From Desulfurococcales archaeon (GTDB lineage: Archaea > Thermoproteota > Thermoprotei_A > Sulfolobales > Desulfurococcaceae): a stretch of DNA of 64,000 nt. Positions within the stretch are counted from its first letter, which is position 1, and each line of letters opens with the position of its first letter. The stretch lies in contig JALVYU010000031.1 in NCBI GenBank assembly GCA_027022365.1, positions 430,391 through 494,390 of the forward strand, read 5' to 3'. The notes below the pieces were generated by a model. That model ran no database searches. It saw nothing but the letters and a program-made list of their open reading frames with translations, and was not told the origin of the DNA. Positions 1 through 64,000 of this stretch are shown here, piece by piece. A program made the translations under genes and the position numbers.

Positions 1-500
1 TAAGCATTAAGGATATCCCGATAAGATATATACCAATACTCGATGCTCTAAGAAAGATCATTGGGGAATTAGAAGGGCTCGCAGAGATTGAATCGTTAAA
101 AGAGTTTACGAAGCAAATTGCTATACTGCTTGACAGTAAAGGATACTGGGAGAAGAAGCAGATCATTGTACATGAGGCATTCGATCTATTAGATATTGTT
201 GAGGAAATATATGAGAATGAAAAGACAACCGAGATCGATAGAGAATTACTCAGAAAGTACTGGAAGAAAAGGAAAGGTATAAAGGACGATAGGGAAGGAG
301 CGTCGGCGGAGTCAAGTCACGAGCTCGTTTCGCCCAGAAATTTCGCCGCTCATGCTGCTTTAAACCATAATGTGCTTGAGAAGATCAAGACGAGTGATGA
401 TGGAAAAGATATTGTTGAAATAGTTTACAACTACACTGATCTCAAGAAAACAATCAAGCAAATCGGCGATAAAACTAGTCTGATGAAATGTATATCTTGA
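1..500 (+). CDS. csx1: C-terminal part of a Csx1/Csm6-like CARF-HEPN ribonuclease (5'-truncated by the window edge)
   Basis: Frame 3 is open from base 3 to TGA at 498-500. It contains RNFAAHAAL (RNFAAH at 336-353), the RxxxxH HEPN motif typical of Csx1 C-termini, and lies next to CRISPR/CARF genes. Not in the ORF track because the start is outside the window. Confidence 0.7.
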   Translation, partial: SIKDIPIRYIPILDALRKIIGELEGLAEIESLKEFTKQIAILLDSKGYWEKKQIIVHEAFDLLDIVEEIYENEKTTEIDRELLRKYWKKRKGIKDDREGASAESSHELVSPRNFAAHAALNHNVLEKIKTSDDGKDIVEIVYNYTDLKKTIKQIGDKTSLMKCIS

Positions 501-671
501 TAATGGGATCCCTGCTGGAAGGAAATCAGTATACATGTTAGTAGACGATCTAGGGATGGGTGTCTTTATTGGTAAACAGTATCTCTAATACTGTATTTCA
601 ATTGGTGCCTCAGTGAGTTTGAGGAAGCTGTTCAACATCATTGATTGATGCTCTGTAAAAACATGTTTTTC

Positions 672-1505
672 TCACTGCTTCTCTATGCTTAGCAATGTTT
701 TTGCGAGCCTGACGGCTTCTGGTAGTGGTCTGCCGTTTATTGTTAGGCCCAGCCTATCGGTTACGGCCCATATCTCCTGGGGCAGCTTCTTCTCTGTGAG
801 TAGCAGGCTGAGGATCTTCTTCATGTTGTCTGTTAGCTCCAGCTCTATCACTGGTATTTCGATTATTCTTCTCATGTACTCGTGTATGTAGTACGCTGTA
901 TCTATTCCGAGGATGCTCGAGGCCAGGAGGAGGAACCCTGTCTCTGGCTTGAATCCCGCGGTGAGGTTTACTAGGACTCTGTCGTAGTCTCTGCTCTTGG
1001 CCACTCTCCAGGCGATCTTCTCGATGAGGTTCAGGATCCCTCTCCAGAAATCCCTGCCGAAGCCCTCGACCATGACCGCCTCGACGCCTCCGACCCGGTG
1101 GCCCTTCCCAAGGTACTCGTCCCCGAGGCCATGCCTCCCCAGGTACTCCATGATTATCCTCGACGCAAACATGCTCGTACCCGTATCGGTCGGGTACAGG
1201 ACGATATCGTGGATCACGCCGCTGTAACCCCTGCTTATCAGCAGGTCTACGTATCCCATGAAGGAGTTCAGCTCGGCGGAGGCCCGACGGGGATCAGACT
1301 GCACATACGCCAGGACATCCCTGAAAACACTGGACGATACACGGGCGTGCTCGCCCGCGTCCTTGTCCCAGAACGAGTCGGGCGCCGCGCGGGACCACTC
1401 CCTGAGCCTCTCCGCGTGCTTCCCGAGTATATCGTATTCAACAGCGTCTCGAGCCGCATTCCTAATAATACTGGTCCCAACCGTTGTCAAGTGGAGAAAC
1501 CTCAA
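672..1505 (-). CDS. CRISPR-associated CARF protein, APE2256/SSO1393 family (ring nuclease Crn1-like)
   Basis: Motifs HLTTVGTSII, LYPTDT, VNLTAGFKPE and YYIHE are typical of this family. The probable start is TTG at 1505 behind a GGTGGTGA RBS; the ORF-track extension to 1736 looks spurious. Confidence 0.75.
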   Translation of the reverse strand: MRFLHLTTVGTSIIRNAARDAVEYDILGKHAERLREWSRAAPDSFWDKDAGEHARVSSSVFRDVLAYVQSDPRRASAELNSFMGYVDLLISRGYSGVIHDIVLYPTDTGTSMFASRIIMEYLGRHGLGDEYLGKGHRVGGVEAVMVEGFGRDFWRGILNLIEKIAWRVAKSRDYDRVLVNLTAGFKPETGFLLLASSILGIDTAYYIHEYMRRIIEIPVIELELTDNMKKILSLLLTEKKLPQEIWAVTDRLGLTINGRPLPEAVRLAKTLLSIEKQ

Positions 1506-2209
1506 GAGATCACCACCAACCAGTAGTATTGTTCTAGTAGGAATAAAACATTGTCCGTCTCCCACAGGCCCACCCAGCCCCATATACCCTCTACGTGGAC
1601 GCTGATCCCCAGGGCGTCTCCAGGGATCTTGATCTTTTTCAATTATTGGATCTCTGGCGGATGTAAACCGGGGAGTTACCAGGCACCATAGCCCCCAAAC
1701 ACACAACCAGAACAAAAAAGACGAAATACAAATCATAAAATCACAGCTGAGCCCTCAAACCCTTCCAGAGAGAATATCTCCCATGATCGCGCCACAGCCA
1801 CATACACTCGTCAGGAACACCTATTCAGCAAAAACGAACACCAAGCCACAGATAAACACCAACATGAACGACAACAACGTTCCACAGCCTCCCCATAAAA
1901 ACCCAAGAGAAAAACTGGTTACCCCTCCCCATCGTTCACAAAACGTTCGTTTCCCCAGTTCATTTTAACTGTTCATTTACGCCGGGAGAACATTGAGGAA
2001 AAATAATGCTGGATACAGCTGAGCTGTATAAACAACCGGACACGAAACAATTCTTCACCCACACCCCGAGCCGTTCAAATACTCGTCCACAGCCCGAGAA
2101 ACAACTATTATAGGGGGCGTTCACGAACAACAGTTCACAAACAATAAATTCGCCCACGTTCACATTTTTACGAACACCTCATCTGTTTCCTCTAATCAAA
2201 TTTACAGAA

Positions 2210-2234
2210 GAATATACTGGAGAAAAATTGAAAG
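2210..2234 (+). repeat. Solitary CRISPR-repeat-like sequence GAATATACTGGAGAAAAATTGAAAG
   Basis: 25 nt, starts GAA, and its last 12 nt (AAAAATTGAAAG) are identical to the 3' end of the array 3/4 repeat. No second copy nearby. Confidence 0.4.
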
Positions 2235-2257
2235 AGAGCCCTGAAAGACCATATTAC

Positions 2258-2610
2258 CTCCAGTTTATTCTTGTTTGTCTCTCGGATAAACACCACCACG
2301 TACCCCTTGATCAATAATCCGGTGCTCAACCTCTTTCAGTTCTATTTGTTTGTTTCATACCCATGACTTTCAGTTTTCTTTGTTTGTATCGATCACGCTT
2401 TGAATACCTTTCTTACGGGCGTATTCCCAGAACTCATAGCTTTCAGTTATTTGTATTTGTTTCCCTTCAAATCCCGACTACTGGGCGAATAATCCCGAAT
2501 ACGAAGAGATAATCTTTCAGTTTTTTGTGTTTGTTTCTGGATGGTTCTCAATTAGCTTCTGGAACGAATACAAGTATATCATCATCCTTTCAGTTCTTTT
2601 TGTTTGTTTC
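2258..2610 (-). CRISPR. CRISPR mini-array 1: 6 degenerate 24-nt repeats (consensus GAAACAAACAnAnAnAACTGAAAG), family B
   Basis: Repeats start on + at 2258 (very degenerate), 2333, 2367, 2440, 2514 and 2587. Spacers are about 51, 10, 49, 50 and 49 nt. The leader is on the right, so transcription is leftward. Confidence 0.85.
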
Positions 2611-2772
2611 TGTTCTTGTTTGTTTATTTGGTTGTTTTAATATTTTATGTTTTGCTCTGGTGTTTTCCCCAACGATCCATTGGCCCGGTGAGAGCCACCA
2701 TAAACCGGTTGGTATAGATCAGCGATAAAGTGTTAAGCATAGGCTAACACAGAATATGGTGGGGGTTGTCTT
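2611..2772. promoter_or_regulatory. Leader of array 1 and divergent promoter/RBS of cas6 (inverted copy of 6266-6428)
   Basis: About 160 bp, reverse-complementary to 6266-6428, with exact blocks of 45 and 42 bp. Contains the BRE/TATA-like AAAGTGTTAAG and a GGTGGGGG RBS. Confidence 0.8.
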
Positions 2773-3667
2773 GGTTTTGTTTGGGGACTTGTTTGGTGGT
2801 AGGTGGTTGTTTGAGTCGGGTGTTTCCGGGTATTTTTTGCTGCGTGTTGTTGTTAGGGTTGTTTGTGATGGTGGCTGGGTGGTTCTGCCTCCTTTTACGG
2901 GGAAGGTTGTGAAGTCATTACTTATCCGTGGTTTTGGTGGGCTGGATAGTGTTTTTGGCGGTGTGTTTAACCCTAAGCCGATCCATGTCTCGCCCCTGCT
3001 TGTTGGTGGTAGGTGGTTGTGGAAGCGGGGCGGTGAGAGGGGGGTTCTCCGTGTCCGGTGCGGGTCTGAGGCGGTCTTCTATGTTGGGTGTACTGAAGAT
3101 GTTGCGGGGATGGTTTTTAGTGGTGTTGAGGGGCTGAGTGGTGCTGAGCTATTTAATGCCCGCTGGGAGCTCGTCTCCCTGGATATTGAGAGGTATGATC
3201 TCCCCTCGGAGGACCTGGGCATCGGGATCGATGGGCATGACAGGGTTGTCGTGGAGTTTAAGAGCCCCGCCATACTCGTCGATCCCTATAAGGCCTCGCC
3301 CAGCAACCCGAGGTTCCTGCCGCTTGCAGGGGTCTTGTTCTCGTACAATATAGGTGATCTGCTCCGTATGAGGAGGCGGGAGCATAGATGGGAGTCGAGG
3401 TTCTGGGCCGCTGTCGATATTGTCAATGCTGTCCTGCACGAGCATAGACGTATACTGGACAACATATATACCGTCACGTATAACTATGATGGCAGGATAG
3501 GCTACGGGGTCGGCGGCAGGGCGGTCTACTATATCGTTAAGAGGATTATAAGGGAGAAGCCCTGGGTCAAGGCGTTCCTGGAAAACATAATCGTGCATGC
3601 AAGGATCATGGGCGTAGGCTCGAGCAGGGCGAACGGATTCGGCCACGTATCTATAAGGCTAGAGTGA
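2756..3667 (+). CDS. cas6: CRISPR endoribonuclease Cas6 (paralog 1)
   Basis: Motifs FTGKVVKS, PKPIHVSPL, VEFKSP and the C-terminal G-rich loop GVGSSRANGFGHV. The start may be TTG at 2771. Confidence 0.9.
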   Translation: MVGVVLVLFGDLFGGRWLFESGVSGYFLLRVVVRVVCDGGWVVLPPFTGKVVKSLLIRGFGGLDSVFGGVFNPKPIHVSPLLVGGRWLWKRGGERGVLRVRCGSEAVFYVGCTEDVAGMVFSGVEGLSGAELFNARWELVSLDIERYDLPSEDLGIGIDGHDRVVVEFKSPAILVDPYKASPSNPRFLPLAGVLFSYNIGDLLRMRRREHRWESRFWAAVDIVNAVLHEHRRILDNIYTVTYNYDGRIGYGVGGRAVYYIVKRIIREKPWVKAFLENIIVHARIMGVGSSRANGFGHVSIRLE

Positions 3668-3685
3668 CAACCGCCTCATCACCGC

Positions 3686-4426
3686 CTACCCGGCCACGAG
3701 GCCCCTGGGTAATGGCACGTACTCGGCCCTGATCCTCCCCCTATAGCTGTACGTTATCTTGTACATGGGTGCTGCGCGGACGTAGCCTATGATGCTTTTC
3801 TCGCCTATGAAGGGATTGTTTCTCGTGACTAGGACGGCGCTGTAGTCTCTCACGTCTACCCCCATCTCCTTCATGTCGCCTATGTTTACCGGTATGGTTG
3901 AGTGGCCCTTATACAGTGGGCCCGCCTCTACGATCTTGTCTGGACGGATAATCCTTGCCCTGATTATCCCCCACCGCTTCTTACCGATCCTAATGTATCT
4001 CGGCAGGGGCTTTTGGGGGTCGTGTATGATTATGGTCTTGTACAGGGAGCCGGGCCCCACCGCGTAGTAGTGTACCTGCAGGGGGTGTACCAGCTTCGGC
4101 TTAGCCTTCTCTGGGATCGCCAGTGTCTCCGGCGTCGGCGACAGGAATATCCTTGTATAGGACACGTGGATCGGCTCCGCCGGGTAAACGTAGAAGCCTT
4201 CCCTGATGGCCTCTGAAACCACCCTGTAGCTCGGGGGAATGGTTCTCCCCATGATGGTCTCCGAGCTGTAGCCTAGGAACCCGTAGATCAGCGGGTAGTT
4301 GTGTATGAAGGGGTGCGTACGGATCATGGGGCCCGGGGACAGTGTTGATTCCTTTATGCTCTCCTGCATCTTGGAAAACACTAGTAGTCCGTGGACTTCG
4401 AGGTAGGCTATGCTTACCGTGCGCAT
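3686..4426 (-). CDS. cas5d: Type I-D Cas5 (Csc1)
   Basis: Motifs FIHNYPLIYGF, YVYPAEP and LPRYIRIGKKR are characteristic of Csc1. It lies directly downstream of the Csc2-like segment. Confidence 0.8.
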   Translation of the reverse strand: MRTVSIAYLEVHGLLVFSKMQESIKESTLSPGPMIRTHPFIHNYPLIYGFLGYSSETIMGRTIPPSYRVVSEAIREGFYVYPAEPIHVSYTRIFLSPTPETLAIPEKAKPKLVHPLQVHYYAVGPGSLYKTIIIHDPQKPLPRYIRIGKKRWGIIRARIIRPDKIVEAGPLYKGHSTIPVNIGDMKEMGVDVRDYSAVLVTRNNPFIGEKSIIGYVRAAPMYKITYSYRGRIRAEYVPLPRGLVAG

Positions 4427-4429
4427 CTC

Positions 4430-6262
4430 CTACTTCTTCCCCTTCTTCTTTCCTTCCCTGCCAGCCAGCTTTGCGAGCTCGTCATGCTTTGCCTTGGCGT
4501 CACTCCACGCCTCCCTGGCAATATTTTTGAGGTCGGCCTCTCTCCTCACCGTCTCTGCGATGCCGCTGCTTATACAGTATTTGGCGTACGGCGTGGCCTT
4601 CCCGATCTCCCTGATGTAGCCCTTATAGATCGTCAGTGCCTCCTCAGGGGTCTTCGGGGCGGAGGACAGTATTTTAAGGGCCGCCTCATAGCCGCTCCCC
4701 ACCTCGTAGGGAGCCGCTATCAGCCCAGCGATCTCAACTGCTACTCTGCCGAAGTGCGTCTGAACGGCGCCGAGGCGATCGATGGTGGCGAGGCTGTAGA
4801 GTACTAGTAGGAGCTCGTTCCACGTCAGGTTCTTCAGGGCGATCTTGCCGACGAACAGTACTCCGGGCTTCACAGCGCGGTCCTGGAGGAGCGCCTGCCC
4901 GGTCACGTGGAGCGCCTCGTCCACCGCGTTCCTCGTGAAGGTGAATGTAGCGTCTTCCTCCCTAACAACAGCGTAGTAGACGTCCCCCTCGACCCTGCTC
5001 TTCACATTATAGTCTCCGCCCTGGACGGCGAACCCGTAGATGAGGCAGGCCGGGCATCTCCCACAGTACCCGACGCCCTTGGATCCGCCTGTGACGTTTA
5101 CTATGCACTGCCACCCGCCGCCCAGCAGCTCCTCGAGAACCGCTGATGTCTCCAGCGTGTAGCTTATCCTGTCGAGCACCACGAGGGCTTGGGCCCCGGC
5201 TTTCTCGGCGTACTCTACTGCTTCCCGGCTGTGCAGCCTAACGTGTGTGGACATGAGCTTCTGCACGGTGTATATGTTGATCAGGCCCGGCCTCCCGGCC
5301 TCCACGGCGTCCCCCCTACCGTACCCGTAGAAGGTGATCCGGGCCGGGAGCTTGACGAGGTCTCCGCCGCCACTCCCGCTCTCCTCAACCTTGCCTACTA
5401 CGGGCACATCCAGTGCCTCAAGGTGCTTCTCGATGCCGGGTATCGGCGTCGCCGTGGAGAGTATTGTCAGCGAGCCGCTCTCCGCGAACAGCTTGACCAG
5501 TGCCAGGCTGGAAAGGTAGTCCAAGAGACCCCAGGAATGGTACTCGTCGAAGAAGACGATCGGCTTGCTGCCGAGCCGTAGATTAACCGTTCCCAGCCTG
5601 GCAAGCCTGTCCTTCAAGCCCGTGATTCGGGGCTCCACCCCCTCGAGAATACTGGATATATAGCGCGCCGTCCTCTCGTAGTCGCCGTAGACGCCGAGCA
5701 GGACGTAGTAAAAGAGATCAGGGGTGGCGAGCACGACGCTGTAGTCCGGGTCAATCCTCATCAGCTCACCGCTGATCCTTACGAGCATGTCGAGGTGCCC
5801 CAAACCCCTAAAACCACCAGTCTCGCCGAGCTCCCCCAGGATCCTCCCGCTGATACGGGCCAAGACGAGCTTCTCGCCGCCCGGCCCCACATACAGCCGG
5901 AAAACCCTGTCCCTCCAATCACCGAACACGCTCAAACCATATCCTAGAGCCCTCTCAACAATATTCCCGACACTCCTGAACTGGTCATCCAGCAACTCAT
6001 TACTAGGATAAAGACCTAGGCAGCCAAACCCCCTCAAGCCAGCCTCCCGGAAAACCTCATAGCCGAGGAGAAGACACAAAGACTTACCCGCACCAGTAGG
6101 AGCAGAAACAAGGACAACCCCAGGCCCAACACCACCAGAGACAAAACCACCTATAATGCTGAGAACACGCTCCTGAAAACCCCTAAGCCAAAAAGAACCA
6201 AACCTCTTACCGCTCTTACTAACAAAAACACCTCCAACAGACAAATCATGCACCAACACCAA
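4430..6262 (-). CDS. In-frame fusion of an N-terminal type I-D Cas3' helicase fragment (about 390 aa) and a C-terminal Cas7d/Csc2 fragment (about 215 aa)
   Basis: The N-terminal part has Walker A SAPTGAGKS, LYPSNELLDDQ, ATPD, FFDEYH and STATP. The C-terminal part has CGRCPACLIYGFA..KSRV, FTRNAVDE and RLGAVQTHFGRV, typical of Csc2. Helicase motifs V/VI are absent. Confidence 0.8.
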   Translation of the reverse strand: MVLVHDLSVGGVFVSKSGKRFGSFWLRGFQERVLSIIGGFVSGGVGPGVVLVSAPTGAGKSLCLLLGYEVFREAGLRGFGCLGLYPSNELLDDQFRSVGNIVERALGYGLSVFGDWRDRVFRLYVGPGGEKLVLARISGRILGELGETGGFRGLGHLDMLVRISGELMRIDPDYSVVLATPDLFYYVLLGVYGDYERTARYISSILEGVEPRITGLKDRLARLGTVNLRLGSKPIVFFDEYHSWGLLDYLSSLALVKLFAESGSLTILSTATPIPGIEKHLEALDVPVVGKVEESGSGGGDLVKLPARITFYGYGRGDAVEAGRPGLINIYTVQKLMSTHVRLHSREAVEYAEKAGAQALVVLDRISYTLETSAVLEELLGGGWQCIVNVTGGSKGVGYCGRCPACLIYGFAVQGGDYNVKSRVEGDVYYAVVREEDATFTFTRNAVDEALHVTGQALLQDRAVKPGVLFVGKIALKNLTWNELLLVLYSLATIDRLGAVQTHFGRVAVEIAGLIAAPYEVGSGYEAALKILSSAPKTPEEALTIYKGYIREIGKATPYAKYCISSGIAETVRREADLKNIAREAWSDAKAKHDELAKLAGREGKKKGKK

Positions 6263-6265
6263 GAC

Positions 6266-6428
6266 AAGACAACCCCCACCTTATTCTCTGTTAATTATTG
6301 CTTAACACTTTATCGCTGATCTATACCAACCGGTTTATGGATGCTCTCATTGGGCCAGTGGATCGTTGGTGGGAGTACCCAGAGCAAAACATAAAATATT
6401 AAAACAACCAAATAAACAAACAAAAACG
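6266..6428. promoter_or_regulatory. Leader of array 2 and divergent promoter/RBS of the cas3'-cas7 fusion
   Basis: Inverted copy of 2611-2772, with an A/C-rich stretch next to the first repeat. Confidence 0.8.
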
Positions 6429-6675
6429 GTTACAAACAGATAGAACTGAAAGTTTATCCGTTATCCCCTTGATCTCCTTATCTATTTTTCCTATCTCTAC
6501 TGTTACAAACAGATAGAACTGAAAGTCATTATATCGCTCTTGCTCTTCAGCAGCGCCTTCAGCTCGTCCCTCATAGAAACAAACAGATAGAACTGAAAGC
6601 GTCTACGGCATGAGCATATGGGAGACCCCGGAGCACGAGACCCTCTACACGGATACAAACAGATAAAACTGAAAG
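6429..6675 (+). CRISPR. CRISPR mini-array 2: 4 repeats G(TT/AA/AT)ACAAACAGATA(G/A)AACTGAAAG, family B
   Basis: Repeats at 6429, 6502, 6576 and 6652, with spacers of 49, 50 and 52 nt. A further spacer-like 50-nt segment follows with no terminal repeat. Confidence 0.92.
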
Positions 6676-6771
6676 TGTTCCTGTTTTCGGGCTTCGTGAT
6701 ACTAATAATAGGGTGGGTGCTCCATATCACTTGGTGTGATGGTTAAGGATTGGTGGCGTGAGTGGGTCGTT

Positions 6772-7887
6772 ATGGGTGGCCGGATAGCTCTTCTCCATGC
6801 GTTCATGGATATTCTCGGCGGCGGCGAGTATCTTATGTTGCAGATGGCTGTTGCTCTGCGTAGGGTGAACTATGACTTGGACCTGTACACGGTCACGCCT
6901 CCTCCGTGGCGGGATATTGAGCGGATATTCGGGATAAGGGATCCGGAGAAGCTGTTCCGCCGTGTCCATGTCCATGAGGAGCTGAACCCGTTCCGGTTTG
7001 GGCGCGGCAGGTTTGTCCGGCTGAAGCGTCTCCTAGCCTATCATGGCTTCTTCAAGATGTTTAACCGTGAGCGCCTTAGGGACATGTATGACTTGATCGT
7101 GGACACGCAGAGCAATACGGCGTCACCGGTTGATCTCGCCTACATACACTACCCTGTGATAGCGGAGACGTACTCGAAGAAGACCCCCCTCTACGACGCC
7201 TACAGCGTCCTTGTCAAGCTACTCTACCGTCTATGGTTCGGCAAACCTATGAGCAGATTAATAGCAACCAACTCATCTTGGACGGCGAGAATCATAAAGA
7301 AATACTATGGGGTCGAGGCACATGTCCTGCACCCGCCCGTGGACACGAGCGCTTTCCAGGGGAGATGCGGTGGTCCTAGGGAGAAAATAATAGTCACACT
7401 ATCGCGTCTGACCCCGGAGAAGAACATCCCGGCAGTATCCGTAGTCGCATCCATGCTGCCGGGGTACCGCTACATAGTCATGGGGAGGCCCGACGACCGC
7501 CGCGTATACGAGGAGCTCGTCGGGATCCCGGGGCTCGAGGTCCTAACAGATCTGCCCAGGGAGGAAGTGGCGGGGATACTCTGCAGGGCAAAATACTATG
7601 TACACCCCCCGTTCAGGGAGCACTTCGGCATAGCCGTCGTGGAGGCCATGGCGGCAGGTCTGGTTCCATTCGTCTACTATGACAGCGGCTCCTGCACCGA
7701 CATAGTCTCCCGTGTCGATAGCCGCCTATGCTATAAGGACGTATCAGAAGTGCCGCGCATGATAAAGTGGATCGAGGAGAAAGGCCTATGGGAGGAGCTG
7801 AGCGTGAAGGCCGGAAGAGCGGCAGAGATGTTTAGTGTGGAGCGCTTCTACGACCGTGTGGCGAGGTTCTTCTCAACACTCTTATAA
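6772..7887 (+). CDS. Glycosyltransferase family 4 (ALG11-like)
   Basis: Motifs GGGEYL, YIHYP, TNSSWT, VLHPPVD, SRLTPEKN and EHFGIAVVEAMAAG. ATG at 6772 is the likely start (ORF track gives 6736). Confidence 0.9.
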   Translation: MGGRIALLHAFMDILGGGEYLMLQMAVALRRVNYDLDLYTVTPPPWRDIERIFGIRDPEKLFRRVHVHEELNPFRFGRGRFVRLKRLLAYHGFFKMFNRERLRDMYDLIVDTQSNTASPVDLAYIHYPVIAETYSKKTPLYDAYSVLVKLLYRLWFGKPMSRLIATNSSWTARIIKKYYGVEAHVLHPPVDTSAFQGRCGGPREKIIVTLSRLTPEKNIPAVSVVASMLPGYRYIVMGRPDDRRVYEELVGIPGLEVLTDLPREEVAGILCRAKYYVHPPFREHFGIAVVEAMAAGLVPFVYYDSGSCTDIVSRVDSRLCYKDVSEVPRMIKWIEEKGLWEELSVKAGRAAEMFSVERFYDRVARFFSTLL

Positions 7888-7950
7888 CCTCCTAGCAAGA
7901 ACTATATTTGAACAGCTTATTCATCACCATAATAGACGAGATGAATAGTT

Positions 7951-8559
7951 TTGCAGAACGACTACCTGTCATGGCGTGAGGGCCTAATAGACCGTACAGA
8001 GTACCTTGACATACTCTACGCGCTGAAGAGCATCGGCGCCGGAAGAGATGATCCCGTGTTCGAGCTCTGCGCTGGGGCGGGGGGCCTTATACGCTTCCTC
8101 CGCGGCAAGGGCTACAGGCGTGTCAGCGGCTGTGATATCCGCGGCGACGGCGGAGCTGTCCTTACATGTGATCTGAATAAGGGGTTGCCGGGCTACGCGG
8201 TGGCGAAGTACTATGTTTTCCAGCACTGCCTGGAGCACCTGGATCAGGAGGCCGCGGAGAATATTTTGAGGGAGTGTATGAGGCGGGGCGAGGGCGTTGT
8301 TGGCATTCTGCCGGGCCACATGGTCGGTGACCCGACACACGTCGTGAACCACTACCACTACGAAGAAGTTATGAAACTAGCTAGAGCGAGCAAAGCAGAG
8401 TATGTCGTCGTAGTACCCGATATGGCGAGCTACGTCCACCCGGAGAGCCGGGACTGGCTCCTGGTGCTCAGCCACCACCCCTTCAAGCTGAAGAGACCAT
8501 GGTGGTTTGTTCTAGCACATCGATTTATGAGGCGGATGCTCGGGGCGGCGACAAGATGA
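7951..8559 (+). CDS. Class I SAM-dependent methyltransferase-like protein
   Basis: Motif I FELCAGAGG, then SGCDI, CDLN, QHCLEHL and DPTHV. Confidence 0.75.
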   Translation: MQNDYLSWREGLIDRTEYLDILYALKSIGAGRDDPVFELCAGAGGLIRFLRGKGYRRVSGCDIRGDGGAVLTCDLNKGLPGYAVAKYYVFQHCLEHLDQEAAENILRECMRRGEGVVGILPGHMVGDPTHVVNHYHYEEVMKLARASKAEYVVVVPDMASYVHPESRDWLLVLSHHPFKLKRPWWFVLAHRFMRRMLGAATR

Positions 8560-9455
8560 AGAAGCACGCTGTATTCATAATAGGTTTCCCACGCACCGCT
8601 ACAACTGGTCTGTATCAGGACATATGTGTTCGTGCACGTGGTTCAATGACTGTAGCGAGATATAGATCGCCTATATGCATTCACGAGCCGTTCAACCCGG
8701 AGGTCGTGGAAGATATACTCGAAAGAGGTGTGCACAGGCACGACCGTGTCGGCGGGGTCATCAATACATATGATCTCCTGCCTCCGGAAATACTCGGGGA
8801 AATAAGGAGCAATGCGGACTGGCTGGAGGGCTTCATGAAGCACGGGGAGCCCTACTTGGGCCGAGGCTGGCGCAGGATCCTCGACAAGCTATTGGAGTAT
8901 GCCGAGAAAAACAACATGTTATTGATAATCAAGGACGTGTATGCCTGGCCCCGTTTAGGGGAGCTGATAAGAATATATGGTGACCGCGCAGTATTCGTTG
9001 TTCCTCTGAGGAACAGATTCTATGTTCTCCGCAGCCTCAGGAGATGGTTAGAGAGAAGAAGCCGCGTGAAATTATTCAGATGGGCTGATCCAAGGAAGCT
9101 CATAGATGCTAGAAGAGTTGTTAGATATATACGGTACTATATACGTTCACGCCGTGTTATTCAAGCAAACCATATGTTTAGTCTCGCACATTTCTTCAAG
9201 TTTTTCTACAGGCGTATACTTGATAATAGCCTGCCCCCACACGTATTGCTGGAGCTGTATCTTCATAGTACGTACAGCATATATGAGGGACTATGTAGAG
9301 CATTCGCTACATGTATTATAAGGCCGGACAGGTTATGCGAAGGAACAAGCACGGGCAGGGTCTTTCCAACAGCGAGAGTTATATCCCCGGTCTTCGAGGA
9401 CAAGCTAGGCGATGAACAGCTGAAAGCCGTGGAGCAACTGGTAATTATGGACTAA
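8556..9455 (+). CDS. Sulfotransferase-like (PAPS-binding P-loop) protein
   Basis: The N-terminal FIIGFPRTATT resembles the 5'-PSB loop; HEPFN and IIKD follow. ATGA overlap with the upstream methyltransferase gene. Confidence 0.6.
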   Translation: MKKHAVFIIGFPRTATTGLYQDICVRARGSMTVARYRSPICIHEPFNPEVVEDILERGVHRHDRVGGVINTYDLLPPEILGEIRSNADWLEGFMKHGEPYLGRGWRRILDKLLEYAEKNNMLLIIKDVYAWPRLGELIRIYGDRAVFVVPLRNRFYVLRSLRRWLERRSRVKLFRWADPRKLIDARRVVRYIRYYIRSRRVIQANHMFSLAHFFKFFYRRILDNSLPPHVLLELYLHSTYSIYEGLCRAFATCIIRPDRLCEGTSTGRVFPTARVISPVFEDKLGDEQLKAVEQLVIMD

Positions 9456-10086
9456 ACAATAATAGAAAGTCACGGATATTCCTCTTATTGCGAGTTCCGG
9501 CGAGGAGATTTTCTGGTCTACGGAGGGTCTAGGTGGACATAGTTGCTTCTTCCACGCTCACCGCTATAACACGGTGTTCTATGCGTTCTTCCTACTCCTC
9601 CGGTAGTGTTTGAGCTGTTGATGCTGAGCACTCTTATCTCTCGTTCCACGGCCATACGGGTTCCTGCGCCGTGCCCCGATCTTTCCAGAGTACTGGCCTG
9701 GACAAGAAGCGCTGAAGCATACTTGGCTGTACCGGGGCACCGGTTCCAGGGGCTCGCTGATCAGGCGCTTCGATGGAGAGCGGCTATACACTGCTGTATC
9801 GGGGCGGCCGTCCGACTTGGCGATCTAGGGCTAGATACGCAATGAGATACTGTTACAGGCCTGTATAACGACGGCTAATAGAAACGCGCGGGCCCTGAGA
9901 CTGTAGTGGCTTTCACTGTTTTTCTCGAGAGGGTTGTTTCTACTATGATTTCGGTGTTTCTATGTAGATGTGTTGCTATTGCCTACGTGTGTTCCTTGTT
10001 TTCTTTGTAGTGAAATAGATATCTTTATTTTGGACATATATCTATTGATATATTCTGGTCGGAGATATCTGCCTAGGTGTCATGAT

Positions 10087-11091
10087 ATGGGTGCTGATCA
10101 AGACAGGTTCGCGATAGTTGTTGAGGGCCTGGTCAAGCGTTACGGCAGGATCGTGGCCGTCGATGGTGTTAGCTTCCGCGTCGGGTACGGCGAGGTATTC
10201 GGCTTCCTCGGGCCTAATGGTGCGGGCAAGACCACTACGATCCACGTGCTGGCCACTCTCCTCCGCCCTGACGGCGGCCGTGTACTAGTTGCTGGCCGTG
10301 ACGTTGTCCGTGACCCGGTGGGTGTCCGTAGGAGTATAGGCGTCGTCTTCCAGGACCCGAGTCTTGACGGCGAGCTGACCGGTTATGAGAACCTGTATCT
10401 TCATGGCAGGATCTATGGTTTGAGGGGTGGTTTGCTGGAGGAGCGTATCAAGGAGATGCTTAGGTTCGTCGAGCTCTGGGAGCACAGGGACAGGCTTGTC
10501 AAGTACTATAGTGGTGGTATGAGGCGCCGCCTAGAGATAGCGCGCGCCCTCCTCCACGGGCCCCGGATACTCTTCCTCGACGAGCCCACCCTCGGCCTCG
10601 ACCCCCAGACCAGAGCCCATATCTGGGACTATATCAGGAGGCTGCGCCGCGAGATGGGCGTCACGGTCTTCCTTACTACACATTATATGGAGGAGGCCGA
10701 GGCCCTGTGCGACCGGATAGCGATAATCGATCACGGCAGGATAATAGCCGAGGGATCGCCTGAGGAGCTGAAGCGGATGGCGGGGAACGATATCGTCTAC
10801 CTCAAGATCAGGGAGGCGAGGCCAGGGGTATGCGGTTTCTTCGAGGATCTGGCCACGGAGTGCAGGGAGCTCCCCGGGGGAAGGATCGCGTTGAAGGTTG
10901 GGGACGCCGTGAAGTCCCTCCCCGGGATACTCCTCAGGGCCCGGGACAGGGGCTTGGAGGTGCTGGAGGCCAGCTATCATAGGCCGAGACTTAACGATGT
11001 CTTCCTATTGCTAACGGGTCGCGAGATCAGGGAGGAGGGCCCCATGGACATGATCAAGGCAGTGGTCATGAGTAGGAGGTGGAGGCGTTGA
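10087..11091 (+). CDS. ABC transporter ATP-binding protein (DrrA-like)
   Basis: GPNGAGKTT, YSGGMRRRLEIA, FLDEPT, TTHYMEEAE. Confidence 0.93.
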   Translation: MGADQDRFAIVVEGLVKRYGRIVAVDGVSFRVGYGEVFGFLGPNGAGKTTTIHVLATLLRPDGGRVLVAGRDVVRDPVGVRRSIGVVFQDPSLDGELTGYENLYLHGRIYGLRGGLLEERIKEMLRFVELWEHRDRLVKYYSGGMRRRLEIARALLHGPRILFLDEPTLGLDPQTRAHIWDYIRRLRREMGVTVFLTTHYMEEAEALCDRIAIIDHGRIIAEGSPEELKRMAGNDIVYLKIREARPGVCGFFEDLATECRELPGGRIALKVGDAVKSLPGILLRARDRGLEVLEASYHRPRLNDVFLLLTGREIREEGPMDMIKAVVMSRRWRR

Positions 11092-11864
11092 GCAAGGCAC
11101 TGGACGCCCTCATAGTCATGGCTTATCGCCAGCTGAAGCGCTTCAGGCGTGGGAGGGCGAGGATAGTCTCCAGCATCGTCAACCCGATCATCTGGATTGT
11201 TTTCTTCGGGCTTGGATGGAGCAATGTCTTCAACTTCCCGATGGCCAGGACGATATTTGGGGGCCTAGACTACCTGTCGTTCCTCACGCCGGGAGTCGTT
11301 GCCATGTCGGTGTTTACGGCGTCTTTCATAGGCGGGATAACCGTTATCTGGGACAAGCAGTTCGGCTTCCTCAAGGAGGTACTGGTGGCGCCGGCGCCCC
11401 GCTGGGCAACAATACTCGGCAGGATAATAGGTGACTCCCTAATAGCCGTGCTCCAGGGACTCATAATACTGGGCCTGAGCTTCCTGGTGGCCCACAGCCT
11501 GAACCCGTGGGGGGTGCCGGCCTCGATACTCTACATGCTGATACTAGGCCTGGCCTTTACCGGGGTAGGCGTGTCGCTCGCACTAAGGATCACGAGCATG
11601 GAGGCCTTCCAGATGATCATAAGCTTCCTCATGCTACCACTAGTATTCCTCAGCGGGGCATTCTACCCGCTCAAATACATGCCGGACTGGATGAAGATAC
11701 TGGCATACGTTAACCCGCTAACCTACACCGTGGACGGGATAAGGTACTGGCTGACAGGAGTATCGAGCTTCAACCCGTACCTCGACCTAGCAGTACTATC
11801 GGGTCTGGCCACGATAGCCGTAGCAGTGGCCGCCAAGCTGTTCAGCAGAGCGACACTGGACTAG
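11088..11864 (+). CDS. ABC-2 type permease (DrrB-like)
   Basis: About 6 TM segments, DKQFGFLKEVLVAP, FLSGAFYP and NPLTY. Translationally coupled to the ATPase. Confidence 0.92.
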   Translation: MSKALDALIVMAYRQLKRFRRGRARIVSSIVNPIIWIVFFGLGWSNVFNFPMARTIFGGLDYLSFLTPGVVAMSVFTASFIGGITVIWDKQFGFLKEVLVAPAPRWATILGRIIGDSLIAVLQGLIILGLSFLVAHSLNPWGVPASILYMLILGLAFTGVGVSLALRITSMEAFQMIISFLMLPLVFLSGAFYPLKYMPDWMKILAYVNPLTYTVDGIRYWLTGVSSFNPYLDLAVLSGLATIAVAVAAKLFSRATLD

Positions 11865-11980
11865 CCGGGCCGGCAGGGAAAAGATGGATATGATCATAGA
11901 AGCTGTTTTTCCTCCCTCCACCAACATACTTCTCCCGGGAAACACGGTGGCTGGAGCGGTGTTATCAGCTGAACCACATG

Positions 11981-12838
11981 CTATGCCGTACCAGTGTTTT
12001 CCCTCACTGAGATATATAGTGCAGATAGGATCATCGCCATGCCTATGATCTGGGGGAACGTGACGTGTTCGTGGAGCAGTATTACCGAGAATACTGTGGC
12101 GAACACAGGCTCTAGGAGGAAGATCATCGCCGTTGCCGCGGGATCCACGTATCTTTGCCCATATGCCTGCAGGATGAACGCCCCGTCAGCACATGCAACC
12201 GCCAAGTAGGCTATGACAAGCATTACATCGGGCGTGATTCTTGGCGGACCATATATGAGGAGAGCCGGGACTAGGAAGAGCGTGCTGGGCACGAGCTCCG
12301 CGTACGTGAATGCTATGGGGTCCCTCGGCTTGTACTTGTCGATCAATATTATCTGGGCCGCCCACATAATGGCTCCCAGGAGGACTAGGGTGTCGCCAAG
12401 CCCGAAGCCTCCCCCGGGACTGGTTAGGAGGTAGAGGCCTGCAATGCTTAGGGCTAGGCTCGATGCGAGCCTCCAGCCATACCTTCTCCCCGCCACCGCC
12501 ACGTAGATGTGGACGAAGACAACGTTGAGGCCGGTTATGAAGGCCGAGTTGCTCGCTGTAGTGTATCTTGTCCCCCATCCCTGGAGCCACAGGCCTAGAG
12601 CGAAAGCTATTCCTGTGGCGAGGCCTCCCCGGACACTATCCCCTAGATCCCAGCTTCTGCGAACCCCTAGAACTACGTAGGGAGCGAGGACGGTGGCCGC
12701 TATGAGGCTTCTCAGCCATACATACGTCATAGGATCAACTGTGTCCACCACTACCTTTATCCCGGGGAAACTGCTGCCCCACAGCAGGACAGTCCCTAGC
12801 AGCGCCGCTATACCTAAGAGTCTCTTGTCCCTGCTCAA
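11981..12838 (-). CDS. DMT/EamA family transporter
   Basis: About 10 TM segments, LLWGSSF, YTTASNSAFITGL and LLEPVFA. Confidence 0.9.
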   Translation of the reverse strand: MSRDKRLLGIAALLGTVLLWGSSFPGIKVVVDTVDPMTYVWLRSLIAATVLAPYVVLGVRRSWDLGDSVRGGLATGIAFALGLWLQGWGTRYTTASNSAFITGLNVVFVHIYVAVAGRRYGWRLASSLALSIAGLYLLTSPGGGFGLGDTLVLLGAIMWAAQIILIDKYKPRDPIAFTYAELVPSTLFLVPALLIYGPPRITPDVMLVIAYLAVACADGAFILQAYGQRYVDPAATAMIFLLEPVFATVFSVILLHEHVTFPQIIGMAMILSALYISVRENTGTA

Positions 12839-13005
12839 CAGACATCATCACGTATTATGAGAGGCCTTCTCCCGACTAATAATGATGACGTGGTGGCCCA
12901 AGAGGCTTTGTAGGATGGGAGAATTGACGTGTTATGGCCTACTCGTGGATGATCGTTGGAGATAAAAAATATTATGTTGGACGCCATGCTACGTGGTTTT
13001 GGCTG

Positions 13006-13569
13006 TCAGAAATCCCAGGGTTCCATTGGGGGCGAGTAGTTGAACCTAAAGACTATGCAGCTATCATTGATTCTCTCGGCGGAGCAGTATATTTCGTCGT
13101 AGAAGTCGAGGATGGGGTATACCTCGTCGTGTGCGAAGATATATGTTTCCTCATCCCTAGCCTTTATCTCTATGTCCGTGACTATCAGCCTTTCGAAAGG
13201 CTTGATCATCCCGCTGATCTCTACGTCATCTGTATGCATGGAGAGTATCTTGTCTATTATCTCGTTTACCTCGGTATCGTATATGTGGCCGAAATAGTAG
13301 TCCCCGATCGTTATCCGCAGAAACGCTGTCAGGAGGGATAGCTCGTAGGGGGTGAGCCAGTGGAAGTGGAGCACGGTCTCCGCAGTGGTTTTCCTGAAGA
13401 CTTTCTCCAGGTCCTGGAGTAGATCTCCCGGCACGTTTCTCCCTATCTTCTCCCGTACTACCTCGTACACGGTCTTGGATACTTTCTTCTTCATGACCCC
13501 CTTGATCTCGCTGACTGCTTCATCGTCGAGGAATGGCCCGGCAGAGACTAGTCCTGACACGGCATGCAC
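13006..13569 (-). CDS. Hypothetical protein
   Basis: 187-aa ORF with natural composition; no motif recognised. Confidence 0.6.
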   Translation of the reverse strand: MHAVSGLVSAGPFLDDEAVSEIKGVMKKKVSKTVYEVVREKIGRNVPGDLLQDLEKVFRKTTAETVLHFHWLTPYELSLLTAFLRITIGDYYFGHIYDTEVNEIIDKILSMHTDDVEISGMIKPFERLIVTDIEIKARDEETYIFAHDEVYPILDFYDEIYCSAERINDSCIVFRFNYSPPMEPWDF

Positions 13570-13641
13570 CGAGAAACTAGTTATTGGTAATACACATTAT
13601 ATCTGTTATGTATTATTAAACAGTTTCTTTACACAATAAAC

Positions 13642-13661
13642 GTTATCGGAGCTCCGATAAC
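13642..13661. promoter_or_regulatory. Perfect 20-bp palindrome GTTATCGGAGCTCCGATAAC (GTTAT-N10-ATAAC), putative operator
   Basis: Intergenic, upstream of 13006-13569. Same half-sites and spacing as the sites at 18309-18328 and 21887-21906. Confidence 0.5.
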
Positions 13662-13738
13662 TTGTTGCTAGATCCTTATCAATGATACAGATAGCTGAAC
13701 AAAAAATACATAGGGGCGAGAAGCCCCAATGATAGATG

Positions 13739-15698
13739 CTATCGCCTCCGCCGAGCAACCAGTAATGTTATGATCAGCGTCGCCGATCCGGCTATGCCGA
13801 TAACGATGAGTGGAGCGGGGAACCGGCTCGACATATGTGTCGTCGCTGCTACTGGAGAGCTACTCTGTGGGGGGCTACTCGTGGTGGGCCCGCTTATCGG
13901 CTGAGACATAGTTTTGCCGGCGGTGGACGTTGTGCTTTCCTGGCTGGTCGTTGATGTCTGTTTGCTAGCTGCTTGGGTCTCCGTACCTGTGCCGGGGTGT
14001 TTTGTGATCGTTGTCTCGGCTGGTTTTGGAGGCGTTATCTGCCCGCCATTGTTCAGCGTCGCTATTTCCTCTGCTCCAGTCTCTCCGGCTATCCTGTAGG
14101 CTGTAGCCTCGATTATTGCCTCGATGTTTTCCCTGTAGTTTTTGAGGGCTTTGACCGGGTCGTTGCCTGCTCCGATGCTGTATAGTGTCTTTATGAAACT
14201 GTTTGTAACCTCCGAGAAGAGGTTGTCAAGCGCGTCCGCCCTGTAGCCGGGATCCATGGCCTTGGGGTTTTGGAGCATCCATAGGTATGCTAGCCTATAA
14301 TCGATCGCCACGACTAGCGTGCTGTTGTTTCCTAGCTTGGCGGGCGGTAATGGTGCTGGTGGGGCGTTGCTGTACGTGATATTCGTGTCCGTGGTGTTGA
14401 GCTGCGGCGGCGTGGAAAGATCTAGTATGGCGTAGCTCACCCCATCCGGCTTCGGTGCATTGCCTAGGGCGTGGGCTGGGAGCGCTACCTGGAGGTCTCC
14501 GCCCGCAATGGGTAGGGGCGAGTCCTTGTAGACCCACATCAGCATTACTGTGGATCCGAGTGTATGGTCTGCCTGTATCTGGATGAACGCGTTGTTCTCT
14601 GCGATTATTTTCTGGAGGAGCAACGAGTCGTTTGTCTCGATGTATCTTGTCAGGGCTTCTTCTAGCTGGCTCTCCGTGTTATTGTATAGTTTTTCCTCGG
14701 GGCATACCTGGAGCGATGGATGGCCCGGGAACCACACATTTATAACTGGGCCTATAGCGCTAGCCTGCACCGGGTCTACTTTTACGGGCAGGCCTAAATA
14801 GGTTACGTTATAAGTGGTTAAATATTCCTAGTCCGAGGGTTTTCTCAGCCAGCCCTATGATTGCCTCGGGGTTGCTTGAGTTCACTGCCTCCCTGGCTTG
14901 CTCGACGAGCGTGTCGAGGAGGCTCTTGTCCTGGATGATCCTGTCAATCCTCATGGTCACGTTCCTATAGGTTCCGTAAAGGATACCTGTTAGGTCGAGG
15001 CTCTCGTCCGCTAGTGAGAAGTACCCTAGGCTGCGCCACCCGCCCCTGTACCAGTAGTAGGCGTGCCAGTTACGCATGTTTATGAGGAACTCTGCCGTGA
15101 TATTATACGTCGTTAGCGGCTGTTGTAGGTAGGCGTATGCTGCGTAGTATAGTCTCATCTCGAGCTCGAAGTAGGTCGTGTTGACGTACTTGTAGATAAA
15201 CACCGTTTCCGCGGGACTCAGTACGAGCGGTGCTCCGCCGGAAACGTATTGTTTGATCGGATAGAGAACCTTCACGTCCACGAATAACGCGTGATCAGGG
15301 CTGCTGACATACTATGTCCTCACATCCTTGACCACTATGTTATCCGTCCTCGTGCTTCCCAGCACTTCTATCTGATAAGCTACCTCGTGTACGACGGTCC
15401 CATTGGGGAGGCTTAGATCAGAGCTGTAGGAGCCCGTGAAGCAGTGGAGCAGCGGCTCCACGGACTGGGCACTACCCGCTGCCCCGCCTGGGTTCACGCT
15501 CGGAACTCGATGGTCTTCTGTGAGATAGTAGAGCATTGCCCCAACGTACTCGTTCTCCGTCGTGACGACTATATAGGGGCCCTGCCCTGCCTGGGCATAT
15601 GCTGTGGTTGTGCCTGTTAAGGGGATGATTAGTCCTGCTACGAGGATAAGCACGGCTGTCAAGGCCAATATATTTAGGAGGATATGTATGAACAACAC
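13739..15698 (-). pseudogene. Disrupted membrane-anchored cell-surface protein (about 650 aa)
   Basis: Three consecutive ORFs: a signal-peptide part, an in-frame TAG at 15312-15314 (KDVRT*YVSSPD), a frameshift near 14815, then an S/T-rich linker, TM helix and RRRR tail. Confidence 0.75.
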
Positions 15699-15862
15699 CT
15701 CCAGCGTGCTCCGGTAGAACTAGTATGCGGCGCCAATAATATGTTTTTCCCACCAAGAAAGGGGCGGGGGAGGAGGAAAACCCTTAAAAACACTATCTAA
15801 CACCAGGAACACCCGAGCAGAAGAGATCCTGTGGTCCACTCCTCCAAACAGGGTAAGCGCCC

Positions 15863-16876
15863 ATGGAGACGGCTGTGCCGGCACGCCATTACCAGCGGGT
15901 GGGAGTCCTCGCCGAGTGCATGGTGTGCGAGCGCGGCTGCAAGATACCGGTCGATGGCAGGGGGTATTGCCGGAACCGGGTGAACAGGGGTGGCAGGCTC
16001 TACTACATGTTCTACGGGTGCCTGAGCGCGCTGGAGCCGCGGCCTATAGAGGTTAAGCCTCTATATCACTACTATCCCGGCACGTACACGTTGACGTACT
16101 CTGGATACGGATGCAATTTCCCCTGTCCATGGTGCCAGAACTGGGGGCTTAGCAAAACAGACCCCTCTACCATGCCCTACACCTACGTCTCACCGGAAGA
16201 GCTGGTGGAGAGAGCTGTCAGGGCTGGCTGTAGAGGCGTCTGCGCCAGCTTCAATGAGCCGACGATCCATCTAGAATACGTCTTAGACGTGACGGGGGAA
16301 GCGGTGAGGGAGAACCTCTACTCCTGCATAGTGACCAACGGATACATGAGCTTGGCGAGCCTCAAAGACATGCTGGAGGCGGGCATCACGGGCTACAGCA
16401 TAGATATCAAGGGCTGCCCAGAAACCTACAGGAGATTCCTTGGGGCGGACCCAGAGATAGTTTATAGGAACGCCAAATACATCCTCAGCCGTGGAGGACA
16501 CGTCGAGATGGTTTACCTAGTTGTGCCGGGAGCTAATGATTGGGGCGAGTGCGTGGACTACGTGCTCTCGAGGCACGCCGACCTCCTAGGAGAAGAGACG
16601 CCTCTCCACATAAACAGATACTACCCCGCATACATGTACCGGGAACCCCCGACACCCGTTGAGAAGCTCCTCGAGATCAGGGATAAGGCCATGAGGGAAT
16701 ACAACATAAAATACGTCTACGTCGGGAACACAAGTCTCCACGAGCTACAGGACACGGTCTGCCCGAGATGCGGTAAGAAGCTCATTGTAAGGAGGCCTGG
16801 ATACGTAGAAGTGAAAACAACCAGTGATTACCGGTGCCCAAGGTGTGGGGAGAAGATCCCAGTATACTGTGGATGA
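15863..16876 (+). CDS. AmmeMemoRadiSam-type radical SAM enzyme (PflA-like)
   Basis: GCNFPCPWCQNW (CxxxCxxC), PIEVKPLYHYYPG, FNEPT and C-terminal CxxC pairs. Confidence 0.9.
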   Translation: METAVPARHYQRVGVLAECMVCERGCKIPVDGRGYCRNRVNRGGRLYYMFYGCLSALEPRPIEVKPLYHYYPGTYTLTYSGYGCNFPCPWCQNWGLSKTDPSTMPYTYVSPEELVERAVRAGCRGVCASFNEPTIHLEYVLDVTGEAVRENLYSCIVTNGYMSLASLKDMLEAGITGYSIDIKGCPETYRRFLGADPEIVYRNAKYILSRGGHVEMVYLVVPGANDWGECVDYVLSRHADLLGEETPLHINRYYPAYMYREPPTPVEKLLEIRDKAMREYNIKYVYVGNTSLHELQDTVCPRCGKKLIVRRPGYVEVKTTSDYRCPRCGEKIPVYCG

Positions 16877-16911
16877 AAGTGGATAGGAAAACCTGTATGT
16901 TTCGAATATAC

Positions 16912-18261
16912 CTAGCCGGCGAGGGATCTTATTATTTCCACTACTTTCACCGGATCCTCCCCCAGCACTCTGATCATGGGTTCTCTAGCATAGTCTCCAT
17001 GATCATAGATGATGTCCGGGACCCTCCCAGTCTCCTTTACGGCTTCGCCGAGGATCCATGGTATCGATGACCCCTCCACTTTCTTCACATCCATGGGCTC
17101 CACGCGCCTATCCACATAACAGATGCTGTACCCCTTCTCCCTGGCTCTCTCCACCAGCCTCTCATCATACCTTATGTTCGCGGCCGCACGTATCCTCGGA
17201 TCATATCTCTGAGCAGCCAGCACTAGTCTCGCCATATGGCTTGAGGCACCAAACCTTATCATGCCGTGAACAACTGGCCTGTTTATTCCCCTTGTTATTC
17301 TGCCCTCGACCCCGGCGACGTCACGTACTGTGCGGGCGTAGAGGGCTGGGAGACTATAAACTATGTTTGTGCCGACCTCCGGTACCAGGTTGTTCGCTCC
17401 CGGTATCCCGAGGAACATCCTGACCGCTTCCTCGAGGAGCGATAATACCCTGTATTTCTCCGCAGGGATCCATATCCATGCCGCGGGGTTGACTGGCCCG
17501 TGGCCGCGGCCTATTGGTAGGCTGTACTTTATCGCTGTTGTTATGAATTCCTTGGCTTTCCCCACGGCTTCCACTAGGCCGTAGTTCTTGGCTAGTAGCG
17601 CCGTTATCGCCGCGGAGAAACTGCATCCCGTTCCATGCGTATTCTTTGTCTCGATTCTTTCTGCTTTGAAGTAGTAGTGTCTTCCACGGTAATAGAGTAC
17701 GTCGACGGATTCGCTGCCGCCAAGGTGCCCGCCCTTCACGACCGCTGCTTCCGCCCCGTGCTTCTCGACTATTGTTCTCGCGGCCTCCATCATGTCCTCT
17801 AGGCCGTTGATCCTCATGCCTGATAGGATCTCTGCCTCGGGGATATTTGGCGTAACCAGCACTGCTCTCGGCAACAACTCCCTGATGAGAGCATCAATAG
17901 CGTCTTCGCGTAAGAGCCTAGCACCACTCTTAGCAACCATTACAGGGTCTACTACCAGGGGGAACCCGAGTTCTTCAACTGTCTCCGCCACCGCATGTAT
18001 TATCTCCTTGTTGCTCAGCATCCCCGTCTTCCCCGCGTCTATCCCCGTGTCGCGGTAGACCACCCTGATCTGCTCGGCCACAATCTCCGGGGGCAGATCG
18101 TGTATCATTGTGACCTCGTAGGTGTTCTGCGCCGTCACGCTCGTTATGGCTACTGCACCATGTACCCCTAGGGCCATGAACGTCTTGAGGTCTGCCTCGA
18201 TACCAGCCCCTCCACCACTGTCTGACCCGGCTATAGTTATAGCTACGGGTACGGCTCTCAT
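16912..18261 (-). CDS. thiD: Bifunctional HMP/HMP-P kinase with C-terminal ThiN domain (ThiDN)
   Basis: [30 protein letters not shown] and HGTGC; ThiN-like [15 protein letters not shown] and EPMI. Confidence 0.93.
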
Positions 18262-18298
18262 AGTCTCGCACCATTATATAGAGTTGTGGCTACCGGCG

Positions 18299-18329
18299 TA
18301 ATAACCTTGTTATCCAGGAATTGATAACC
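18299..18329. promoter_or_regulatory. Putative operator upstream of thiDN
   Basis: TAATAACCTTGTTATCCAGGAATTGATAACC; 25/31 identical to 21877-21907. Confidence 0.6.
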
Positions 18330-18576
18330 CTATTAATAATTCGTTTATCATACGAACACCCGTACAAGTACTCTGGCCAGAACCGAAGACCACTCGACCC
18401 AATACCGGCCCCTATAGCTCTATCCCCACATATTCACCCGTTTCCACCGCGGAACAACAGGGCTCATCCGCCGTCGTGAGGGCATGAATAGCTATGCGTT
18501 GCTTCATTGTTGCGTGGACATGGTTGCCGGATAGCTTATATTGGTTACCCCCTGATCATAGAGTGGATGACCCGCC

Positions 18577-19296
18577 TTGAACAACGTTGAGCTTTTCAGG
18601 AAGGGTCTCGAGAAGATCCATGAAGGATCAATCGGTATGGCCGTAGCTTCATTACTATCCGTTATAGGAGTTGCGCCTGTATTTGTCTCGGCGCCGTTCT
18701 CACTAAAGATCAGGGTCAGTGTATCGGCCACAGGCCCGCAGGTTCTCCGTCTACCTCCGTTATTTCAGGACTTCATAACAGGTATTCTGGTGCTCGTGGG
18801 CATAATAGCAGTTATTGGCGGCGCCCTATTCCTCATATTCAGTACCGGCTATGTCGTGCCGGGTTATAGGATGGTTAACGCGGGGTCCGGGCATAGGTAT
18901 AGTCCGCAGTACAAGCTGTTATCTGTAGGTTTGTCCCTCACGAGTGTAGCGGAGATCATTATTGGCGCCGCGATAGCCTCGCTCGGGACGGGCCAAATTT
19001 TTGGATCAATGCTTCAGCATGAAATCCTCGAGTACACGGTACTACTGGGCGTTCTCGCCACGGTATTGTTCGTGTTCAGGCTCGTCGGCTACCTAGGGAC
19101 GGGGCTGTTCCTAATACAATTATACAATAGATACAATGACGCGCTATTACTAGCCACGGGAATACTGTTCATAGTCGCTATTCCCCTACCCCTCATAGGC
19201 TTCATAGCATGGGTATTGACGGCCATAGCGGCTCGCCAGTTAATGGAAAGAATAAGCCAGAGCTCCAGACAAGAGCCCCTGACCACTTATTCCTAG
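18577..19296 (+). CDS. Membrane protein, DUF973-like
   Basis: About 5 TM segments. The N-terminal GLEKIHEG and C-terminal LIGFIAWVL patterns resemble crenarchaeal DUF973. Confidence 0.6.
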   Translation: MNNVELFRKGLEKIHEGSIGMAVASLLSVIGVAPVFVSAPFSLKIRVSVSATGPQVLRLPPLFQDFITGILVLVGIIAVIGGALFLIFSTGYVVPGYRMVNAGSGHRYSPQYKLLSVGLSLTSVAEIIIGAAIASLGTGQIFGSMLQHEILEYTVLLGVLATVLFVFRLVGYLGTGLFLIQLYNRYNDALLLATGILFIVAIPLPLIGFIAWVLTAIAARQLMERISQSSRQEPLTTYS

Positions 19297-19481
19297 GAAG
19301 AACTAATGATGTACACGGGATCTCAGGATCAGAGGGCTTCGTGGCGGTTCTTCACTGTGTGAATAGATGCGCCTAAATAATATAATAATATGTATTATAC
19401 ACACGTGAATGCCCTAGGATCGCCCTGCACATTACATACTTTATTTTCTGATAAAACTCTATAGATAGTATACGTGTTTAG

Positions 19482-20955
19482 GTGGAGAGGTACAGTAGAT
19501 CGATGAGGCTGCTTCGAGGTCTCCGGATCCTGCTCTATGTTTCGTCGCTAGGTTTACTTGCTTATTTCGAGTACCATTTAAGCCCGGAGATCCTTGGCTG
19601 GAGCATGTTCTTCACAGTACTATATATTGTCGTCCTATCGCTAACGCTTGGACTAGACCACGTGGTTCCCGGGGTTTTCCTCTCATACCTCTTCGCGGGA
19701 ATTGCTGGGGACGTGCTGCTCCTGAGGATTCACGGGGAGCTGATAGGGGGTTCGTGGATATACTATCTCCTGGCGTGCCTCTCCACCGGCGCCGTGTTTT
19801 GCTTCCTCGGCGGCCGAGCTATTGGAGCCGGGCCGGATAAACCCTGCCGTGACTAGAGGCTCGATAATACTGTGTAGCTTCACATCCATTGTGCTCAGCA
19901 TCTACTTGTTCAGGCTGGTCGTGCCGAGCATGCTTACTCTGAGCATGGCCCCTCTACTGATTATTGGTCTCTCGATAATCCTCTATGCTCTCCTCATACT
20001 CTACGACCAGGCATTGTTCCATCTCCTCGTCGGGGCGATCGGCGGATCGCGCTCGAGGCCCGACACGGACAAATACCTGTACTCCCAGGTGCTGGGCTTC
20101 TTCCTCTTCACCCTCACGATCATCGTTGTCCTGATACCCAATTTCAAGCCCTCCGAGAGACCCTACCTGGCCCTCAGCATACTCTACTCCTACCTGTACG
20201 GCGGCCTCTCACTATCACTCATAGCCTCGCTTTTCCTCGGCCACTCACTCATCTCCTACCCGCTGGGGAGGAGGCCGGAGATCACCGGCTATCTATCCAC
20301 AAGCATCAAGGAGTATGTCAGGCTTAGATATGTTTCCTCGCTCATCAACCTGTTCAAGCACATCGAGGCCAGTCCACGCGGGAGAAAGATCATGAGCGTG
20401 GAGGTGGTCGAGGCTCTCAGGAAGGGCTATGAGGGCCTACCTAGATATGCACGGCTAATGAGGGTTTTCGGGAAGACCAGAGATCTTCTCACGTACCTCG
20501 AGAACGTAAGGGTTCTGGAGGCAAGGCCAGACATACTTAATATGCTCCGCCAGATCGATCCCAGCGGGTATCTCGCAAAGACGTTCGAGACGATCGTGCT
20601 CCGGGCGTACAGGATGAAGATCATGGGGGACGAAAAATACACTAAGGAGATTAAACAGCTCAAGAGCCTCATACGATCCTACAAGGCGAAGACCAGTGGA
20701 GCGGATAGGGAGAAGATTATCGAGCTGCTCGATAGGCTCCGGAAGCCTAACGTGCTGGACGAACTCGTCTCCGTGTCCAGGCCTAGTCTCCGCCACCTGA
20801 GGAACAGGCTCGTCCACGGGAGGCTCAGCAGGGAGGTCATAATGATCGGTGATAGGCTCGCCGATGACCTCGAGTTCCTCGACGACCCGCTGAGCATGTA
20901 TGTTCTCTGCTCCTGCCTCCTCATATACACCGGGATGGTGCTGGGACAGGGTTAA
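19482..20955 (+). pseudogene. Polytopic membrane protein with C-terminal HEPN-like motif, split by a probable +1 frameshift (ORFs 19482-19856 and 19822-20955)
   Basis: Removing one T from the T4 run at 19797-19800 joins the ORFs (GAVFASSAAELLEP). LRNRLVHG (RxxxxH) is at 20800-20817. Could instead be two genes. Confidence 0.55.
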
Positions 20956-20992
20956 TAGGCTGGTTCCCCCCTAAGATGAGATCATACATAAT

Positions 20993-21823
20993 ATGACGCG
21001 GTGCATCGTTATGGATGCTCTGGGCCAGACGATCCCATATACCGGCGTGACCGTGTACCAGATCATAGTCTTCGCGGCAGCCATAATAGCGGGGTACATA
21101 CTGGTAAAGATAATGGTCTACGTGCTAGGCAAGACTCTCCACAGGCTCAGGGTCCCCGGCATCGTAGAGGGGCTAATCATAGGGATCGCCAAGGCTGTCG
21201 GATACATAGTTGTCATCCTATCAGCCCTACCGCTGATAGGGGTAAACACTGGTGTGGCCGGCCTCGGCTTATCCGCTATCCTTGGCCTGATACTTGGCTT
21301 CGGCCTACAGGACACGTGGGCTAATATGGCGGCAGGGGTATGGCTGGCCGTGATAAGGCCCTTCGATAAGGGCGACTACGTGGAGGTTGCGGGGTACAGC
21401 GGTGTTGTTGAGGGGATAGGCGTCATGTCCACGGTTCTCAGGACATGGGATAACGTAGTGATCACTATACCCAACAAGAATATCTGGGGAGCGCCGATCG
21501 TGAACTATACGAGGCTACCGATCAGGAGGATAACCCTCAATGTCGGCGTAGCCTACGGCACGGATCTAGACCGCGCGGTAGCGGTAGCTCTAAGCATACT
21601 CAAAAACCACCCCAAGACCCTGGACGAGCCGGAGCCGCAGGTTGTGGTCACGGAGCTCGGCGACTCCAGTATAAACCTCCAGCTGAGGGTATGGGTGAAG
21701 AAGGAGGACTACGGGCTGGTCAAGGCGGAGATCATCAAGAAGATCTATGAGGAGTTCACCAGGGCGGACATAGAAATACCGTATCCGCAGCTAGACGTGC
21801 ACATAAGGGATATGCCCCGCTAG
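20993..21823 (+). CDS. mscS: Small-conductance mechanosensitive channel
   Basis: GFGLQDTWANMAAG, RPFDKGDYV, IPN, NYT, GVAYGTD and IPYPQLDVH. Confidence 0.92.
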   Translation: MTRCIVMDALGQTIPYTGVTVYQIIVFAAAIIAGYILVKIMVYVLGKTLHRLRVPGIVEGLIIGIAKAVGYIVVILSALPLIGVNTGVAGLGLSAILGLILGFGLQDTWANMAAGVWLAVIRPFDKGDYVEVAGYSGVVEGIGVMSTVLRTWDNVVITIPNKNIWGAPIVNYTRLPIRRITLNVGVAYGTDLDRAVAVALSILKNHPKTLDEPEPQVVVTELGDSSINLQLRVWVKKEDYGLVKAEIIKKIYEEFTRADIEIPYPQLDVHIRDMPR

Positions 21824-21876
21824 ATGCTCTTTTTTACTTTGTGTATGTTACTCGGCGCTCTATGGTTCGGCCCACT

Positions 21877-21907
21877 TAATAACCAGGTTATCCAAGTAAT
21901 AATAACC
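21877..21907. promoter_or_regulatory. Putative operator upstream of the ECF transporter
   Basis: TAATAACCAGGTTATCCAAGTAATAATAACC, a near-copy of the thiDN upstream site, directly before the GTG start. Confidence 0.6.
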
Positions 21908-21909
21908 GG

Positions 21910-23379
21910 GTGAACGAAGCAGTGCTGCTCAAGTACAGCATACGCGGCGCAGGCTACGGGGAGGGCCCGGCCATAATAGAGGATGTAGCAGCGGATCTTG
22001 GGGAGGGAGGGCTGCTCGTGCTCGCGGGCCCCTCGGGCAGCGGCAAGACCACTACACTGCTAGCCATAACCGGTGTTCTCAACAACCTCCTATACGGATG
22101 GGTCGAGGGAGAATCATGGATAGCCGGGATAAACCCGCTGTCCCCCGAAGGCTTCGACGAGATCCCCACGAGGATCGGTGCCGTGCTCCAAGACCCGGAC
22201 AAGCAGCTGGCCATGCCAACCCCTTATTCAGAGGTGGCGTTCACCCTTGAGAACCTAGGGTATCCGGAGCATGTTATCCGTGAGAAGACCGTTGAGATGC
22301 TTGAGCGGCTGGGCCTCCGCGACAAGATGTACGCCCACGTCGAGGATCTAAGCGGCGGAGAGAAGAGGAGGCTGACCTTCGCCTCCGCGGTCGTCCATGA
22401 TCCCCCGCTCCTGCTCCTCGACGAGCCCTCGGCGAGCATGGATCCGTGGGGGATCAGGGAGGTCAGGGGCTTCATAAGTGATTGGAGACGGCGGGGGAAA
22501 GGCGTCTTGGTCGTCGAGCACAAGCTCCGCTACTTCCTCTGGGATGGCGCGAGGATACAGGTCTACCGCGGCGGTAGAGTGGTACGGGAGCTAGAGGCAC
22601 CGCTGTCACGGGGCGAGATCAGGTTTCTCGAGGAGATAGGCGTCGACGCCGGTCCCCCGAGAATAAGGCGTGTCAAGCCCCCCACTGGCTCGAGCCGGGT
22701 TCTAGAGGCCAGGGGCCTCGTGATAGGATACGGGGAAAACATTGTTGCAAGGGATATAGACCTGTACCTTGATAGGGGGGAGGCCGTGGCTATTATCGGG
22801 CGCAATGGTGCTGGTAAGACAACCCTCCTCAAAACACTGGCCGGCGGCCTAGACCCTCTGGACGGCGAAGTATTATTGCTGGGGGAGAAAACCTTCTCGA
22901 GACAGAGGATCGGCCGGGTCTTCTACGTGCCGCAGACTCCGGACTACCTCTTCGTCGCCCCGAGCCTTGAGGGAGAAGTAAGGGAGATAGCGGGGAAGAC
23001 TGGGAAACCCGTGGATTGGATTACGCGCTACATACCATGGTACGGGGAGGCCAGGAAGACGAGTCCCTATAGGCTGAGCCACGGGCAGAGGAGATGGCTA
23101 TCAATAATCATCGCGTACAGCTATGGGGCTCCCGTAATACTGTTGGATGAGCCCAGCAGCGGCCTCGACCTGAGACTATTTAGGAGGCTCGCGGGCCTCG
23201 TCGGCAAGCTCAGGGGGGAGGGTGTATCGTTCCTCATATCGACCCATGACCCCCGCGTTGTCGGGGAGATGTGTAGCCGGGCCTACATCCTGGATCGGGG
23301 CAGGCTCCGAGAAATAGATCGCTATAGGGCTGTGGAACTACTCGAGGAGGAGGCGGGTCTAAGCCTTGAGGAGGCCTAG
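21910..23379 (+). CDS. ECF transporter duplicated ATPase (YkoD-like)
   Basis: Two ABC domains: GPSGSGKTT..LSGGEKRR..LLDEP and GRNGAGKTT..LSHGQRR..LLDEP. Confidence 0.88.
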   Translation: MNEAVLLKYSIRGAGYGEGPAIIEDVAADLGEGGLLVLAGPSGSGKTTTLLAITGVLNNLLYGWVEGESWIAGINPLSPEGFDEIPTRIGAVLQDPDKQLAMPTPYSEVAFTLENLGYPEHVIREKTVEMLERLGLRDKMYAHVEDLSGGEKRRLTFASAVVHDPPLLLLDEPSASMDPWGIREVRGFISDWRRRGKGVLVVEHKLRYFLWDGARIQVYRGGRVVRELEAPLSRGEIRFLEEIGVDAGPPRIRRVKPPTGSSRVLEARGLVIGYGENIVARDIDLYLDRGEAVAIIGRNGAGKTTLLKTLAGGLDPLDGEVLLLGEKTFSRQRIGRVFYVPQTPDYLFVAPSLEGEVREIAGKTGKPVDWITRYIPWYGEARKTSPYRLSHGQRRWLSIIIAYSYGAPVILLDEPSSGLDLRLFRRLAGLVGKLRGEGVSFLISTHDPRVVGEMCSRAYILDRGRLREIDRYRAVELLEEEAGLSLEEA

Positions 23380-24076
23380 TACGAGCATACTCTTCATCTA
23401 CGGCCTGGCGATCACGCTCCTAGCCTTCATCTACAGGGACCCATACAGCCTCCTACTCATAAGCATACCTAACGCTGTGGCAGGTATTTATCTGGGATAC
23501 AGGAGGGCTAAGCTCATAGTGGTGTTGCTTCTCCTCAGCATATGGGGGACGTTCCTCAACGCGTACTTCCTGGCTAATCACGGCCAAGTAGTGGCTGTTC
23601 TGGGGCCGCTGGTGATACGTGAGGGAGCTGTAAGGGCGACGGCCCAGATAGGGCTCCGCCTCCTAGCAATAGCGGGGGCGGCGCTGATCTTCATAGGGGG
23701 CGCGGAGCCCGAGCAGATAATAAGGGATCTGGAGGCCGAGCTCCGACTACCGAAAACAATAACGTTCAGCCTCGCCTACGCTCTCCGCCTCATCCCACTC
23801 CTAAGAAGGGATTACAGCGAGATAATGTTCTGCCGGCGCCAGAGAGGGTACCGGAGGATCGCTTATCTGCCGGGGGACATCAAGACGCTTCTCCTACCAC
23901 TGCTCAGCATAGCGTATCAGCGCGCCATATGGGCTGGAATAACCGTGGAGCTGAGGGGCTTCAGGAAGAGGAGGCCCCGCTACAGGAGGCCTAGGATAGG
24001 CCTTGTCGAAGCACTCCTGCTCTCATGGCTCGCCCTACAGGTGGTCCTGCCCATCATGGCTGGATGGACAATGTGA
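23366..24076 (+). CDS. ECF transporter T component (EcfT/YkoC-like)
   Basis: TM segments, ALRLIP, and the conserved Arg motifs RQRG and ELRGF. Confidence 0.85.
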   Translation: MRRPSTSILFIYGLAITLLAFIYRDPYSLLLISIPNAVAGIYLGYRRAKLIVVLLLLSIWGTFLNAYFLANHGQVVAVLGPLVIREGAVRATAQIGLRLLAIAGAALIFIGGAEPEQIIRDLEAELRLPKTITFSLAYALRLIPLLRRDYSEIMFCRRQRGYRRIAYLPGDIKTLLLPLLSIAYQRAIWAGITVELRGFRKRRPRYRRPRIGLVEALLLSWLALQVVLPIMAGWTM

Positions 24077-24189
24077 TCCCCCACGGCCCCGACCATTATA
24101 TGCGTGATGAGGCGTGACGGGCTAGGGATCACATTTATAGCAAGCGTTAAATCTATGAAGAACACAATATATAAACCGCAGGTGGTTCC

Positions 24190-25140
24190 ATGCAGTATAT
24201 CAAGTCCCTCATAGTGCTCATAGTCATCGCCGCGATAACCATGTCATCCGCAGTCTACGCGGAGACAACCTACAGTATAAGGTACCACGTGGTAGTCAAC
24301 GGCGAGGTAAGCCCTCTGCTGAACATCTCGACCCGTATAAGGTGGGACTACTACTTATCCCTAAACATGACGTTCCACGGAGAAAACGTGACCATATGCT
24401 ATAGTCTCGAGGGAGCATTGATCCCGAAGCAGATCACGGCCAGGAGCGCCTGCGGCGTAGTCAACATGACGGAGCTCATGGCCCTGCCACGAGGAACCGG
24501 GGGGACAAACAACTTACTGCCCACAGTACCCCTGGGGAAAAACATCATGATCCACGGGTACAAGTTCCTCGGAGCAGGCGATTACAAGGGGCTACCAGTC
24601 TACAAGTTCCAGGCAAAGATATCCCCGCCATTCCTTGGCGGCAAAGCGAACGCCTCCATGATCAATGTCTACCTCTACGCCGGGCTACCAATACCCCTCT
24701 ACGCCTCCGCCAGCATCAATATCCTCGGAAACCTCAGCGTACTCGTAGACGCTGTTGAGGCGAACCTGCCCAGGAACGTGCCGACAGCATACACGACAAC
24801 ACACTACTACGACATAATAGCCGGGGGATTACCGGGGGCACACATAACCGTGGAGGGAGACAAAGGATCATACACGATCAAGGCAACGAACAACGGGGAC
24901 ACAGTGGGCTACATAATAGTCATATACAGGAACACAGGGTTGGCATGGGCAGAGATAATCCCGCCCGGACAAACAGTAGCCGTCAAAATACCGGTGGCGC
25001 TCCTACAGCAGGTGAGCCTAGAGACACAGGAGAACATGCAATCACCGGCAAACCAGTACATAGTTGCGGGCACAGCAGTAGCGGTTGCAATCATAGCAAC
25101 AATACTCATATACACAGCCCGTAGAAGAAAGACCTCATAA
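24190..25140 (+). CDS. Hypothetical secreted, C-terminally membrane-anchored protein
   Basis: Signal peptide, several NxS/T sequons, C-terminal TM helix followed by RRRK. Confidence 0.75.
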   Translation: MQYIKSLIVLIVIAAITMSSAVYAETTYSIRYHVVVNGEVSPLLNISTRIRWDYYLSLNMTFHGENVTICYSLEGALIPKQITARSACGVVNMTELMALPRGTGGTNNLLPTVPLGKNIMIHGYKFLGAGDYKGLPVYKFQAKISPPFLGGKANASMINVYLYAGLPIPLYASASINILGNLSVLVDAVEANLPRNVPTAYTTTHYYDIIAGGLPGAHITVEGDKGSYTIKATNNGDTVGYIIVIYRNTGLAWAEIIPPGQTVAVKIPVALLQQVSLETQENMQSPANQYIVAGTAVAVAIIATILIYTARRRKTS

Positions 25141-25251
25141 AACCGGGCAAACACCATATACGAGAACGCGTTTTTAAACACCCATCCTTAAAGCCCTATG
25201 CTCCACCAACTACTCGACCCCGCCTTGACTCCAGCCTGCTGAAAGCATCCC

Positions 25252-25563
25252 CTAGTGCTTCGCCCCACTTATTCCCTCTGCCCGATCCATACACAGGGTT
25301 GAACCCGTGTCCCACCCGTTGATCACGTGGAACACCGCCGACGCGACGCCGCGGTCGAACAACCAGCTCCTAAACACCACATACTCTACCATATCCCCTC
25401 CAACAGACCAGATTATCCCGCATCCCCGCCCCCCGAGCACATCCAGGAGCTCGCCCAGCTTCCTCCTCGAAAGCTCCACAACCGCCCACACCCTCGCATA
25501 CCTCGACAAGAGAAGCGAAGACAACAAAACCCCCAACACATCCCTATCCAGCACCACGGCCAC
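25252..25563 (-). CDS. Small hypothetical protein
   Basis: 103-aa ORF with GTG start, next to the array 3 leader; no motif. Confidence 0.45.
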   Translation of the reverse strand: MAVVLDRDVLGVLLSSLLLSRYARVWAVVELSRRKLGELLDVLGGRGCGIIWSVGGDMVEYVVFRSWLFDRGVASAVFHVINGWDTGSTLCMDRAEGISGAKH

Positions 25564-25767
25564 GAGCTAATCCCTACCCACAAGCAAAAGACGAGCATTC
25601 CGCCCCACATAGATAGGGAAAGCACCAACAACGGAACCGAGTAGCTCCAAAAACACAGCCACAACCAACAAACCATAAAAACACAAGCCCGGCACGAGAA
25701 CCCCACAACCAAAAATGAAAAAACAAACATAAACAACGGAAAATCCCGATCTCTCCTGGGAAACCGT

Positions 25768-25789
25768 GTCTTCTCTATCTGTTTGTTTC
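25768..25789 (-). repeat. Partial orphan family-B CRISPR repeat
   Basis: Minus strand reads GAAACAAACAGATAGAGAAGAC; the first 15 nt are identical to the array 2 repeat at 6576. Confidence 0.45.
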
Positions 25790-25879
25790 TGGTTGTAGAT
25801 CGTTAGACGGTGTATTTCTTTAAGGTGAAGTGTTAATGTGATCTATACTGTTCCCGGGTGGTCTTCCCTGCTGTGCCCG

Positions 25880-26014
25880 GGAGCACCATTAGGCGCTTAT
25901 TTAAGCTTTTCTACCCGAGATCCCCATGAGCTTCATGGAGAATCCGGAAACCCGAACCGACAAACCTAAAAACAATAACAAACACATAAACAACCAAAGA
26001 AACAACCAAAAACA
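25880..26014 (+). promoter_or_regulatory. Leader of CRISPR array 3
   Basis: 25912-26014 is the exact reverse complement of 63898-64000. Contains CCATGA-N3-TCATGG and an A/C-rich tract; TATA-like TTATTTAAG near 25897. Confidence 0.85.
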
Positions 26015-26830
26015 GAAACAATAAACAAAAATTGAAAGGCCGAGCAGTCCGTTCGGCAAGAACGTTAAGAGCGACTTCGAAACAATAAACAAAAATTGAA
26101 AGGCTTGTCGCCCAGAGGCATAGCCGCCAATGTAACGATGGTGCGAAACAATAAACAAAAATTGAAAGGATTAATATTATAGACATTCCAGCATTCTGAA
26201 CAACGATAAGAAACAATAAACAAAAATTGAAAGACTATGAATCCAGAGAGTAGGGCTAGGGCTATGAACCCGTAGAAACAATAAACAAAAATTGAAAGCT
26301 ACTATTGTTCTCCTTTCCCTTATGCTTCTCTCTATTAGGTTTGAAACAATAAACAAAAATTGAAAGTCACATTGATATGTTGTGTGTTCGTAGTAGCTGT
26401 CGTAATCAGAAACAATAAACAAAAATTGAAAGATAATAACAAGAGACTTACTCACAGGTTTTACTACAATGTACGGATGAAACAATAAACAAAAATTGAA
26501 AGTTCCTAGCTATGTGTTCCAGAAGAGCGACCACCCTCCAGCGAAACAATAAACAAAAATTGAAAGCAATCCAAAAGAGCTAGTAATACAACTATGGTAC
26601 AACTATAAGGAAACAATAAACAAAAATTGAAAGGCCTTAGTATTGTACCTACAGGGTCTGAATCGGCTTCCTGAAACAATAAACAAAAATTGAAAGGTAG
26701 TATATCGTTAGGGTCTCGTCGCGGTTCAAGTAGAACGGAAACAATAAACAAAAATTGAAAGTATAGCTGTTAGCAGGGTCGCTATTATGTCTCCATCACT
26801 AGCAGTGAAACAATAGACAAAAATTGAAAA
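26015..26830 (+). CRISPR. CRISPR array 3: 13 repeats GAAACAATAAACAAAAATTGAAAG (family A), 12 spacers of 39-46 nt
   Basis: Exact 24-nt repeats from 26015 to 26738, and a degenerate terminal repeat at 26807. Confidence 0.98.
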
Positions 26831-26947
26831 GGATTTTATCTATGGGAAATTGACAATATCGGTTTATTTTTTACTTGATTTTTAAGTGTTTTTTGTTAAT
26901 GTTGATGTAGTTTTGGAAAAAAAATTGTTAATTGTTTTTGGGTAGTA

Positions 26948-27166
26948 TTAGTTTTGGTAACAATATAGGTATTTGTGAAACACTTTTCTTAGGGCGTCGA
27001 TTATCGAGGCTCTGCAGTCGTTTCCCATAGGTACTATTAGTGTTCTTCGGCTATGGATGTATATGAACAGGTATTCTTTACCACAGCCGAAAGCCCTTAT
27101 TCTTTCGTATAGCTTGCATTTTATGAGGTGGGCGTAGTACTCGCTGGGAACAAACTCGACCCTCAT
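26948..27166 (-). CDS. Small hypothetical protein
   Basis: 72-aa ATG ORF between the array 3 trailer and csa3. Confidence 0.45.
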   Translation of the reverse strand: MRVEFVPSEYYAHLIKCKLYERIRAFGCGKEYLFIYIHSRRTLIVPMGNDCRASIIDALRKVFHKYLYCYQN

Positions 27167-27179
27167 GGTATCATCTGAG

Positions 27180-27203
27180 GAGATAATAAGGAAGAACTGA
27201 AAG
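27180..27203 (+). repeat. Orphan degenerate CRISPR repeat GAGATAATAAGGAAGAACTGAAAG
   Basis: 24 nt, 18/24 identical to the family A repeat; its 3' end GAACTGAAAG matches family B. Confidence 0.5.
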
Positions 27204-27766
27204 ACCCTTATTAGGATCTACTATATCTGTTTTTCCCCGGAAACGGCTCACTTGATTAATAACTATCTCCACATAATAGCTATAAGGGGGCACAGCATTC
27301 CCGCTGTCTTACAATTGGTTCTCACTTATTATCTTCGGCGTATCCCGGTATTGTCTAGGCCCGCCACGTACCTAGGATCGAAGAGACGTCAAATAAACAT
27401 GTTTATTCGACAATAACATAGTTAGTTGTTCGCCTTTTGCCTTTGCTAATATATCCTATACGTTATCCCCGTTATACCAGATAATAGCTTGCTTACACCC
27501 ACAACGCCCTTACACGAGGATAGCTCGATATAAGTACAATACCATTAGACAGTAGCTTAGTAGTGGTGTCCTATCTGTCTCTAATATTATTGCGGCATAG
27601 ACTAGATCTTTTGAGAGAAATAATTATTTTCTCGAGTCAACGAGGATATGTATACAAGGTGTATTTGACTGGTTCTCGGGAAATTTGGGTGTAGTCAGCG
27701 GCCAGTTAAAATAGTAGCATTGGGATTCCTGAAGAACAAATCAACAAGAGGTTTTGAATGGTATCA

Positions 27767-28429
27767 CTAGGCTCGGTAGATTTTTAGTAATGTTTTCGCC
27801 TTGGTTGTGAGTATGTATTTATTGTCCTTTTTTTCAACCAGGTGTTTTTCTTCGAGCTTCTTCACGGTTTTCCATATTGTTGTTTTTGGCTTTTCCAGTA
27901 TCTTCGACAGCTTTGTAAGGGTTATGCCCGGGTTTTCTTGGAGTTTTTCAAGTATTTCTAGCTCTAGTTTTGTCGGTGTTTCGCATATGGGTATGTTTTT
28001 TGGATCTATTTCTATTGATTTGTCTCTTGCCTCGATGTCTATTCTGATATCGATATCTATGTTTTCCTGCTTGATGAGTAATGCAGCAGTATATGCCTCT
28101 ATAACTAATGCTCTCAAACCTCCCCCGAGGCTTATCTTGAACTTGCTGTTTCCTCTCAGTATTTCTTTTTTAAAGATGTCCATGATCTGGGAAACAGCGG
28201 TCCAGAAGTCTTCTACGTCTACTCTGTGTAATAGTATGTTTTCCTCCTTGATCCCTGCGAGTCCCGCTATATTTTTTATTTCCTGGACGGCTTTCCTTGT
28301 CCTCTCATCAATATCCCATGATGGTACCAGTAATACTATTTTTGAGACGCCGCCCATCCCCATGGCTAATAGACTGCGTATAACGTGTCTTTCGTCAAAT
28401 CCTAGTGTTGCCAGAAGGATAGTGGTCAT
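27767..28429 (-). CDS. csa3: Csa3 CARF-wHTH transcriptional regulator
   Basis: ATLGFDE and SLGGGLRAL motifs plus a C-terminal wHTH; divergent from the I-A operon. Confidence 0.92.
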   Translation of the reverse strand: MTTILLATLGFDERHVIRSLLAMGMGGVSKIVLLVPSWDIDERTRKAVQEIKNIAGLAGIKEENILLHRVDVEDFWTAVSQIMDIFKKEILRGNSKFKISLGGGLRALVIEAYTAALLIKQENIDIDIRIDIEARDKSIEIDPKNIPICETPTKLELEILEKLQENPGITLTKLSKILEKPKTTIWKTVKKLEEKHLVEKKDNKYILTTKAKTLLKIYRA

Positions 28430-28601
28430 TTTATAAGTCACCCCTATATCTTGTTGTTAGGTGTTTAGTTTATTAATTGTTTCTCTTTATGAGAACACTT
28501 CTTATTTCTGTTCCTATATTTGGGAATAATTCTGAAACCTAAGAAACGCATAAGATTTATATACCTTTATATCTAGAAAAAGTAAATAGAGGGAGTAGAA
28601 A

Positions 28602-29051
28602 ATGTCTGGCGATGGGTATGAAAATATTGTGAAAATCATCAAGTACTTCATTGAGACGAAGCGATACGGGCCTGTAGACAGAATGGCTATGGCCATGGGT
28701 CCTGAAGCAGTAGAAATAGCGCTTTATGACATGCTCCGAACTATAAGTAGCTTATATGGTAGGAGCATTGTTGTGAGGATGAGGTCAGAAAAAGATGGTA
28801 AAGAGTTTACAGTGAGGTGCTGTGAATATGATGAGGATAAGAGGCTCGGATACGGTATTTATGGCGATGTAGTCGAGGTACTAGAGGGACAAGGCGAACT
28901 AAAAGGTAAGATCCAGTGTATGCCGTGCCCGCGTCCCCCTAGAGAAGACGAGGTAAAGGGTTTCCTTGCAAAAGTGAGAGAAGATCCGTCCTACGCGAGA
29001 AGACTTGTATTAGAGGCTTTTTCAATCCACGTGAAGGGAGAGGGTGAATAA
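28602..29051 (+). CDS. csa5: Type I-A small subunit Csa5 (Cas11)
   Basis: YGPVDRMAMA..ALYDMLR pattern; first gene before cas7. Confidence 0.8.
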   Translation: MSGDGYENIVKIIKYFIETKRYGPVDRMAMAMGPEAVEIALYDMLRTISSLYGRSIVVRMRSEKDGKEFTVRCCEYDEDKRLGYGIYGDVVEVLEGQGELKGKIQCMPCPRPPREDEVKGFLAKVREDPSYARRLVLEAFSIHVKGEGE

Positions 29052-29054
29052 AGA

Positions 29055-30077
29055 ATGGTTTATACGAGCATCTCGGCCCGGATCCTATTAAATATTGAAG
29101 CGCTAAATATGACTGAAAGCGCCGGCAACTATGTGAAGCATAGAAGAGCACCAGTAGTCATTCCAACGAGTAATGGGTATATTCTCAGATACGTTCCAGT
29201 GATCAGTGGTGAGAGCATAGCTCACGCTTACCAGGAAATACTCGCTAAGATAGCTGAGGAAACAGGCCTACCAGTATGTAGTCTATGTAGGCAGGGCGTA
29301 TTCCTCAAACACACAGATAAAAACGTGTTCAAAAGAACAGGTATCCCAGCACCCGACTTCAAGAAACCGGAGAGCGTCGAGGAGACAATCGTTAAGCACT
29401 GCGTAGTCGAGGACGTAGGCGGCTTCCTAAACACTGACGCCGCTTTAAAGAGGACGAGCAGATTCTACGCAGGATACATGATCCCAGCACTAGACTCTAT
29501 CAAGACAAGTGCTGCAGAGGCACAATTCCATGTCAGATACGATCCCCTGTCGATCCAGACACAAGCAATATATAACATAGAAGCTGGAAGCGCATTATAC
29601 GTATTAACGCTCGGGCTAGACATAGACGGAATAGGTGTTTCAAGCATAGCTTTAGAAAACAGTAAGCCGAAACCCCTAGTATCCCCTGAGGAGAGATCTA
29701 AGAGGATTGAGGCAGCATTCAAAGCAATGCATCTACTAGTAACGCAAATGCTCTTCGGAGCAAAAAGAACAAGGTTCATGCCTAACTGGAAGATAATGAG
29801 CCTAGCAATACTCACTACGCATCCGCTACCCCTGAATGTCCGGCCAGCACATACGAGCAAATACATTGAGGAGACAATAGAATCAGTGAATCATGCCGTA
29901 GAACTGCTAGGTAAGGGGGCATCAAAGATAGAGGAGAAAGCACTCCTAGCATACTATTCGGCGGAAGAAAAACCAGTAGTCGGAGAGTCCAGTGTAAGCA
30001 TATACGAGGCCAGGACACCCGACGAAGCATTCAACAAATCCTATGAGTACATACAAGAACTGTTGGGGATGAAGTAA
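29055..30077 (+). CDS. cas7: Type I-A Cas7 (Csa2)
   Basis: EALNMTESAGNYVKHRRAP, VPVISGESIAHAYQ, EDVGGFL, KRTS and FGAKRTRF. Confidence 0.95.
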   Translation: MVYTSISARILLNIEALNMTESAGNYVKHRRAPVVIPTSNGYILRYVPVISGESIAHAYQEILAKIAEETGLPVCSLCRQGVFLKHTDKNVFKRTGIPAPDFKKPESVEETIVKHCVVEDVGGFLNTDAALKRTSRFYAGYMIPALDSIKTSAAEAQFHVRYDPLSIQTQAIYNIEAGSALYVLTLGLDIDGIGVSSIALENSKPKPLVSPEERSKRIEAAFKAMHLLVTQMLFGAKRTRFMPNWKIMSLAILTTHPLPLNVRPAHTSKYIEETIESVNHAVELLGKGASKIEEKALLAYYSAEEKPVVGESSVSIYEARTPDEAFNKSYEYIQELLGMK

Positions 30078-30079
30078 GG

Positions 30080-30871
30080 TTGAAGAGCATCTTATTAGTA
30101 GATATAGTTTTTTCATGGGGCCACATGATTAGGCCACCATATCAAAGCGGGGGAGGACAGGCCCTACCCTACCCTCCCCCAACAACCCTGATAGGAGCCT
30201 TGGCAGCCCCGTATCTAAGACTGAGAGAGCCAGTGGAGATCATTTACCATGATAAGAAAGCGTACAGTCCAGCCGCCAAGTTACTAGATATTGTGAGCTA
30301 CGCCGTTATGGGCTATCCTAAACCATGCGTAACCGAGATAATTGATATTAACAAATACTACTCCTACGCTTATCTTAGACCCAAATATAAAAAGTATGAA
30401 AGATTCTGGTCAGCCGCTATAGGCACGGGTAAAATATACTCACCATCAAACGCTGTAATCGCATACATAGTCGAGCAGGAATACGGAGAAGAACTAGCCA
30501 AGGCAGCATGGGGGATCACGAGGATCGGTAGCAAGGAAGGACTGGTATCAGTAAGGAGAGTAAAACTGGTAAAACAACCAGCAGTAATCGAAGAACAAAA
30601 GACCGTCAGTACAATTTTCCCAACACCCCTAAACATAGTAGAGCCTAGGGAAAACTGCAGGATCATCTATTTCTGGAAAATTATGAGGGAAGCATATACT
30701 TCGTACATGCCGAAGGAATACGAAGAATATCTCGACAAATACGTTGTCCCAGAATTCACTAGCAGAGTCTACGGTGGATCTATGAAGGTAAAGCCGCTAG
30801 AAAACGCCGTAGTAGTCGAAACACCATATTCTCCACTCATACTTCCCAAGGAAAAACTAGGTATAAGGTGA
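30080..30871 (+). CDS. cas5a: Type I-A Cas5
   Basis: YPPPTTLIGALA and ITRIGSKEGLVSV. Confidence 0.93.
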   Translation: MKSILLVDIVFSWGHMIRPPYQSGGGQALPYPPPTTLIGALAAPYLRLREPVEIIYHDKKAYSPAAKLLDIVSYAVMGYPKPCVTEIIDINKYYSYAYLRPKYKKYERFWSAAIGTGKIYSPSNAVIAYIVEQEYGEELAKAAWGITRIGSKEGLVSVRRVKLVKQPAVIEEQKTVSTIFPTPLNIVEPRENCRIIYFWKIMREAYTSYMPKEYEEYLDKYVVPEFTSRVYGGSMKVKPLENAVVVETPYSPLILPKEKLGIR

Positions 30872-32025
30872 TACGATATATGAGTGGTCATCTATGCATA
30901 GAACTATACCCGCCCGGCACACTCGGCAGGATCTTCATAGACTTATCACTCAACTATATGGATAAATCCCTTTACAAACTAAGAGACAATACTATATGTA
31001 TAAATGATCCAGTCTTGTTCGCCCAAGAAATGGAGGGGTTGCTTGAACAGTTCTATGTTAAAAGAGAAAAATGTTTCTACCTTACAGGTAATGATAACAA
31101 AAAAATTGTTGAGGTTCTAGGATCATTCTATAGTAAAGACGATCTGGCAACAATCATAAGATTTGTCACAAAATCTCTCATAAACGGCGGATACAGCAAT
31201 GTAGCTAAGAAAACAACAGCACCAGCCATGGCAAGGATAGAGTTTTTCGAACATTCAAAACCAGGCTATATAGCCCGGATTTCCGATAAACACAAGGAGC
31301 ACCCATACAAACGCATGAACGTATTATCGCTTGCCCTAACAATCTTAGGCGGCTGTATAGCCTATGTGACTCAAAGCGGGAAAAAGTTCATGGTTTATTT
31401 TGTTCCACTATATTACATCGAACCAATACTAATAAAGAAAATCAAGGGGAAAATAGCGGAATACTATAACTCCCCACCCAGTATTCTCGCCTACATAGCA
31501 GTAAAATATGTAGCAGAGCTCGGAGTAATCAGCGGATCACCGCTTGGTTTCTTAATAACGATAGATAGGTCGGGAAACAGGCCAATTCTCGTACGTAGTG
31601 AGCCATTAGCTAGTGAAGGATTAGAGAAAATTATACCAAATCTATCCAAAACTTCAAGAGAAATTATTGATGCAATACTTGATCTGCTGAAAATATATTA
31701 TGACGAGCTTCCAAAAAAGAGAAAGACAGCTAAATTCAAGAGAATTGCAGAATTTGTAGCCCCACTCATAACCATAGTGTTGGATATTTATAGGGCGTCA
31801 AGAGGATCTGGGGAGGCATTATATGACTGTATAAGGACTATAGCCCTTGTCAGGGACAGTATTATCAGCTCATTAGAGAAAGGTGGTAAGAATACTCCTT
31901 GGAGAAGACTATACTTCATGCTGAAAGACAAAGTCGATCATCCGGTGGGAGCGCTAAATATTCTCATAAGAGATCTATCGAATATAATTAAGCTGGAGGA
32001 ATGGAGGGGTATATACCAGTTTTGA
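30868..32025 (+). CDS. cas8a: Type I-A large subunit Cas8a (CsaX/Cas8a2-like)
   Basis: Position between cas5a and cas3', size, and the N-terminal LYPPG. Assignment is mainly syntenic. Confidence 0.7.
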   Translation: MIRYMSGHLCIELYPPGTLGRIFIDLSLNYMDKSLYKLRDNTICINDPVLFAQEMEGLLEQFYVKREKCFYLTGNDNKKIVEVLGSFYSKDDLATIIRFVTKSLINGGYSNVAKKTTAPAMARIEFFEHSKPGYIARISDKHKEHPYKRMNVLSLALTILGGCIAYVTQSGKKFMVYFVPLYYIEPILIKKIKGKIAEYYNSPPSILAYIAVKYVAELGVISGSPLGFLITIDRSGNRPILVRSEPLASEGLEKIIPNLSKTSREIIDAILDLLKIYYDELPKKRKTAKFKRIAEFVAPLITIVLDIYRASRGSGEALYDCIRTIALVRDSIISSLEKGGKNTPWRRLYFMLKDKVDHPVGALNILIRDLSNIIKLEEWRGIYQF

Positions 32026-33800
32026 GGAAACTTAACGATTTTCTCATTGAGACATATGAGAAACACTATAGTAGGGTGAATAAGCCACTTATAACCATAT
32101 ATGAAGCGCCAACCGGATATGGTAAATCATCAGTATTCCCATTTATAGCATATAAAATACGCAGTTCAGGAGTATTCTACGGGTACATACACGTATTACC
32201 CATGAGAAGCATAATCAGGAGCCTATACACAGATCTTTTGGAAGGAAATAAATATCCATTTAACATGATTGAAGACGTGAAAAACAATGTGGGGTATCAA
32301 GCAAGCGGTATGACTCTATCAGGAAAGGACCCATTCTACACAAAACTATATAATATAACGACGATCGATAGCTTCATGCTAAACATGTTAAAGCTATCTA
32401 TCGGCGAGCCCAACACTTACTACAAGCACTATGAAGCAAGCAGGTCAATGATATTTACCTCAATGATAACACTTGATGAAGCCCACTTATACGGAGGCGA
32501 TCCAGGGGCGCCAGAAGAGAAACTATATACTAGTTTCACATCTCTAGTCGGTGTCCTCCCCTACCTAAACACGCCCATATCAATAATCTCCGCGACAATC
32601 CCCATAAGCCTGGGAAACGCCATCTATAGGACAATACTGGCTTATACTAGGTCGAAAAACGGCGTGGCGCTGTGGATAAAGTATGGGGATAAGATCAGAG
32701 TAAACGGGAAAGTCATTGGTGAAGCGGTAGATAGAGAATTCGATCAAAGAGTGGAGTCCACTCGATGGAAAACAGAGATCCTATCAATAAGGTTCAATAA
32801 GCTCGCAAAAGAAATAAATGACAAAGCCGAGACAGGGAGGAAAATACTAGTTATAACCAATAAGCCCGTCAGAGCTGTGAATATTTACGAGCACTTAGCA
32901 TCGATGGATCTGGATCCTGTTCTGGTTCATGGAAGACTGAAGTACTCGGAAAGAGAATCTATGGAGAAAAGAATACGTGAGGCAAATGTAGTTGTTGCTA
33001 CCCAGGTAGTAGAGGCCGGAATAGACGTAAGCTTCGACACTATCTACACTGATCCTGCTCCTCCCACAAGCCTTATTCAAAGAATCGGGAGAATAAACAG
33101 GGAACTAAGAGACAACATAACCGGCCAAGTATTTATCATCAACGATGGTGAGGACAGCTATAAAAATATATATGATCCTGAAATAGTGGTGAATACGCTG
33201 AAACTGATCAAGGAGTACGGGGATAATATAAACTGGAGACTACCTAGGGGAAGAGATTCAAGCGACATCATAGGCTACTATGATTTGATCGAGAAAATCT
33301 ATCAGGGATTAACACCAGTAATCGATACAGGGCTTCTCCATGCACTCAAAGAAATAATTCTCTCAGCAAGAATAGGCTGGAGTCAAACGAGGGAGCTAAT
33401 GTATAAATCATGTATGAAAAACACAGGTATTATTAGGAACAGTGTTTTGATACCCGTTTTTCCAGTGGATATCACAGATCAACACTTAGTAAATGATATT
33501 ACTATTGAAGAACTATTTGTTGAAGCGGTACCAGTAAGCTTAGCTTGGCTTATAATTAGGGCGAACACTCTTCTTTCAAGGAAATCATTCATACTATATA
33601 TTGTTTTTGACGATAACGGTGAGCCTTATCCTCGCTTTGAAACAGCTCCAAGAGATCCTGCGGAACTAAAGAAGATAATATGTGGAAGTCTATGTGGATA
33701 CAGGGTTCATAGGAACTTATCCCGCGGCAACGGCTTCTTTTCCGGCATAGTAGTCGAACCTAGGCTCTACAAGCCCTGGAAAGGATTGCTGGTTGACTAG
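32001..33800 (+). CDS. cas3: Cas3' SF2 helicase
   Basis: APTGYGKS, LDEAH, SAT, ATQVVEAGIDV and QRIGRINR. Confidence 0.95.
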   Translation: MEGYIPVLRKLNDFLIETYEKHYSRVNKPLITIYEAPTGYGKSSVFPFIAYKIRSSGVFYGYIHVLPMRSIIRSLYTDLLEGNKYPFNMIEDVKNNVGYQASGMTLSGKDPFYTKLYNITTIDSFMLNMLKLSIGEPNTYYKHYEASRSMIFTSMITLDEAHLYGGDPGAPEEKLYTSFTSLVGVLPYLNTPISIISATIPISLGNAIYRTILAYTRSKNGVALWIKYGDKIRVNGKVIGEAVDREFDQRVESTRWKTEILSIRFNKLAKEINDKAETGRKILVITNKPVRAVNIYEHLASMDLDPVLVHGRLKYSERESMEKRIREANVVVATQVVEAGIDVSFDTIYTDPAPPTSLIQRIGRINRELRDNITGQVFIINDGEDSYKNIYDPEIVVNTLKLIKEYGDNINWRLPRGRDSSDIIGYYDLIEKIYQGLTPVIDTGLLHALKEIILSARIGWSQTRELMYKSCMKNTGIIRNSVLIPVFPVDITDQHLVNDITIEELFVEAVPVSLAWLIIRANTLLSRKSFILYIVFDDNGEPYPRFETAPRDPAELKKIICGSLCGYRVHRNLSRGNGFFSGIVVEPRLYKPWKGLLVD

Positions 33801-33827
33801 GATTGTTAGCCGCTGGGGGTCGAAACA

Positions 33828-34676
33828 ATGTATTTCCATGCATACATCGATAAGGATGGCAGGAATTATAGTTTAATAGGGCACTCCATAGACACTCTTC
33901 TCGTCGCTTTAAAGACAAATATCAACAAGAGACTATATACTGTCACTTGCAGGATAATAGAAGGAGATAACCATAGAGAGGTTATTCACTCCTACCTTCT
34001 CCTACCGTTTTTACTACATGACATAGGGAAAATAATGATCATGTACCAAGAGAGACCCGCCAAATGGAATTATGGATACGCGTTCCACGAAATTGTTGGC
34101 GGCATACTAATGTATAAGATCAGCGAGCAAATCCTCGAGGATGATGTAGCGGGAGTAGATTATCAAATGCTGAGGTATCTCTTGGTGGAATCCGTTAAGA
34201 GACACCATTATTCAATGAACCGTGGATTAAACGAGTTAATTGAAGCTATGAACAGAGGACTCTTTAAATTCGTGAACGGCGTTTATAATGTTGTGAAAAG
34301 AAGTGATCTGGAAAAATATATTCTAGGCATAAAAACATGCTTAGAGAGATACTCTGAGATGGTGCCCCGCCAACTAAATAACATACTAGATAATATTATT
34401 GAAAAAGCTCTACCAAACATGCGTGACACTCTTTTTAGCCTCTATACAGCTAGAACGTTGGAGCAAAAAATCAAGAAAATAGAGGATTACCTGCGTAGCA
34501 AGAATGTTAATGAAGCCTTCATATACAACGCCGTATTGACAGGATTAATCTCATTAGCTGATTACACGGCAGCATCAATAGAGAGAAGCAATAAACTAAG
34601 AGGATATGCTTCAAAATTTTACTCCAAGAGCGAAATAAAGGAGATTAATGCTATTATACCGGTCGAGTGCAGATAA
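33828..34676 (+). CDS. cas3'': Cas3'' HD nuclease
   Basis: LIGHS, LLHDIGK, FHE, RHH and LADY. Confidence 0.93.
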   Translation: MYFHAYIDKDGRNYSLIGHSIDTLLVALKTNINKRLYTVTCRIIEGDNHREVIHSYLLLPFLLHDIGKIMIMYQERPAKWNYGYAFHEIVGGILMYKISEQILEDDVAGVDYQMLRYLLVESVKRHHYSMNRGLNELIEAMNRGLFKFVNGVYNVVKRSDLEKYILGIKTCLERYSEMVPRQLNNILDNIIEKALPNMRDTLFSLYTARTLEQKIKKIEDYLRSKNVNEAFIYNAVLTGLISLADYTAASIERSNKLRGYASKFYSKSEIKEINAIIPVECR

Positions 34677-34688
34677 TACCTCGTCTAT

Positions 34689-35627
34689 ATGGGGCTGTAT
34701 ATGATGAGCAACAATATTCATTTCTTCCGTGTAGGCTTGTATATTGAGGGTTTTAGGGGTGTTTTGTTCACTGGTAAGCTTGTTAAGACCATTATTATCC
34801 GGGTGTTGCCTGAGCTCGGCGGGTTCTTCCAGCCTTCTCGGTCGGGTTATCCGAAGCTTATCCATGTTTCGCCGCTCTACACCCGTGTCGGTGGGAGGAT
34901 TAGGTGTGTTTACAGCAGTATTGACTGCAGGGGCGATACGGCCAGGTGCGGTGGTAGGCCCTCGCAAGTGGTTCTGAATGGGGATTACTGGTTCTATATT
35001 GGTTTCTCCGAGAAGCTGTTGAGCCACGAGAAATTCCTGGAGGCGGTGATGGGTCTCGACGACTGCTTCGTCTTCATGGATCAGAGGGTGTGCGCCGTGC
35101 TTAGCGAGCTAGAGTACATCAATATGAGGGAGGCAATACTCGATACCGCGAGGAGGGTACTGGGGAGCGGTAAGCTCAAGATAGTGTTCTCCTCCCCCAC
35201 AATGCTGAGGGATCCCTTCAAGCGGACGAAACACAAGTCACTCATACCCACAGTATTCAACATATTCTCGACACCGCTCTACCTCATGCTGCACAACACG
35301 GGCTCCTACAGCCTCAGGAAATACAGGAGGCAGCTCCTGATACTCCACAAGATCTTCAACGAGCCGTACACCACCCTTAAAACCGTCAAGCTAAAATGGG
35401 TCGTCTACAAGCACAGGCCGGAGCCGACAATAACCGGGTACATGAACCTCTTCATCAACCAGGACTACCTACAGTACTACGGGAGATACATAGACATGGA
35501 GAAATACCTGGGAGAAATACTAACATACATGGCAGCACTAGGCGTAGGAGTAGGAAGAGCAACGGGATTCGGCCACGTAACCGTAGAGCCCGGACAGAAA
35601 AAGGAGAACGCCGCAGAGGGGAAATAA
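34689..35627 (+). CDS. cas6: CRISPR endoribonuclease Cas6 (paralog 2)
   Basis: FTGKLVKT, PKLIHVSPL, FSSPT and GVGVGRATGFGHV. Confidence 0.9.
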   Translation: MGLYMMSNNIHFFRVGLYIEGFRGVLFTGKLVKTIIIRVLPELGGFFQPSRSGYPKLIHVSPLYTRVGGRIRCVYSSIDCRGDTARCGGRPSQVVLNGDYWFYIGFSEKLLSHEKFLEAVMGLDDCFVFMDQRVCAVLSELEYINMREAILDTARRVLGSGKLKIVFSSPTMLRDPFKRTKHKSLIPTVFNIFSTPLYLMLHNTGSYSLRKYRRQLLILHKIFNEPYTTLKTVKLKWVVYKHRPEPTITGYMNLFINQDYLQYYGRYIDMEKYLGEILTYMAALGVGVGRATGFGHVTVEPGQKKENAAEGK

Positions 35628-35904
35628 CATCATAGGCTTTTTCAACAAAATAATATCTCATCTAAACACGCACAAAGAAAAACAACTAAGCGAGAACTCC
35701 ACACAACCATGTTCAAGGACAGTATCCTACATCTTGTATTTCTTCGCAAGTAACTTAGACCACATACATTAAACAAGTAATACACGGTCAAAACAAAGCT
35801 GAGCACATTACGGGTCCTGCATTGCAAACGCCTAAAAGGCATGGCTAATCTAGCCCACTATGTCATTATGAGTAAATATGTCAATGTCATAGCGCTCTTT
35901 ATCG

Positions 35905-36236
35905 TATTTTTCATATCAAGATTATCTCATCCTCTGTTACCAGCGGTTCTCGATGAGATATTGCCATTGCCACGATAACTCAGTCTATGTAGTAGCTGGC
36001 AAGCCTATGTAGCCCGTATGATGCCTCAATGATATATTCTCTAAAGCATGGAACTCCGTCGAATGTCCAGAATATAGTGTTTGTTGCCTCGGATACATAG
36101 CCTAGAGGCTTTTGCTTGTAGTTCGAACAAAAAGATCAAGCTTATTCTTGTCTTGCCCTCTATAAACGCCCTTAAAAGATAAGTTTTTAACCCGTATACT
36201 CCCCTATAGAAGAAGGTACATCATATACACAATCAT
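35905..36236 (-). pseudogene. Degraded VapC/PIN toxin gene
   Basis: Starts with an ATGA overlap on the antitoxin stop. The minus-strand fragment YID*VIVAMAISHREPLVTED matches the PIN C-terminal motif; multiple stops and frameshifts. Confidence 0.65.
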
Positions 36237-36487
36237 CTCACGATGAACCTCTTATTGGGCTCTCTTCGTAGACCATTAAGCTCTTCCGCAGAGACCTCAG
36301 CTATTTTCTCAGAATATATCAGCTTAATCAATTCTTGTTTACCACTTAGGCTATCCCGCAGCAATTCATTCAATACTCTAGGCATTCCCCTAACCGTACC
36401 ATACCTCCTAATGTTCTCCTTTACTAGTTTTTTATAAATACCGTCATCTAAGATTACGGTAGTATGTTTGGACATATAACCGCCCAA
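36233..36487 (-). CDS. VapB-like antitoxin (RHH-type)
   Basis: KHTTVILDDGIYKKLV..VLNELLR; lies upstream of the PIN remnant. Confidence 0.7.
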   Translation of the reverse strand: MGGYMSKHTTVILDDGIYKKLVKENIRRYGTVRGMPRVLNELLRDSLSGKQELIKLIYSEKIAEVSAEELNGLRREPNKRFIVR

Positions 36488-36607
36488 GCATTATGATATG
36501 TAGAATCATATGTATTCTTCTAGGGCCGATAGATAATTCGGTATGCTACTTACTATTTCCATCTATATCGGCCGACTTTGATGCCAACCATTATTGATCT
36601 TAGAATA

Positions 36608-37357
36608 TTATAGTCTCTTTATAATAGTACGCCTGTTCGTTTCGATGGTGAATATTCCTAGAATTATCGTAAACAATAGTAGGACCAAAAAATCTATACC
36701 TAAGCTGAACGCTGATCTCCCTATGTATAAATCGTTGATTATGTCAGCATAATATGTTAACGGCGATACATACGATAAGGGTCTCATAAGTATTGGTAGC
36801 CTATTTATTGGAACAAATACTCCGCTTATGAATATAAGTGGCATCCTAACAACACTTGATAATAGGACCGCGTCTGCTGGTACATCGGAGGGTATAGCGG
36901 AGAAAAGAAGGCCCATAAACGAATAACATATCGACGATAGTAGTATGGACGCAATAAGAACAGGTATGTTTGCTGGGCATACACCAAGAAATATCCCAAT
37001 AGCAATTATAACTAATGATATAAAGACTCCGTAGAGCATTGATGCAAGACATGTTCCCATCAATACTAATTCAATAGTTATTGGTCTTGCTAGTATCATT
37101 TCAAGTGTCTTTTGCCTAGTCTCCCACGGTAATATTACAGGTGTGATAGAAGAAGCTGCGAAAAAGGAGGATATGGATAATAACATGGCGACCGCACTAC
37201 CTATACTTGGAGATGAACCGATCATAAATGCAAGCCATAAAAACATAGGCATGAATACGCCCATTACGATCGTTGGTCCCTTGAAATAATAAAGTCTCAT
37301 ATCCTTAATGCTCAAGGCCCATATCTTCTTCAAATAATCACTTATACATGCTACCAT
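36608..37357 (-). CDS. ABC-2 type permease
   Basis: About 6 TM segments, FISGVFVP and SPLTY. Confidence 0.88.
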   Translation of the reverse strand: MVACISDYLKKIWALSIKDMRLYYFKGPTIVMGVFMPMFLWLAFMIGSSPSIGSAVAMLLSISSFFAASSITPVILPWETRQKTLEMILARPITIELVLMGTCLASMLYGVFISLVIIAIGIFLGVCPANIPVLIASILLSSICYSFMGLLFSAIPSDVPADAVLLSSVVRMPLIFISGVFVPINRLPILMRPLSYVSPLTYYADIINDLYIGRSAFSLGIDFLVLLLFTIILGIFTIETNRRTIIKRL

Positions 37358-37358
37358 A

Positions 37359-38285
37359 TTACTCGCCCCTAACTATTCTGACGAATATGTCCTCGAATGA
37401 CTGGGATTCTATATGTAGATCCTTTATCCTTAGACCTAACCTGTGTTTAATATTCATGATCTTATCCAATACTTCATCTAATTCGTTCTTCTCACATATT
37501 ATGGTTACCCATTTCTCATCGCATGTTACATTGTAATGATCTCTGAGCTCGTTGAGAACGCTAGAATCAATACTGTTATCGAATAAAACCTTTATCTCTA
37601 TATACTTTCCATATCTTATCCTTAGATCATCAGGGGTGCCCTCTGCTATGATTTTTCCCTTATTAATGATCGCCACACGATCACAAAGCATGCCTGCTTC
37701 ATCAATATTGTGGGTGGTTAATACTATAGTCTTACCGTTCCTGCGAAGCCCCATAATCATCGACCTGATTTTCCGAGCACTAAAAACATCTAGTCCTGAT
37801 GTTGGCTCGTCGAGAAACAATATTTCCGGATCACTGATTAGAGCCATAGCCAGTAAGAGCCTCCTCCTCATCCCCTTAGATAATGTTTTTGCCTTGGAGC
37901 TTCTTCTATCATATAAACCGAGCTCCTCCAGGAGGAATTTTCCCCTCTCAATAATGGTTTCTTTAGGAATGCAATAGAGCTTGCCTATAAGTACAAGATT
38001 ATCCCAGACACTCAGATCCACATATGGATTCGAAACCTCTGGAACAACGCCTATATGGCTCCGAGCCCCTATAGGGTTTCTATGCACATCAATACCCATT
38101 ATAAACGCGCGTCCTCTATCGGGCCTCAATAAACCAGTGATCATCCTTATAGTCGTAGTTTTACCCGCTCCGTTAGGACCCAAAAGACCAAAAATCTCGC
38201 CGCGAGATACACTAAAGGAAACACCACGGACAGCCTCAACAGATCCGAAGCTCTTATACAGTCCAATAGCTTCGACCATGGTCAT
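37359..38285 (-). CDS. ABC transporter ATP-binding protein
   Basis: GPNGAGKTT, LSKGMRRRL and FLDEPT. Confidence 0.92.
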   Translation of the reverse strand: MTMVEAIGLYKSFGSVEAVRGVSFSVSRGEIFGLLGPNGAGKTTTIRMITGLLRPDRGRAFIMGIDVHRNPIGARSHIGVVPEVSNPYVDLSVWDNLVLIGKLYCIPKETIIERGKFLLEELGLYDRRSSKAKTLSKGMRRRLLLAMALISDPEILFLDEPTSGLDVFSARKIRSMIMGLRRNGKTIVLTTHNIDEAGMLCDRVAIINKGKIIAEGTPDDLRIRYGKYIEIKVLFDNSIDSSVLNELRDHYNVTCDEKWVTIICEKNELDEVLDKIMNIKHRLGLRIKDLHIESQSFEDIFVRIVRGE

Positions 38286-38799
38286 ACTGCTCCTTCACCA
38301 CCAATCTAATACATATGTAGACTTTCATCATATTTCTTAAGATACTGCTTCGACATAGTCAACTTAATCTTTCATCTAATGAACTTTACAACATCTCTAT
38401 CTCGTATAATATTTCCCATATTTAATTTCTACTCTCATAAGTTGTACTTGAAAAAGCATAATCAATAATATACTACCGCATAAAAGGGATCAAAAACCAT
38501 GTAATTATCAAATTATTATATAGTTTTTCATTATAAGATCCAAAGATTGGCTTCTCCAAAAACAGACATATTCTGTATTAGTTCTAATCCAAACAATCCG
38601 GGCTTAACAGGGATAAGTATGCTATGGCTTCAAAAAGGATCTAGATCTTAATTGTGCATTATAAGACACATATTGTGAAGAAGCAGTCATCGCTGGGCTT
38701 AAACAGGATATGCTCGTGATCACACAGTAAAGAGCAAGAAGAAATCCATGTCCGTGTCTGAATAATTGGGAACGACGGGTTGGAAATAAGCAAAGTATT

Positions 38800-39213
38800 C
38801 TATGGTATAAAGATTGTACTTACACCATGTTTTTCCGCGGTTTCTGCTTGTTTCTTATCGCTTGTCAGTAGCTGCGCTTGTTTCTGGAGGGCTTGGACTA
38901 TATATAGGGAATCATATATTGTTGCCTTATTTTTCAGGGCGAAATCGAATGCGGGTTCTAGGTACTTGTGTTGGGGCTCGATCCTTATGATTTCTTGATC
39001 GGTTAGTTTGAACAGGATGTTCTTCTTTGCATAAGCTATTCCGATTGGTATAGACCGGAATATGGAGTAGTGCTTCCATATAGCATTTAATACTTCTTTG
39101 AGCATCAAATCTAGGCTGAATACCTCGCTGTACAGGAGGTATTCTCTTATTTCACGCCAGTTCTCTTCTTTAAGAACATATTTGGCAACAGACGAGGCAT
39201 CAATAACGATCAC
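38800..39213 (-). CDS. vapC: VapC/PIN toxin
   Basis: MIVIDAS, KEVLNAIWK, IYDSLYI and LLTSDKKQ. Confidence 0.92.
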   Translation of the reverse strand: MIVIDASSVAKYVLKEENWREIREYLLYSEVFSLDLMLKEVLNAIWKHYSIFRSIPIGIAYAKKNILFKLTDQEIIRIEPQHKYLEPAFDFALKNKATIYDSLYIVQALQKQAQLLTSDKKQAETAEKHGVSTIFIP

Positions 39214-39430
39214 GGTCTTCCCTCACGCTCCTCGACCCAGAACCCCTAGGCAGGACGGGGTGTTTTTCGAGTTCTCTCTGGATTTCCTCTAGGACAAGAC
39301 GCTTCTTATAGTACTTGATCCGCTGCTCTATGAAATCTATTATTTCTTTTTTCCAATCTATTTCCCCCTTTAGCCTATCCATTTCCTCTTTGAGCCTGCG
39401 GGGTATTCGTATACTTAGGACCGTGCTCAA
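39200..39430 (-). CDS. vapB: VapB antitoxin
   Basis: STVLSIRIPRRLKEEM..IDW..VREDRD; overlaps the vapC start. Confidence 0.88.
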   Translation of the reverse strand: MSTVLSIRIPRRLKEEMDRLKGEIDWKKEIIDFIEQRIKYYKKRLVLEEIQRELEKHPVLPRGSGSRSVREDRDRY

Positions 39431-39698
39431 CCGTTTACACCGATTCCATGGATATTGTATACAGTTATTTAAACCTACCTATTGTTCAATTAACCAATGC
39501 AGAACAATAACTACTCATTTCCTTATCCCATGAAATACCTTGTTCCCCCATCATGTTCGGAAATCTCGATAATTTCTTTCAAGCGAATACGATAGGATAC
39601 AATGCGGGTATCCATCGTCTAAACGAAGATTGATGTTTTCCCCGCTAGGCTAACCTGCAGATATGCTCTACGGCGTCTTAGCGAGAACCATGTGCCGG

Positions 39699-41036
39699 CT
39701 AGGATTTTATGTTGATGATTATGGGCGGCTCCTTCTCCACGATTATAATTTCGATACGATCGGCTACGCGCGTGGTATTAGTCAGGTATAGTGTTTCAAT
39801 AATGTGGCCAAGCTCTACGGGATCATGTTTTCCGAATATCAGGAAAGCAAAATACTTTTTATTACTAGTTTCCCTTATCCTTAGTTCATCAATATACGTC
39901 CTGAGCTGTACAGGAGCCTCCTTAGACCTTGTACTCGTCTTAGCCTCCGCAACCAGGGTTATGGGAGAGCTATGGTCGCAGAAGAAATCGGGTCTTAACC
40001 CGTGATCAACGCTTCTATCCGAGGAGCAGATGAGGCCAAGGCGATCAACGTATTTCTCGTAGATGTACTTGACCCCCTTATTCAAGACGATGTTATGGAT
40101 GCGATCATACCTCTTCGTCTCATCCATTATTCTGAGCTTTTCCTTGAACACTCGTCTCTGGATCTCGGGATCGATCCTCGATGCGGCCTCACATATGCTC
40201 TTTAGCGGGCATACCCAACAGTACGAATACTCCATATCCTTATTACATAGGCCGAGAATCATGGGCCTGGATAGGACAAAATCATACTTCACGGGATCCT
40301 TAGGGTTGATGCTGCGGAGAATGCTTGTGACGAGATAGACGCTCTTCCTGCTCCTCGGCAACTCCTTGGTTCTTCCCAGGAAGACCCTAGCGGCTGTCCT
40401 CGCTATCTCTGTGCCCAGGGGGACTAGGAGGCGTTTCTTATCAATGATGCTGGACCATAGCCCGAGGTCGGGGTACTCGTCCCTAGTCATCCATCTAAGG
40501 AACAAGTTGATCCTCTTGTGTGGGGAACTCTTTTTCCTCGAAAGAAACCTGTTTAGTAGCCCGGCTAGTTCCTTGGAGGGCGCTGAATCCATTGTTTTAT
40601 GATATATGTGCTCGGCTATCCCAACATCTATGTCTCCCTCTATACTGGGTATGAGGGATTCCCAGTCTGTTTCATAGTATGTTCTCAAAAGGATCTTGAA
40701 GAGAGCCGCACTACGATCAAACCTGTGGAAGAACGATGTCTTTTCCAATAGTTTGCCGAGCATATCCTCGAAGTATTTATCGTCGAGGAGATCAAATACC
40801 CCGATCCTTTTCCCGCTTAGATAATATATGATCTCCAGAAACCTTGACCTTATCAGGCTCACCCGCATCTGGAAATCATATAGCGCCGAGAGAAACGCTA
40901 CCGCTCCTACCTCGAAGGGGTCGCGGCCTACAAGCCTCATGTACTCGTGCGGGATGCTTAGCATTGACGTGTATAGATAACGGCTTGACAGAAAATCATA
41001 CAGGTTATCGAGCAATAAACGTGTGCTAGAACACAT
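39699..41036 (-). CDS. DUF2400/TIGR02757-like HhH protein with FeS motif, fused to a C-terminal PD-(D/E)xK nuclease domain
   Basis: KRINLFLRWMTR..DLGLW..LVPL and DPVKYDF; then C-x8-C-x2-C-x5-C; then RPDF..VAEAK..QLRTY. Confidence 0.75.
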   Translation of the reverse strand: MCSSTRLLLDNLYDFLSSRYLYTSMLSIPHEYMRLVGRDPFEVGAVAFLSALYDFQMRVSLIRSRFLEIIYYLSGKRIGVFDLLDDKYFEDMLGKLLEKTSFFHRFDRSAALFKILLRTYYETDWESLIPSIEGDIDVGIAEHIYHKTMDSAPSKELAGLLNRFLSRKKSSPHKRINLFLRWMTRDEYPDLGLWSSIIDKKRLLVPLGTEIARTAARVFLGRTKELPRSRKSVYLVTSILRSINPKDPVKYDFVLSRPMILGLCNKDMEYSYCWVCPLKSICEAASRIDPEIQRRVFKEKLRIMDETKRYDRIHNIVLNKGVKYIYEKYVDRLGLICSSDRSVDHGLRPDFFCDHSSPITLVAEAKTSTRSKEAPVQLRTYIDELRIRETSNKKYFAFLIFGKHDPVELGHIIETLYLTNTTRVADRIEIIIVEKEPPIIINIKS

Positions 41037-41291
41037 TACTTGTTACCCGGTAAAACACTGGCGTGCCTTGATAATATTTGTTGTGTATCGTGCAGCCCTA
41101 TAGCGGCTCAGACCATTAACATCCGGGCCAGTGGCGGGTTATACCCCGTCCTTGTAGCGCGTGCCCGGCTCGGTGCGGTGTGGCCGGGCCCCCGTATGGG
41201 ATCGGATGAGCTGTGCTCGCCGGGTTGATTAATCTATTTTAGGCTGATCACCGGTAGTAGATTATGAGGATTGTAGGAGAATTAATACTAG

Positions 41292-42425
41292 TTGTTTAGC
41301 GTTACGGCTTATCGTTTGAACGGGGTTGATTTGTTGAATCAGCTCTTCATATTCAAGAGGCTTGGGATGCTTACAAGGCTTTTCAGCGATTTAAAGCTAG
41401 ATATTGATTATTCTAATATTGATAAGACTGTGATTGATTACGCCTGGGAGAACTATGGTAAGAACATAGTGTTTAACCTACCCTTCGACATGGTGGAGAG
41501 CGGCGAGTTCATCAAGGAGGTTTATCCCCACGACGTGCCAGTCGGGCTGGTTGATGATATGGAGAAGTTTGCCCATAATATTTATGATCGTCTCGACTCG
41601 TTCGACTATATCATGCTCTACAGTGAGAGCCTGCTGGACATAATATCCTTCAGATCCTTCCTGAAGCAGCTAATGCATGTACGTCCCGGCTTTAAGAGGA
41701 TAATTGTTTTAAGAATCGATAAGGGCACGGAGAAGGACGATATAGACCTGTTCATCGAGATGTCGAGGATATACGGCTACCGCCCGGTCCTGCTGATCAG
41801 GGATGAGAGGGTGTACGATGACGTCAGGCTTCTCCTCAACCTGGCGGATGCGCGGCACTGCACGACTAAGTGGTTCAATTATGATGTGAAGATCTTCTTT
41901 ATCAGGGGGACTCTTGACACCCTCACCGTTCTCGCTCCAAGCGATAACCCCGACATAGAAATGGTCTCGTTCAGGGACTGTATAGCGTTTCTCTGCCACG
42001 GCCACGGGCAATTATCGCTTTCATCTATTATCAGCTTTATCTACGAGAACTCTAAGCCAGTGCTAAGGATCGGCGATGTCTTGATCGATGACTCCTTCAT
42101 AAATATTATAGAATACATTATGGAGTACAAGAGTATACGGGCTACGAGTAAGCTGGTCGGAATATCATACTCTCGTATCAGGAGGACGATCAAGGACCTG
42201 GAGAGAATAGAGAAGATACTCGGGATACAGCTTATCGAGACTAAGAGGGGGGGCAGCGAGCACGGGAAAACAGTGTTCACCCATATAGGTAGGATCGTGT
42301 TTGACAATATAAGGGAGCTTTACAGCGAGCTGGTTAAAGCGTATTCCTCCGTGGTAACAAATACGATGGAGGAGCTCAGGGGGAGGGATAATAGGCCGCT
42401 CTGCATATTCCCGCTATCAATCTAG
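41292..42425 (+). CDS. Putative transcriptional regulator with C-terminal ModE/LysR-type HTH
   Basis: SIRATSKLVGISYSRI..LIETKRGG..G.T.FT resembles the ModE HTH; N-terminal domain not recognised. Confidence 0.7.
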   Translation: MFSVTAYRLNGVDLLNQLFIFKRLGMLTRLFSDLKLDIDYSNIDKTVIDYAWENYGKNIVFNLPFDMVESGEFIKEVYPHDVPVGLVDDMEKFAHNIYDRLDSFDYIMLYSESLLDIISFRSFLKQLMHVRPGFKRIIVLRIDKGTEKDDIDLFIEMSRIYGYRPVLLIRDERVYDDVRLLLNLADARHCTTKWFNYDVKIFFIRGTLDTLTVLAPSDNPDIEMVSFRDCIAFLCHGHGQLSLSSIISFIYENSKPVLRIGDVLIDDSFINIIEYIMEYKSIRATSKLVGISYSRIRRTIKDLERIEKILGIQLIETKRGGSEHGKTVFTHIGRIVFDNIRELYSELVKAYSSVVTNTMEELRGRDNRPLCIFPLSI

Positions 42426-42731
42426 GTGCTCCAGCACGAGGACGTAGTCGTATTCCCCGGGCACTGGCTTCCAGTCCTCCCGGCCTAGTGCGGCAAGTAT
42501 CTTCCCTAGATCCTCGCCGCTAATGTATATTCTGATATTCTTTCCGAGCCTTATGCGCTCCATGACCTTGTCCCCGTATTCCTGGCCGATGCACCTACTG
42601 ATCGCTTCGTAGACCAGCCCGTCATCGTACTCCCCTAGGGGCTCGACTATGCCGAACAATACCTCGTAGTGCCTGGTCTCTGCCGATAGCTTGTGCCTCT
42701 TATACCTGTACTCTATGCTTACCCTGTACAG
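42417..42731 (-). CDS. Small protein ending the hydrogenase operon (possibly HycH-like); start uncertain
   Basis: The frame is open upstream of the TTG at 42659 (LYRVSIEYRYK..) and overlaps the small-subunit 3' end. Position matches hycH-like genes. Confidence 0.5.
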   Translation of the reverse strand: MYRVSIEYRYKRHKLSAETRHYEVLFGIVEPLGEYDDGLVYEAISRCIGQEYGDKVMERIRLGKNIRIYISGEDLGKILAALGREDWKPVPGEYDYVLVLEHLD

Positions 42732-43449
42732 TCCCCGTCTCCCCCTTGATCTTCTCGACTATGTATCCACCGGCTATGCTGTATACTTCTCTGAGCCGGG
42801 GGTCTTTAAGCCTCGAGGCCTTATCCATGATCTTCTCTCTGAGCTCCTCTACTGTTCTCGAGCTATTTATTATCTCGAGCAGATCGTCCAGTATGTAGTC
42901 CCGGTCATAGTAGCCCACATACCTTGTAAGATAGTATCTCAGATCCTTGTAGAGCCTCTCGTTGAAGAGCACGCCGTATCTGCGGTCTAGGACGTGTCTT
43001 CTCGGATAGAGTATCTTCGCCTCGATCTTCTTGTTAACTAGGCCGAGCAGCTGGCCGAGCCCGAAAAGTATTGCTTCGGGCCTGGGCGGGCAGCCGGGTA
43101 TGTATATGTGTACGGGGATTATCTTGTCGACCCCGCCGTACACAGCCAGGCTGTCGTAGAAGATCCCCCCGGCGATAGCGCACGCCCCTACAGCGGCGAC
43201 TATTCTTGGTTTGGGCGGCATCGCCTCGTATACTCTCTTCAACCCTATCACGGCCTGCCTGTTCACCGAGCCGCTTACAAGCAGTGCATCCGCCTGCCTA
43301 GGCGTGGGCACGAGCTTCACGCCGAACCTCTCGACATCGTAGAACGGCGTCAGGACGTCGAGTACCTCGATATCGCATCCATTACAGGCGCTGGCATCTA
43401 CGTGGAATACCCATACGCTCCTAAAACGGGGTCTGGGACGCCCTCCCAT
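42700..43449 (-). CDS. Group 4 [NiFe] hydrogenase small subunit (NuoB/HycG-like)
   Basis: ACNGCDIE, PRQAD, VGACA and IPGCPPRPEA. Confidence 0.92.
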   Translation of the reverse strand: MGGRPRPRFRSVWVFHVDASACNGCDIEVLDVLTPFYDVERFGVKLVPTPRQADALLVSGSVNRQAVIGLKRVYEAMPPKPRIVAAVGACAIAGGIFYDSLAVYGGVDKIIPVHIYIPGCPPRPEAILFGLGQLLGLVNKKIEAKILYPRRHVLDRRYGVLFNERLYKDLRYYLTRYVGYYDRDYILDDLLEIINSSRTVEELREKIMDKASRLKDPRLREVYSIAGGYIVEKIKGETGTVQGKHRVQV

Positions 43450-43975
43450 ACTTATCAGTCCTCCTACTACGTAGTGCGTCGTGCGAGAAAACCTGTCTTC
43501 TACAGTCCCGGCAGAGGAACATCCTGTCTAGAAGCTCTTTTCTCCTCTCCCTGGGTATTCTTGTCAGCAAAGTGTATGCTCTGTGGATCTGTCTCTCGGT
43601 GAACTCCGTGTACCTGCCGCACCGGGAGCATGTGTGGAGCTCTAGGTTGACCTCGTAGATCAGGTCATCCTTCGACGGCGTGGCCATCTCGAATATGTTG
43701 GTGAGAACTATGGCTCCCTCGGGGCATACCTCCCAGCACCTGCCGCAGTAGATGCATCTACCGTAGAAGATCCTTATCCTCGCGTATCCCTCCCGGTAGT
43801 CGATCTCCTTCGTTATAGCGTTTGGCGGGCACGCCTCCGCGCATGCGCCGCAGCCGATGCAGAGGTCGGGGTTTATCTCCGGCTTACCCCTCAGCTCCCT
43901 CGGGGGCTCGAGGGGTTCTAGCGGGTACCTGAACGTGACTACCCATTTATCGGTCTTCTCAAAGTACTTCGCCAC
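43421..43975 (-). CDS. Hydrogenase 2x[4Fe-4S] subunit (NuoI/HycF-like)
   Basis: CIGCGACAEACP and CIYCGRCWEVCP. Confidence 0.92.
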   Translation of the reverse strand: MAKYFEKTDKWVVTFRYPLEPLEPPRELRGKPEINPDLCIGCGACAEACPPNAITKEIDYREGYARIRIFYGRCIYCGRCWEVCPEGAIVLTNIFEMATPSKDDLIYEVNLELHTCSRCGRYTEFTERQIHRAYTLLTRIPRERRKELLDRMFLCRDCRRQVFSHDALRSRRTDKYGRASQTPF

Positions 43976-43981
43976 GGCCCC

Positions 43982-45709
43982 TCACCCTATCCTTGAGGAT
44001 AGTTTTCTGGACTTAGCCCTCAGCTCGTCGTCTGTCATGATCTTCTTCGAGCCTGTATCGACGTCTATAACCAGGTACCTCTCCGTACATGCTAGGCAGG
44101 GGTCGACCGAGGCGTATATTATCGGTGCGTCGGCGAGCCTGTACCCGATGAGCATCTCCTTGACCGGCGGTATGTTGGCGTAGCTGGGGGCCCTTACCCT
44201 CCATCTCTGGATCTTATTGTATAGGCCGCTCCTAACATAGTGTATGTCCTCGCCCCTGGGCGCCTCGACAACGCCTACAGCCTCCTTGTTCTCCGGGATA
44301 CCCTTCACGTCCGCTGCCAGTGGGCCTCCCGGCAGGGCATCAAGGATCTGCTCGATTAGGTCGAGGGACTCGAATACCTCGTCGAGCCGGACAAGCGTTA
44401 TTGCCAGGACATCCCCCTCGCTGTACACGGGGACGTCGAAGCTGAGCTCCTTGTAGGCCGCATAGGGGTGGTCTCTCCTAACATCTATGTCGAGCCCGGT
44501 GGCCCTCGCGACAGGGCCTACGACGCCGTAGCTTATAGCCGTATCCCTCGGGAGCACTCCCACGCCACGCGTCCTCTTGACGAGTATCGAGTTGTTCACC
44601 AGCATGTTGTAGAGCTCCCTGTACTCGTACCTGATCTTCTTCACCGAGTCCCTCGCCTTGGCCAGCCTGTCTCCCAGCACGTCCCTCCGGACGCCGCCGA
44701 CAATGTCCATTCCATATGTTTTCCTGTTACCTGTCAGGATCTCGGCCAAGTGCATGATGTGCTCGCGGATCTTCCACGACAGCATGAAGCCCGTGTCGAA
44801 GCCCAGTATGTGGCAGGCGATCCCTACCCATAGGAGGTGGCTCTCGATCCTCTCGATCTCGAGCATGAGGCTCCTGATATACCTTGCCCGGTCAGGGATA
44901 TCTATGCCGGCCAGGGACTCGATAGCCTGCACGTAGGATGTCGCGTGGGTGAACCCGCATATCCCGCATATCCTCTCAGCTATGAATGGTATCTGGTTAT
45001 ATGTTAGCCTCCCCTCAGCTATCTTCTCGATCCCCCTCCAGTTATGGAAGCCCCTGTGCTCCGCATCAACTATTATTTCGCCCTTCACGTATAGCCTCCA
45101 GTGTATCGGCTCGTCGTTGATCATATGGTAGGGCCCCATCCCTATCACGTCAAGATCCTCGTGGCGCCCGACGGGCTTGTAGTCGGGGAGCCCCTCCCTC
45201 CAGTCCATCACAGGCTTATTGTAGGGGTGGTCCTTCCTCCACGGGTGGGCGTCGTCGGGCCAGTACTCGGGCAACACTAGCTTGCGCTTATCCTTCAGCC
45301 CGACGAACTCTATTCCGTAGAGATCCCTATTCTCCCTCTCATTCCACCAGGCCGCCTTAACCATGTCCGCTATGCTCTGGATTTCTGGGTCGTGTTCGGG
45401 CAGATACGCCCTGACGCCTATGTAGAGGTTCTGCTTGTCGAACGCCACTATGTATGTCAGCGAGAAGTCTCGTCTGAAGTACCTCTCGTCGTTCCCCACG
45501 ATCACGCTCAGCCTCGTGTAGGAGAACGTCATCAGCCGCCTGATTATCTCCCTTATGTTCTCCCTCGGTGCGAGGTATATGATTAGATCCTTTGTAGGGC
45601 CGTACTTTTCGGTGTAGAGGCCGTGGAGCTCCCTATCGATAATCCCCACTACCTCTTCTCTCCCCAGATCCTCGATGTTTCTCCTCCAGAAATCTACCAA
45701 CCAAGCCAC
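43982..45709 (-). CDS. Group 4 [NiFe] hydrogenase large subunit (fused NuoC/D, HycE-like)
   Basis: L1 motif ERICGICG and L2 motif DPCLACTER, followed by a C-terminal extension. Confidence 0.95.
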   Translation of the reverse strand: MAWLVDFWRRNIEDLGREEVVGIIDRELHGLYTEKYGPTKDLIIYLAPRENIREIIRRLMTFSYTRLSVIVGNDERYFRRDFSLTYIVAFDKQNLYIGVRAYLPEHDPEIQSIADMVKAAWWNERENRDLYGIEFVGLKDKRKLVLPEYWPDDAHPWRKDHPYNKPVMDWREGLPDYKPVGRHEDLDVIGMGPYHMINDEPIHWRLYVKGEIIVDAEHRGFHNWRGIEKIAEGRLTYNQIPFIAERICGICGFTHATSYVQAIESLAGIDIPDRARYIRSLMLEIERIESHLLWVGIACHILGFDTGFMLSWKIREHIMHLAEILTGNRKTYGMDIVGGVRRDVLGDRLAKARDSVKKIRYEYRELYNMLVNNSILVKRTRGVGVLPRDTAISYGVVGPVARATGLDIDVRRDHPYAAYKELSFDVPVYSEGDVLAITLVRLDEVFESLDLIEQILDALPGGPLAADVKGIPENKEAVGVVEAPRGEDIHYVRSGLYNKIQRWRVRAPSYANIPPVKEMLIGYRLADAPIIYASVDPCLACTERYLVIDVDTGSKKIMTDDELRAKSRKLSSRIG

Positions 45710-46644
45710 CCCATAACGAGCCCGATAAGCGGTATCACGGATGCGAGTATCAGAGGCTTAAACGCCAGGTCAACCCTGTACCTGGGGTATAGGGCCTCTA
45801 TGACGGAGTAGACGCTCATCGTGATGAGGAGGAACAGGGTGAAAACGCCTAGGACAAGCACTGATAGCAGTGGCCCCGAGACAAGGGATCGAAGCACCGC
45901 CGCCACAGGCGATACAAGCACCAGCGACACGGGTAGCGATAAGAGTATGTATCTCTTGAGGAGCAGGGCGTAGAGGAACAGCCCGTAGTACCTCCCGCTG
46001 AACTCTAGGTAGGGCCCACCGAGCACCTCCGTCTCGGCCTCGCCCATATCGAACGGGGTGTAGGCGGACTCGATATACGCTAGTATGAAGAGGGATGCTG
46101 ACAGGAAGAGAGTGCTTATCCTCAGGTAGTTCCCGGGGAAGCCGTACAGCACCGCGAGGCCGTAGAGGTTCAGCGTCTTCATCTTATACGCTATGCCGAC
46201 GATCGTGAACGCGATGAAGACCTCGAACACCGTCACGGTCAGCGCCTCCCTAGCCGATCCGGCGTTTGAGTACGGGTTCGGCAGCGCTAGTCCTAGCAGG
46301 ACGACGAGCACGGAAACGAATAGCAGCGCGTACAACAGCGTGATGGCGTCAAACACTGTGCTGAACCCTGGGACGTAGGGTATGGGCACCGCCGCCGATA
46401 GTACTAGCATGGATACGAACACTATGTATGGTGTAACGATCATGAACATGTTCTTGAAGGGCAGAACCGGCTGCAGGCTGAATAGCTTCGATAGATCATA
46501 TATGGTCTGCAGCAGCGGCGGCCCGATCCTCCTCTGGACCTTGGCCCTGATCTTGCGTCTCAACCCATCGAGCACCGGGGCCATGAAGGCCCCGAGCAGT
46601 ATCAGGACGATCACCCAGACCGTTCTGAGCATGCACTCGTCCAC
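45694..46644 (-). CDS. Hydrogenase membrane subunit (NuoH/HycD-like)
   Basis: QRRIGPP..Q..YD..KL and PFDMGEAETE. Confidence 0.92.
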   Translation of the reverse strand: MDECMLRTVWVIVLILLGAFMAPVLDGLRRKIRAKVQRRIGPPLLQTIYDLSKLFSLQPVLPFKNMFMIVTPYIVFVSMLVLSAAVPIPYVPGFSTVFDAITLLYALLFVSVLVVLLGLALPNPYSNAGSAREALTVTVFEVFIAFTIVGIAYKMKTLNLYGLAVLYGFPGNYLRISTLFLSASLFILAYIESAYTPFDMGEAETEVLGGPYLEFSGRYYGLFLYALLLKRYILLSLPVSLVLVSPVAAVLRSLVSGPLLSVLVLGVFTLFLLITMSVYSVIEALYPRYRVDLAFKPLILASVIPLIGLVMGWLGW

Positions 46645-46648
46645 GGCT

Positions 46649-48679
46649 CTACACCCACCAGAACAAGAGTATTACGAGGATTATCACCGAGAGTATCAGT
46701 AAAGCTATGGTGAACAAGGCTATCGGGGAGACTATGATCAGCCTGGCCATGTTGCCGAACACCCTCACCGCCGCAACCACCGATGATCCGGCGAGCTCGT
46801 CGAGCTTGAACTCCCTTATCCCAGAATACTTTTCCGCGAGCCCCCGCGCCTTGGCGGCGAACCAGGTGTTCAGGCCGCCGAAGAACCTGGTTATCCTAGA
46901 AGCTATGCCGGAGTAAACTATTTTCGAGGGGATCCTCCACACCAGGCACTCGTATACCTCGTGGGAAAAACCCGTGAGGGGCTCGAAAATCCTCGAGAAT
47001 TCGATGTATAGGTGGCTGGGCCGTATAAGGTGCTTGTCGGGCGGGATAATGTATCCCGTCGTCCAGACCCTGCTGGTGACAACGTCTTTGCCCCTATCGA
47101 TATATCCCAGCAGCAGGCCGAGGCCGATCGACGCGAACACTATTAGTGGGAAGTAGTAGCCGTAGGGCGAAATAATGTGGATAAGCCCCGCCTCCACGGA
47201 GGCGTTGCCGGCGACGCCGTAGAAGCGCATGGATATACTCGTGAACAAGCCGAAGATCGAGTACAGGCCGAACACTACGAGCAATACGACGGGCACAAGC
47301 ATCCCAGCCCTCATCGGATACCCTATCCTCCCCCTCACCACCTTTTTCTCGACTAGCCTAAGCGCCGGGGCCATGTACTTGACGGAGTACAGCAGTGTAA
47401 GCGGGGACAACGCTATAACCATGGCAGCGATGACGCTGTACAGCGGGGACGCGCCCCTCAGGATCGACGCGTATATTGACAGCTTAGCGATATAGCCCAG
47501 CAGGGGCGGTAGCCCGGCAAGGCTCAGGGAACCAACTATGATGCTGATCATGGCTGTCCTGCTCACCGCGCCGATATTAGCCACGTCGTCGAGGCCGGCG
47601 GATCCGTAGACATATATGTAGCAGCCGCTCGTCAGGAACAATAGTGTCTTGAAAATACTGTGGGCGAACAGGTAGGCCAGCCCGGCCGCGAGTAGGAGCG
47701 CTGAGAGAACCCTGTCGAAGCCCAGCGTGATCGCCGAGAGGCTCAGGGGAACCAGTATGTATCCTATCTGTGAGACGCTCGAGTAGGCAAGCAGCCTCTT
47801 GGCGTGGTTCTCGCCCACAGCCTTGATCGAGCCCCAGAAGATCGATAGCAGTGCCTGGACGAGCAACAAGTAGTATAAAATGACCGGGGGGTGCAGGTAC
47901 CTCAGCATCACGCCGAATAACCCGTAGACACCCATCTTTATCATTACGCCGCTGAGAAGCGATGATATGTTGCTAGGCGCGGCCGGGTGGGCGTCGGGGA
48001 GCCAGAAGTGGAGGGGGTATAGGCCCGCTTTAGCCGTGAAGGCGATGTAGAACATGATTATAGAGAGTAGCCAGGCAGGGCTCCGGTCATCAATGATCTT
48101 CTCGAGGGAGCTGAGCTGTAGGGTCCCGTAGCCCGCCCACAGCATGGAGACACCGAGTATAAGGGGGAAACTGTTGAGCAACAGCATCGTGTAGAGATAC
48201 TGCTTCGTCGCCCTAACAACGTGTTTCTCCCCGTACTCCCACCCTATCAGGACGATGCTTGTCAGGGTCATTACCTCCCAGAAGAACAGGAATAGGAGCA
48301 GGTTATCCGATATACACAGCATCGCCATCGAGGAGAGGAACAGTGAAACCATTAGGGAGTAGGCCCAGGCACCGCCTAGCCCCTTGTATATCTCCATGTA
48401 CTCCATCCCGTACAGGCTTATGGATAGGCCGGCCAGCCCTATTACTGCTAGGAATAGTGCTGAGAAACTATCTATGCAGAAGTAGCCGTAGAGACAGGCG
48501 CTGGACCCCCTGATCATGATCGTGGACGACAGTATGAGCTGGGAGAGCGAAGCGATGAATACGAATGAGAGGCCAGCCCTGATCGATAACGTGTAGTTGC
48601 TTCTGAGAGCGAGTGGGATGATTATTGCTAGGGCATAGGCTGACGCCATAACCCCGAATAGGGTGCTTGCTAGATCCAT
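46649..48679 (-). CDS. Proton-translocating membrane subunit (HyfB/NuoL-like)
   Basis: FFWEVM, KAGLYPLHFWLPDAHPAAP and KRLLAYSS. True start is ATG 48679; the extension to 49273 overlaps the upstream gene. Confidence 0.9.
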   Translation of the reverse strand: MDLASTLFGVMASAYALAIIIPLALRSNYTLSIRAGLSFVFIASLSQLILSSTIMIRGSSACLYGYFCIDSFSALFLAVIGLAGLSISLYGMEYMEIYKGLGGAWAYSLMVSLFLSSMAMLCISDNLLLFLFFWEVMTLTSIVLIGWEYGEKHVVRATKQYLYTMLLLNSFPLILGVSMLWAGYGTLQLSSLEKIIDDRSPAWLLSIIMFYIAFTAKAGLYPLHFWLPDAHPAAPSNISSLLSGVMIKMGVYGLFGVMLRYLHPPVILYYLLLVQALLSIFWGSIKAVGENHAKRLLAYSSVSQIGYILVPLSLSAITLGFDRVLSALLLAAGLAYLFAHSIFKTLLFLTSGCYIYVYGSAGLDDVANIGAVSRTAMISIIVGSLSLAGLPPLLGYIAKLSIYASILRGASPLYSVIAAMVIALSPLTLLYSVKYMAPALRLVEKKVVRGRIGYPMRAGMLVPVVLLVVFGLYSIFGLFTSISMRFYGVAGNASVEAGLIHIISPYGYYFPLIVFASIGLGLLLGYIDRGKDVVTSRVWTTGYIIPPDKHLIRPSHLYIEFSRIFEPLTGFSHEVYECLVWRIPSKIVYSGIASRITRFFGGLNTWFAAKARGLAEKYSGIREFKLDELAGSSVVAAVRVFGNMARLIIVSPIALFTIALLILSVIILVILLFWWV

Positions 48680-48681
48680 GA

Positions 48682-50043
48682 TCAAATGATCGCACCTCCC
48701 CCGGCGATACAGGATACTATCCAGTAGGCGAAAACATTCAGCACAATCATCATGGCGATCAGCGCGTCGAGGAGGCCCGGAGAGTAGCCCATTCCCTCCC
48801 CGGAGGCCCCTTCCCCGGGAAACAGTATTGAAGCCAGTATCCTGAAGAAGAACAGGCTGCTCACAAACCATGCGAGGACAGGCACTACGGCGGCCACGCC
48901 CATCGAGGCGAATGTGTTCTTGAGTATCATTATCTTTGCGATGAACAGGTTGAAGGGAGGAGCCCCTTCGACCGCGAGTATGGATGCCGCGAGCAAGAAT
49001 CCTGCGTGCGGGTAGAGCCTCCTGATGCGGCCGTAGTCCCCGCCGTAAACGCCCATAGTCATGAACGCCGATGCCTTGGAGAGGCCGTGGCACATAATGT
49101 ATAGTGGTAGGAGAAGCGCGAGCGCCCCCATACCCGGCAGCGTCAGGGCAAGCACCATCCACGACATATTGTATATCGTAGACCACGCTAGCATGGAGGA
49201 AAGCCTCCTGGCGCCCCAGTACCAGATGATTGAGATGATCATGGAGACGAGCGATAGGGATACGAGCAGCCACACGTAGTTCTCGGGAAGCCTCATGGCC
49301 GAGGCCAGCCTGTACAGGCCATACACCCCGAGCGGGTCGACTATGCCCGAGAACAGCGCCGAGTAGAGCGGCTCTATATTGTCATATACTTGTTGGACCC
49401 AGTAGTGGAACGGGAATACACCGGCCTTGCTCACGAACCCCGCGGCGAGCAGTAGCGCCGGGACGACCAGGGTCTCGCCAGTGCTCCTCGTCATGTCGTA
49501 GGCGTTGTCGGCGTATAGGAGGGCGGCGCCGACCAGTATCATGAAACCGGTTATATGCATTGTTAAATAGTAGGTGTAGTGGGGGCCGGTGTCCCGGGAC
49601 GTTGATAGGATCATATAGTATGCTATGAAGCTAATGGCCTCCCAGAGAACCGCGAAGACCAGCCAGTTATCGGTTAGTACGAGCAGCGATGTCGCGTAGA
49701 GTAGGAGGGATAAGACACCGTACTTGGCGAATCTCCCATCGCTTATGCTGCTGTACCTTATATACGTGTAGATGCCAGCCACCAGTACTATGATGGATGA
49801 TGTCAGCACGTATACCGTGGAAAGAATATCCGCGTACAAGCCGATCCCTAGAGGCAGGTTTATTCTAGCGGGGAGCCCCCCGGCAACTAGGGCGGGGACT
49901 AGTAGAATGCTTAGCAGGGAATAGGTTGTCGTGGATATGAGCCCTAACAATCTTTTCTTCGAGGCGTCGGCCAGGATCGACGCGATGACCAGCGCTGGGT
50001 AAACGAGCAACAGTAGCAACGCCATGTAGAGCGGCTGGGCCAT
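48682..50043 (-). CDS. Antiporter-like membrane subunit (MrpD/NuoM/N-like)
   Basis: LWEA, KAGVFPFHYW and GAPPF. Confidence 0.88.
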   Translation of the reverse strand: MAQPLYMALLLLLVYPALVIASILADASKKRLLGLISTTTYSLLSILLVPALVAGGLPARINLPLGIGLYADILSTVYVLTSSIIVLVAGIYTYIRYSSISDGRFAKYGVLSLLLYATSLLVLTDNWLVFAVLWEAISFIAYYMILSTSRDTGPHYTYYLTMHITGFMILVGAALLYADNAYDMTRSTGETLVVPALLLAAGFVSKAGVFPFHYWVQQVYDNIEPLYSALFSGIVDPLGVYGLYRLASAMRLPENYVWLLVSLSLVSMIISIIWYWGARRLSSMLAWSTIYNMSWMVLALTLPGMGALALLLPLYIMCHGLSKASAFMTMGVYGGDYGRIRRLYPHAGFLLAASILAVEGAPPFNLFIAKIMILKNTFASMGVAAVVPVLAWFVSSLFFFRILASILFPGEGASGEGMGYSPGLLDALIAMMIVLNVFAYWIVSCIAGGGAII

Positions 50044-50046
50044 GTC

Positions 50047-51516
50047 CTACATCACCCTATAGATGCTCGGTATCATTACCGTGAAAGCCCATATCTGGGA
50101 AAGATACAGGCCCACCAACAGTATTATGAACGAAGCGTACATGTAGGGGGGAAGACCGGGTAATGGCCCGGCCGGGGCCTTCCTCCCGCCTACCCAGTGC
50201 ATGCTGACAGCCAGTAGCACCGCTGATTCGGCGAAGATCGCTAGGAGCGCCGCCAGGTAGATCGGAATAGTTATGACGGGGCCGGATAATACCACCATGT
50301 AGGCCTTAGCGACGGAGAACAGCGGGACACCCGCCAGTCCGAGCAGAACACAGAGCAACAAGTTGTAGAGGAGCCTGCTGGAGGAGAAGTACTCCATTAC
50401 CCTCACGAGATCATGTGTTCCGACAGAGTAGCCCGCACTGCCCATTAATAGGAAGCCGAGGCTCTTGAGGAAGGCATGGGCGGTAAAGTAGAGCAGGAAC
50501 AGGGATAGTCCGAGCCGTAGGGAATACACCATGAGGGATACCGTGAAGTACATTATGGCCGCCTCGGCTATGGTGGAGTAGGCTAGCAGCCTCTTCCCAT
50601 CCCTCAGCGCGGGGTACATGAGGGTGGAGATGATTACTGAGAAGATGATCGGGGCCAGTATGATGTATTGTGCATTAACGGGCACGCCGCCCATAGAGTA
50701 GATTATCCTCGCAACCAGGTAGGGCCCCATCTCGATCATGGTTGCGCCGTGGAGAAGAGCGGATGTGGGAGTCGGCGCGACCATCGCGTCGGGAAGCCAG
50801 GAATACGTTGGGAACTGGGACGACTTAGTGATGGCCGCCCACATCACCAGGCCCAGTACTAGCAGCTTGCCGGACGGGCTCAGGGAGCTCAGCGTACTCA
50901 ATGATACGCTCCCATAGTTCAGCGCGAGATACCCTATAGCGGCCGCTAAGCCTCCGTACGCTCCCAGATGGGTCACCACCAGCATCTTATACGACGACCT
51001 GGCGGCCTCCGGCGTGCCAGAGTATGATATCAGGCCCCAGCACGCAAGGCTCATCAGCTCGAAGTTTATGAGGAGCTGTATCAGGTTAGAGGAGAAGATG
51101 AAGAGCATTACCGAGAAAATGAAGAGGTACATCCACGCATAAAACCTTGGCTTACCGGTAACTACTGGGTGGTAGTTGTTCTGCGGCGACATATAGTTCG
51201 TGCTGTAGAGCATTATGGCCCCGGCGACAACCGATATTATCAGGGCCATGCCCGCCGAGAAGGGATCAACTATGAATCCATAGACCTCGCCGAGTCCGCC
51301 GGCGCTGTAAAGCCTGATATGGCTTATCGGGAAGCCCAGGTAGGCGTAGTAGGCGTAGAAAACTATCCCGGAAAAGATCAGGAGAACGCTAAAGAACACG
51401 TTTATCTTTACAACGTATTTCTCTCCCGACACTATAGAGAGTATAAAGGCGCATAAAGGCAAAAGAGCCAAAAACACCAGCGGCACAAGCATGATCCGTT
51501 CCTCGCCAACATCCAT
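50047..51516 (-). CDS. Antiporter-like membrane subunit (HyfD/NuoL-like)
   Basis: TKSSQFPTYSWLPDAMVAPTPTSALLH and KRLLAYST. Confidence 0.9.
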   Translation of the reverse strand: MDVGEERIMLVPLVFLALLPLCAFILSIVSGEKYVVKINVFFSVLLIFSGIVFYAYYAYLGFPISHIRLYSAGGLGEVYGFIVDPFSAGMALIISVVAGAIMLYSTNYMSPQNNYHPVVTGKPRFYAWMYLFIFSVMLFIFSSNLIQLLINFELMSLACWGLISYSGTPEAARSSYKMLVVTHLGAYGGLAAAIGYLALNYGSVSLSTLSSLSPSGKLLVLGLVMWAAITKSSQFPTYSWLPDAMVAPTPTSALLHGATMIEMGPYLVARIIYSMGGVPVNAQYIILAPIIFSVIISTLMYPALRDGKRLLAYSTIAEAAIMYFTVSLMVYSLRLGLSLFLLYFTAHAFLKSLGFLLMGSAGYSVGTHDLVRVMEYFSSSRLLYNLLLCVLLGLAGVPLFSVAKAYMVVLSGPVITIPIYLAALLAIFAESAVLLAVSMHWVGGRKAPAGPLPGLPPYMYASFIILLVGLYLSQIWAFTVMIPSIYRVM

Positions 51517-51534
51517 GGATTTAGGGAAAAAAGG

Positions 51535-53397
51535 TTATGGGCTGAGCCTTCTCTTCTCGAGGTGCTTCAGGATTATATCTGCGGCGGTCTCTGGGTCCGG
51601 CTCGATGACCAGTCTGCCTCCCGTTATCTTCTCCATCTCCTCCGTCAGGAACTTCTCCACGCCCGGCGCCGCAAGGATCTGCGGCACCGTCCCGACGTGG
51701 CTGAGCAATCCATGCGCCATATAGTAGAGCACAGCACTCAGTGCTTTACCGTTCATCCACTCCGGCGCACTCGCCGCGAACGGGGCCTTATTTAGCGGTG
51801 CGCCGAGCTCCCTGCTTATCTCGTAGAGTATGAGTAGCTCCCTCGTGGTTTCAACGCATGGTCCTAGCGGTATCACTGGCGGCAGGTTGAACGCCGCCAA
51901 CAGCCTCATGAGCCCCTTGCCCGCGAGCCTGATTGACTCAGGCTTCGCTAGGCCCGTCAGCGCGGCCGCCATCATCGAGCACCCCATCGTGAATACCAGC
52001 ACGTCGTTCTCGATCAGCTTCTTGGCGATTGTGTAGTGGCCGTAGTTGTGCTTTACCTTCGGGTTGGTGCAGTGGTGCATGACCACTACTCCCTTTATGC
52101 TGCCATCTCTTATCGCGTCGGCTATCGGCTTGAAGGATCCGCCGAATGCCTTCTTTAGCCCGTTCAGGGTCGGGTTGGTTGTGAACTCCGAGACGTGTGT
52201 CGGCCTATAGATCTTCTCGGGCTTCCTGTTGGCATAGTTCTTGATCGCGAGCCTGACTATTTCTTTGGCTACGCTTGAAGCGTTCTCGGGCGTCATCGGC
52301 ATATGTATGGCTCCGGGTAGCTTGGCCACGGGGTCTACTATCACGATCTTTGTATGGTATTTCCTCGCGATCTCGACTATGTGGGGATATATGCACTGGT
52401 GATCAACAACCATTACCTCGGTGAGCCCCGTTATGATCGGTAGCTCCTGCATGATCATGTTGCCGCTCGGTATGATGACGGATATGCCCTTCGCCCCCGC
52501 CTTCCTAGCCATTTCGAGCAGCTCCGGATCCTGTGCCGCCATCTTGATCTTGCCGGCGAAGACTGGCATGACCCTGATGAATATGTTGACGTTGTCGGGG
52601 CTGATGATTCCGAGGCCGCTACGGCCTTTTCCAGGCGTCTTATCTCCGAGCAGGATCTCGTCCATAATCGTTGTTGTGAACGTGGCTAGGAGGCCGTCGA
52701 GTATAGATATCCTGATCGCCTGCTTCACCACGCTGATCGGGTCGGAGTCGGTACCCATGTTAGACCTGTAGTTAGCATCGATAAGTTCTCTCGAAAACCC
52801 TCGGGGCAGTAGGCCGTTCTTCTCCCATACCTCAATTATCTCCTCGGGCACAAGCTTCAGGGCTGTTTGGAGCGGCTCGTCCGTCAGCCTGTGGATCTCT
52901 GTCTCGAGCAAATCCACCAGTGATCCGAGCAGGTCGAGATCGTTCTCGGCCTTCAGCCCCAGCGTGTCGGCCAGCTCGTGGAGCCTCTCCGGGTTCTTCA
53001 GGACATAGTCTTTAGTCCTGCCCTCCGCGACCGCCCTAGCGGTATTTATCATGATCAGTGCTTCCTGCAGCCTCGTCGTAGCCCCGTGGACAACAAGGTC
53101 CAGCAGATCCCTCGAAGCTATGAGATCAGGGTCAGCGCCGCACGTACCGGTCGGGAAACCGTAGCCGAAGGGGTCTACTCTGCACGGCCCTGTGTTGCAG
53201 TGTCTACAGCAAACGCCAGTAAGCCCGAACCCGCACTGGGGCTGCTGGTACTGGAACCTGTGCCAAACCGTGTCGACGCCTTCGAGATCAGCCTTCTTAA
53301 CCAGCTCGTTCACGTCCGGGGTGATCGAGACATACCCCTTGATTTTTAAACCAATATACGCCCTTTCGGTCAAGACCGGGATCACCACTCGAACCAT
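51535..53397 (-). CDS. cooS: Ni-CODH (CooS) family protein, atypical active site
   Basis: QQPQCGFGLTGVCCRHCNTGPC (D/B cluster ligands), DHQC, MGC, GPCVE and PEWMNGKA are present. The HGH and CCTGNE motifs are missing. Confidence 0.88.
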   Translation of the reverse strand: MVRVVIPVLTERAYIGLKIKGYVSITPDVNELVKKADLEGVDTVWHRFQYQQPQCGFGLTGVCCRHCNTGPCRVDPFGYGFPTGTCGADPDLIASRDLLDLVVHGATTRLQEALIMINTARAVAEGRTKDYVLKNPERLHELADTLGLKAENDLDLLGSLVDLLETEIHRLTDEPLQTALKLVPEEIIEVWEKNGLLPRGFSRELIDANYRSNMGTDSDPISVVKQAIRISILDGLLATFTTTIMDEILLGDKTPGKGRSGLGIISPDNVNIFIRVMPVFAGKIKMAAQDPELLEMARKAGAKGISVIIPSGNMIMQELPIITGLTEVMVVDHQCIYPHIVEIARKYHTKIVIVDPVAKLPGAIHMPMTPENASSVAKEIVRLAIKNYANRKPEKIYRPTHVSEFTTNPTLNGLKKAFGGSFKPIADAIRDGSIKGVVVMHHCTNPKVKHNYGHYTIAKKLIENDVLVFTMGCSMMAAALTGLAKPESIRLAGKGLMRLLAAFNLPPVIPLGPCVETTRELLILYEISRELGAPLNKAPFAASAPEWMNGKALSAVLYYMAHGLLSHVGTVPQILAAPGVEKFLTEEMEKITGGRLVIEPDPETAADIILKHLEKRRLSP

Positions 53398-54002
53398 CTA
53401 GAAGTACGGGTCTTCTCCGCGAGGATGTGAAGGGGTGTCCTAGACTCCGATGAAAAGACCATATAGGATTTGACGCCTTCTTTCCTGGACTCATAAACCT
53501 TCCTCATAACCAGCTCCTTACGTCTCCTCATAACTTCGCCGACGGTGCCGTACATCAGAGCCCCGGTTGGGCAGGCCTCTACACACGCCGGCGGGAGGCC
53601 TCCCGCTCTCCTGTCGGGGCAGAGATCGCACTTCACCATTATCTTGTTGAAGACATCGAGTTCGGGCACGCCGAACGGGCATGCGACACCGCAGGTGAGG
53701 CAGCCGATGCACTTCAGGGGGTTAAGCACTACGGCGTCGTCCTGATCCCTCTCCAGAGCCCTCGTCGGGCACACCTCGATGCACGGTGCTTGTTCGCAGT
53801 GGCGGCAGTTCAGGGGCGAGGGGAGGCCTAGATCCCATAGGTACACGACCCTTATCCTAGCCCTCGGCCTCGGGTACTCCTTGATGGCGATGAAGAGGCT
53901 CTTGCTCTGCGAATGCTCCACCGCACACGCTATCTCGCAGGATCGGCATCCCACGCATCTCGTAGGATCTATGAAGACCACCGGTTTATCGGATATCGCC
54001 AA
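53382..54002 (-). CDS. cooF: CooF/HycB-like 4x[4Fe-4S] electron-transfer protein
   Basis: CVGCRSCEIAC, CRHCEQAPCIEVCP, CIGCLTCGVACP and KCDLC..PACVEACP. Likely start is TTG at 54002. Confidence 0.88.
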   Translation of the reverse strand: MAISDKPVVFIDPTRCVGCRSCEIACAVEHSQSKSLFIAIKEYPRPRARIRVVYLWDLGLPSPLNCRHCEQAPCIEVCPTRALERDQDDAVVLNPLKCIGCLTCGVACPFGVPELDVFNKIMVKCDLCPDRRAGGLPPACVEACPTGALMYGTVGEVMRRRKELVMRKVYESRKEGVKSYMVFSSESRTPLHILAEKTRTSRWFEW

Positions 54003-54122
54003 ACCAACAGCACCTTGGATCAAGTGATGCTGTTTGCTCGTTATGCCTTTATCGAGTGGTTTTAAATTAAAGAGCCCGTGATTCACTGTTTATAGGGGCG
54101 GTTGCCTGATCCGTTAAAACGG

Positions 54123-55694
54123 CTAGTGGGTGAGGAAGCGCTCTATGATCCCTCTCACTGATCCTATGTAGTCCGTGGGGCTGAACAGCTGCCCCGACAC
54201 ACTGGTTGAGAGCTGTGAGAGGAGTGGAAGGGCTAAGCCTACAACGACTACTAGGATGCACAGAATAGTTATTGAAGCCTTAACAGTCCATCCCGGCCTG
54301 AGCACGCCCGTCTTGACTGGGGCCTCGTTGACGAGGAGGTTTATTATCCTGAAGTACCCTATGGCCGCTATTGCGCTTGTAATGATGATTATCAGTGCAG
54401 CGCCGATGTTGCCGGCTCCCACCGATGCAGCTATCAATAACAGCTTGCTCGGGAACGTGCCCAGGGGGGGTACGCCGGCGAGCCCCAGCATAGCGATGAT
54501 CATGCCTGCCGAGGCGCCTGGATAGAGCTTAGCGAATCCCTTCAAATCCCTGATGTTCCTAGTGCCCGCCGCCGAGACTAGTACTCCGACAGATAGGAAT
54601 GCCAGGGCCTTAGATATGGAATGCGTTATGAAGTGGTATATCGAGGCCGCCAAGGCGTACCTCGTACCAATACTTATGCCGATAATGATGAGGGATACAT
54701 GCATAACCGTGCTGTAAGCAATGATCCTCTTTATATCGGTCTCTATAAGCATCATCACCGAAGCGTAGAGTGCGCCGAGGCACCCAAGCACCACCAGGAC
54801 ATCGAGTACGACCGATAACCCGCCGACGGCGTGCCTTCCCCATGACAGCACCGTGTAGAAGAGCCTTATCAGCCCGTATAGCCCGGCGTTCACGACAAGG
54901 CCAGATAAGAGCGCGGAAACCGGTGAGGGGGCCTCCGAGTGGGCGTCGGGGAGCCAGAAGTGGAGCGGGAAAGCGGCTGACTCCAGCATCAGGGACCAGA
55001 CTATTAGACCTACTATGAGGAGCAGAGGAGCGGCCGCGACCACTGTGTTGCCGCTGAACAGGTTCATAGGTGTGGGTAGGCCGAGGATCTTCGCCGACAG
55101 GTCGGGTATGCTCAACGTGCCGATGTATGCGTAGATGAAGCCTATTCCCAGGAAAAGCAGTATCCCCGCCAGACAAGCTATCATGCCGTACTTCAGCGCT
55201 GCCTCGACGGCTTCTCCCTTGTTCTTATGGTAGCCCACGAGGGCGTAGGCGGTTACGGCCATTAGCTCTATCATTACGAAGAAATTGAATAGATCACCTG
55301 TATAGTATATGCCGATCAGCGCCGAGGACATAAGCAGTACCAGTATATACATGTAGTGGATCCCATGCTCTCTCCCGCCAAAGTACCCGATCGAGTAAAC
55401 AGCTATTAAAAATATTATCAGCGATGAAAGCAGCGCCATGGTCGCCGACAGCTTGTCCACGACATAGACTATCCCCAGTGGCGGGAGCCACCCACCCGAG
55501 CCGTACACCAGGGTCTCGTTAAACCGGAGTACAGTGTACGCCACATAACCCGTCATTACCGCCGTGACTATGGTTGTAGATAGAAATATCGTGTCTGCCG
55601 CCCTCCTGGACTTATGGGTTACGCTGAGCAGCGCCAACAGTATTGCTCCGACCAAGCCGATGATCGGCGTGAGCACGGGTATGAAGGACTCCAT
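54123..55694 (-). CDS. mnhD: Mrp/Mnh Na+/H+ antiporter subunit D
   Basis: GWLPPLGI, TGDLFNFFVMIE and FWLPDAHSEAP. Confidence 0.9.
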   Translation of the reverse strand: MESFIPVLTPIIGLVGAILLALLSVTHKSRRAADTIFLSTTIVTAVMTGYVAYTVLRFNETLVYGSGGWLPPLGIVYVVDKLSATMALLSSLIIFLIAVYSIGYFGGREHGIHYMYILVLLMSSALIGIYYTGDLFNFFVMIELMAVTAYALVGYHKNKGEAVEAALKYGMIACLAGILLFLGIGFIYAYIGTLSIPDLSAKILGLPTPMNLFSGNTVVAAAPLLLIVGLIVWSLMLESAAFPLHFWLPDAHSEAPSPVSALLSGLVVNAGLYGLIRLFYTVLSWGRHAVGGLSVVLDVLVVLGCLGALYASVMMLIETDIKRIIAYSTVMHVSLIIIGISIGTRYALAASIYHFITHSISKALAFLSVGVLVSAAGTRNIRDLKGFAKLYPGASAGMIIAMLGLAGVPPLGTFPSKLLLIAASVGAGNIGAALIIIITSAIAAIGYFRIINLLVNEAPVKTGVLRPGWTVKASITILCILVVVVGLALPLLSQLSTSVSGQLFSPTDYIGSVRGIIERFLTH

Positions 55695-55699
55695 CTCGA

Positions 55700-56203
55700 T
55701 CAGTCCTCGAAGATCTTCTTGATCCACTTGTCGAAAACCATGATTATCTTCTCCCTAACGATGCGGGGGTCACGCGTATAGGCTTCGAGCCAGTGGACGA
55801 AGTACTTCTTGGCCTCGGGGTCAATGTCCACCACTATGGTTCCCGGCGTATTGGTTATAGAGTTGGCCGTAGCCGCTACCGCGTAGTCCGTCCTATAGTC
55901 GAACGGCACCTCGACAATGTCTGGCATATAGTCCCTGAGCCCCAACACCATCGAGGCTACCCGTAGGTGGCAGGCCGGCTCGACGACGAGCAGGTAGTAC
56001 AGCGTGTATGCTAGTCCGTAGAGCCATCTCTTCGGGGAGAGTGCTTTGCCGGGCTTCTTAACCACTTCCCCGCCCACGATCAAGGCCGCGACCATCGATA
56101 TTATCGGCGCTACTACTAGGTCAAACAACGTTATCCTTGCAACTATTAGGAAGTAGATGAGGATCCCCGCGAGCCATACGGCTATGTATCCCGCCCTCAT
56201 CAC
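55700..56203 (-). CDS. mnhE: Mrp/Mnh subunit E
   Basis: ANSITNTPGTIVVD..VHWL. Confidence 0.9.
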   Translation of the reverse strand: MMRAGYIAVWLAGILIYFLIVARITLFDLVVAPIISMVAALIVGGEVVKKPGKALSPKRWLYGLAYTLYYLLVVEPACHLRVASMVLGLRDYMPDIVEVPFDYRTDYAVAATANSITNTPGTIVVDIDPEAKKYFVHWLEAYTRDPRIVREKIIMVFDKWIKKIFED

Positions 56204-56610
56204 TGCTCACCCCTCAGCTCCTTCTTGATCATAGCAATTTTCTTGACGTCAAGCGTGCCGTACACCTCGTAGAGCCTTATGGCCAGGAATACGAGGAGTA
56301 TGGTTATTGATAGATTTATCACGACAGCGGTTATGGTGAGCGTCGGGGGGAGGGGGTCGACGCTTTCACTGATGAAACGTGTGAGGGTGGCGTTGTCGGG
56401 GGCCCAGCTAGTCATCACGTAGGGTGATACCGGGTACTTGAACCTGTACCCTATGAGCGCTAGGACGATGAAGCTGGTGTCGGCCAAGACCGTCAGGCAC
56501 GCGATCTTCTTCAGTACGTTGGGCCTCATGATCAAGCCGTAGAGCGCCATGCCGGCATTAGCCATGATTATGAGCCACACGTATAGCCAGAAGACCTCGC
56601 CCACGCCCAC
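56200..56610 (-). CDS. mnhC: Mrp/Mnh subunit C
   Basis: NVLKKI, DPLP..LTITAVVI and YGTLD. Confidence 0.9.
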   Translation of the reverse strand: MGVGEVFWLYVWLIIMANAGMALYGLIMRPNVLKKIACLTVLADTSFIVLALIGYRFKYPVSPYVMTSWAPDNATLTRFISESVDPLPPTLTITAVVINLSITILLVFLAIRLYEVYGTLDVKKIAMIKKELRGEQ

Positions 56611-56613
56611 CGC

Positions 56614-57399
56614 TTAATCACCCTCCTTGAGGCTCGCGATCACTCCTAGAAGAATGAATGCAACTGTAAAGGCCCCTGCGACGGCGAATAGCTCGAAGAG
56701 GTTCAGGAGGAATATACTGCCGCCGAGAGGCGTCGAGTCGATAAATCTGCCGGGGAAGCTAAAAGATGATCCTGGCTTGGCCTGGTTCTGGAACACGTAT
56801 CCGCCGGCGATGAGAGGCGTTATGATGACCAGTACCAGTAGTAGGAGGAAAGTAGCTCTGAGGAGGAGCGCCCTCCTATGCGTCAGGCCCAGCCTACGCG
56901 CATATCCCAGCGTGTAAACTAGGGCCAGGAGGACAGGCACGACGGCGAAGGCGGCGCCTCCGACGAATCCTCCTCCGGGGGTTATCTGGCCCGTGAAGCC
57001 GAAGGCGACCGCGATAATGATCGTTAGCCAGATTATTATCTTGGACACGGCCCTTACGATAAGGCTTAAGCCATAGATCTTCCCGGTCTTCCCCGGCTCG
57101 CTGTGCAGGTACTCCCTGTACACAAGGATCGCGCCTATGATGGCGCCGAACAGGACCATTGTTTCGTAAAGCGTATCCAGCCCTCGGTAGTCCCAGAGTA
57201 TCGCGGATACACCCTCGGGGGACTCTGCTGTAAAGTACTTCGTCGCGGGATTGATCATGTAGTACAGGTATTTCTCGCCTAGTAGCCTCAGTTTAGCCGG
57301 GGCGGGAGGCCCGCTAATGCCCAGCACGACCAATCCATACGCCAGAGCAAACAACACTATCAGTATCGAGACAGCCGCGACGAGCCCGGTCACCCTCAT
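56614..57399 (-). CDS. mnhB: Mrp/Mnh subunit B-like
   Basis: ILWDYRGLDTLYE and TPGGGFVGG. Confidence 0.88.
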   Translation of the reverse strand: MRVTGLVAAVSILIVLFALAYGLVVLGISGPPAPAKLRLLGEKYLYYMINPATKYFTAESPEGVSAILWDYRGLDTLYETMVLFGAIIGAILVYREYLHSEPGKTGKIYGLSLIVRAVSKIIIWLTIIIAVAFGFTGQITPGGGFVGGAAFAVVPVLLALVYTLGYARRLGLTHRRALLLRATFLLLLVLVIITPLIAGGYVFQNQAKPGSSFSFPGRFIDSTPLGGSIFLLNLFELFAVAGAFTVAFILLGVIASLKEGD

Positions 57400-57653
57400 G
57401 CCTCCTCAAACCTCTCCGTCTTTTTGACCGCGAACATTAGTAGCGCAGTATATATTCCGACGGCGACGGCGATGTAGGCTAGGACGACGTCGGGAACCAA
57501 TAATATGTAGAGGGCTATCGCGTAGAAAGTGGACTGCGCAGCCGACAAGACAATCATTTTGAGCAAGTCCCTCTCCTGCACCATCAGGTATATCGTTATG
57601 AATGAGACGCCGAGTACAACTGCCAGCATTACTAGGTGGAGCACCGGGAACAA
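57396..57653 (-). CDS. Small Mrp subunit (DUF4040/MbhD-like)
   Basis: 3 TM segments, ERDLLK and PDVVLAYIAV. Confidence 0.85.
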   Translation of the reverse strand: MFPVLHLVMLAVVLGVSFITIYLMVQERDLLKMIVLSAAQSTFYAIALYILLVPDVVLAYIAVAVGIYTALLMFAVKKTERFEEA

Positions 57654-58016
57654 CTACTTCTTCACCTCCCCGGGTATGCGTCTATAGGGCTTAAGGCCCG
57701 ACCTATAAGCGGCTCTGGCGACCGCGTGGCTCCCGGTAGGCGCTGTAATCAGTATTAGTGAAGCGATAACGAGCATAGGTAGGGCGAAAGAGAGCCTAGC
57801 GGAGAGAGATAGGCCGGGCACGCCGAAGACGAGGATCGCCGAGCCTATTATGGGGTACACCGCGCCGCCGATCGCCCCGATGGTTACAGCGTGCAGCCTG
57901 GTGTAGAAGTCGGGGAACTTGTTGACGCCTAGAGCCGCTACGAGGTCGAAGAGGCCCCCAATGAATATGATTGCTCCCCCGATAATCGTTAAAACTAATC
58001 CGCCCAGACCCATCAA
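57654..58016 (-). CDS. mnhG: Mrp/Mnh subunit G
   Basis: FPDFYTRLHA and TAPTGSHAVARAAY. Confidence 0.92.
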   Translation of the reverse strand: MMGLGGLVLTIIGGAIIFIGGLFDLVAALGVNKFPDFYTRLHAVTIGAIGGAVYPIIGSAILVFGVPGLSLSARLSFALPMLVIASLILITAPTGSHAVARAAYRSGLKPYRRIPGEVKK

Positions 58017-58291
58017 TCTCCCCCGTCACCACCTATACGTGTGAACCTGTCATAGTAGCGGGCGATCACGACGTCGAGAATATACGCCCATAAAGCCAGG
58101 AGTATTCCGGCGCCGAGCAACAAATATGATCGGAAATAAACACTCAGAATAACCATGAAAGCCGATACGTCATAGCAGAGAGCATCTATCGAGATCGTAG
58201 AATCAAATACGGTGGGACCCTTAAACCCCCTTACAGCATAGAGTATGAAGGCTACAATGTACAACGGTATGGATACGATTATAAATACCAT
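58013..58291 (-). CDS. mnhF: Mrp/Mnh subunit F
   Basis: KGPTVFD..ID and IARY. Likely start is ATG 58291. Confidence 0.85.
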   Translation of the reverse strand: MVFIIVSIPLYIVAFILYAVRGFKGPTVFDSTISIDALCYDVSAFMVILSVYFRSYLLLGAGILLALWAYILDVVIARYYDRFTRIGGDGGD

Positions 58292-58941
58292 CCATAGATC
58301 AATCAATAACCAGCACCATGGTAAAGACACTACCAGGCGATACAAAAATTAATAACGAGATTCTAGGAGGACACGCCGAGGAAATGATCACAAATCACGG
58401 GCTCCGTCAGAACACCCTGTATCAGAAAAACGGCCTTCTAGAAATTGTATTCTCCCCTCCCAATAGCCTTATACACGAATAGTACAGCCGGAATGTAAGC
58501 TACCGCAACAGCAAGTCCATCCCCAATAAACACGGACACCATACTCGCTGTAGAACTCGTCGTTTCTCCCACTGGAAACTGAATAGGGTCCATTTGCCCT
58601 TCTTCGCCGCTAGATATTTCGTTAGTCGCTCTGTACCTTATATAGACAGCTTCTCAATTTAAATAGACTAAACGCTCCTACGGCGCCCTAGTGCGGGTTA
58701 CTCTAACGATAGATGGCCGAAATATTTGTTGTGCTCCCATAGGATCTTATGTTGTTTGCTATCCGGAGGCCTTAGCGCTCTTCTAGTAGATGGGTTGAAA
58801 TCTTAATTTATGGGTTCTAGATACTCATATTATCTGTGTTCTGCGCCATAGTTTCTAGTTAGTTTTAAATAATAGAGCGATAATTATAACTTGAATAACA
58901 ATATGTATAATTCTATCTGTTCATATCTTACGGTGAAGCAG

Positions 58942-59709
58942 ATGTTCAAGAAAAAGATCGAGGTACCTATCGGTATTGACCCGATCAACGTCATCGGGGT
59001 TCTCTGTGACAAGGGTTTCGTCTTGTCGAATATGCCCTACGTCGTCGGGAGGAGCGGTGAGGGCATAGCCCTGGAGTTCCGCAGGCTAAGGATCTTCAGG
59101 TTCAGGGATAATTATGAGGTTCTTATTGAGTGCGGGAACGGCTCGGCGAGAATAAGGCTACGGGGATCTAGGAGCACGATCGAGATGATCTACAGTACAC
59201 GTAGTAATGGTCTTGCGGCCGAGGTAACATATGATGGGCCCCGCAAATGGGTTGTCTCCAAATACGTTGTGGAGATCGCTGAGAGCCTAGCCCGAGAAGC
59301 CGAGAGAGAAGCTAGATCCAAGCGGGCCGTAGCCGCGGCGGCCCTGCCCGCCGGTACGGGCTCTGCGGATTATTCAGCCAAGCTCGCGAGTATATCGTGG
59401 GTGACGAAGCTCATAATGAAGTCCGTCCTCATAAAGAACGAGGTGAGGGTTCTCGGTAAGGGGAAGCTACACAGCTATATCGAGGAGCTCCTATCGTCGG
59501 GCGAGAACATCTTTAGGAAGTACCCGGCGATCTACATCTCGGGCGACGGGGACGACGCTAGGTTCAGAATGCTCTTCGTGGGCGGGGAGCTGCGCGGCAT
59601 ATACGCCGTCGTAGGCGATAAGGAGTTCTTCGGCGACGACAAGCCCTTGAACGATGTAAAGGGGCTTGTTAAGCTGAGAGTATACGGTGTCCTCCGTCTA
59701 CCCGACTAG
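58942..59709 (+). CDS. Hypothetical protein (possible START-like N-terminus and DUF2226-like C-terminus)
   Basis: Long ORF; the C-terminal FRMLFVGGELRGIY..FFGD..LRVY pattern recalls DUF2226. Tentative. Confidence 0.6.
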   Translation: MFKKKIEVPIGIDPINVIGVLCDKGFVLSNMPYVVGRSGEGIALEFRRLRIFRFRDNYEVLIECGNGSARIRLRGSRSTIEMIYSTRSNGLAAEVTYDGPRKWVVSKYVVEIAESLAREAEREARSKRAVAAAALPAGTGSADYSAKLASISWVTKLIMKSVLIKNEVRVLGKGKLHSYIEELLSSGENIFRKYPAIYISGDGDDARFRMLFVGGELRGIYAVVGDKEFFGDDKPLNDVKGLVKLRVYGVLRLPD

Positions 59710-59768
59710 TTTTTACACCCCGGCCCCGGTTAAGGGCTATGCATGACTGTCCCGGATGTGATGCCGCT

Positions 59769-60533
59769 ATGAGTCTGCGCATACACAAGCCCTACATCCT
59801 ATACGACGACGGGGATCACAAGTTCGTCTGGCTCGGCCTAGACGAGTCGGAGGCTGAGAAGGGAATACTCGCCAACCAGTACATGGTCGTCGACAGCGGC
59901 CACGGGCTCCTGATCGATCCTGGAGGATACTATGTGTTCCAGCGAGTCCTAGAGAACGTATCGGAGTTCATAGACCCTGCCAGGGTAGACGCGCTGTTCT
60001 TCAGCCACCAGGACCCCGACGTCATCGGTAGCCTCAACATCCTCCTAGACGTCTTCCCCGACGCGACGATCTATATATCAGAGCTATGGGTTAGGTTCAT
60101 CCCCCACCTAGGAGCCCTCGACATAAAGAGGATAAAGCCCATCCCCGACCAGGGAATGGATATTGTTCTGGGCAAGACAACTCTAAAAGCCATACCGGCG
60201 CACTTCCTCCACAGTCCCGGCAACTTCCACCTCTACGACCCGGCTTCGAAAATACTCTTCACAGGAGACCTGGGCGCGGCGGTCTTCCCGCCGAATACAT
60301 GGTACCTCTTCGTCGAAGACTTCGATAGCCACGCCAAGCTGATGGAGGGGTTCCACCGCCGCTACCTCCCCTGCCGCCGCCCACTGGATAAATGGCTAGA
60401 AACAATCAGAGGACTGGATATTAGAATGATCGTCCCACAGCATGGAGCCATAATGGAGGAGGATAAGGCCGAGAAATTCCTGAAATGGCTGGAGGGACTG
60501 GGAGAAATAGGGGTAGAGCACATGGAGAAGTAA
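59769..60533 (+). CDS. Stand-alone metallo-beta-lactamase-fold di-iron protein (ODP / flavodiiron N-domain-like)
   Basis: NQY, IDPGG, SHQDPD, AHFLHSPGNF, LFTGD, FHRRY and PQHG; no flavodoxin domain. Confidence 0.85.
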   Translation: MSLRIHKPYILYDDGDHKFVWLGLDESEAEKGILANQYMVVDSGHGLLIDPGGYYVFQRVLENVSEFIDPARVDALFFSHQDPDVIGSLNILLDVFPDATIYISELWVRFIPHLGALDIKRIKPIPDQGMDIVLGKTTLKAIPAHFLHSPGNFHLYDPASKILFTGDLGAAVFPPNTWYLFVEDFDSHAKLMEGFHRRYLPCRRPLDKWLETIRGLDIRMIVPQHGAIMEEDKAEKFLKWLEGLGEIGVEHMEK

Positions 60534-60633
60534 GCAAAAACTTTTTCTCTACTCACAATATTATCCCCAGCGAACTAATCGGCATCCCTGGGGCTAATGT
60601 TTTTATCCCCCTGTCCCGGTACTATCCGGGGTC

Positions 60634-61671
60634 TCACGGGTATTTGGCCTCTAGTCCCCACGCCCCTATCTTGGCCTTTACTCTGAGGTCTCCCTTCCAC
60701 TCCTGCTTCAGTTTATCGTAGATCTCTTTGACTGCTTCGCGTATGTTAGTATTAGAGTATATTCCATAGCGTTTCAGCACCAATGAGATCTCGAGGACCC
60801 CGTTGCTCCTTACTTTGTACTTGAGTTTTTCAACATACAGGTTGTATTTCTGGATTATCTCGGGTATAGAGCCTAGGAGCCTCCATATACGGGCATCCCT
60901 GCTAAGATCATATGTCTCTGTATACTTCGGCTTCCTGTGGTGTACGGTAATCCTGACCAAACCCCCTGCTCTATCTTCCCCCACGGCTTCTATATAGTAC
61001 TTTATCGTTGCTAAGGCTATGTTTTTGGGCGGCGGTATATCGCTCTCCTCATCGCAAAATACGTCGATCAAGGTTTGTTTCTCGCCGCGCCTAATCGAGA
61101 CATTGACCGCGGGTATGCAGATCAATCCAAGCCTCGTCGCAATATAAACATCGGGTTCTCCAACGGTTCTCGCCGAGTCCTTATCTCTATCCTTCCCCGA
61201 CTCCCACAGCCTTTCAACACTGTCTTGGCCAGGCGTGGCCCCAGCACTTTCTAAAATAGTTCTCCTCAAATCCTCGCTGATGAGTGATTGATCAAAACTA
61301 TAAACCCTGACAATGAAGCTGCTTATCTCGCTGGATGATAGCCTCTTGAGGGAATCTATGGCTTTACTCCCATATATCTTCCTACCCTTTATCTCCCCTA
61401 TACACGCAATGATTTTCCCCCTGTAAAGGAATAGCTCTATCTCGCCGATCTCGTTTTCCCCCGGGCCGACCAGCCTTAGATCAGCATAACAAAGATCATC
61501 ACCACAGACACCCTTTATATATCCCGCCACGTCTTCGCCTGGCCCAAGGGTTCTCAGCGATAATAGACGGCCTTTCAGGACCACCTTGCTTATAAGTAGT
61601 ACGTCATCGAATCTCCGGCTAAGATAATCCATGATACTATGATCTAGGGATGCATGGAAAAGACTATGCAA
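60634..61671 (-). CDS. Hypothetical protein (N-terminal DUF2226-like)
   Basis: 345-aa ORF with the pattern ELFLYRGKIIAC..YG..A...L..VRVY. Family call is tentative. Confidence 0.6.
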   Translation of the reverse strand: MHSLFHASLDHSIMDYLSRRFDDVLLISKVVLKGRLLSLRTLGPGEDVAGYIKGVCGDDLCYADLRLVGPGENEIGEIELFLYRGKIIACIGEIKGRKIYGSKAIDSLKRLSSSEISSFIVRVYSFDQSLISEDLRRTILESAGATPGQDSVERLWESGKDRDKDSARTVGEPDVYIATRLGLICIPAVNVSIRRGEKQTLIDVFCDEESDIPPPKNIALATIKYYIEAVGEDRAGGLVRITVHHRKPKYTETYDLSRDARIWRLLGSIPEIIQKYNLYVEKLKYKVRSNGVLEISLVLKRYGIYSNTNIREAVKEIYDKLKQEWKGDLRVKAKIGAWGLEAKYP

Positions 61672-61874
61672 TAAAAACCCCCGCTCAACTATATATTAGT
61701 TTATATGAATAGATCACTTATTAAGTTATCTATACCTATCCACCCAATATCTCATACCGAGACCAAGATATATGGGGACAAGAACCAGATCTTTCTTTCC
61801 CCACCCATTAAACACCGGTCTTCCCTGCAGAGAGAATACCATCAACTAAGCCGCATTCATCAAATAACGCTGCA

Positions 61875-62123
61875 TCACTCATCCACACAAACCCCCTCTA
61901 ATCTTTTCCTAAATCCCTCAAATCCCTCAAACTCTTCTATATCACCATCCTTTACAAGCTCATACCTAGAACCACATCCAGCCACTAAGAATAATACCTC
62001 GCAAGAAACCATATAGACAGCTACACCCTTAAACACCCTCGCCAGAGCAAGTATATGCCTCAAATCCTTCTCGTTCAGCCTCCTACCCACAGGCTGCAAA
62101 AAACACATCTCACCAACACTCAT
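61875..62123 (-). CDS. Small hypothetical protein
   Basis: 82-aa ATG ORF with an upstream GGGGGAG RBS, just downstream of the array 4 trailer. Confidence 0.5.
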   Translation of the reverse strand: MSVGEMCFLQPVGRRLNEKDLRHILALARVFKGVAVYMVSCEVLFLVAGCGSRYELVKDGDIEEFEGFEGFRKRLEGVCVDE

Positions 62124-62279
62124 AATAATTCAACTCCCCCAGCTAAATAACTCCTTCCACCAAACAATTAATCACATAACTCCCAATAACCACGCACTAA
62201 GCACCAGCCCATAACAACACTAACCTTTATCAATTATCCAGACCATCAGGAAGAACGCCCACACAGATACAAGCATAGC

Positions 62280-63897
62280 CTCTCAATTTTTGTTTATTGT
62301 TTCTATCCCGGTATTACCGCTAACAATAATAAAGAAGCTATGTGAACTCTTTCAATTTTTGTTTATTGTTTCTTGAGGAGATTGAGGAGATTGAGGGGGA
62401 GAAGCGTTTAGCTTTCAATTTTTGTTTATTGTTTCATGATCGGTGGTGTTTGTACATTAACGATTACGTTAGCATTGCTCTTTCAATTTTTGTTTATTGT
62501 TTCCTTTTCAATCGTCCTCAGGATCCGCCGTATCGCACGAAGATCCTTTCAATTTTTGTTTATTGTTTCACCCAACCGTAAAGGTGTACAAAGTACCTGG
62601 ATCAGTATTAACTTTCAATTTTTGTTTATTGTTTCAGCTCACAGCTCTATGATCCCGAGACAAGGGATCGGGCTTTCAATTTTTGTTTATTGTTTCATAA
62701 GTCACATCGGTGTATTTGTCAGAGTAGCTGCTTGGTATTCTTTCAATTTTTGTTTATTGTTTCCCTAAATCCTTCGGGTTGTTTAGCGGTGATGTTATAT
62801 TGACTTTCAATTTTTGTTTATTGTTTCGCGGTAAAAGAGTAGATAAACTGTTTGTTAGTTCTCATAGAGTTACTTTCAATTTTTGTTTATTGTTTCATCG
62901 TTCAGAATTATAGAAGCCCTACTCTGGATACTTTTAGTAGCATCTTTCAATTTTTGTTTATTGTTTCACGTACACGTACGTCGCGCGAGGGCGGAAGCCG
63001 TAGCCCAGCTTTCAATTTTTGTTTATTGTTTCGCTTATCCGTCATGGTTTTGTGTTGAAGTATATGGGCTTGGCTTTCAATTTTTGTTTATTGTTTCGCT
63101 GTATTCTTCATAATATACATACCAGTATGCATACTGATCTTTCAATTTTTGTTTATTGTTTCCCCAGAAAACACACGCAGACTAGCAGAACAGCTAGCAG
63201 AAGCCTTTCAATTTTTGTTTATTGTTTCACTACATGATGACTTCTGGCCCATAAACATGATCAAGTACATCATCTTTCAATTTTTGTTTATTGTTTCGGT
63301 GGTTTATCTTCAAGCTCAGAGAGTATATACATAACAAGTACTTTCAATTTTTGTTTATTGTTTCGACTTGGACTAAGGAAAACCGATTCTTTGTAATGGA
63401 GTTTACTTTCAATTTTTGTTTATTGTTTCGCTCTTTCTCTACCTGTTTTATCCGTGTTATGATGGTTTTCAGCCTTTCAATTTTTGTTTATTGTTTCCCC
63501 GAGATAGGTGTTAGCCGTACCGAGAACCCGTTTAGGCGGCCTTTCAATTTTTGTTTATTGTTTCCTACCTGTTCAAGTACTATCCCATGGAGCCAGCTGA
63601 TATTAAGCTCTTTCAATTTTTGTTTATTGTTTCTCCTAAGGTCTTCCCCTGTTACCGTCTTCTTAGCGTTTATTGCCTTTCAATTTTTGTTTATTGTTTC
63701 CGTGAAGCCACCAGCGTCAATCTGCGTTTCTCCTTTAGGTCTTTCAATTTTTGTTTATTGTTTCTATGATCAAATGAAAAAAAGGAATTATGGGTCATCT
63801 ATATATTCTTTCAATTTTTGTTTATTGTTTCTCTTGAAACACGTGACGGTTGACGAGGGGATCGAGAGCTACGCTTTCAATTTTTGTTTATTGTTTC
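62280..63897 (-). CRISPR. CRISPR array 4: 25 repeats (family A, same as array 3), 24 spacers of 37-47 nt
   Basis: CTTTCAATTTTTGTTTATTGTTTC on + from 62349 to 63874, and a degenerate terminal copy at 62280. Confidence 0.98.
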
Positions 63898-64000
63898 TGT
63901 TTTTGGTTGTTTCTTTGGTTGTTTATGTGTTTGTTATTGTTTTTAGGTTTGTCGGTTCGGGTTTCCGGATTCTCCATGAAGCTCATGGGGATCTCGGGTA
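63898..64000 (-). promoter_or_regulatory. Leader of CRISPR array 4 (runs off the window)
   Basis: Exact reverse complement of 25912-26014. Confidence 0.9.

Follow-up and report, generated by a model that had tools for sequence, protein, structure and literature searches.

Organization of the locus

The locus lies in a 64,000-nt stretch of archaeal DNA (the window), and its central feature is one stop-free open reading frame (ORF) of 610 amino acids with a TTG start, which occupies positions 4430-6262 of the minus strand. The N-terminal part of its translation (positions 5135-6262, minus strand; residues 1-376) is a remnant of cas3' representing the RecA1-like half of the helicase. It carries SAPTGAGKS (residues 53-61), DEYH (239-242) and STAT (269-272), which we take to be the SF2 motifs I (Walker A), II (DExH) and III, respectively, of RecA1; all three are thus present in the fusion. 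The true start of the cas3' remnant is likely to be the TTG at 6244-6242, the same start as that of the intact Cas3' protein P0007. The C-terminal part (positions 4430-5118, minus strand; residues 382-610) is a remnant of csc2/cas7d corresponding to Csc2 residues ~106-334. It contains CGRCPACLIYGF at residues 400-411, and the parts of Csc2 that survive in it include the Zn-cysteine cluster, the region of the glycine-rich loop and the helical domain at the C-terminus. A preliminary description of this DNA had reported one stop-free 610-residue ORF in which SF2 motifs are followed by a Csc2/Cas7d sequence, and both the ORF and the motifs were recovered here. The switch that it had placed near 5065-5095 exists as well, but it lies 25-70 nt farther to the right, at 5119-5134 (residues 381/382).

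The Csc2 half was matched by the Pfam Csc2 profile (residues 386-528, profile positions 88-228 of 298, E 4.5e-35) and by TIGR03157 (residues 381-531, profile positions 75-225 of 282, 110.4 bits, cut-off 38). The type I-D Cas3' profile TIGR03158 matched only residues 48-103 with 30.9 bits, which is under its cut-off of 69.1, and Pfam DEAD reached 22.5 bits (cut-off 26). The identity of the helicase half is therefore based on its homologues, in particular on intact P0007, and not on profile scores. The profile searches that the preliminary description had proposed thus placed Csc2 and Csc1 above their TIGRFAM cut-offs and Cas3' below the cut-off of TIGR03158.

The gene following the fusion, csc1/cas5d (3686-4426, minus strand), is intact. 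It was assigned to Csc1/Cas5d by TIGR03159 (46.7 bits, cut-off 41.4, profile positions 10-212 of 225) and by the Cas5d model of PADLOC (92.1 bits), and its product is 62% identical over 246 amino acids to Csc1 of the related genome G006. The cas6 gene (2756-3667, plus strand), convergent with csc1, was recognized by the PADLOC Cas6 model PDLC01127 (97.9 bits, residues 47-302), and its Pfam matches were weak. The first 42 nt of the cas6 ORF lie inside the leader inverted repeat, and translation probably starts downstream of 2797. These scores agree with the initial report of an intact csc1 and a convergent cas6, and the two arrays reported with them were also found, both with a leader. Mini-array 1 (2333-2610) consists of five 24-nt repeats and spacers of 10, 49, 50 and 49 nt; all five repeats differ from one another and the array is degenerate. 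Its leader (2611-2755, minus strand) is on the right, so the array is read on the minus strand. This leader and that of array 2 (6263-6428, plus strand) are copies of each other in opposite orientation, the inverted repeats pairing 2587-2660 with 6379-6452 (92%) and 2669-2797 with 6241-6369 (83%). In mini-array 2 (6429-6675, plus strand), three spacers of 49-52 nt separate four 24-nt repeats, which read GTTACAAACAGATAGAACTGAAAG or a variant of it. The locus thus has a cas6 gene, for a putative crRNA-processing Cas6, and adjacent CRISPR arrays.

Two other CRISPR-Cas systems, one of type III-A and one of type I-A, both complete, are encoded near the fusion, the type I-A system 22 kb away. The type III-A module, situated just upstream of the window, ends with csx1 (CARF-HEPN), whose 3' end occupies positions 3-500 (plus strand). 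The whole csx1 ORF (15392-16390 of locus L022), which extends into the window, was matched by CARF9--CARF_HEPN (E 3.8e-126) and Csx1 (E 4.6e-41) of PADLOC, and the part inside the window gave a weak match to TIGR01897 Csx1. Positions 672-1736 (minus strand) encode a CARF protein of the ring-nuclease-like Cas_APE2256/CARF7 kind (Pfam PF09651, E 8.6e-29; TIGR02619, 90.1 bits; PADLOC CARF7, E 2.7e-58). The module had been described as having neither Cas10d nor a nuclease. This holds for the module itself but not for its vicinity, since the Cas3'' HD nuclease of type I-A and the Cas10 of type III are encoded within 30 kb.

Junction of the two gene fragments

The deletion junction was mapped to positions 5119-5134 (minus strand), a 16-nt microhomology with the sequence GAGGAGCTGCTGGGCG in gene orientation, which encodes EELLG. 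The contigs and the peptide context in P0007 and in the intact Csc2 protein P0019 showed that the 16 nt are common to intact cas3' and intact csc2 and have the same codon phase in both. A deletion between the two copies is therefore in frame without selection. The proposal that an in-frame deletion had taken the C-terminus of the helicase and the N-terminus of Cas7 is hereby supported, with the breakpoint assigned to the microhomology.

The window was compared with metagenome contigs from four of 13 listed runs (X1, X3, X4 and X10); no run listed for this DNA is catalogued as RNA. Run X1 has a 3376-nt contig that spans the junction. Its stated depth is 162, it shows no difference from the window over 3600-6101, and no loose end was seen in X1 at 5119 or 5134. 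An identical 610-residue protein with the junction is encoded on a separate 31,863-nt ENA contig. The protein P0018, encoded on a 20,044-nt NCBI contig, has the same junction in a non-identical assembly that differs by three substitutions and a frameshift. Residues 362-418 of P0018 correspond to the +2 frame of the fusion ORF across the junction, and the frameshift, near codon 359, could be an assembly error in the genome of P0018. The occurrence of the junction in the X1 contig, in the ENA contig and in a third, NCBI assembly speaks against the misassembly that had been offered as an option. One X3 contig also covers the junction (4953-5158), but it extends only 24 letters past the microhomology on the cas3' side, which is below the 31-letter rule, and the support from read data of independent studies therefore rests mainly on X1.

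Gene parts missing from the fusion

The fusion holds residues 1-381 of the ~718-residue Cas3', and the second RecA domain is absent. Motifs V and VI (residues 396-436 of P0007) fall in the deleted part, which contains ITGNKAIELGID and QRIGRIGRR; in an alignment, these two stretches match the Helicase_C region (Pfam) of P0164. The fusion is accordingly not a stand-alone Cas3' with both RecA-like domains (motifs I-VI).

Similarly, it is not a full-length Csc2/Cas7d, although its TIGR03157 score passes the cut-off: Csc2 residues 1 to ~105 are missing, and with them 13 of the 52 invariant columns of the family. In the model of P0019 (pLDDT 84.9), the deleted part comprises H10-20, a strand (33-42), hairpins (46-69) and two helices (71-92 and 94-104). 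From their order, we assign strand 33-42 and helix 71-92 as putative β1 and α1. In PMC4615900, β1, hairpin H1 and the conserved α1 precede insertion domain 2 in Csc2. When the topology given there is transferred to the P0019 model, the fusion lacks a complete β1-α1-β2-β3-α2-β4 RRM-like core. An AlphaFold model of the fusion itself had a pLDDT of 62, with residues 296-399 below 50. Its input alignment mixed helicase and Csc2 sequences, the low confidence is inseparable from this mixing, and we give it little weight.

The source genome is a 44-contig metagenome-type assembly rated 99.97% complete. No second piece of Cas3', Csc2 or Cas10d was found by tblastn in the whole genome. For Cas10d, the 936-residue protein of G176 and the C-terminus of the G006 protein were used as queries, and neither produced a match at E<=1e-3 in the 1.74 Mb. 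The fragments of cas3' and csc2 are directly joined, and a Cas10d with an N-terminal HD nuclease domain is thus lacking from the module. In all three relatives that were read (G176, G006 and L027), cas10d is located immediately before csc2, and for this reason the gene lost between cas3' and csc2 was probably cas10d. With a cas10d of ~915-965 codons in that place, the deletion would measure about 4.2 kb. In the Cas10d proteins of the nearest relatives, the HD domain was the sole part that the models of NCBIfam, Pfam and PADLOC recognized; in G176 and G006, Cas10d was identified by the HD match, size, position and mutual similarity.

Intact alleles of the parent genes

Intact versions of both parent genes are close to the fusion. 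P0007 (718 amino acids, encoded on a 10,202-nt contig) differs from residues 7-381 of the fusion at 11 of 375 residues, and P0019 (334 amino acids, on a 7,899-nt contig) differs from residues 382-610 at 10 of 229; the 744-residue P0008 is 56% identical to the cas3' remnant. Contigs with undeleted alleles were also present in the metagenomes and differed from the window by ~1-1.5% in DNA (12 of 1246 and 18 of 1210 positions for the X4 contigs). Contigs of X3 and X4 follow the window from 5119 to the right, and on the other side of this point their hand-read translation, ADKVAIVTGM, is the continuation of cas3' (GADKVAVVTGM at the matching place of P0007). Contigs of X4 and X10 match the window up to 5134 and then encode DNDPDVKKHV, which is the Csc2 sequence that precedes EELLG in P0019. 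Intact and deleted alleles therefore coexist in natural hydrothermal-vent populations, which indicates that the loss is recent. With P0007 as a query, no related locus was found in genome contigs and only one, L027 (29% identical), in metagenome contigs. A word-based search with the Cas10d of a relative returned three proteins, none of them from the sister strain.

Distribution of the fusion and signs of selection

Both halves of the fusion were covered by one of the 10 matches in a search of 5.8 billion proteins and by one of the 139 matches in a search of 1.84 billion representative proteins, in each case by the window's own cluster. At >=90% identity, the fusion is confined to this one cluster, one of whose three members is frameshifted. 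It was not matched in any of five genomes of the same genus, and cas3' and csc2 are separate genes in G006. The search among related genomes, which had been suggested as a check, thus showed that the fusion is unique to the window's own cluster, and conservation of its architecture over several diverged lineages was not seen. A literature search, with supplementary files outside its scope, did not find a Cas3-Cas7, Cas3-Csc2 or Cas7d-Cas3 fusion.

Compared with X4, the cas3' remnant has nine non-synonymous and six synonymous differences (15 in all; pN/pS 0.51), the csc2 remnant one and three (four in all; pN/pS ~0.10) and csc1 two and three (five in all; pN/pS ~0.21). These counts are tiny, and one to three differences per X4 contig are unlisted and uncounted. 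The ratios for the csc2 remnant and csc1, on such small numbers, do not look like the signature of free decay, and their divergence from X4 may be mostly older than the deletion. In the cas3' remnant, it is the fused allele that departs from both X4 and P0007 at seven of the nine non-synonymous sites; among these sites is position 338, where all five intact sequences compared have a proline. Self-targeting was searched for with the six spacers of at least 20 nt from the two flanking arrays, out of four small arrays that share this repeat family, and none had a second genomic match longer than 19 nt.

Discussion

We consider, with a probability of about 0.9, that the ORF is a non-functional chimeric remnant of one recent deletion in a type I-D CRISPR-Cas operon. 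Neither misassembly nor repurposing accounts for this remnant, which is still polymorphic. The preliminary description had named a decaying locus as the simplest reading, and both the mapped deletion and the intact parent alleles support it.

The ancestor would have had cas3' and csc2 on one strand, each with a copy of the 16 nt encoding EELLG in equal codon phase. Through recombination or slippage during replication, all DNA between these direct copies would have been removed: codons ~376-718 of cas3', i.e. the RecA2 domain with motifs V and VI, then most likely cas10d, which encodes both the large (HD-nuclease) subunit and the small one, and finally codons 1 to ~105 of csc2 with β1, hairpin H1 and α1 of the RRM core. 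The in-phase repeats would leave a single open frame, presumably driven by the old cas3' promoter, and since they explain this frame, its openness is no sign of selection. As judged from the gene content, type I-D interference is predicted to be lost because a large subunit, a nuclease, a working helicase and a Cas7 backbone are all absent. The cas6 gene may still work together with its four small arrays, all of one repeat family, and crRNAs from these arrays could feed the adjoining type III-A module or the type I-A module 22 kb off.

A fusion equally inert, but with the loss of type I-D selected for as an escape from self-targeting or from the cost of a third system, is unlikely in our view. 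X1 shows the deleted allele alone at depth 162 with no loose end of an intact one, the nuclease and helicase functions were removed whereas cas6 was spared, and the two other complete systems make type I-D dispensable. However, contigs drop rare variants and do not prove fixation in X1, no second genomic match longer than 19 nt was found for the six flanking-array spacers, and neutral loss accounts for the same data.

It is very improbable that the RecA1-Cas7d fusion, Csc1 and Cas6 form a repurposed nuclease-free crRNA-guided complex that uses the two arrays, e.g. for binding or regulation, as had been proposed as the alternative. Such a function would be consistent with the open frame, the intact csc1 and cas6, the leaders of both arrays, the Csc2 elements kept in the fusion and the few non-synonymous differences of the csc2 remnant and csc1 from the intact allele. 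The frame is, however, explained by the phase of the microhomology with no need for selection, and core elements are missing in both halves: β1, α1 and 13 of 52 invariant Csc2 columns in one, and helicase motifs V and VI in the other. The large and small subunits that organise the I-D Cascade are absent from the genome, and array 1, with five differing repeats and one 10-nt spacer, is degenerate. The fusion occurs in a single cluster with one frameshifted member among three, and intact alleles are just ~1-1.5% away in DNA. The nine non-synonymous against six synonymous differences in the cas3' remnant, with the fused allele odd at seven of the nine including proline 338, and, as weak evidence given the mixed alignment, the poor AlphaFold model also argue against the proposal, which we therefore regard as unsupported.

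As a counterpoint to the remnant, the 610-codon frame is open and its own upstream region has been kept; the protein, of 67 kDa, could be made. A slighter chance still is left to a chimeric protein that is made and co-opted, in which the RecA1 ATP-binding domain, linked to a Cas7d fragment with the Zn module and the helical domain at its C-terminus, would associate with Csc1 and Cas6-processed crRNA and could serve as a decoy or regulator, e.g. by titrating the crRNAs of the small arrays or by modulating the neighbouring type III-A system; it would represent a very young neofunctionalised Cas fusion. Finally, the exact coincidence of the junction with a short repeat common to both parent genes, in a 44-contig metagenome-type assembly, might suggest that an assembler collapsed the two repeats and skipped the DNA between, but we give this hardly any credence since 16 nt are shorter than the 31-letter words from which the metagenome contigs compared here are built, the X1 contig crosses the junction at depth 162 with no difference and no loose end, separate ENA and non-identical NCBI assemblies have it too, and the rest of the genome, which is rated 99.97% complete, does not contain the gene parts that the fusion lacks.

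Taken as a deletion remnant, the locus is of little weight as a novel system. It documents cleanly, and in a form that can be dated, the loss of a CRISPR-Cas module in the wild. It shows how two cas genes that share a 16-nt in-phase microhomology can undergo a deletion whose product is a long and misleading open frame, and that good HMM matches of an open chimeric frame to two Cas families do not speak for a designed fusion. The presence of intact and deleted alleles beside type I-A and type III-A systems fits a redundancy-driven turnover of defence modules.

The closest structural reference is 4TXD, a crystal structure for the Csc2 of Thermofilum pendens (Hrle et al. 2014, PMC4615900), to which residues 22-334 of intact P0019 align with E 3.7e-27. 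The fusion resembles 4TXD in the Zn-binding cysteines and the C-terminal helical domain but lacks αA/αB, β1, hairpin H1 and the conserved α1, and the breakpoint adjoins the loop that is disordered in the structure (Gln134-Gly147). Type I-D systems consisting of Cas3', Cas10d, Csc2/Cas7d, Csc1/Cas5d and Cas6 are known from work on Synechocystis and Sulfolobus islandicus (PDB 7SBA/7SBB; PMC9123187, PMC7544194, PMC7689449). The Cas3', Csc2 and Csc1 of the locus belong to the same families, and cas6 and arrays with leaders are found alongside. In contrast to these systems, the locus lacks Cas10d, the second RecA domain of Cas3' and the first ~105 residues of Csc2, and the remaining fragments are joined. 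The module is thus predicted to be incapable of working as a type I-D system.

Tn7-like CRISPR-associated transposons are nuclease-free type I systems that occur in many lineages and combine a full-length Cas7, Cas5 and a large subunit with a transposase effector. The locus is like them in the absence of a Cas3 nuclease and in its cas6, cas5 and cas7 genes and short arrays, but its Cas7 core is truncated, it has no new partner and it is found in one strain cluster. That natural or self-targeting populations lose cas genes through deletions is known. The present case, in which a deletion within the cas operon ends interference while the arrays stay, does not differ from it substantively. It is an ordinary loss of a defence system of an already known kind, caught here with both alleles and the exact breakpoint.

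Results

The ORF at 4430-6262 on the reverse strand is a single frame of 610 codons without stops, beginning with TTG, and we assign a probability of roughly 0.9 to its being a deletion remnant in a cas operon. As stated in the preliminary description, helicase motifs (SAPTGAGKS, aa 53-61; DEYH, 239-242; STAT, 269-272) are followed by Csc2/Cas7d sequence, which includes the zinc-cysteine motif CGRCPACLIYGF (aa 400-411). Residues 381-531 match positions 75-225 of 282 of TIGR03157 with 110.4 bits (cut-off 38), and the Pfam Csc2 match has an E value of 4.5e-35. The N-terminal part matches TIGR03158 (I-D Cas3') at aa 48-103 only, with a sub-threshold score of 30.9 bits (cut-off 69.1). The switch to Csc2 had been recognized correctly, but the actual switch point is ~25-70 nt away from the position given. 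The longest-ORF starts of the fusion and of cas6 are probably not the real ones, since an inverted duplication of leader sequence (2669-2797 and 6241-6369) extends 22 nt into the former and 42 nt into the latter ORF. The intact Cas3' relative P0007 starts with a TTG corresponding to fusion codon 7, and Cas6 profile matches start at aa 42-47 of the cas6 ORF.

A search of 5.8 billion clustered proteins with the fusion gave 10 matches: an identical protein of 610 aa that represents the cluster of the window itself, five helicases (718-833 aa) aligned to its first 23-64% only, and four Csc2 proteins of 335-362 aa aligned to its last third only. Among the helicases, P0007 (718 aa) matches best, with 11 differences in the 375 positions of fusion residues 7-381, and diverges beyond them. 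P0019, an intact Csc2 of 334 aa from a search with the C-terminal 229 residues, differs from these at 10 positions. The peptides around the breakpoint are SAVLEEMLGADKVAVVTGM in P0007, DNDPDVKKHVEELLGGEWQCIV in P0019 and SAVLEELLGGGWQCIV in the fusion.

The stretch is contained in thirteen public runs from five studies, and four metagenome runs from four studies were compared. A 3376-nt contig of run X1 (stated depth 162) spans 3600-6101 with no differences and bridges the junction; no alternative, intact form was seen in this run. The intact allele was found in run X4, in which one contig matches 3889-5134 with 12 differences and continues with 248 nt of other sequence, translating (by hand) to DNDPDVKKHV, the Csc2 residues preceding EELLG. 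A second X4 contig matches 5119-6328 with 18 differences, and its sequence before 5119 reads ADKVAIVTGM, the Cas3' residues following EELLG. The loose end at 5119 also occurs in run X3 and that at 5134 in run X10. Because the undeleted contigs match up to 5134 or from 5119 and then diverge, both parent genes contain the 16 nt at 5119-5134, in the same codon phase; read in the direction of the genes, these are GAGGAGCTGCTGGGCG and encode EELLG. In X3, the deleted and the intact form apparently coexist; the contig across the junction (4953-5158) reaches just 24 letters past the microhomology, short of the 31 required. The intact allele differs from the window DNA by only ~1-1.5%, which makes the deletion a recent event. 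The in-frame deletion and the decaying locus proposed in the preliminary description have thus gained an exact breakpoint and the pair of alleles.

A repurposed, nuclease-free guide system had been considered as the alternative, and a long open frame would fit it. A deletion between in-phase direct repeats must, however, yield an in-frame fusion, and the open frame is a by-product of this arrangement and no evidence of selection. Moreover, 1.84 billion representative proteins were searched exhaustively with HMMER, and of the 139 matches none but the cluster of the window itself covers both halves. The proposed search of relatives did not recover the fusion either: five same-genus genomes (69-99% complete) contained no match, cas3' and csc2 are apart in the single family relative that has one, and 23 of 300 sampled other genomes of the order have a Cas3'-like match in frames of 404-764 aa. 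We consider repurposing very improbable.

The best stretch of P0076 crosses the junction coordinates, but this protein is a plain Csc2 and was rejected as a second fusion. In the distant P0164 (518 aa), a Csc2 N-terminal part at residues 3-194 is joined to the C-terminal domain of a helicase, giving a chimera of the opposite kind. The complete Csc2 of P0173 (883 aa) lies at 557-842, after a 556-aa N-terminal part. P0024 (187 aa), with ~90% identity over its last 122 residues, is apparently a further broken csc2, from a related strain.

Compared with the intact X4 allele, the cas3' remnant has nine non-synonymous and six synonymous differences (pN/pS 0.51), the csc2 remnant one and three (0.10) and csc1 two and three (0.21). 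At seven of the nine non-synonymous cas3' sites, X4 and P0007 agree and the fused allele differs from both; one of these sites is a proline kept in all five intact sequences compared. The differences, small in number and partly predating the deletion, tend to favour relaxed constraint for the helicase remnant and give no firm indication for the rest. The AlphaFold model of the fusion (pLDDT 62; below 50 at residues 296-399) was built from a mixed alignment and is given little weight.

Misassembly of the junction, also raised at first, has hardly any probability left, since besides the X1 contig the junction is carried by a separate 31,863-nt ENA contig encoding the identical protein and by a non-identical 20,044-nt NCBI contig encoding the cluster member P0018 (418 aa). 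P0018 differs by three substitutions, and its C-terminal stretch, starting at residue 362, is identical to the +2 frame of the fusion ORF across the junction; its genome therefore carries the same deletion and a frameshift near codon 359. This frameshift, if genuine, would mean that decay of the fused frame is already continuing, but an assembly error could also have produced it.

The deletion removed helicase residues ~376-718, which in P0007 include ITGNKAIELGID and QRIGRIGRR. Both can be aligned to a second protein within its Pfam Helicase_C region and correspond to SF2 motifs V and VI, which include the arginine finger. Csc2 residues 1 to ~105 were also removed, and with them 13 of 52 columns that are invariant in an alignment of 19 Csc2 sequences. 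In the confident model of intact P0019 (pLDDT 84.9), this part comprises a helix (10-20), a strand (33-42), hairpins (46-69) and two helices (71-92 and 94-104), and the Thermofilum pendens Csc2 structure 4TXD aligns to P0019 with an E value of 3.7e-27. Excerpts of the structural report describe a β1-α1-β2-β3-α2-β4 core in which β1 is followed by hairpin H1 and then by the conserved α1, which touches the glycine-rich loop (PMC4615900). From the modelled residues and the 4TXD topology, the Csc2 remnant is predicted to be without two of the six core elements.

The ancestral cas10d most likely lay between cas3' and csc2 and was lost as well, because csc2 comes immediately after a large HD-domain gene in each of the three relatives read: 936 aa in G176, the C-terminal 376 aa at a contig start in G006 (39% identical to that of G176) and 963 aa in the distant locus L027 (PADLOC Cas10_Id). 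The order cas3', cas10d, csc2, csc1, previously called canonical, holds for cas10d before csc2, but it is one of several orders, since the position of cas3' differs among these loci. In G176 (C35, L016/L017), cas3' is divergent from cas1-cas4-cas10d-csc2, and the order in L027 is cas10d-csc2-csc1-cas3'-cas6. No further pieces of Cas3', Csc2 or Cas10d were found by tblastn in the whole genome (99.97% complete).

As described initially, an intact csc1/cas5d (3686-4426, reverse strand) follows the fusion, and cas6 (2756-3667, forward strand) is convergent with csc1. The three genes are flanked by two small CRISPR arrays, one at 2333-2610 (five repeats, all different, and one 10-nt 'spacer') and one at 6429-6675 (four repeats, three spacers), whose leaders are mutual inverted copies oriented towards the cas genes. 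The genome has two repeat families: GAAACAATAAACAAAAATTGAAAG is used in the large arrays, and GTTACAAACAGATAGAACTGAAAG in the two flanking arrays and two small arrays on contig C26 (141148-141308, three repeats; 189121-189348, four repeats). Both C26 arrays are distant from any I-D gene, and all four arrays together hold only about a dozen spacers. Spacers of the flanking arrays match nowhere else in the genome and thus give no sign of self-targeting as the driver of I-D loss. A 25-repeat array of the main family (62283-63887) reaches the contig end; the 236-aa 'ORF' at 63291-63998 sits within it and is probably no gene. Contig C1 (5354 nt) carries, at 540-4190, ~60 copies of a GC-rich 29-nt repeat like GTTATCCCCACACGCGTGGGGGTGAACCG with a 61-nt period, which differs from the other repeats of the genome; C1 is probably foreign DNA of bacterial type that was binned with this genome.

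A complete type III-A module (csm2, csm3, csm4, csm5, a 969-aa cas10 and the CARF-HEPN gene csx1) lies directly upstream of the I-D relic (C31:422200-430890; positions 8215-16390 of L022, the DNA running into the window start) and extends into window positions 3-500, followed by a CARF7 ring-nuclease-like gene (672-1736). A type I-A module at 27767-35627 comprises csa3, csa5/cas11a, cas7a, cas5a, the cas3' helicase, the cas3'' HD nuclease and a second cas6, with an array of 13 repeats at 26015-26818; the 385-aa ORF at the expected Cas8a position (30868-32025) had no Pfam or PADLOC match. A gene cluster on the reverse strand (43982-55727) encodes a 620-aa CO dehydrogenase of the Prismane/CooS family together with a CooF-like ferredoxin and a membrane-bound [NiFe] hydrogenase of the Mrp/complex-I type, which suggests CO-dependent hydrogen production.

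Discussion

On the simplest account, type I-D interference is dead and the host continues to depend on its I-A and III-A systems. The cas6 linked to I-D and its small arrays may still supply crRNA to the I-A and III-A effectors, or may likewise be on the way out.

Such a deletion remnant in a cas operon is an event of a known kind, caught in this case with its exact breakpoint and with both alleles in nature. The parts of the module belong to type I-D families, but three of five defining I-D features are missing: Cas10d and the complete forms of Cas3' and Cas7d. Nuclease-free derived systems keep a whole Cas7 and whole large-subunit proteins and are themselves conserved across lineages, whereas the module described here, with its fusion in one cluster only, resembles them only superficially.

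Follow-up and report, generated by a model that had tools for sequence, protein, structure and literature searches.

An atypical CooS lacking C-cluster ligands within a hydrogenase/Mrp operon of a Desulfurococcales archaeon

Complexes of carbon monoxide dehydrogenase (CODH) and hydrogenase serve as a model of how energy is conserved minimally and near equilibrium, and CO2/CO biocatalysis has made them one of its targets. What role can a CODH-like protein play when it is encoded in a hydrogenase operon but lacks ligands of the catalytic C-cluster? The question is raised by a stretch of 64,000 nucleotides from a Desulfurococcales archaeon (GenBank assembly GCA_027022365.1, contig JALVYU010000031.1, positions 430,391 to 494,390), referred to here as the window. 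The original prediction, made from the letters of this DNA, described an atypical CooS wired into an intact energy-converting hydrogenase/Mrp operon and proposed that it is probably not a canonical CO oxidiser. Here we describe the locus, the residues that were kept and lost, and the functions that remain plausible.

The cooS2 operon and its paralogues

The atypical CooS, termed CooS2 (P0001), is encoded by a single open reading frame that occupies exactly 51535-53397 on the minus strand and yields 620 aa from the ATG at 53397. The true start may instead be a GTG at 53385, from which a 94 % identical relative begins and which forms a GTGA overlap with the stop codon of cooF. The features of the operon, from its first gene to its last, are as follows.

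58013..58345 (-), MrpF/PhaF-like small membrane subunit, first gene of the operon, 110 aa (PF04066, E 4.6e-7; 92 % conserved and syntenic in L004)
57654..58016 (-), MnhG/PhaG-like subunit, 120 aa (PF03334, E 1.4e-19)
57396..57653 (-), MbhD-like subunit, 85 aa (PF13244, E 5.9e-11)
56614..57399 (-), MnhB-domain membrane subunit, 261 aa (PF04039, E 6e-14)
56200..56610 (-), NuoK/MrpC-like subunit, 136 aa (PF00420, E 1.9e-15)
55700..56203 (-), MnhE-like subunit, 167 aa (PF01899, E 1.6e-24)
54123..55727 (-), MrpD/NuoN-like antiporter subunit, 534 aa (PF00361, E 2.8e-59)
53382..54086 (-), CooF2, a CooF-like polyferredoxin, 234 aa (PF13247 and other Fer4 families)
51535..53397 (-), CooS2, 620 aa (PF03063, PDB 6t7j match, AF2 model and alignments)
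52473..52474 (-), junction of a 15-residue deletion in CooS2, between residues 308 and 309, where the Cys295-bearing loop is removed
50047..51516 (-), antiporter-like subunit directly after cooS2, 489 aa (PF00361 and PF00662; syntenic in L004, L086 and L089)
48682..50043 (-), antiporter-like subunit, 453 aa (PF00361, E 1.5e-18; syntenic)
46649..48679 (-), NuoL/MbhH-like antiporter subunit, about 676 aa (PF00361 and PF00662)
45694..46644 (-), NuoH-like membrane anchor, 316 aa (PF00146, E 2.7e-40)
43982..45709 (-), group-4 [NiFe] hydrogenase large subunit, a NuoC-NuoD fusion, 575 aa (PF00346, PF00329 and PF00374)
43421..43975 (-), NuoI-like 2x[4Fe-4S] ferredoxin subunit, 184 aa (Fer4 families)
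42700..43449 (-), NuoB-like hydrogenase small subunit, 249 aa, extended at its C-terminus and encoded by the final gene of the operon (PF01058, NF005012)

The NuoL/MbhH-like gene is listed from its likely start, an ATG at 48679 lying 2 nt past the preceding stop; the mechanical open reading frame extends back to a GTG at 49273. CooS and CooF are a textbook pair, and CooF2 is 50 % identical to the CooF of a canonical cluster in the same genome, with 16 cysteines counted in its translation in four CxxCxxCxxxC-type groups. The hydrogenase large subunit contains both the N- and C-terminal NiFe cysteine pairs, and C248, C251, C538, and C541 are invariant in alignment A4. As NuoB-, NuoI-, and NuoH-like subunits, four PF00361 antiporter-like subunits, and small Mrp subunits are all held by one operon, the system belongs to the Mrp-Mbh type of group 4, and the predicted hydrogenase/Mrp operon is indeed intact. 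Scans of the rest of the 64-kb window for Rfam families, tRNAs, and tandem repeats returned nothing relevant.

The same genome encodes a canonical cooF-cooS-cooC-hydrogenase cluster, arranged corQR-like/cooF/cooS/cooC/Mbh/Mrp, and a further paralogous cluster arranged FNOR-like/cooF/Mbh/Mrp. The slot of CooS2 is filled by canonical CooS in one of these paralogous clusters and by an FAD/NAD(P) oxidoreductase in the other, and the slot of the 489-aa antiporter-like gene that follows cooS2 is filled in the canonical cluster by cooC. The cooS2 operon itself was correctly predicted to contain no cooC, but a genome search finds one in the canonical CODH cluster of the same contig (G000:C31:409930-410724), about 20 kb before the window start and 70 kb from the cooS2 operon. 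Some true CODH operons are also without maturases, as stated in the available text of PMC6006190, and for both reasons the lack of cooC in the operon carries less weight than first assumed. Since canonical CooS and cooC are present both in this genome and in genome G151, it is possible that maturation is shared with CooS2. In genome G152, that of a relative, the atypical gene is the sole PF03063 match and cooC was not found (best match E 1.2e-4). The G152 contig begins 210 nt before cooF2, and contig C9 carries a group-4 hydrogenase cluster that stops about 900 nt past its small subunit, so that the two may or may not be linked across the gap; with a contig edge this close and a genome that may be incomplete, cooC and an upstream hydrogenase may be absent from G152 in appearance only.

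Residues kept and lost in CooS2

CooS2 scores 365 bits against PF03063, versus 632 for the canonical CooS of the same genome, and its 497.5 bits against the NCBIfam CODH model TIGR01702, collected in two stretches, lie above the cut-off of 478. Models of hybrid cluster proteins gave only 24.1 bits for TIGR01703 (cut-off 360.8) and 20.6 bits for NF003658 (cut-off 367). The best of the PDB matches listed is 6t7j, the CODH of Thermococcus sp. AM4 (E 3.9e-162). An AF2 model of CooS2 has a pLDDT of 93.2 and superposes on 6t7j with a TM of 0.94 and an rmsd of 1.2 Å; as modelled, the prismane/CODH fold is intact.

Every motif listed in the original prediction was found. The four B-cluster cysteines and the type II D-cluster cysteines (C55-x7-C63-C64, C67, C72, and C86) are invariant, or nearly so, in 73/73 alignment rows. 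The canonical C-cluster combines a [Ni-3Fe-4S] cubane with one unique Fe, according to the available text of PMC6006190. Of its cysteines, Cys2-5 (Cys333, 446, 476, and 526) are retained without variation as C335 in DHQC, C443 in HHC, C473 in MGC, and C514 in GPCVE, and the catalytic lysine, equivalent to Lys563, is retained as K551 in WMNGKA, which is invariant in the clade. Across the clade alignment, ten cysteines are invariant, the six of the B- and D-clusters together with C335, C443, C473, and C514. The correspondence between CooS2 and CODH-II numbering rests on shared motifs, PDB titles (H93A, H96D, C295D, and K563A), and papers. The CODH-II numbers themselves (His261, Cys295, and so on) are the standard ones, with which Table 2 of PMC6344411 and the PDB titles are consistent.

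The ligand and acid-base losses fall at three places, each of them changed in 17/17 members of the atypical clade. Where canonical proteins have VHGHNP, CooS2 reads FIRVM-P, so that HGH, including the His261 equivalent that ligates the pendant Fe, has become R-V-M (R275 and M277, the second His being M, L, or V). At the N-terminal motif, TTRLQEA stands where canonical proteins have AHSDH; the HxxH of the His93/His96 equivalents has become R109 and E112, and canonical rows have His at the R109 position in 56/56 cases. Of the acid-base pair His93/Lys563, the histidine is therefore lost to Arg109 while the lysine is kept. Lastly, the clean deletion of 14-15 aa proposed near 52475 proved to be a 15-column gap at 52474|52473 of the window, between residues 308 and 309, which removes the canonical VGMCCTGNEVLMRLG-type loop with the equivalent of Cys295 (Cys1). 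In all, fixed differences separate the clade from 56 canonical rows at 51 columns, of which 11 are gaps. Two histidines that are invariant only in the clade lie beside cubane cysteines, namely H333 in DHQC and H441 in HHC.

The clade comprises 17 members that are 64-94 % identical. Against its closest relative (L004), CooS2 has a dN/dS of 0.033 over 617 codons, with a dS of 0.89; against L086, pN is 0.16 and pS 0.74. At 5/6 non-self loci (L004, L085, L086, L087, and L089), the genes again run from Mrp through cooF, cooS*, and three antiporter-like genes to the [NiFe] hydrogenase, and synteny holds down to 75 % identity. Contigs from sequencing runs X2, X10, and X3, which belong to three studies of which one is possibly the source, span the junction with 0 gaps and no indels listed. 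Because all 17 members are changed alike and contigs bridge the junction, the deletion is not a product of chance or error.

A second loop-less lineage and the known systems

In 12 cluster representatives from the Thermoproteaceae, the alignment has a gap of 16 columns where the CooS2 clade has its own. These proteins share with the CooS2 clade the Arg at the first His of HGH; they have also lost the Lys563 equivalent and have no His resembling H333 or H441. At locus L115, the gene order is cooF-cooS*-HydL-Fer-HydS, which again sets the loop-less protein beside a group-4 hydrogenase. In a tree with two rows of this lineage, both loop-less lineages join with an SH-aLRT of 94 inside archaeal E-1; with all 12 rows they join with a support of 25 and the canonical E-1 rows fall on their own side at 97. 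With a topology this unstable, and with long-branch warnings, the loop may have been lost once or twice. For P0123, a possible intermediate, the best species-representative match stands at 48 % and is canonical.

The Thermococcus-type hydrogenogenic CODH cluster is composed of a clade E-1 CooS with CooF, CooC, an Mch hydrogenase, and an Mnh/Mrp antiporter (T. onnurineus P0054; AM4 structure 6t7j). Its CooS proteins are the closest relatives of CooS2 among the matches listed, with 41-43 % identity and a TM of 0.94, and the cooS2 operon likewise contains a CooF partner, a NuoCD-fused group-4 [NiFe] hydrogenase, and Mrp subunits. The canonical cluster in the same genome is a copy of this type. 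In contrast, CooS2 is without the His261, Cys295, and His93/96 equivalents, its operon is without cooC and a V4R regulator, and the gene order is permuted, with Mrp first and cooF-cooS central. The operon also contains four PF00361 antiporter-like subunits, compared with two in the canonical cluster.

That the CODH scaffold can host another cluster is illustrated by CooS-V of Carboxydothermus hydrogenoformans (group D-1; PDB 7b7q/7b9a), which has a TM of 0.93 to the CooS2 model. As described in the available text of PMC9311411, CooS-V is changed at the Cys295 position, contains no Ni, and does not oxidise CO. It keeps the His, and a Glu in place of Cys295 ligates an Fe/S/O hybrid cluster, whereas CooS2 has neither ligand and the loop is deleted. 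The two also fall in different clades (E 3.2e-82 for CooS-V versus 3.9e-162 for 6t7j), and the same available text mentions no hydrogenase operon with CooS-V, unlike CooS2, which lies in one. In Table 2 of PMC6344411, as far as its text is available, the Cdh-type groups A-4 and A-6 are the only ones that lose both the C-cluster His and Cys1 yet keep Cys2-5. These are clade-A, CdhA-type proteins with E/F clusters whose losses are substitutions (D/P and N/S) rather than a loop deletion; they differ at the Lys as well, which CooS2 keeps, and that text gives them no hydrogenase link. Clade B CODH (RfCODH) and the hybrid cluster proteins show, according to the available portions of PMC13592312 and PMC9311411, the prismane/CODH fold repurposed from fast CO oxidation. 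In clade B, Cys2 has become Asp/Glu and the association is with ABC transporters; CooS2 keeps Cys2.

Possible functions of CooS2

Purifying selection on the clade is strong, yet both ligands of the pendant Fe (the equivalents of His261 and Cys295) and the acid-base His have disappeared from it; CooS2 therefore does not appear to be a canonical CO oxidiser. This part of the original prediction is well supported in silico; its interpretation as a whole is supported only in part. On balance, and without great confidence, we favour a selected, non-canonical Fe-S enzyme that probably contains a four-Cys cubane and serves the hydrogenase as its electron-input head. CooS2 would then be a functional paralogue on the archaeal clade-E CODH scaffold in which the electron wire of D- and B-clusters and the four cubane-holding cysteines stay in place. 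The pendant Fe, which binds the water/hydroxide nucleophile, presumably cannot be built, and if so the canonical CO/CO2 mechanism could not run. The most likely occupant of the C-site would be a simple cubane on the four cysteines, of the [4Fe-4S] or possibly the [Ni-3Fe-4S] kind, within a shell that appears to have been re-fixed through R109, E112, R275, H333, H441, and E516. CooS2 and the 16-Cys CooF2 may form the cytoplasmic electron-input (or output) head of an Mrp-type ion-translocating group-4 [NiFe] hydrogenase, which CooS2 probably feeds by chemistry other than ordinary CO oxidation. We lean towards catalysis on a small non-CO substrate over a pure relay. Counting against the favoured reading, H333 and H441 might make up for the lost ligands and bind an extra metal, and maturation might be shared with the canonical CooS.

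Alternatively, CooS2 may do no catalysis and serve as an Fe-S relay or a docking subunit, with an ordinary [4Fe-4S] in the old C-site that only extends the wire and with ferredoxin or another soluble carrier as donor, a reading that we regard as unlikely. Mbh-type hydrogenases accept ferredoxin directly, which would suit a relay, as would the standard [4Fe-4S] ligand set of the four cysteines, the complete B/D cysteines, and an operon with no other candidate catalytic gene. However, a dimeric scaffold of 620 aa is costly as a wire when CooF2 already gives four clusters, and true enzymes occupy the same slot in the two paralogous clusters. The old active-site shell has been re-fixed with charged and polar residues instead of degenerating across the 64-94 % identical sequences, which, like the low dN/dS, counts against a silent relay.

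It is also conceivable, if rather improbable, that CooS2 is still a CO dehydrogenase, a hydrogenogenic second isoenzyme with a non-canonical Ni-Fe-S centre in which, for example, Ni is held on Cys514 and His333/His441 replace the Fe1 ligands. Against this, neither Fe1 ligand is left, the acid-base His is missing too, and in CODH-II, where Cys295 ligates exo Fe1, the C295A/E variants are Ni-deficient and unable to oxidise CO (available text of PMC9311411). The sister-like Thermoproteaceae lineage has neither the Lys563 equivalent nor such histidines, cooC was not found in G152, and Inoue et al. 2019 (PMC6344411, in its available text) report that only CODHs with complete active-site motifs adjoin [NiFe] hydrogenases. 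Several observations nonetheless count for this reading and against the one we favour, namely the TIGR01702 score above cut-off, the retained Cys526 and Lys563 equivalents, and an operon of the same type as those of true hydrogenogenic CODHs. The intact electron wire, the position of the new invariant histidines next to two ligand cysteines, the lack of any other CODH in G152, and the true CODH operons without maturases noted above (PMC6006190, available text) are likewise compatible with it. A decaying pseudogene, or a deletion that is an assembly or strain artefact, has only the nearly halved PF03063 score in its favour and can be dismissed with near certainty given the open frame, the 17/17 shared changes, the dN/dS of 0.033, the synteny down to 75 % identity, the bridging contigs without indels, and the confident fold prediction.

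Returning to the non-canonical Fe-S enzyme, we tentatively extend the proposal, at somewhat longer odds of being right, to the loop-less CooS proteins of the Desulfurococcales clade and the Thermoproteaceae lineage together. These may represent an unrecognised CODH-derived Fe-S enzyme family with a four-Cys cubane and a re-engineered charged pocket, in which turnover of a substrate other than CO (perhaps a small oxyanion, perhaps some other low-potential donor/acceptor) is coupled via CooF to H2 turnover and, in the Desulfurococcales form, also to ion translocation by an Mrp-Mbh with extra antiporter modules. If true, a new respiratory module would have come to light in hyperthermophilic vent archaea. 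Should the site be a simple cubane, CooS2 would indicate how much of the C-cluster scaffold can be dispensed with under selection and would point to a so far unrecognised electron donor/acceptor for H2 metabolism in hydrothermal Thermoproteota.

An earlier description of a loop-less, hydrogenase-linked CooS was not found in the main text of open-access papers. Four published CODH surveys drop, by design, sequences with gaps at C-cluster positions, so the CooS2 clade is invisible to them; it is a counter-example to the conclusion of Inoue et al. on hydrogenase neighbours. Annotation pipelines name such proteins as CODH all the same, P0277 being entered as 'anaerobic carbon-monoxide dehydrogenase catalytic subunit', and carboxydotrophy may therefore be over-predicted from MAGs that encode them.

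The C-site of CooS2

The minus-strand gene at 51535-53397 is a single open frame encoding CooS2 (P0001), a 620-residue protein of the prismane/CODH family (PF03063, 365 bits). It scores 497.5 bits against TIGR01702, for which the cut-off is 478, in a match that is split over two stretches, and its best solved relative is the CODH of Thermococcus sp. AM4 (6t7j; E 3.9e-162). A HMMER alignment to 6t7j and a 23-row alignment (A1) bear out each motif listed in the original prediction. All six B- and D-cluster cysteines are kept (C55, C63, C64, C67, C72, and C86), as are four C-cluster cysteines (C335, C443, C473, and C514) and the lysine K551. The HGH motif position reads R-V-M, the acid-base helix HxxH reads R-L-Q-E, and the 15-residue VGMCCTGNEVLMRLG-type stretch is absent, with its junction at residues 308/309 (window 52474 to 52473). 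CooS2 was mapped onto CODH-II of Carboxydothermus hydrogenoformans by the register of the motifs, which are offset by -16 in the N-terminal half. The CODH-II numbers assigned to its sites agree with PMC6344411 (Table 2) and PMC9311411 and with the titles of PDB entries for variants (H93A, H96D, C295D, K563A).

CooS2 residues and the corresponding CODH-II positions
R109, His93
E112, His96
R275, His259
M277, His261
deleted loop, Cys295
C335, Cys333
C443, Cys446
C473, Cys476
C514, Cys526
K551, Lys563

The CooS2 operon and its paralogues

CooS2 belongs to a minus-strand operon (58345 to 42700) of 16 co-directional genes, most of which overlap their neighbours or are separated from them by only a few bases.

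Genes of the CooS2 operon
Genes 1-6, minus strand, small Mrp/Mbh membrane subunits: MrpF, MnhG, MbhD, MnhB-domain, NuoK-like, MnhE
Gene 7, minus strand, MrpD-like subunit
Gene 8, minus strand, CooF2, the adjoining polyferredoxin, 16 Cys
Gene 9, 51535-53397, minus strand, CooS2
Genes 10-12, minus strand, three more antiporter-like subunits of 489, 453, and about 676 aa
Gene 13, minus strand, NuoH-like subunit
Gene 14, minus strand, NuoC-NuoD-fused [NiFe] large subunit
Gene 15, minus strand, NuoI-like ferredoxin
Gene 16, minus strand, NuoB-like small subunit

Both NiFe cysteine pairs are retained in the large subunit, and the intact hydrogenase/Mrp operon that had been predicted is confirmed. 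The cooF2 stop overlaps a GTG inside cooS2 as GTGA; since the closest relative starts at that GTG, translational coupling of the two genes is suggested. A mechanical ORF of 874 aa at 46649-49273 (minus strand) shares about 590 nt with the preceding gene, and the true start of the antiporter gene within it is likely ATG 48679, 2 nt past the upstream stop. At locus L004, where the CooS is 94 % identical, all 16 operon genes are matched in identical order, and the order is kept to the contig ends in the shorter contigs L085 and L087 (both 82 %), L089 (78 %), and L086 (75 %). At L003 (70 %; on the same contig as L088), whose contig starts 210 nt before cooF2, the genes after cooF2-cooS2 are unrelated ones for a phosphoesterase, parts of ECF/ABC transporters, and a sugar kinase. 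The hydrogenase context is thus kept at five of six non-self loci.

The genome (1.74 Mb, marker completeness 99.97 %) carries two further hydrogenase clusters on the contig of the window (C31:430391-494390). The canonical hydrogenogenic CO cluster (L083) extends from C31:405462 to about 420725, ending ~10 kb before the window.

Genes of the canonical cluster (L083)
V4R-domain protein; protein with C-terminal LysR-type HTH; CooF
CooS of 640 aa, motifs complete, PF03063 632 bits; CooC (CbiA family)
Antiporter-like subunit; NuoH-like subunit, large subunit, ferredoxin, small subunit; Mrp genes

A search of the genome for cooC located it in this cluster, whose completeness means that the organism can probably oxidise CO by the ordinary route. 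The third cluster (L233, C31:290747-303917) is of the Mbh-Mrp type, and its input slot is occupied by an FAD/NAD(P) pyridine-nucleotide-disulfide oxidoreductase of 359 aa that adjoins a CooF-like protein; two antiporter-like subunits come next, and then hydrogenase and Mrp genes. The whole looks like an FNOR-CooF-hydrogenase arrangement. Each of the genome's three paralogous Mbh-Mrp modules therefore combines a CooF-type adaptor with a head of its own, which in one of them is CooS2. Antiporter-like subunits number four in the CooS2 cluster versus two and three in its paralogues. The closest relative's genome (G151) encodes both CODH types and cooC. In the genome of L003 (G152, which has no completeness figure), the one PF03063 match is the atypical CooS, and no convincing cooC was found, the best match (E 1.2e-4) being a generic P-loop stretch.

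Several other genes were observed in these genomes. Convergent on the operon end, and adjoining the operon in L004 too, is a gene at 41292-42425 (plus strand) for a 377-aa protein whose C-terminal ModE/LysR-type HTH shares 30 % identity, across 100 aa, with that of the canonical CO-cluster regulator and whose N-terminal part is unrelated to that regulator's; it could be a dedicated operon regulator with a different sensor. Divergent from the operon, at 59739-60533 (plus strand), lies a gene whose product is a di-iron metallo-beta-lactamase protein of the ODP family (PF19583, E 1.5e-74) and weakly resembles the N-terminal portion of a flavorubredoxin NO reductase; an unannotated 272-aa ORF (58891-59709) lies between them. 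Elsewhere, hydrogenase-large-subunit-like matches of 30-32 % identity with one in-frame TGA occur at the corresponding gene in the window's genome (G000:C26:171875-172975) and its relative (G151:C5:148677-149789).

Possible roles of CooS2

In CODH-II, three cubane irons of the C-cluster are held by Cys333, Cys446, and Cys476 and the nickel by Cys526. The exo iron binds the hydroxide nucleophile and has His261 as its second ligand, while His93 and Lys563 form the acid-base pair. According to PMC6006190 and PMC9311411, the cluster is a [Ni-3Fe-4S] cubane linked to this unique exo iron, which is coordinated by Cys295, and C295A/E variants, which are Ni-deficient, show no activity with CO. What CooS2 retains is exactly the set of four cubane ligands; the features specific to the exo iron and to proton handling are lost, for which the simplest account would be a four-Cys cubane at the C-site. 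Electrons would pass between such a cubane and CooF2 by way of the B and D clusters, and between CooF2 and the NiFe site by way of the clusters of the NuoI-like and NuoB-like subunits.

Rather than drifting, the old active-site pocket has become fixed anew for Arg, Glu, and His residues, and for this reason we favour a CooS2 that is catalytic on another substrate rather than a passive wire. The replacement of two His by two Arg, with the Lys kept, invites speculation that the ligand is anionic. A silent relay would suit the four-Cys set, but it is an unlikely reading as it is hard to square with a protein of this size, a re-fixed pocket, and a place at the head of the module. A non-canonical CO dehydrogenase is quite improbable, even though clade-specific invariant His333 and His441 adjoin ligand Cys, the gene context is that of CODH-ECH clusters, and maturases are absent from some true CODH operons (PMC6006190). 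For a CooS2 catalytic on another substrate, electrons could flow either way: oxidation of that substrate could power H2 production with ion export, or H2 together with the gradient could power reduction at the CooS2 site.

Conservation, distribution, and relation to described CODHs

A word-indexed protein search with CooS2 (8000 candidates scored, 959 matches) gave 16 closely related clusters (P0002-P0017; 43 member sequences of 609-616 aa, 64-94 % identical), below which identity falls to the 42-43 % of canonical archaeal CODHs. The gap and substitutions are common to 17/17 clade rows, query counted, so the deletion is shared by homologues. The clade differs from 56 canonical rows at 51 fixed alignment columns, 11 of them gaps; beyond the lost ligands, the changes include Y210 and N213 (both canonically His), L236 (Trp), H441 (Val), E516 (Asp), and N549 (Ser). 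Against the 94 % relative, dN/dS is 0.033 (Nei-Gojobori; 617 codons; dS 0.89, dN 0.029), and against more distant members, for which synonymous sites are saturated, pN is 0.11-0.19. Near-identical DNA occurs in 10 runs from 4 studies, labelled, where a label is given, as hydrothermal vent metagenome. The junction is spanned, with 0 gaps and without any listed indel, by contigs of runs X2, X10, and X3; that of X4, which stops 24 nt beyond it, was left out of this count. An AlphaFold2 model of CooS2 is confident (pLDDT 93.2, pTM 0.92) and superposes on 6t7j (TM 0.94, rmsd 1.2 A). The shared changes, selection, bridging contigs, and confident fold exclude the strain-specific decay or assembly error that the original prediction had allowed for, and a pseudogene or artefact deserves almost no credence.

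The clade is rare. A CODH match (E <= 1e-20) is present in 16/151 genomes sampled from the same order, the atypical CooS only in the window's own; other full-length matches there are at most 43 % identical. GTDB species representatives carry it only at L003 and L004, and in a representative library of 1.84 billion proteins the clade collapses to P0005. By their stated methods, four surveys removed any sequence in which a D-, B-, or C-cluster or catalytic position fell in a gap or deletion (Inoue 2019, PMC6344411; Inoue 2022, PMC8776680; a 2026 marine survey, PMC13240472; Bohm & Land 2026, PMC13056359), which made the clade invisible to them. In Inoue 2019, [NiFe] hydrogenase catalytic subunits coexist only with the complete-motif groups E-1, F-1, and F-2, a generalisation that this conserved clade contradicts; no CooS-type structural group in its Table 2 has lost both His and Cys1, which is seen only in Cdh-type A-4 and A-6, by substitution. 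Open-access full text yielded no description of a loop-less CooS-type protein, in keeping with the earlier view of the module as potentially undescribed. Since CooS-V and clade B already repurpose the CODH scaffold, CooS2 is not categorically new.

The next full-length library match after P0005 is P0122 (37 %), which belongs to a second loop-less lineage of 12 clusters, 49-54 % identical to it, one named by NCBI 'anaerobic carbon-monoxide dehydrogenase catalytic subunit [Crenarchaeota archaeon]'. In all 12, a gap of 16 columns falls at the same site, Arg replaces the first His of HGH, Tyr or Gln the acid-base His, and Glu the Lys563 equivalent, with the four cubane and the B/D Cys retained. 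The gene context comes from one locus (L115:9356-14943, titled uncultured Thermoproteaceae archaeon), which encodes cooF, a loop-less cooS (608 aa), a NuoCD-fused [NiFe] large subunit whose Cys pairs are intact, a ferredoxin, a small subunit, and a nitroreductase. Membrane subunits are absent within 10 kb, and the module may be a soluble group-4-like hydrogenase. P0123, also from the library, has Arg at the His93 position, S-T-D for HGH, and an altered Cys-Cys loop, and is possibly intermediate between canonical and loop-less CooS; no close relative was found among species-representative genomes. In trees, both lineages and P0123 fall beside or inside the archaeal E-1 group, to which T. onnurineus CooS and the canonical CooS of the window's genome belong. 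Support for joining the two lineages varies with sampling (SH-aLRT 94 with 2 second-lineage rows, 25 with 12; long-branch warnings) and favours neither one loss of the loop nor two. P0152 and P0157, library proteins placed elsewhere in the tree, are likewise gapped at the Cys295 loop, whose loss may be recurrent in the CODH family.
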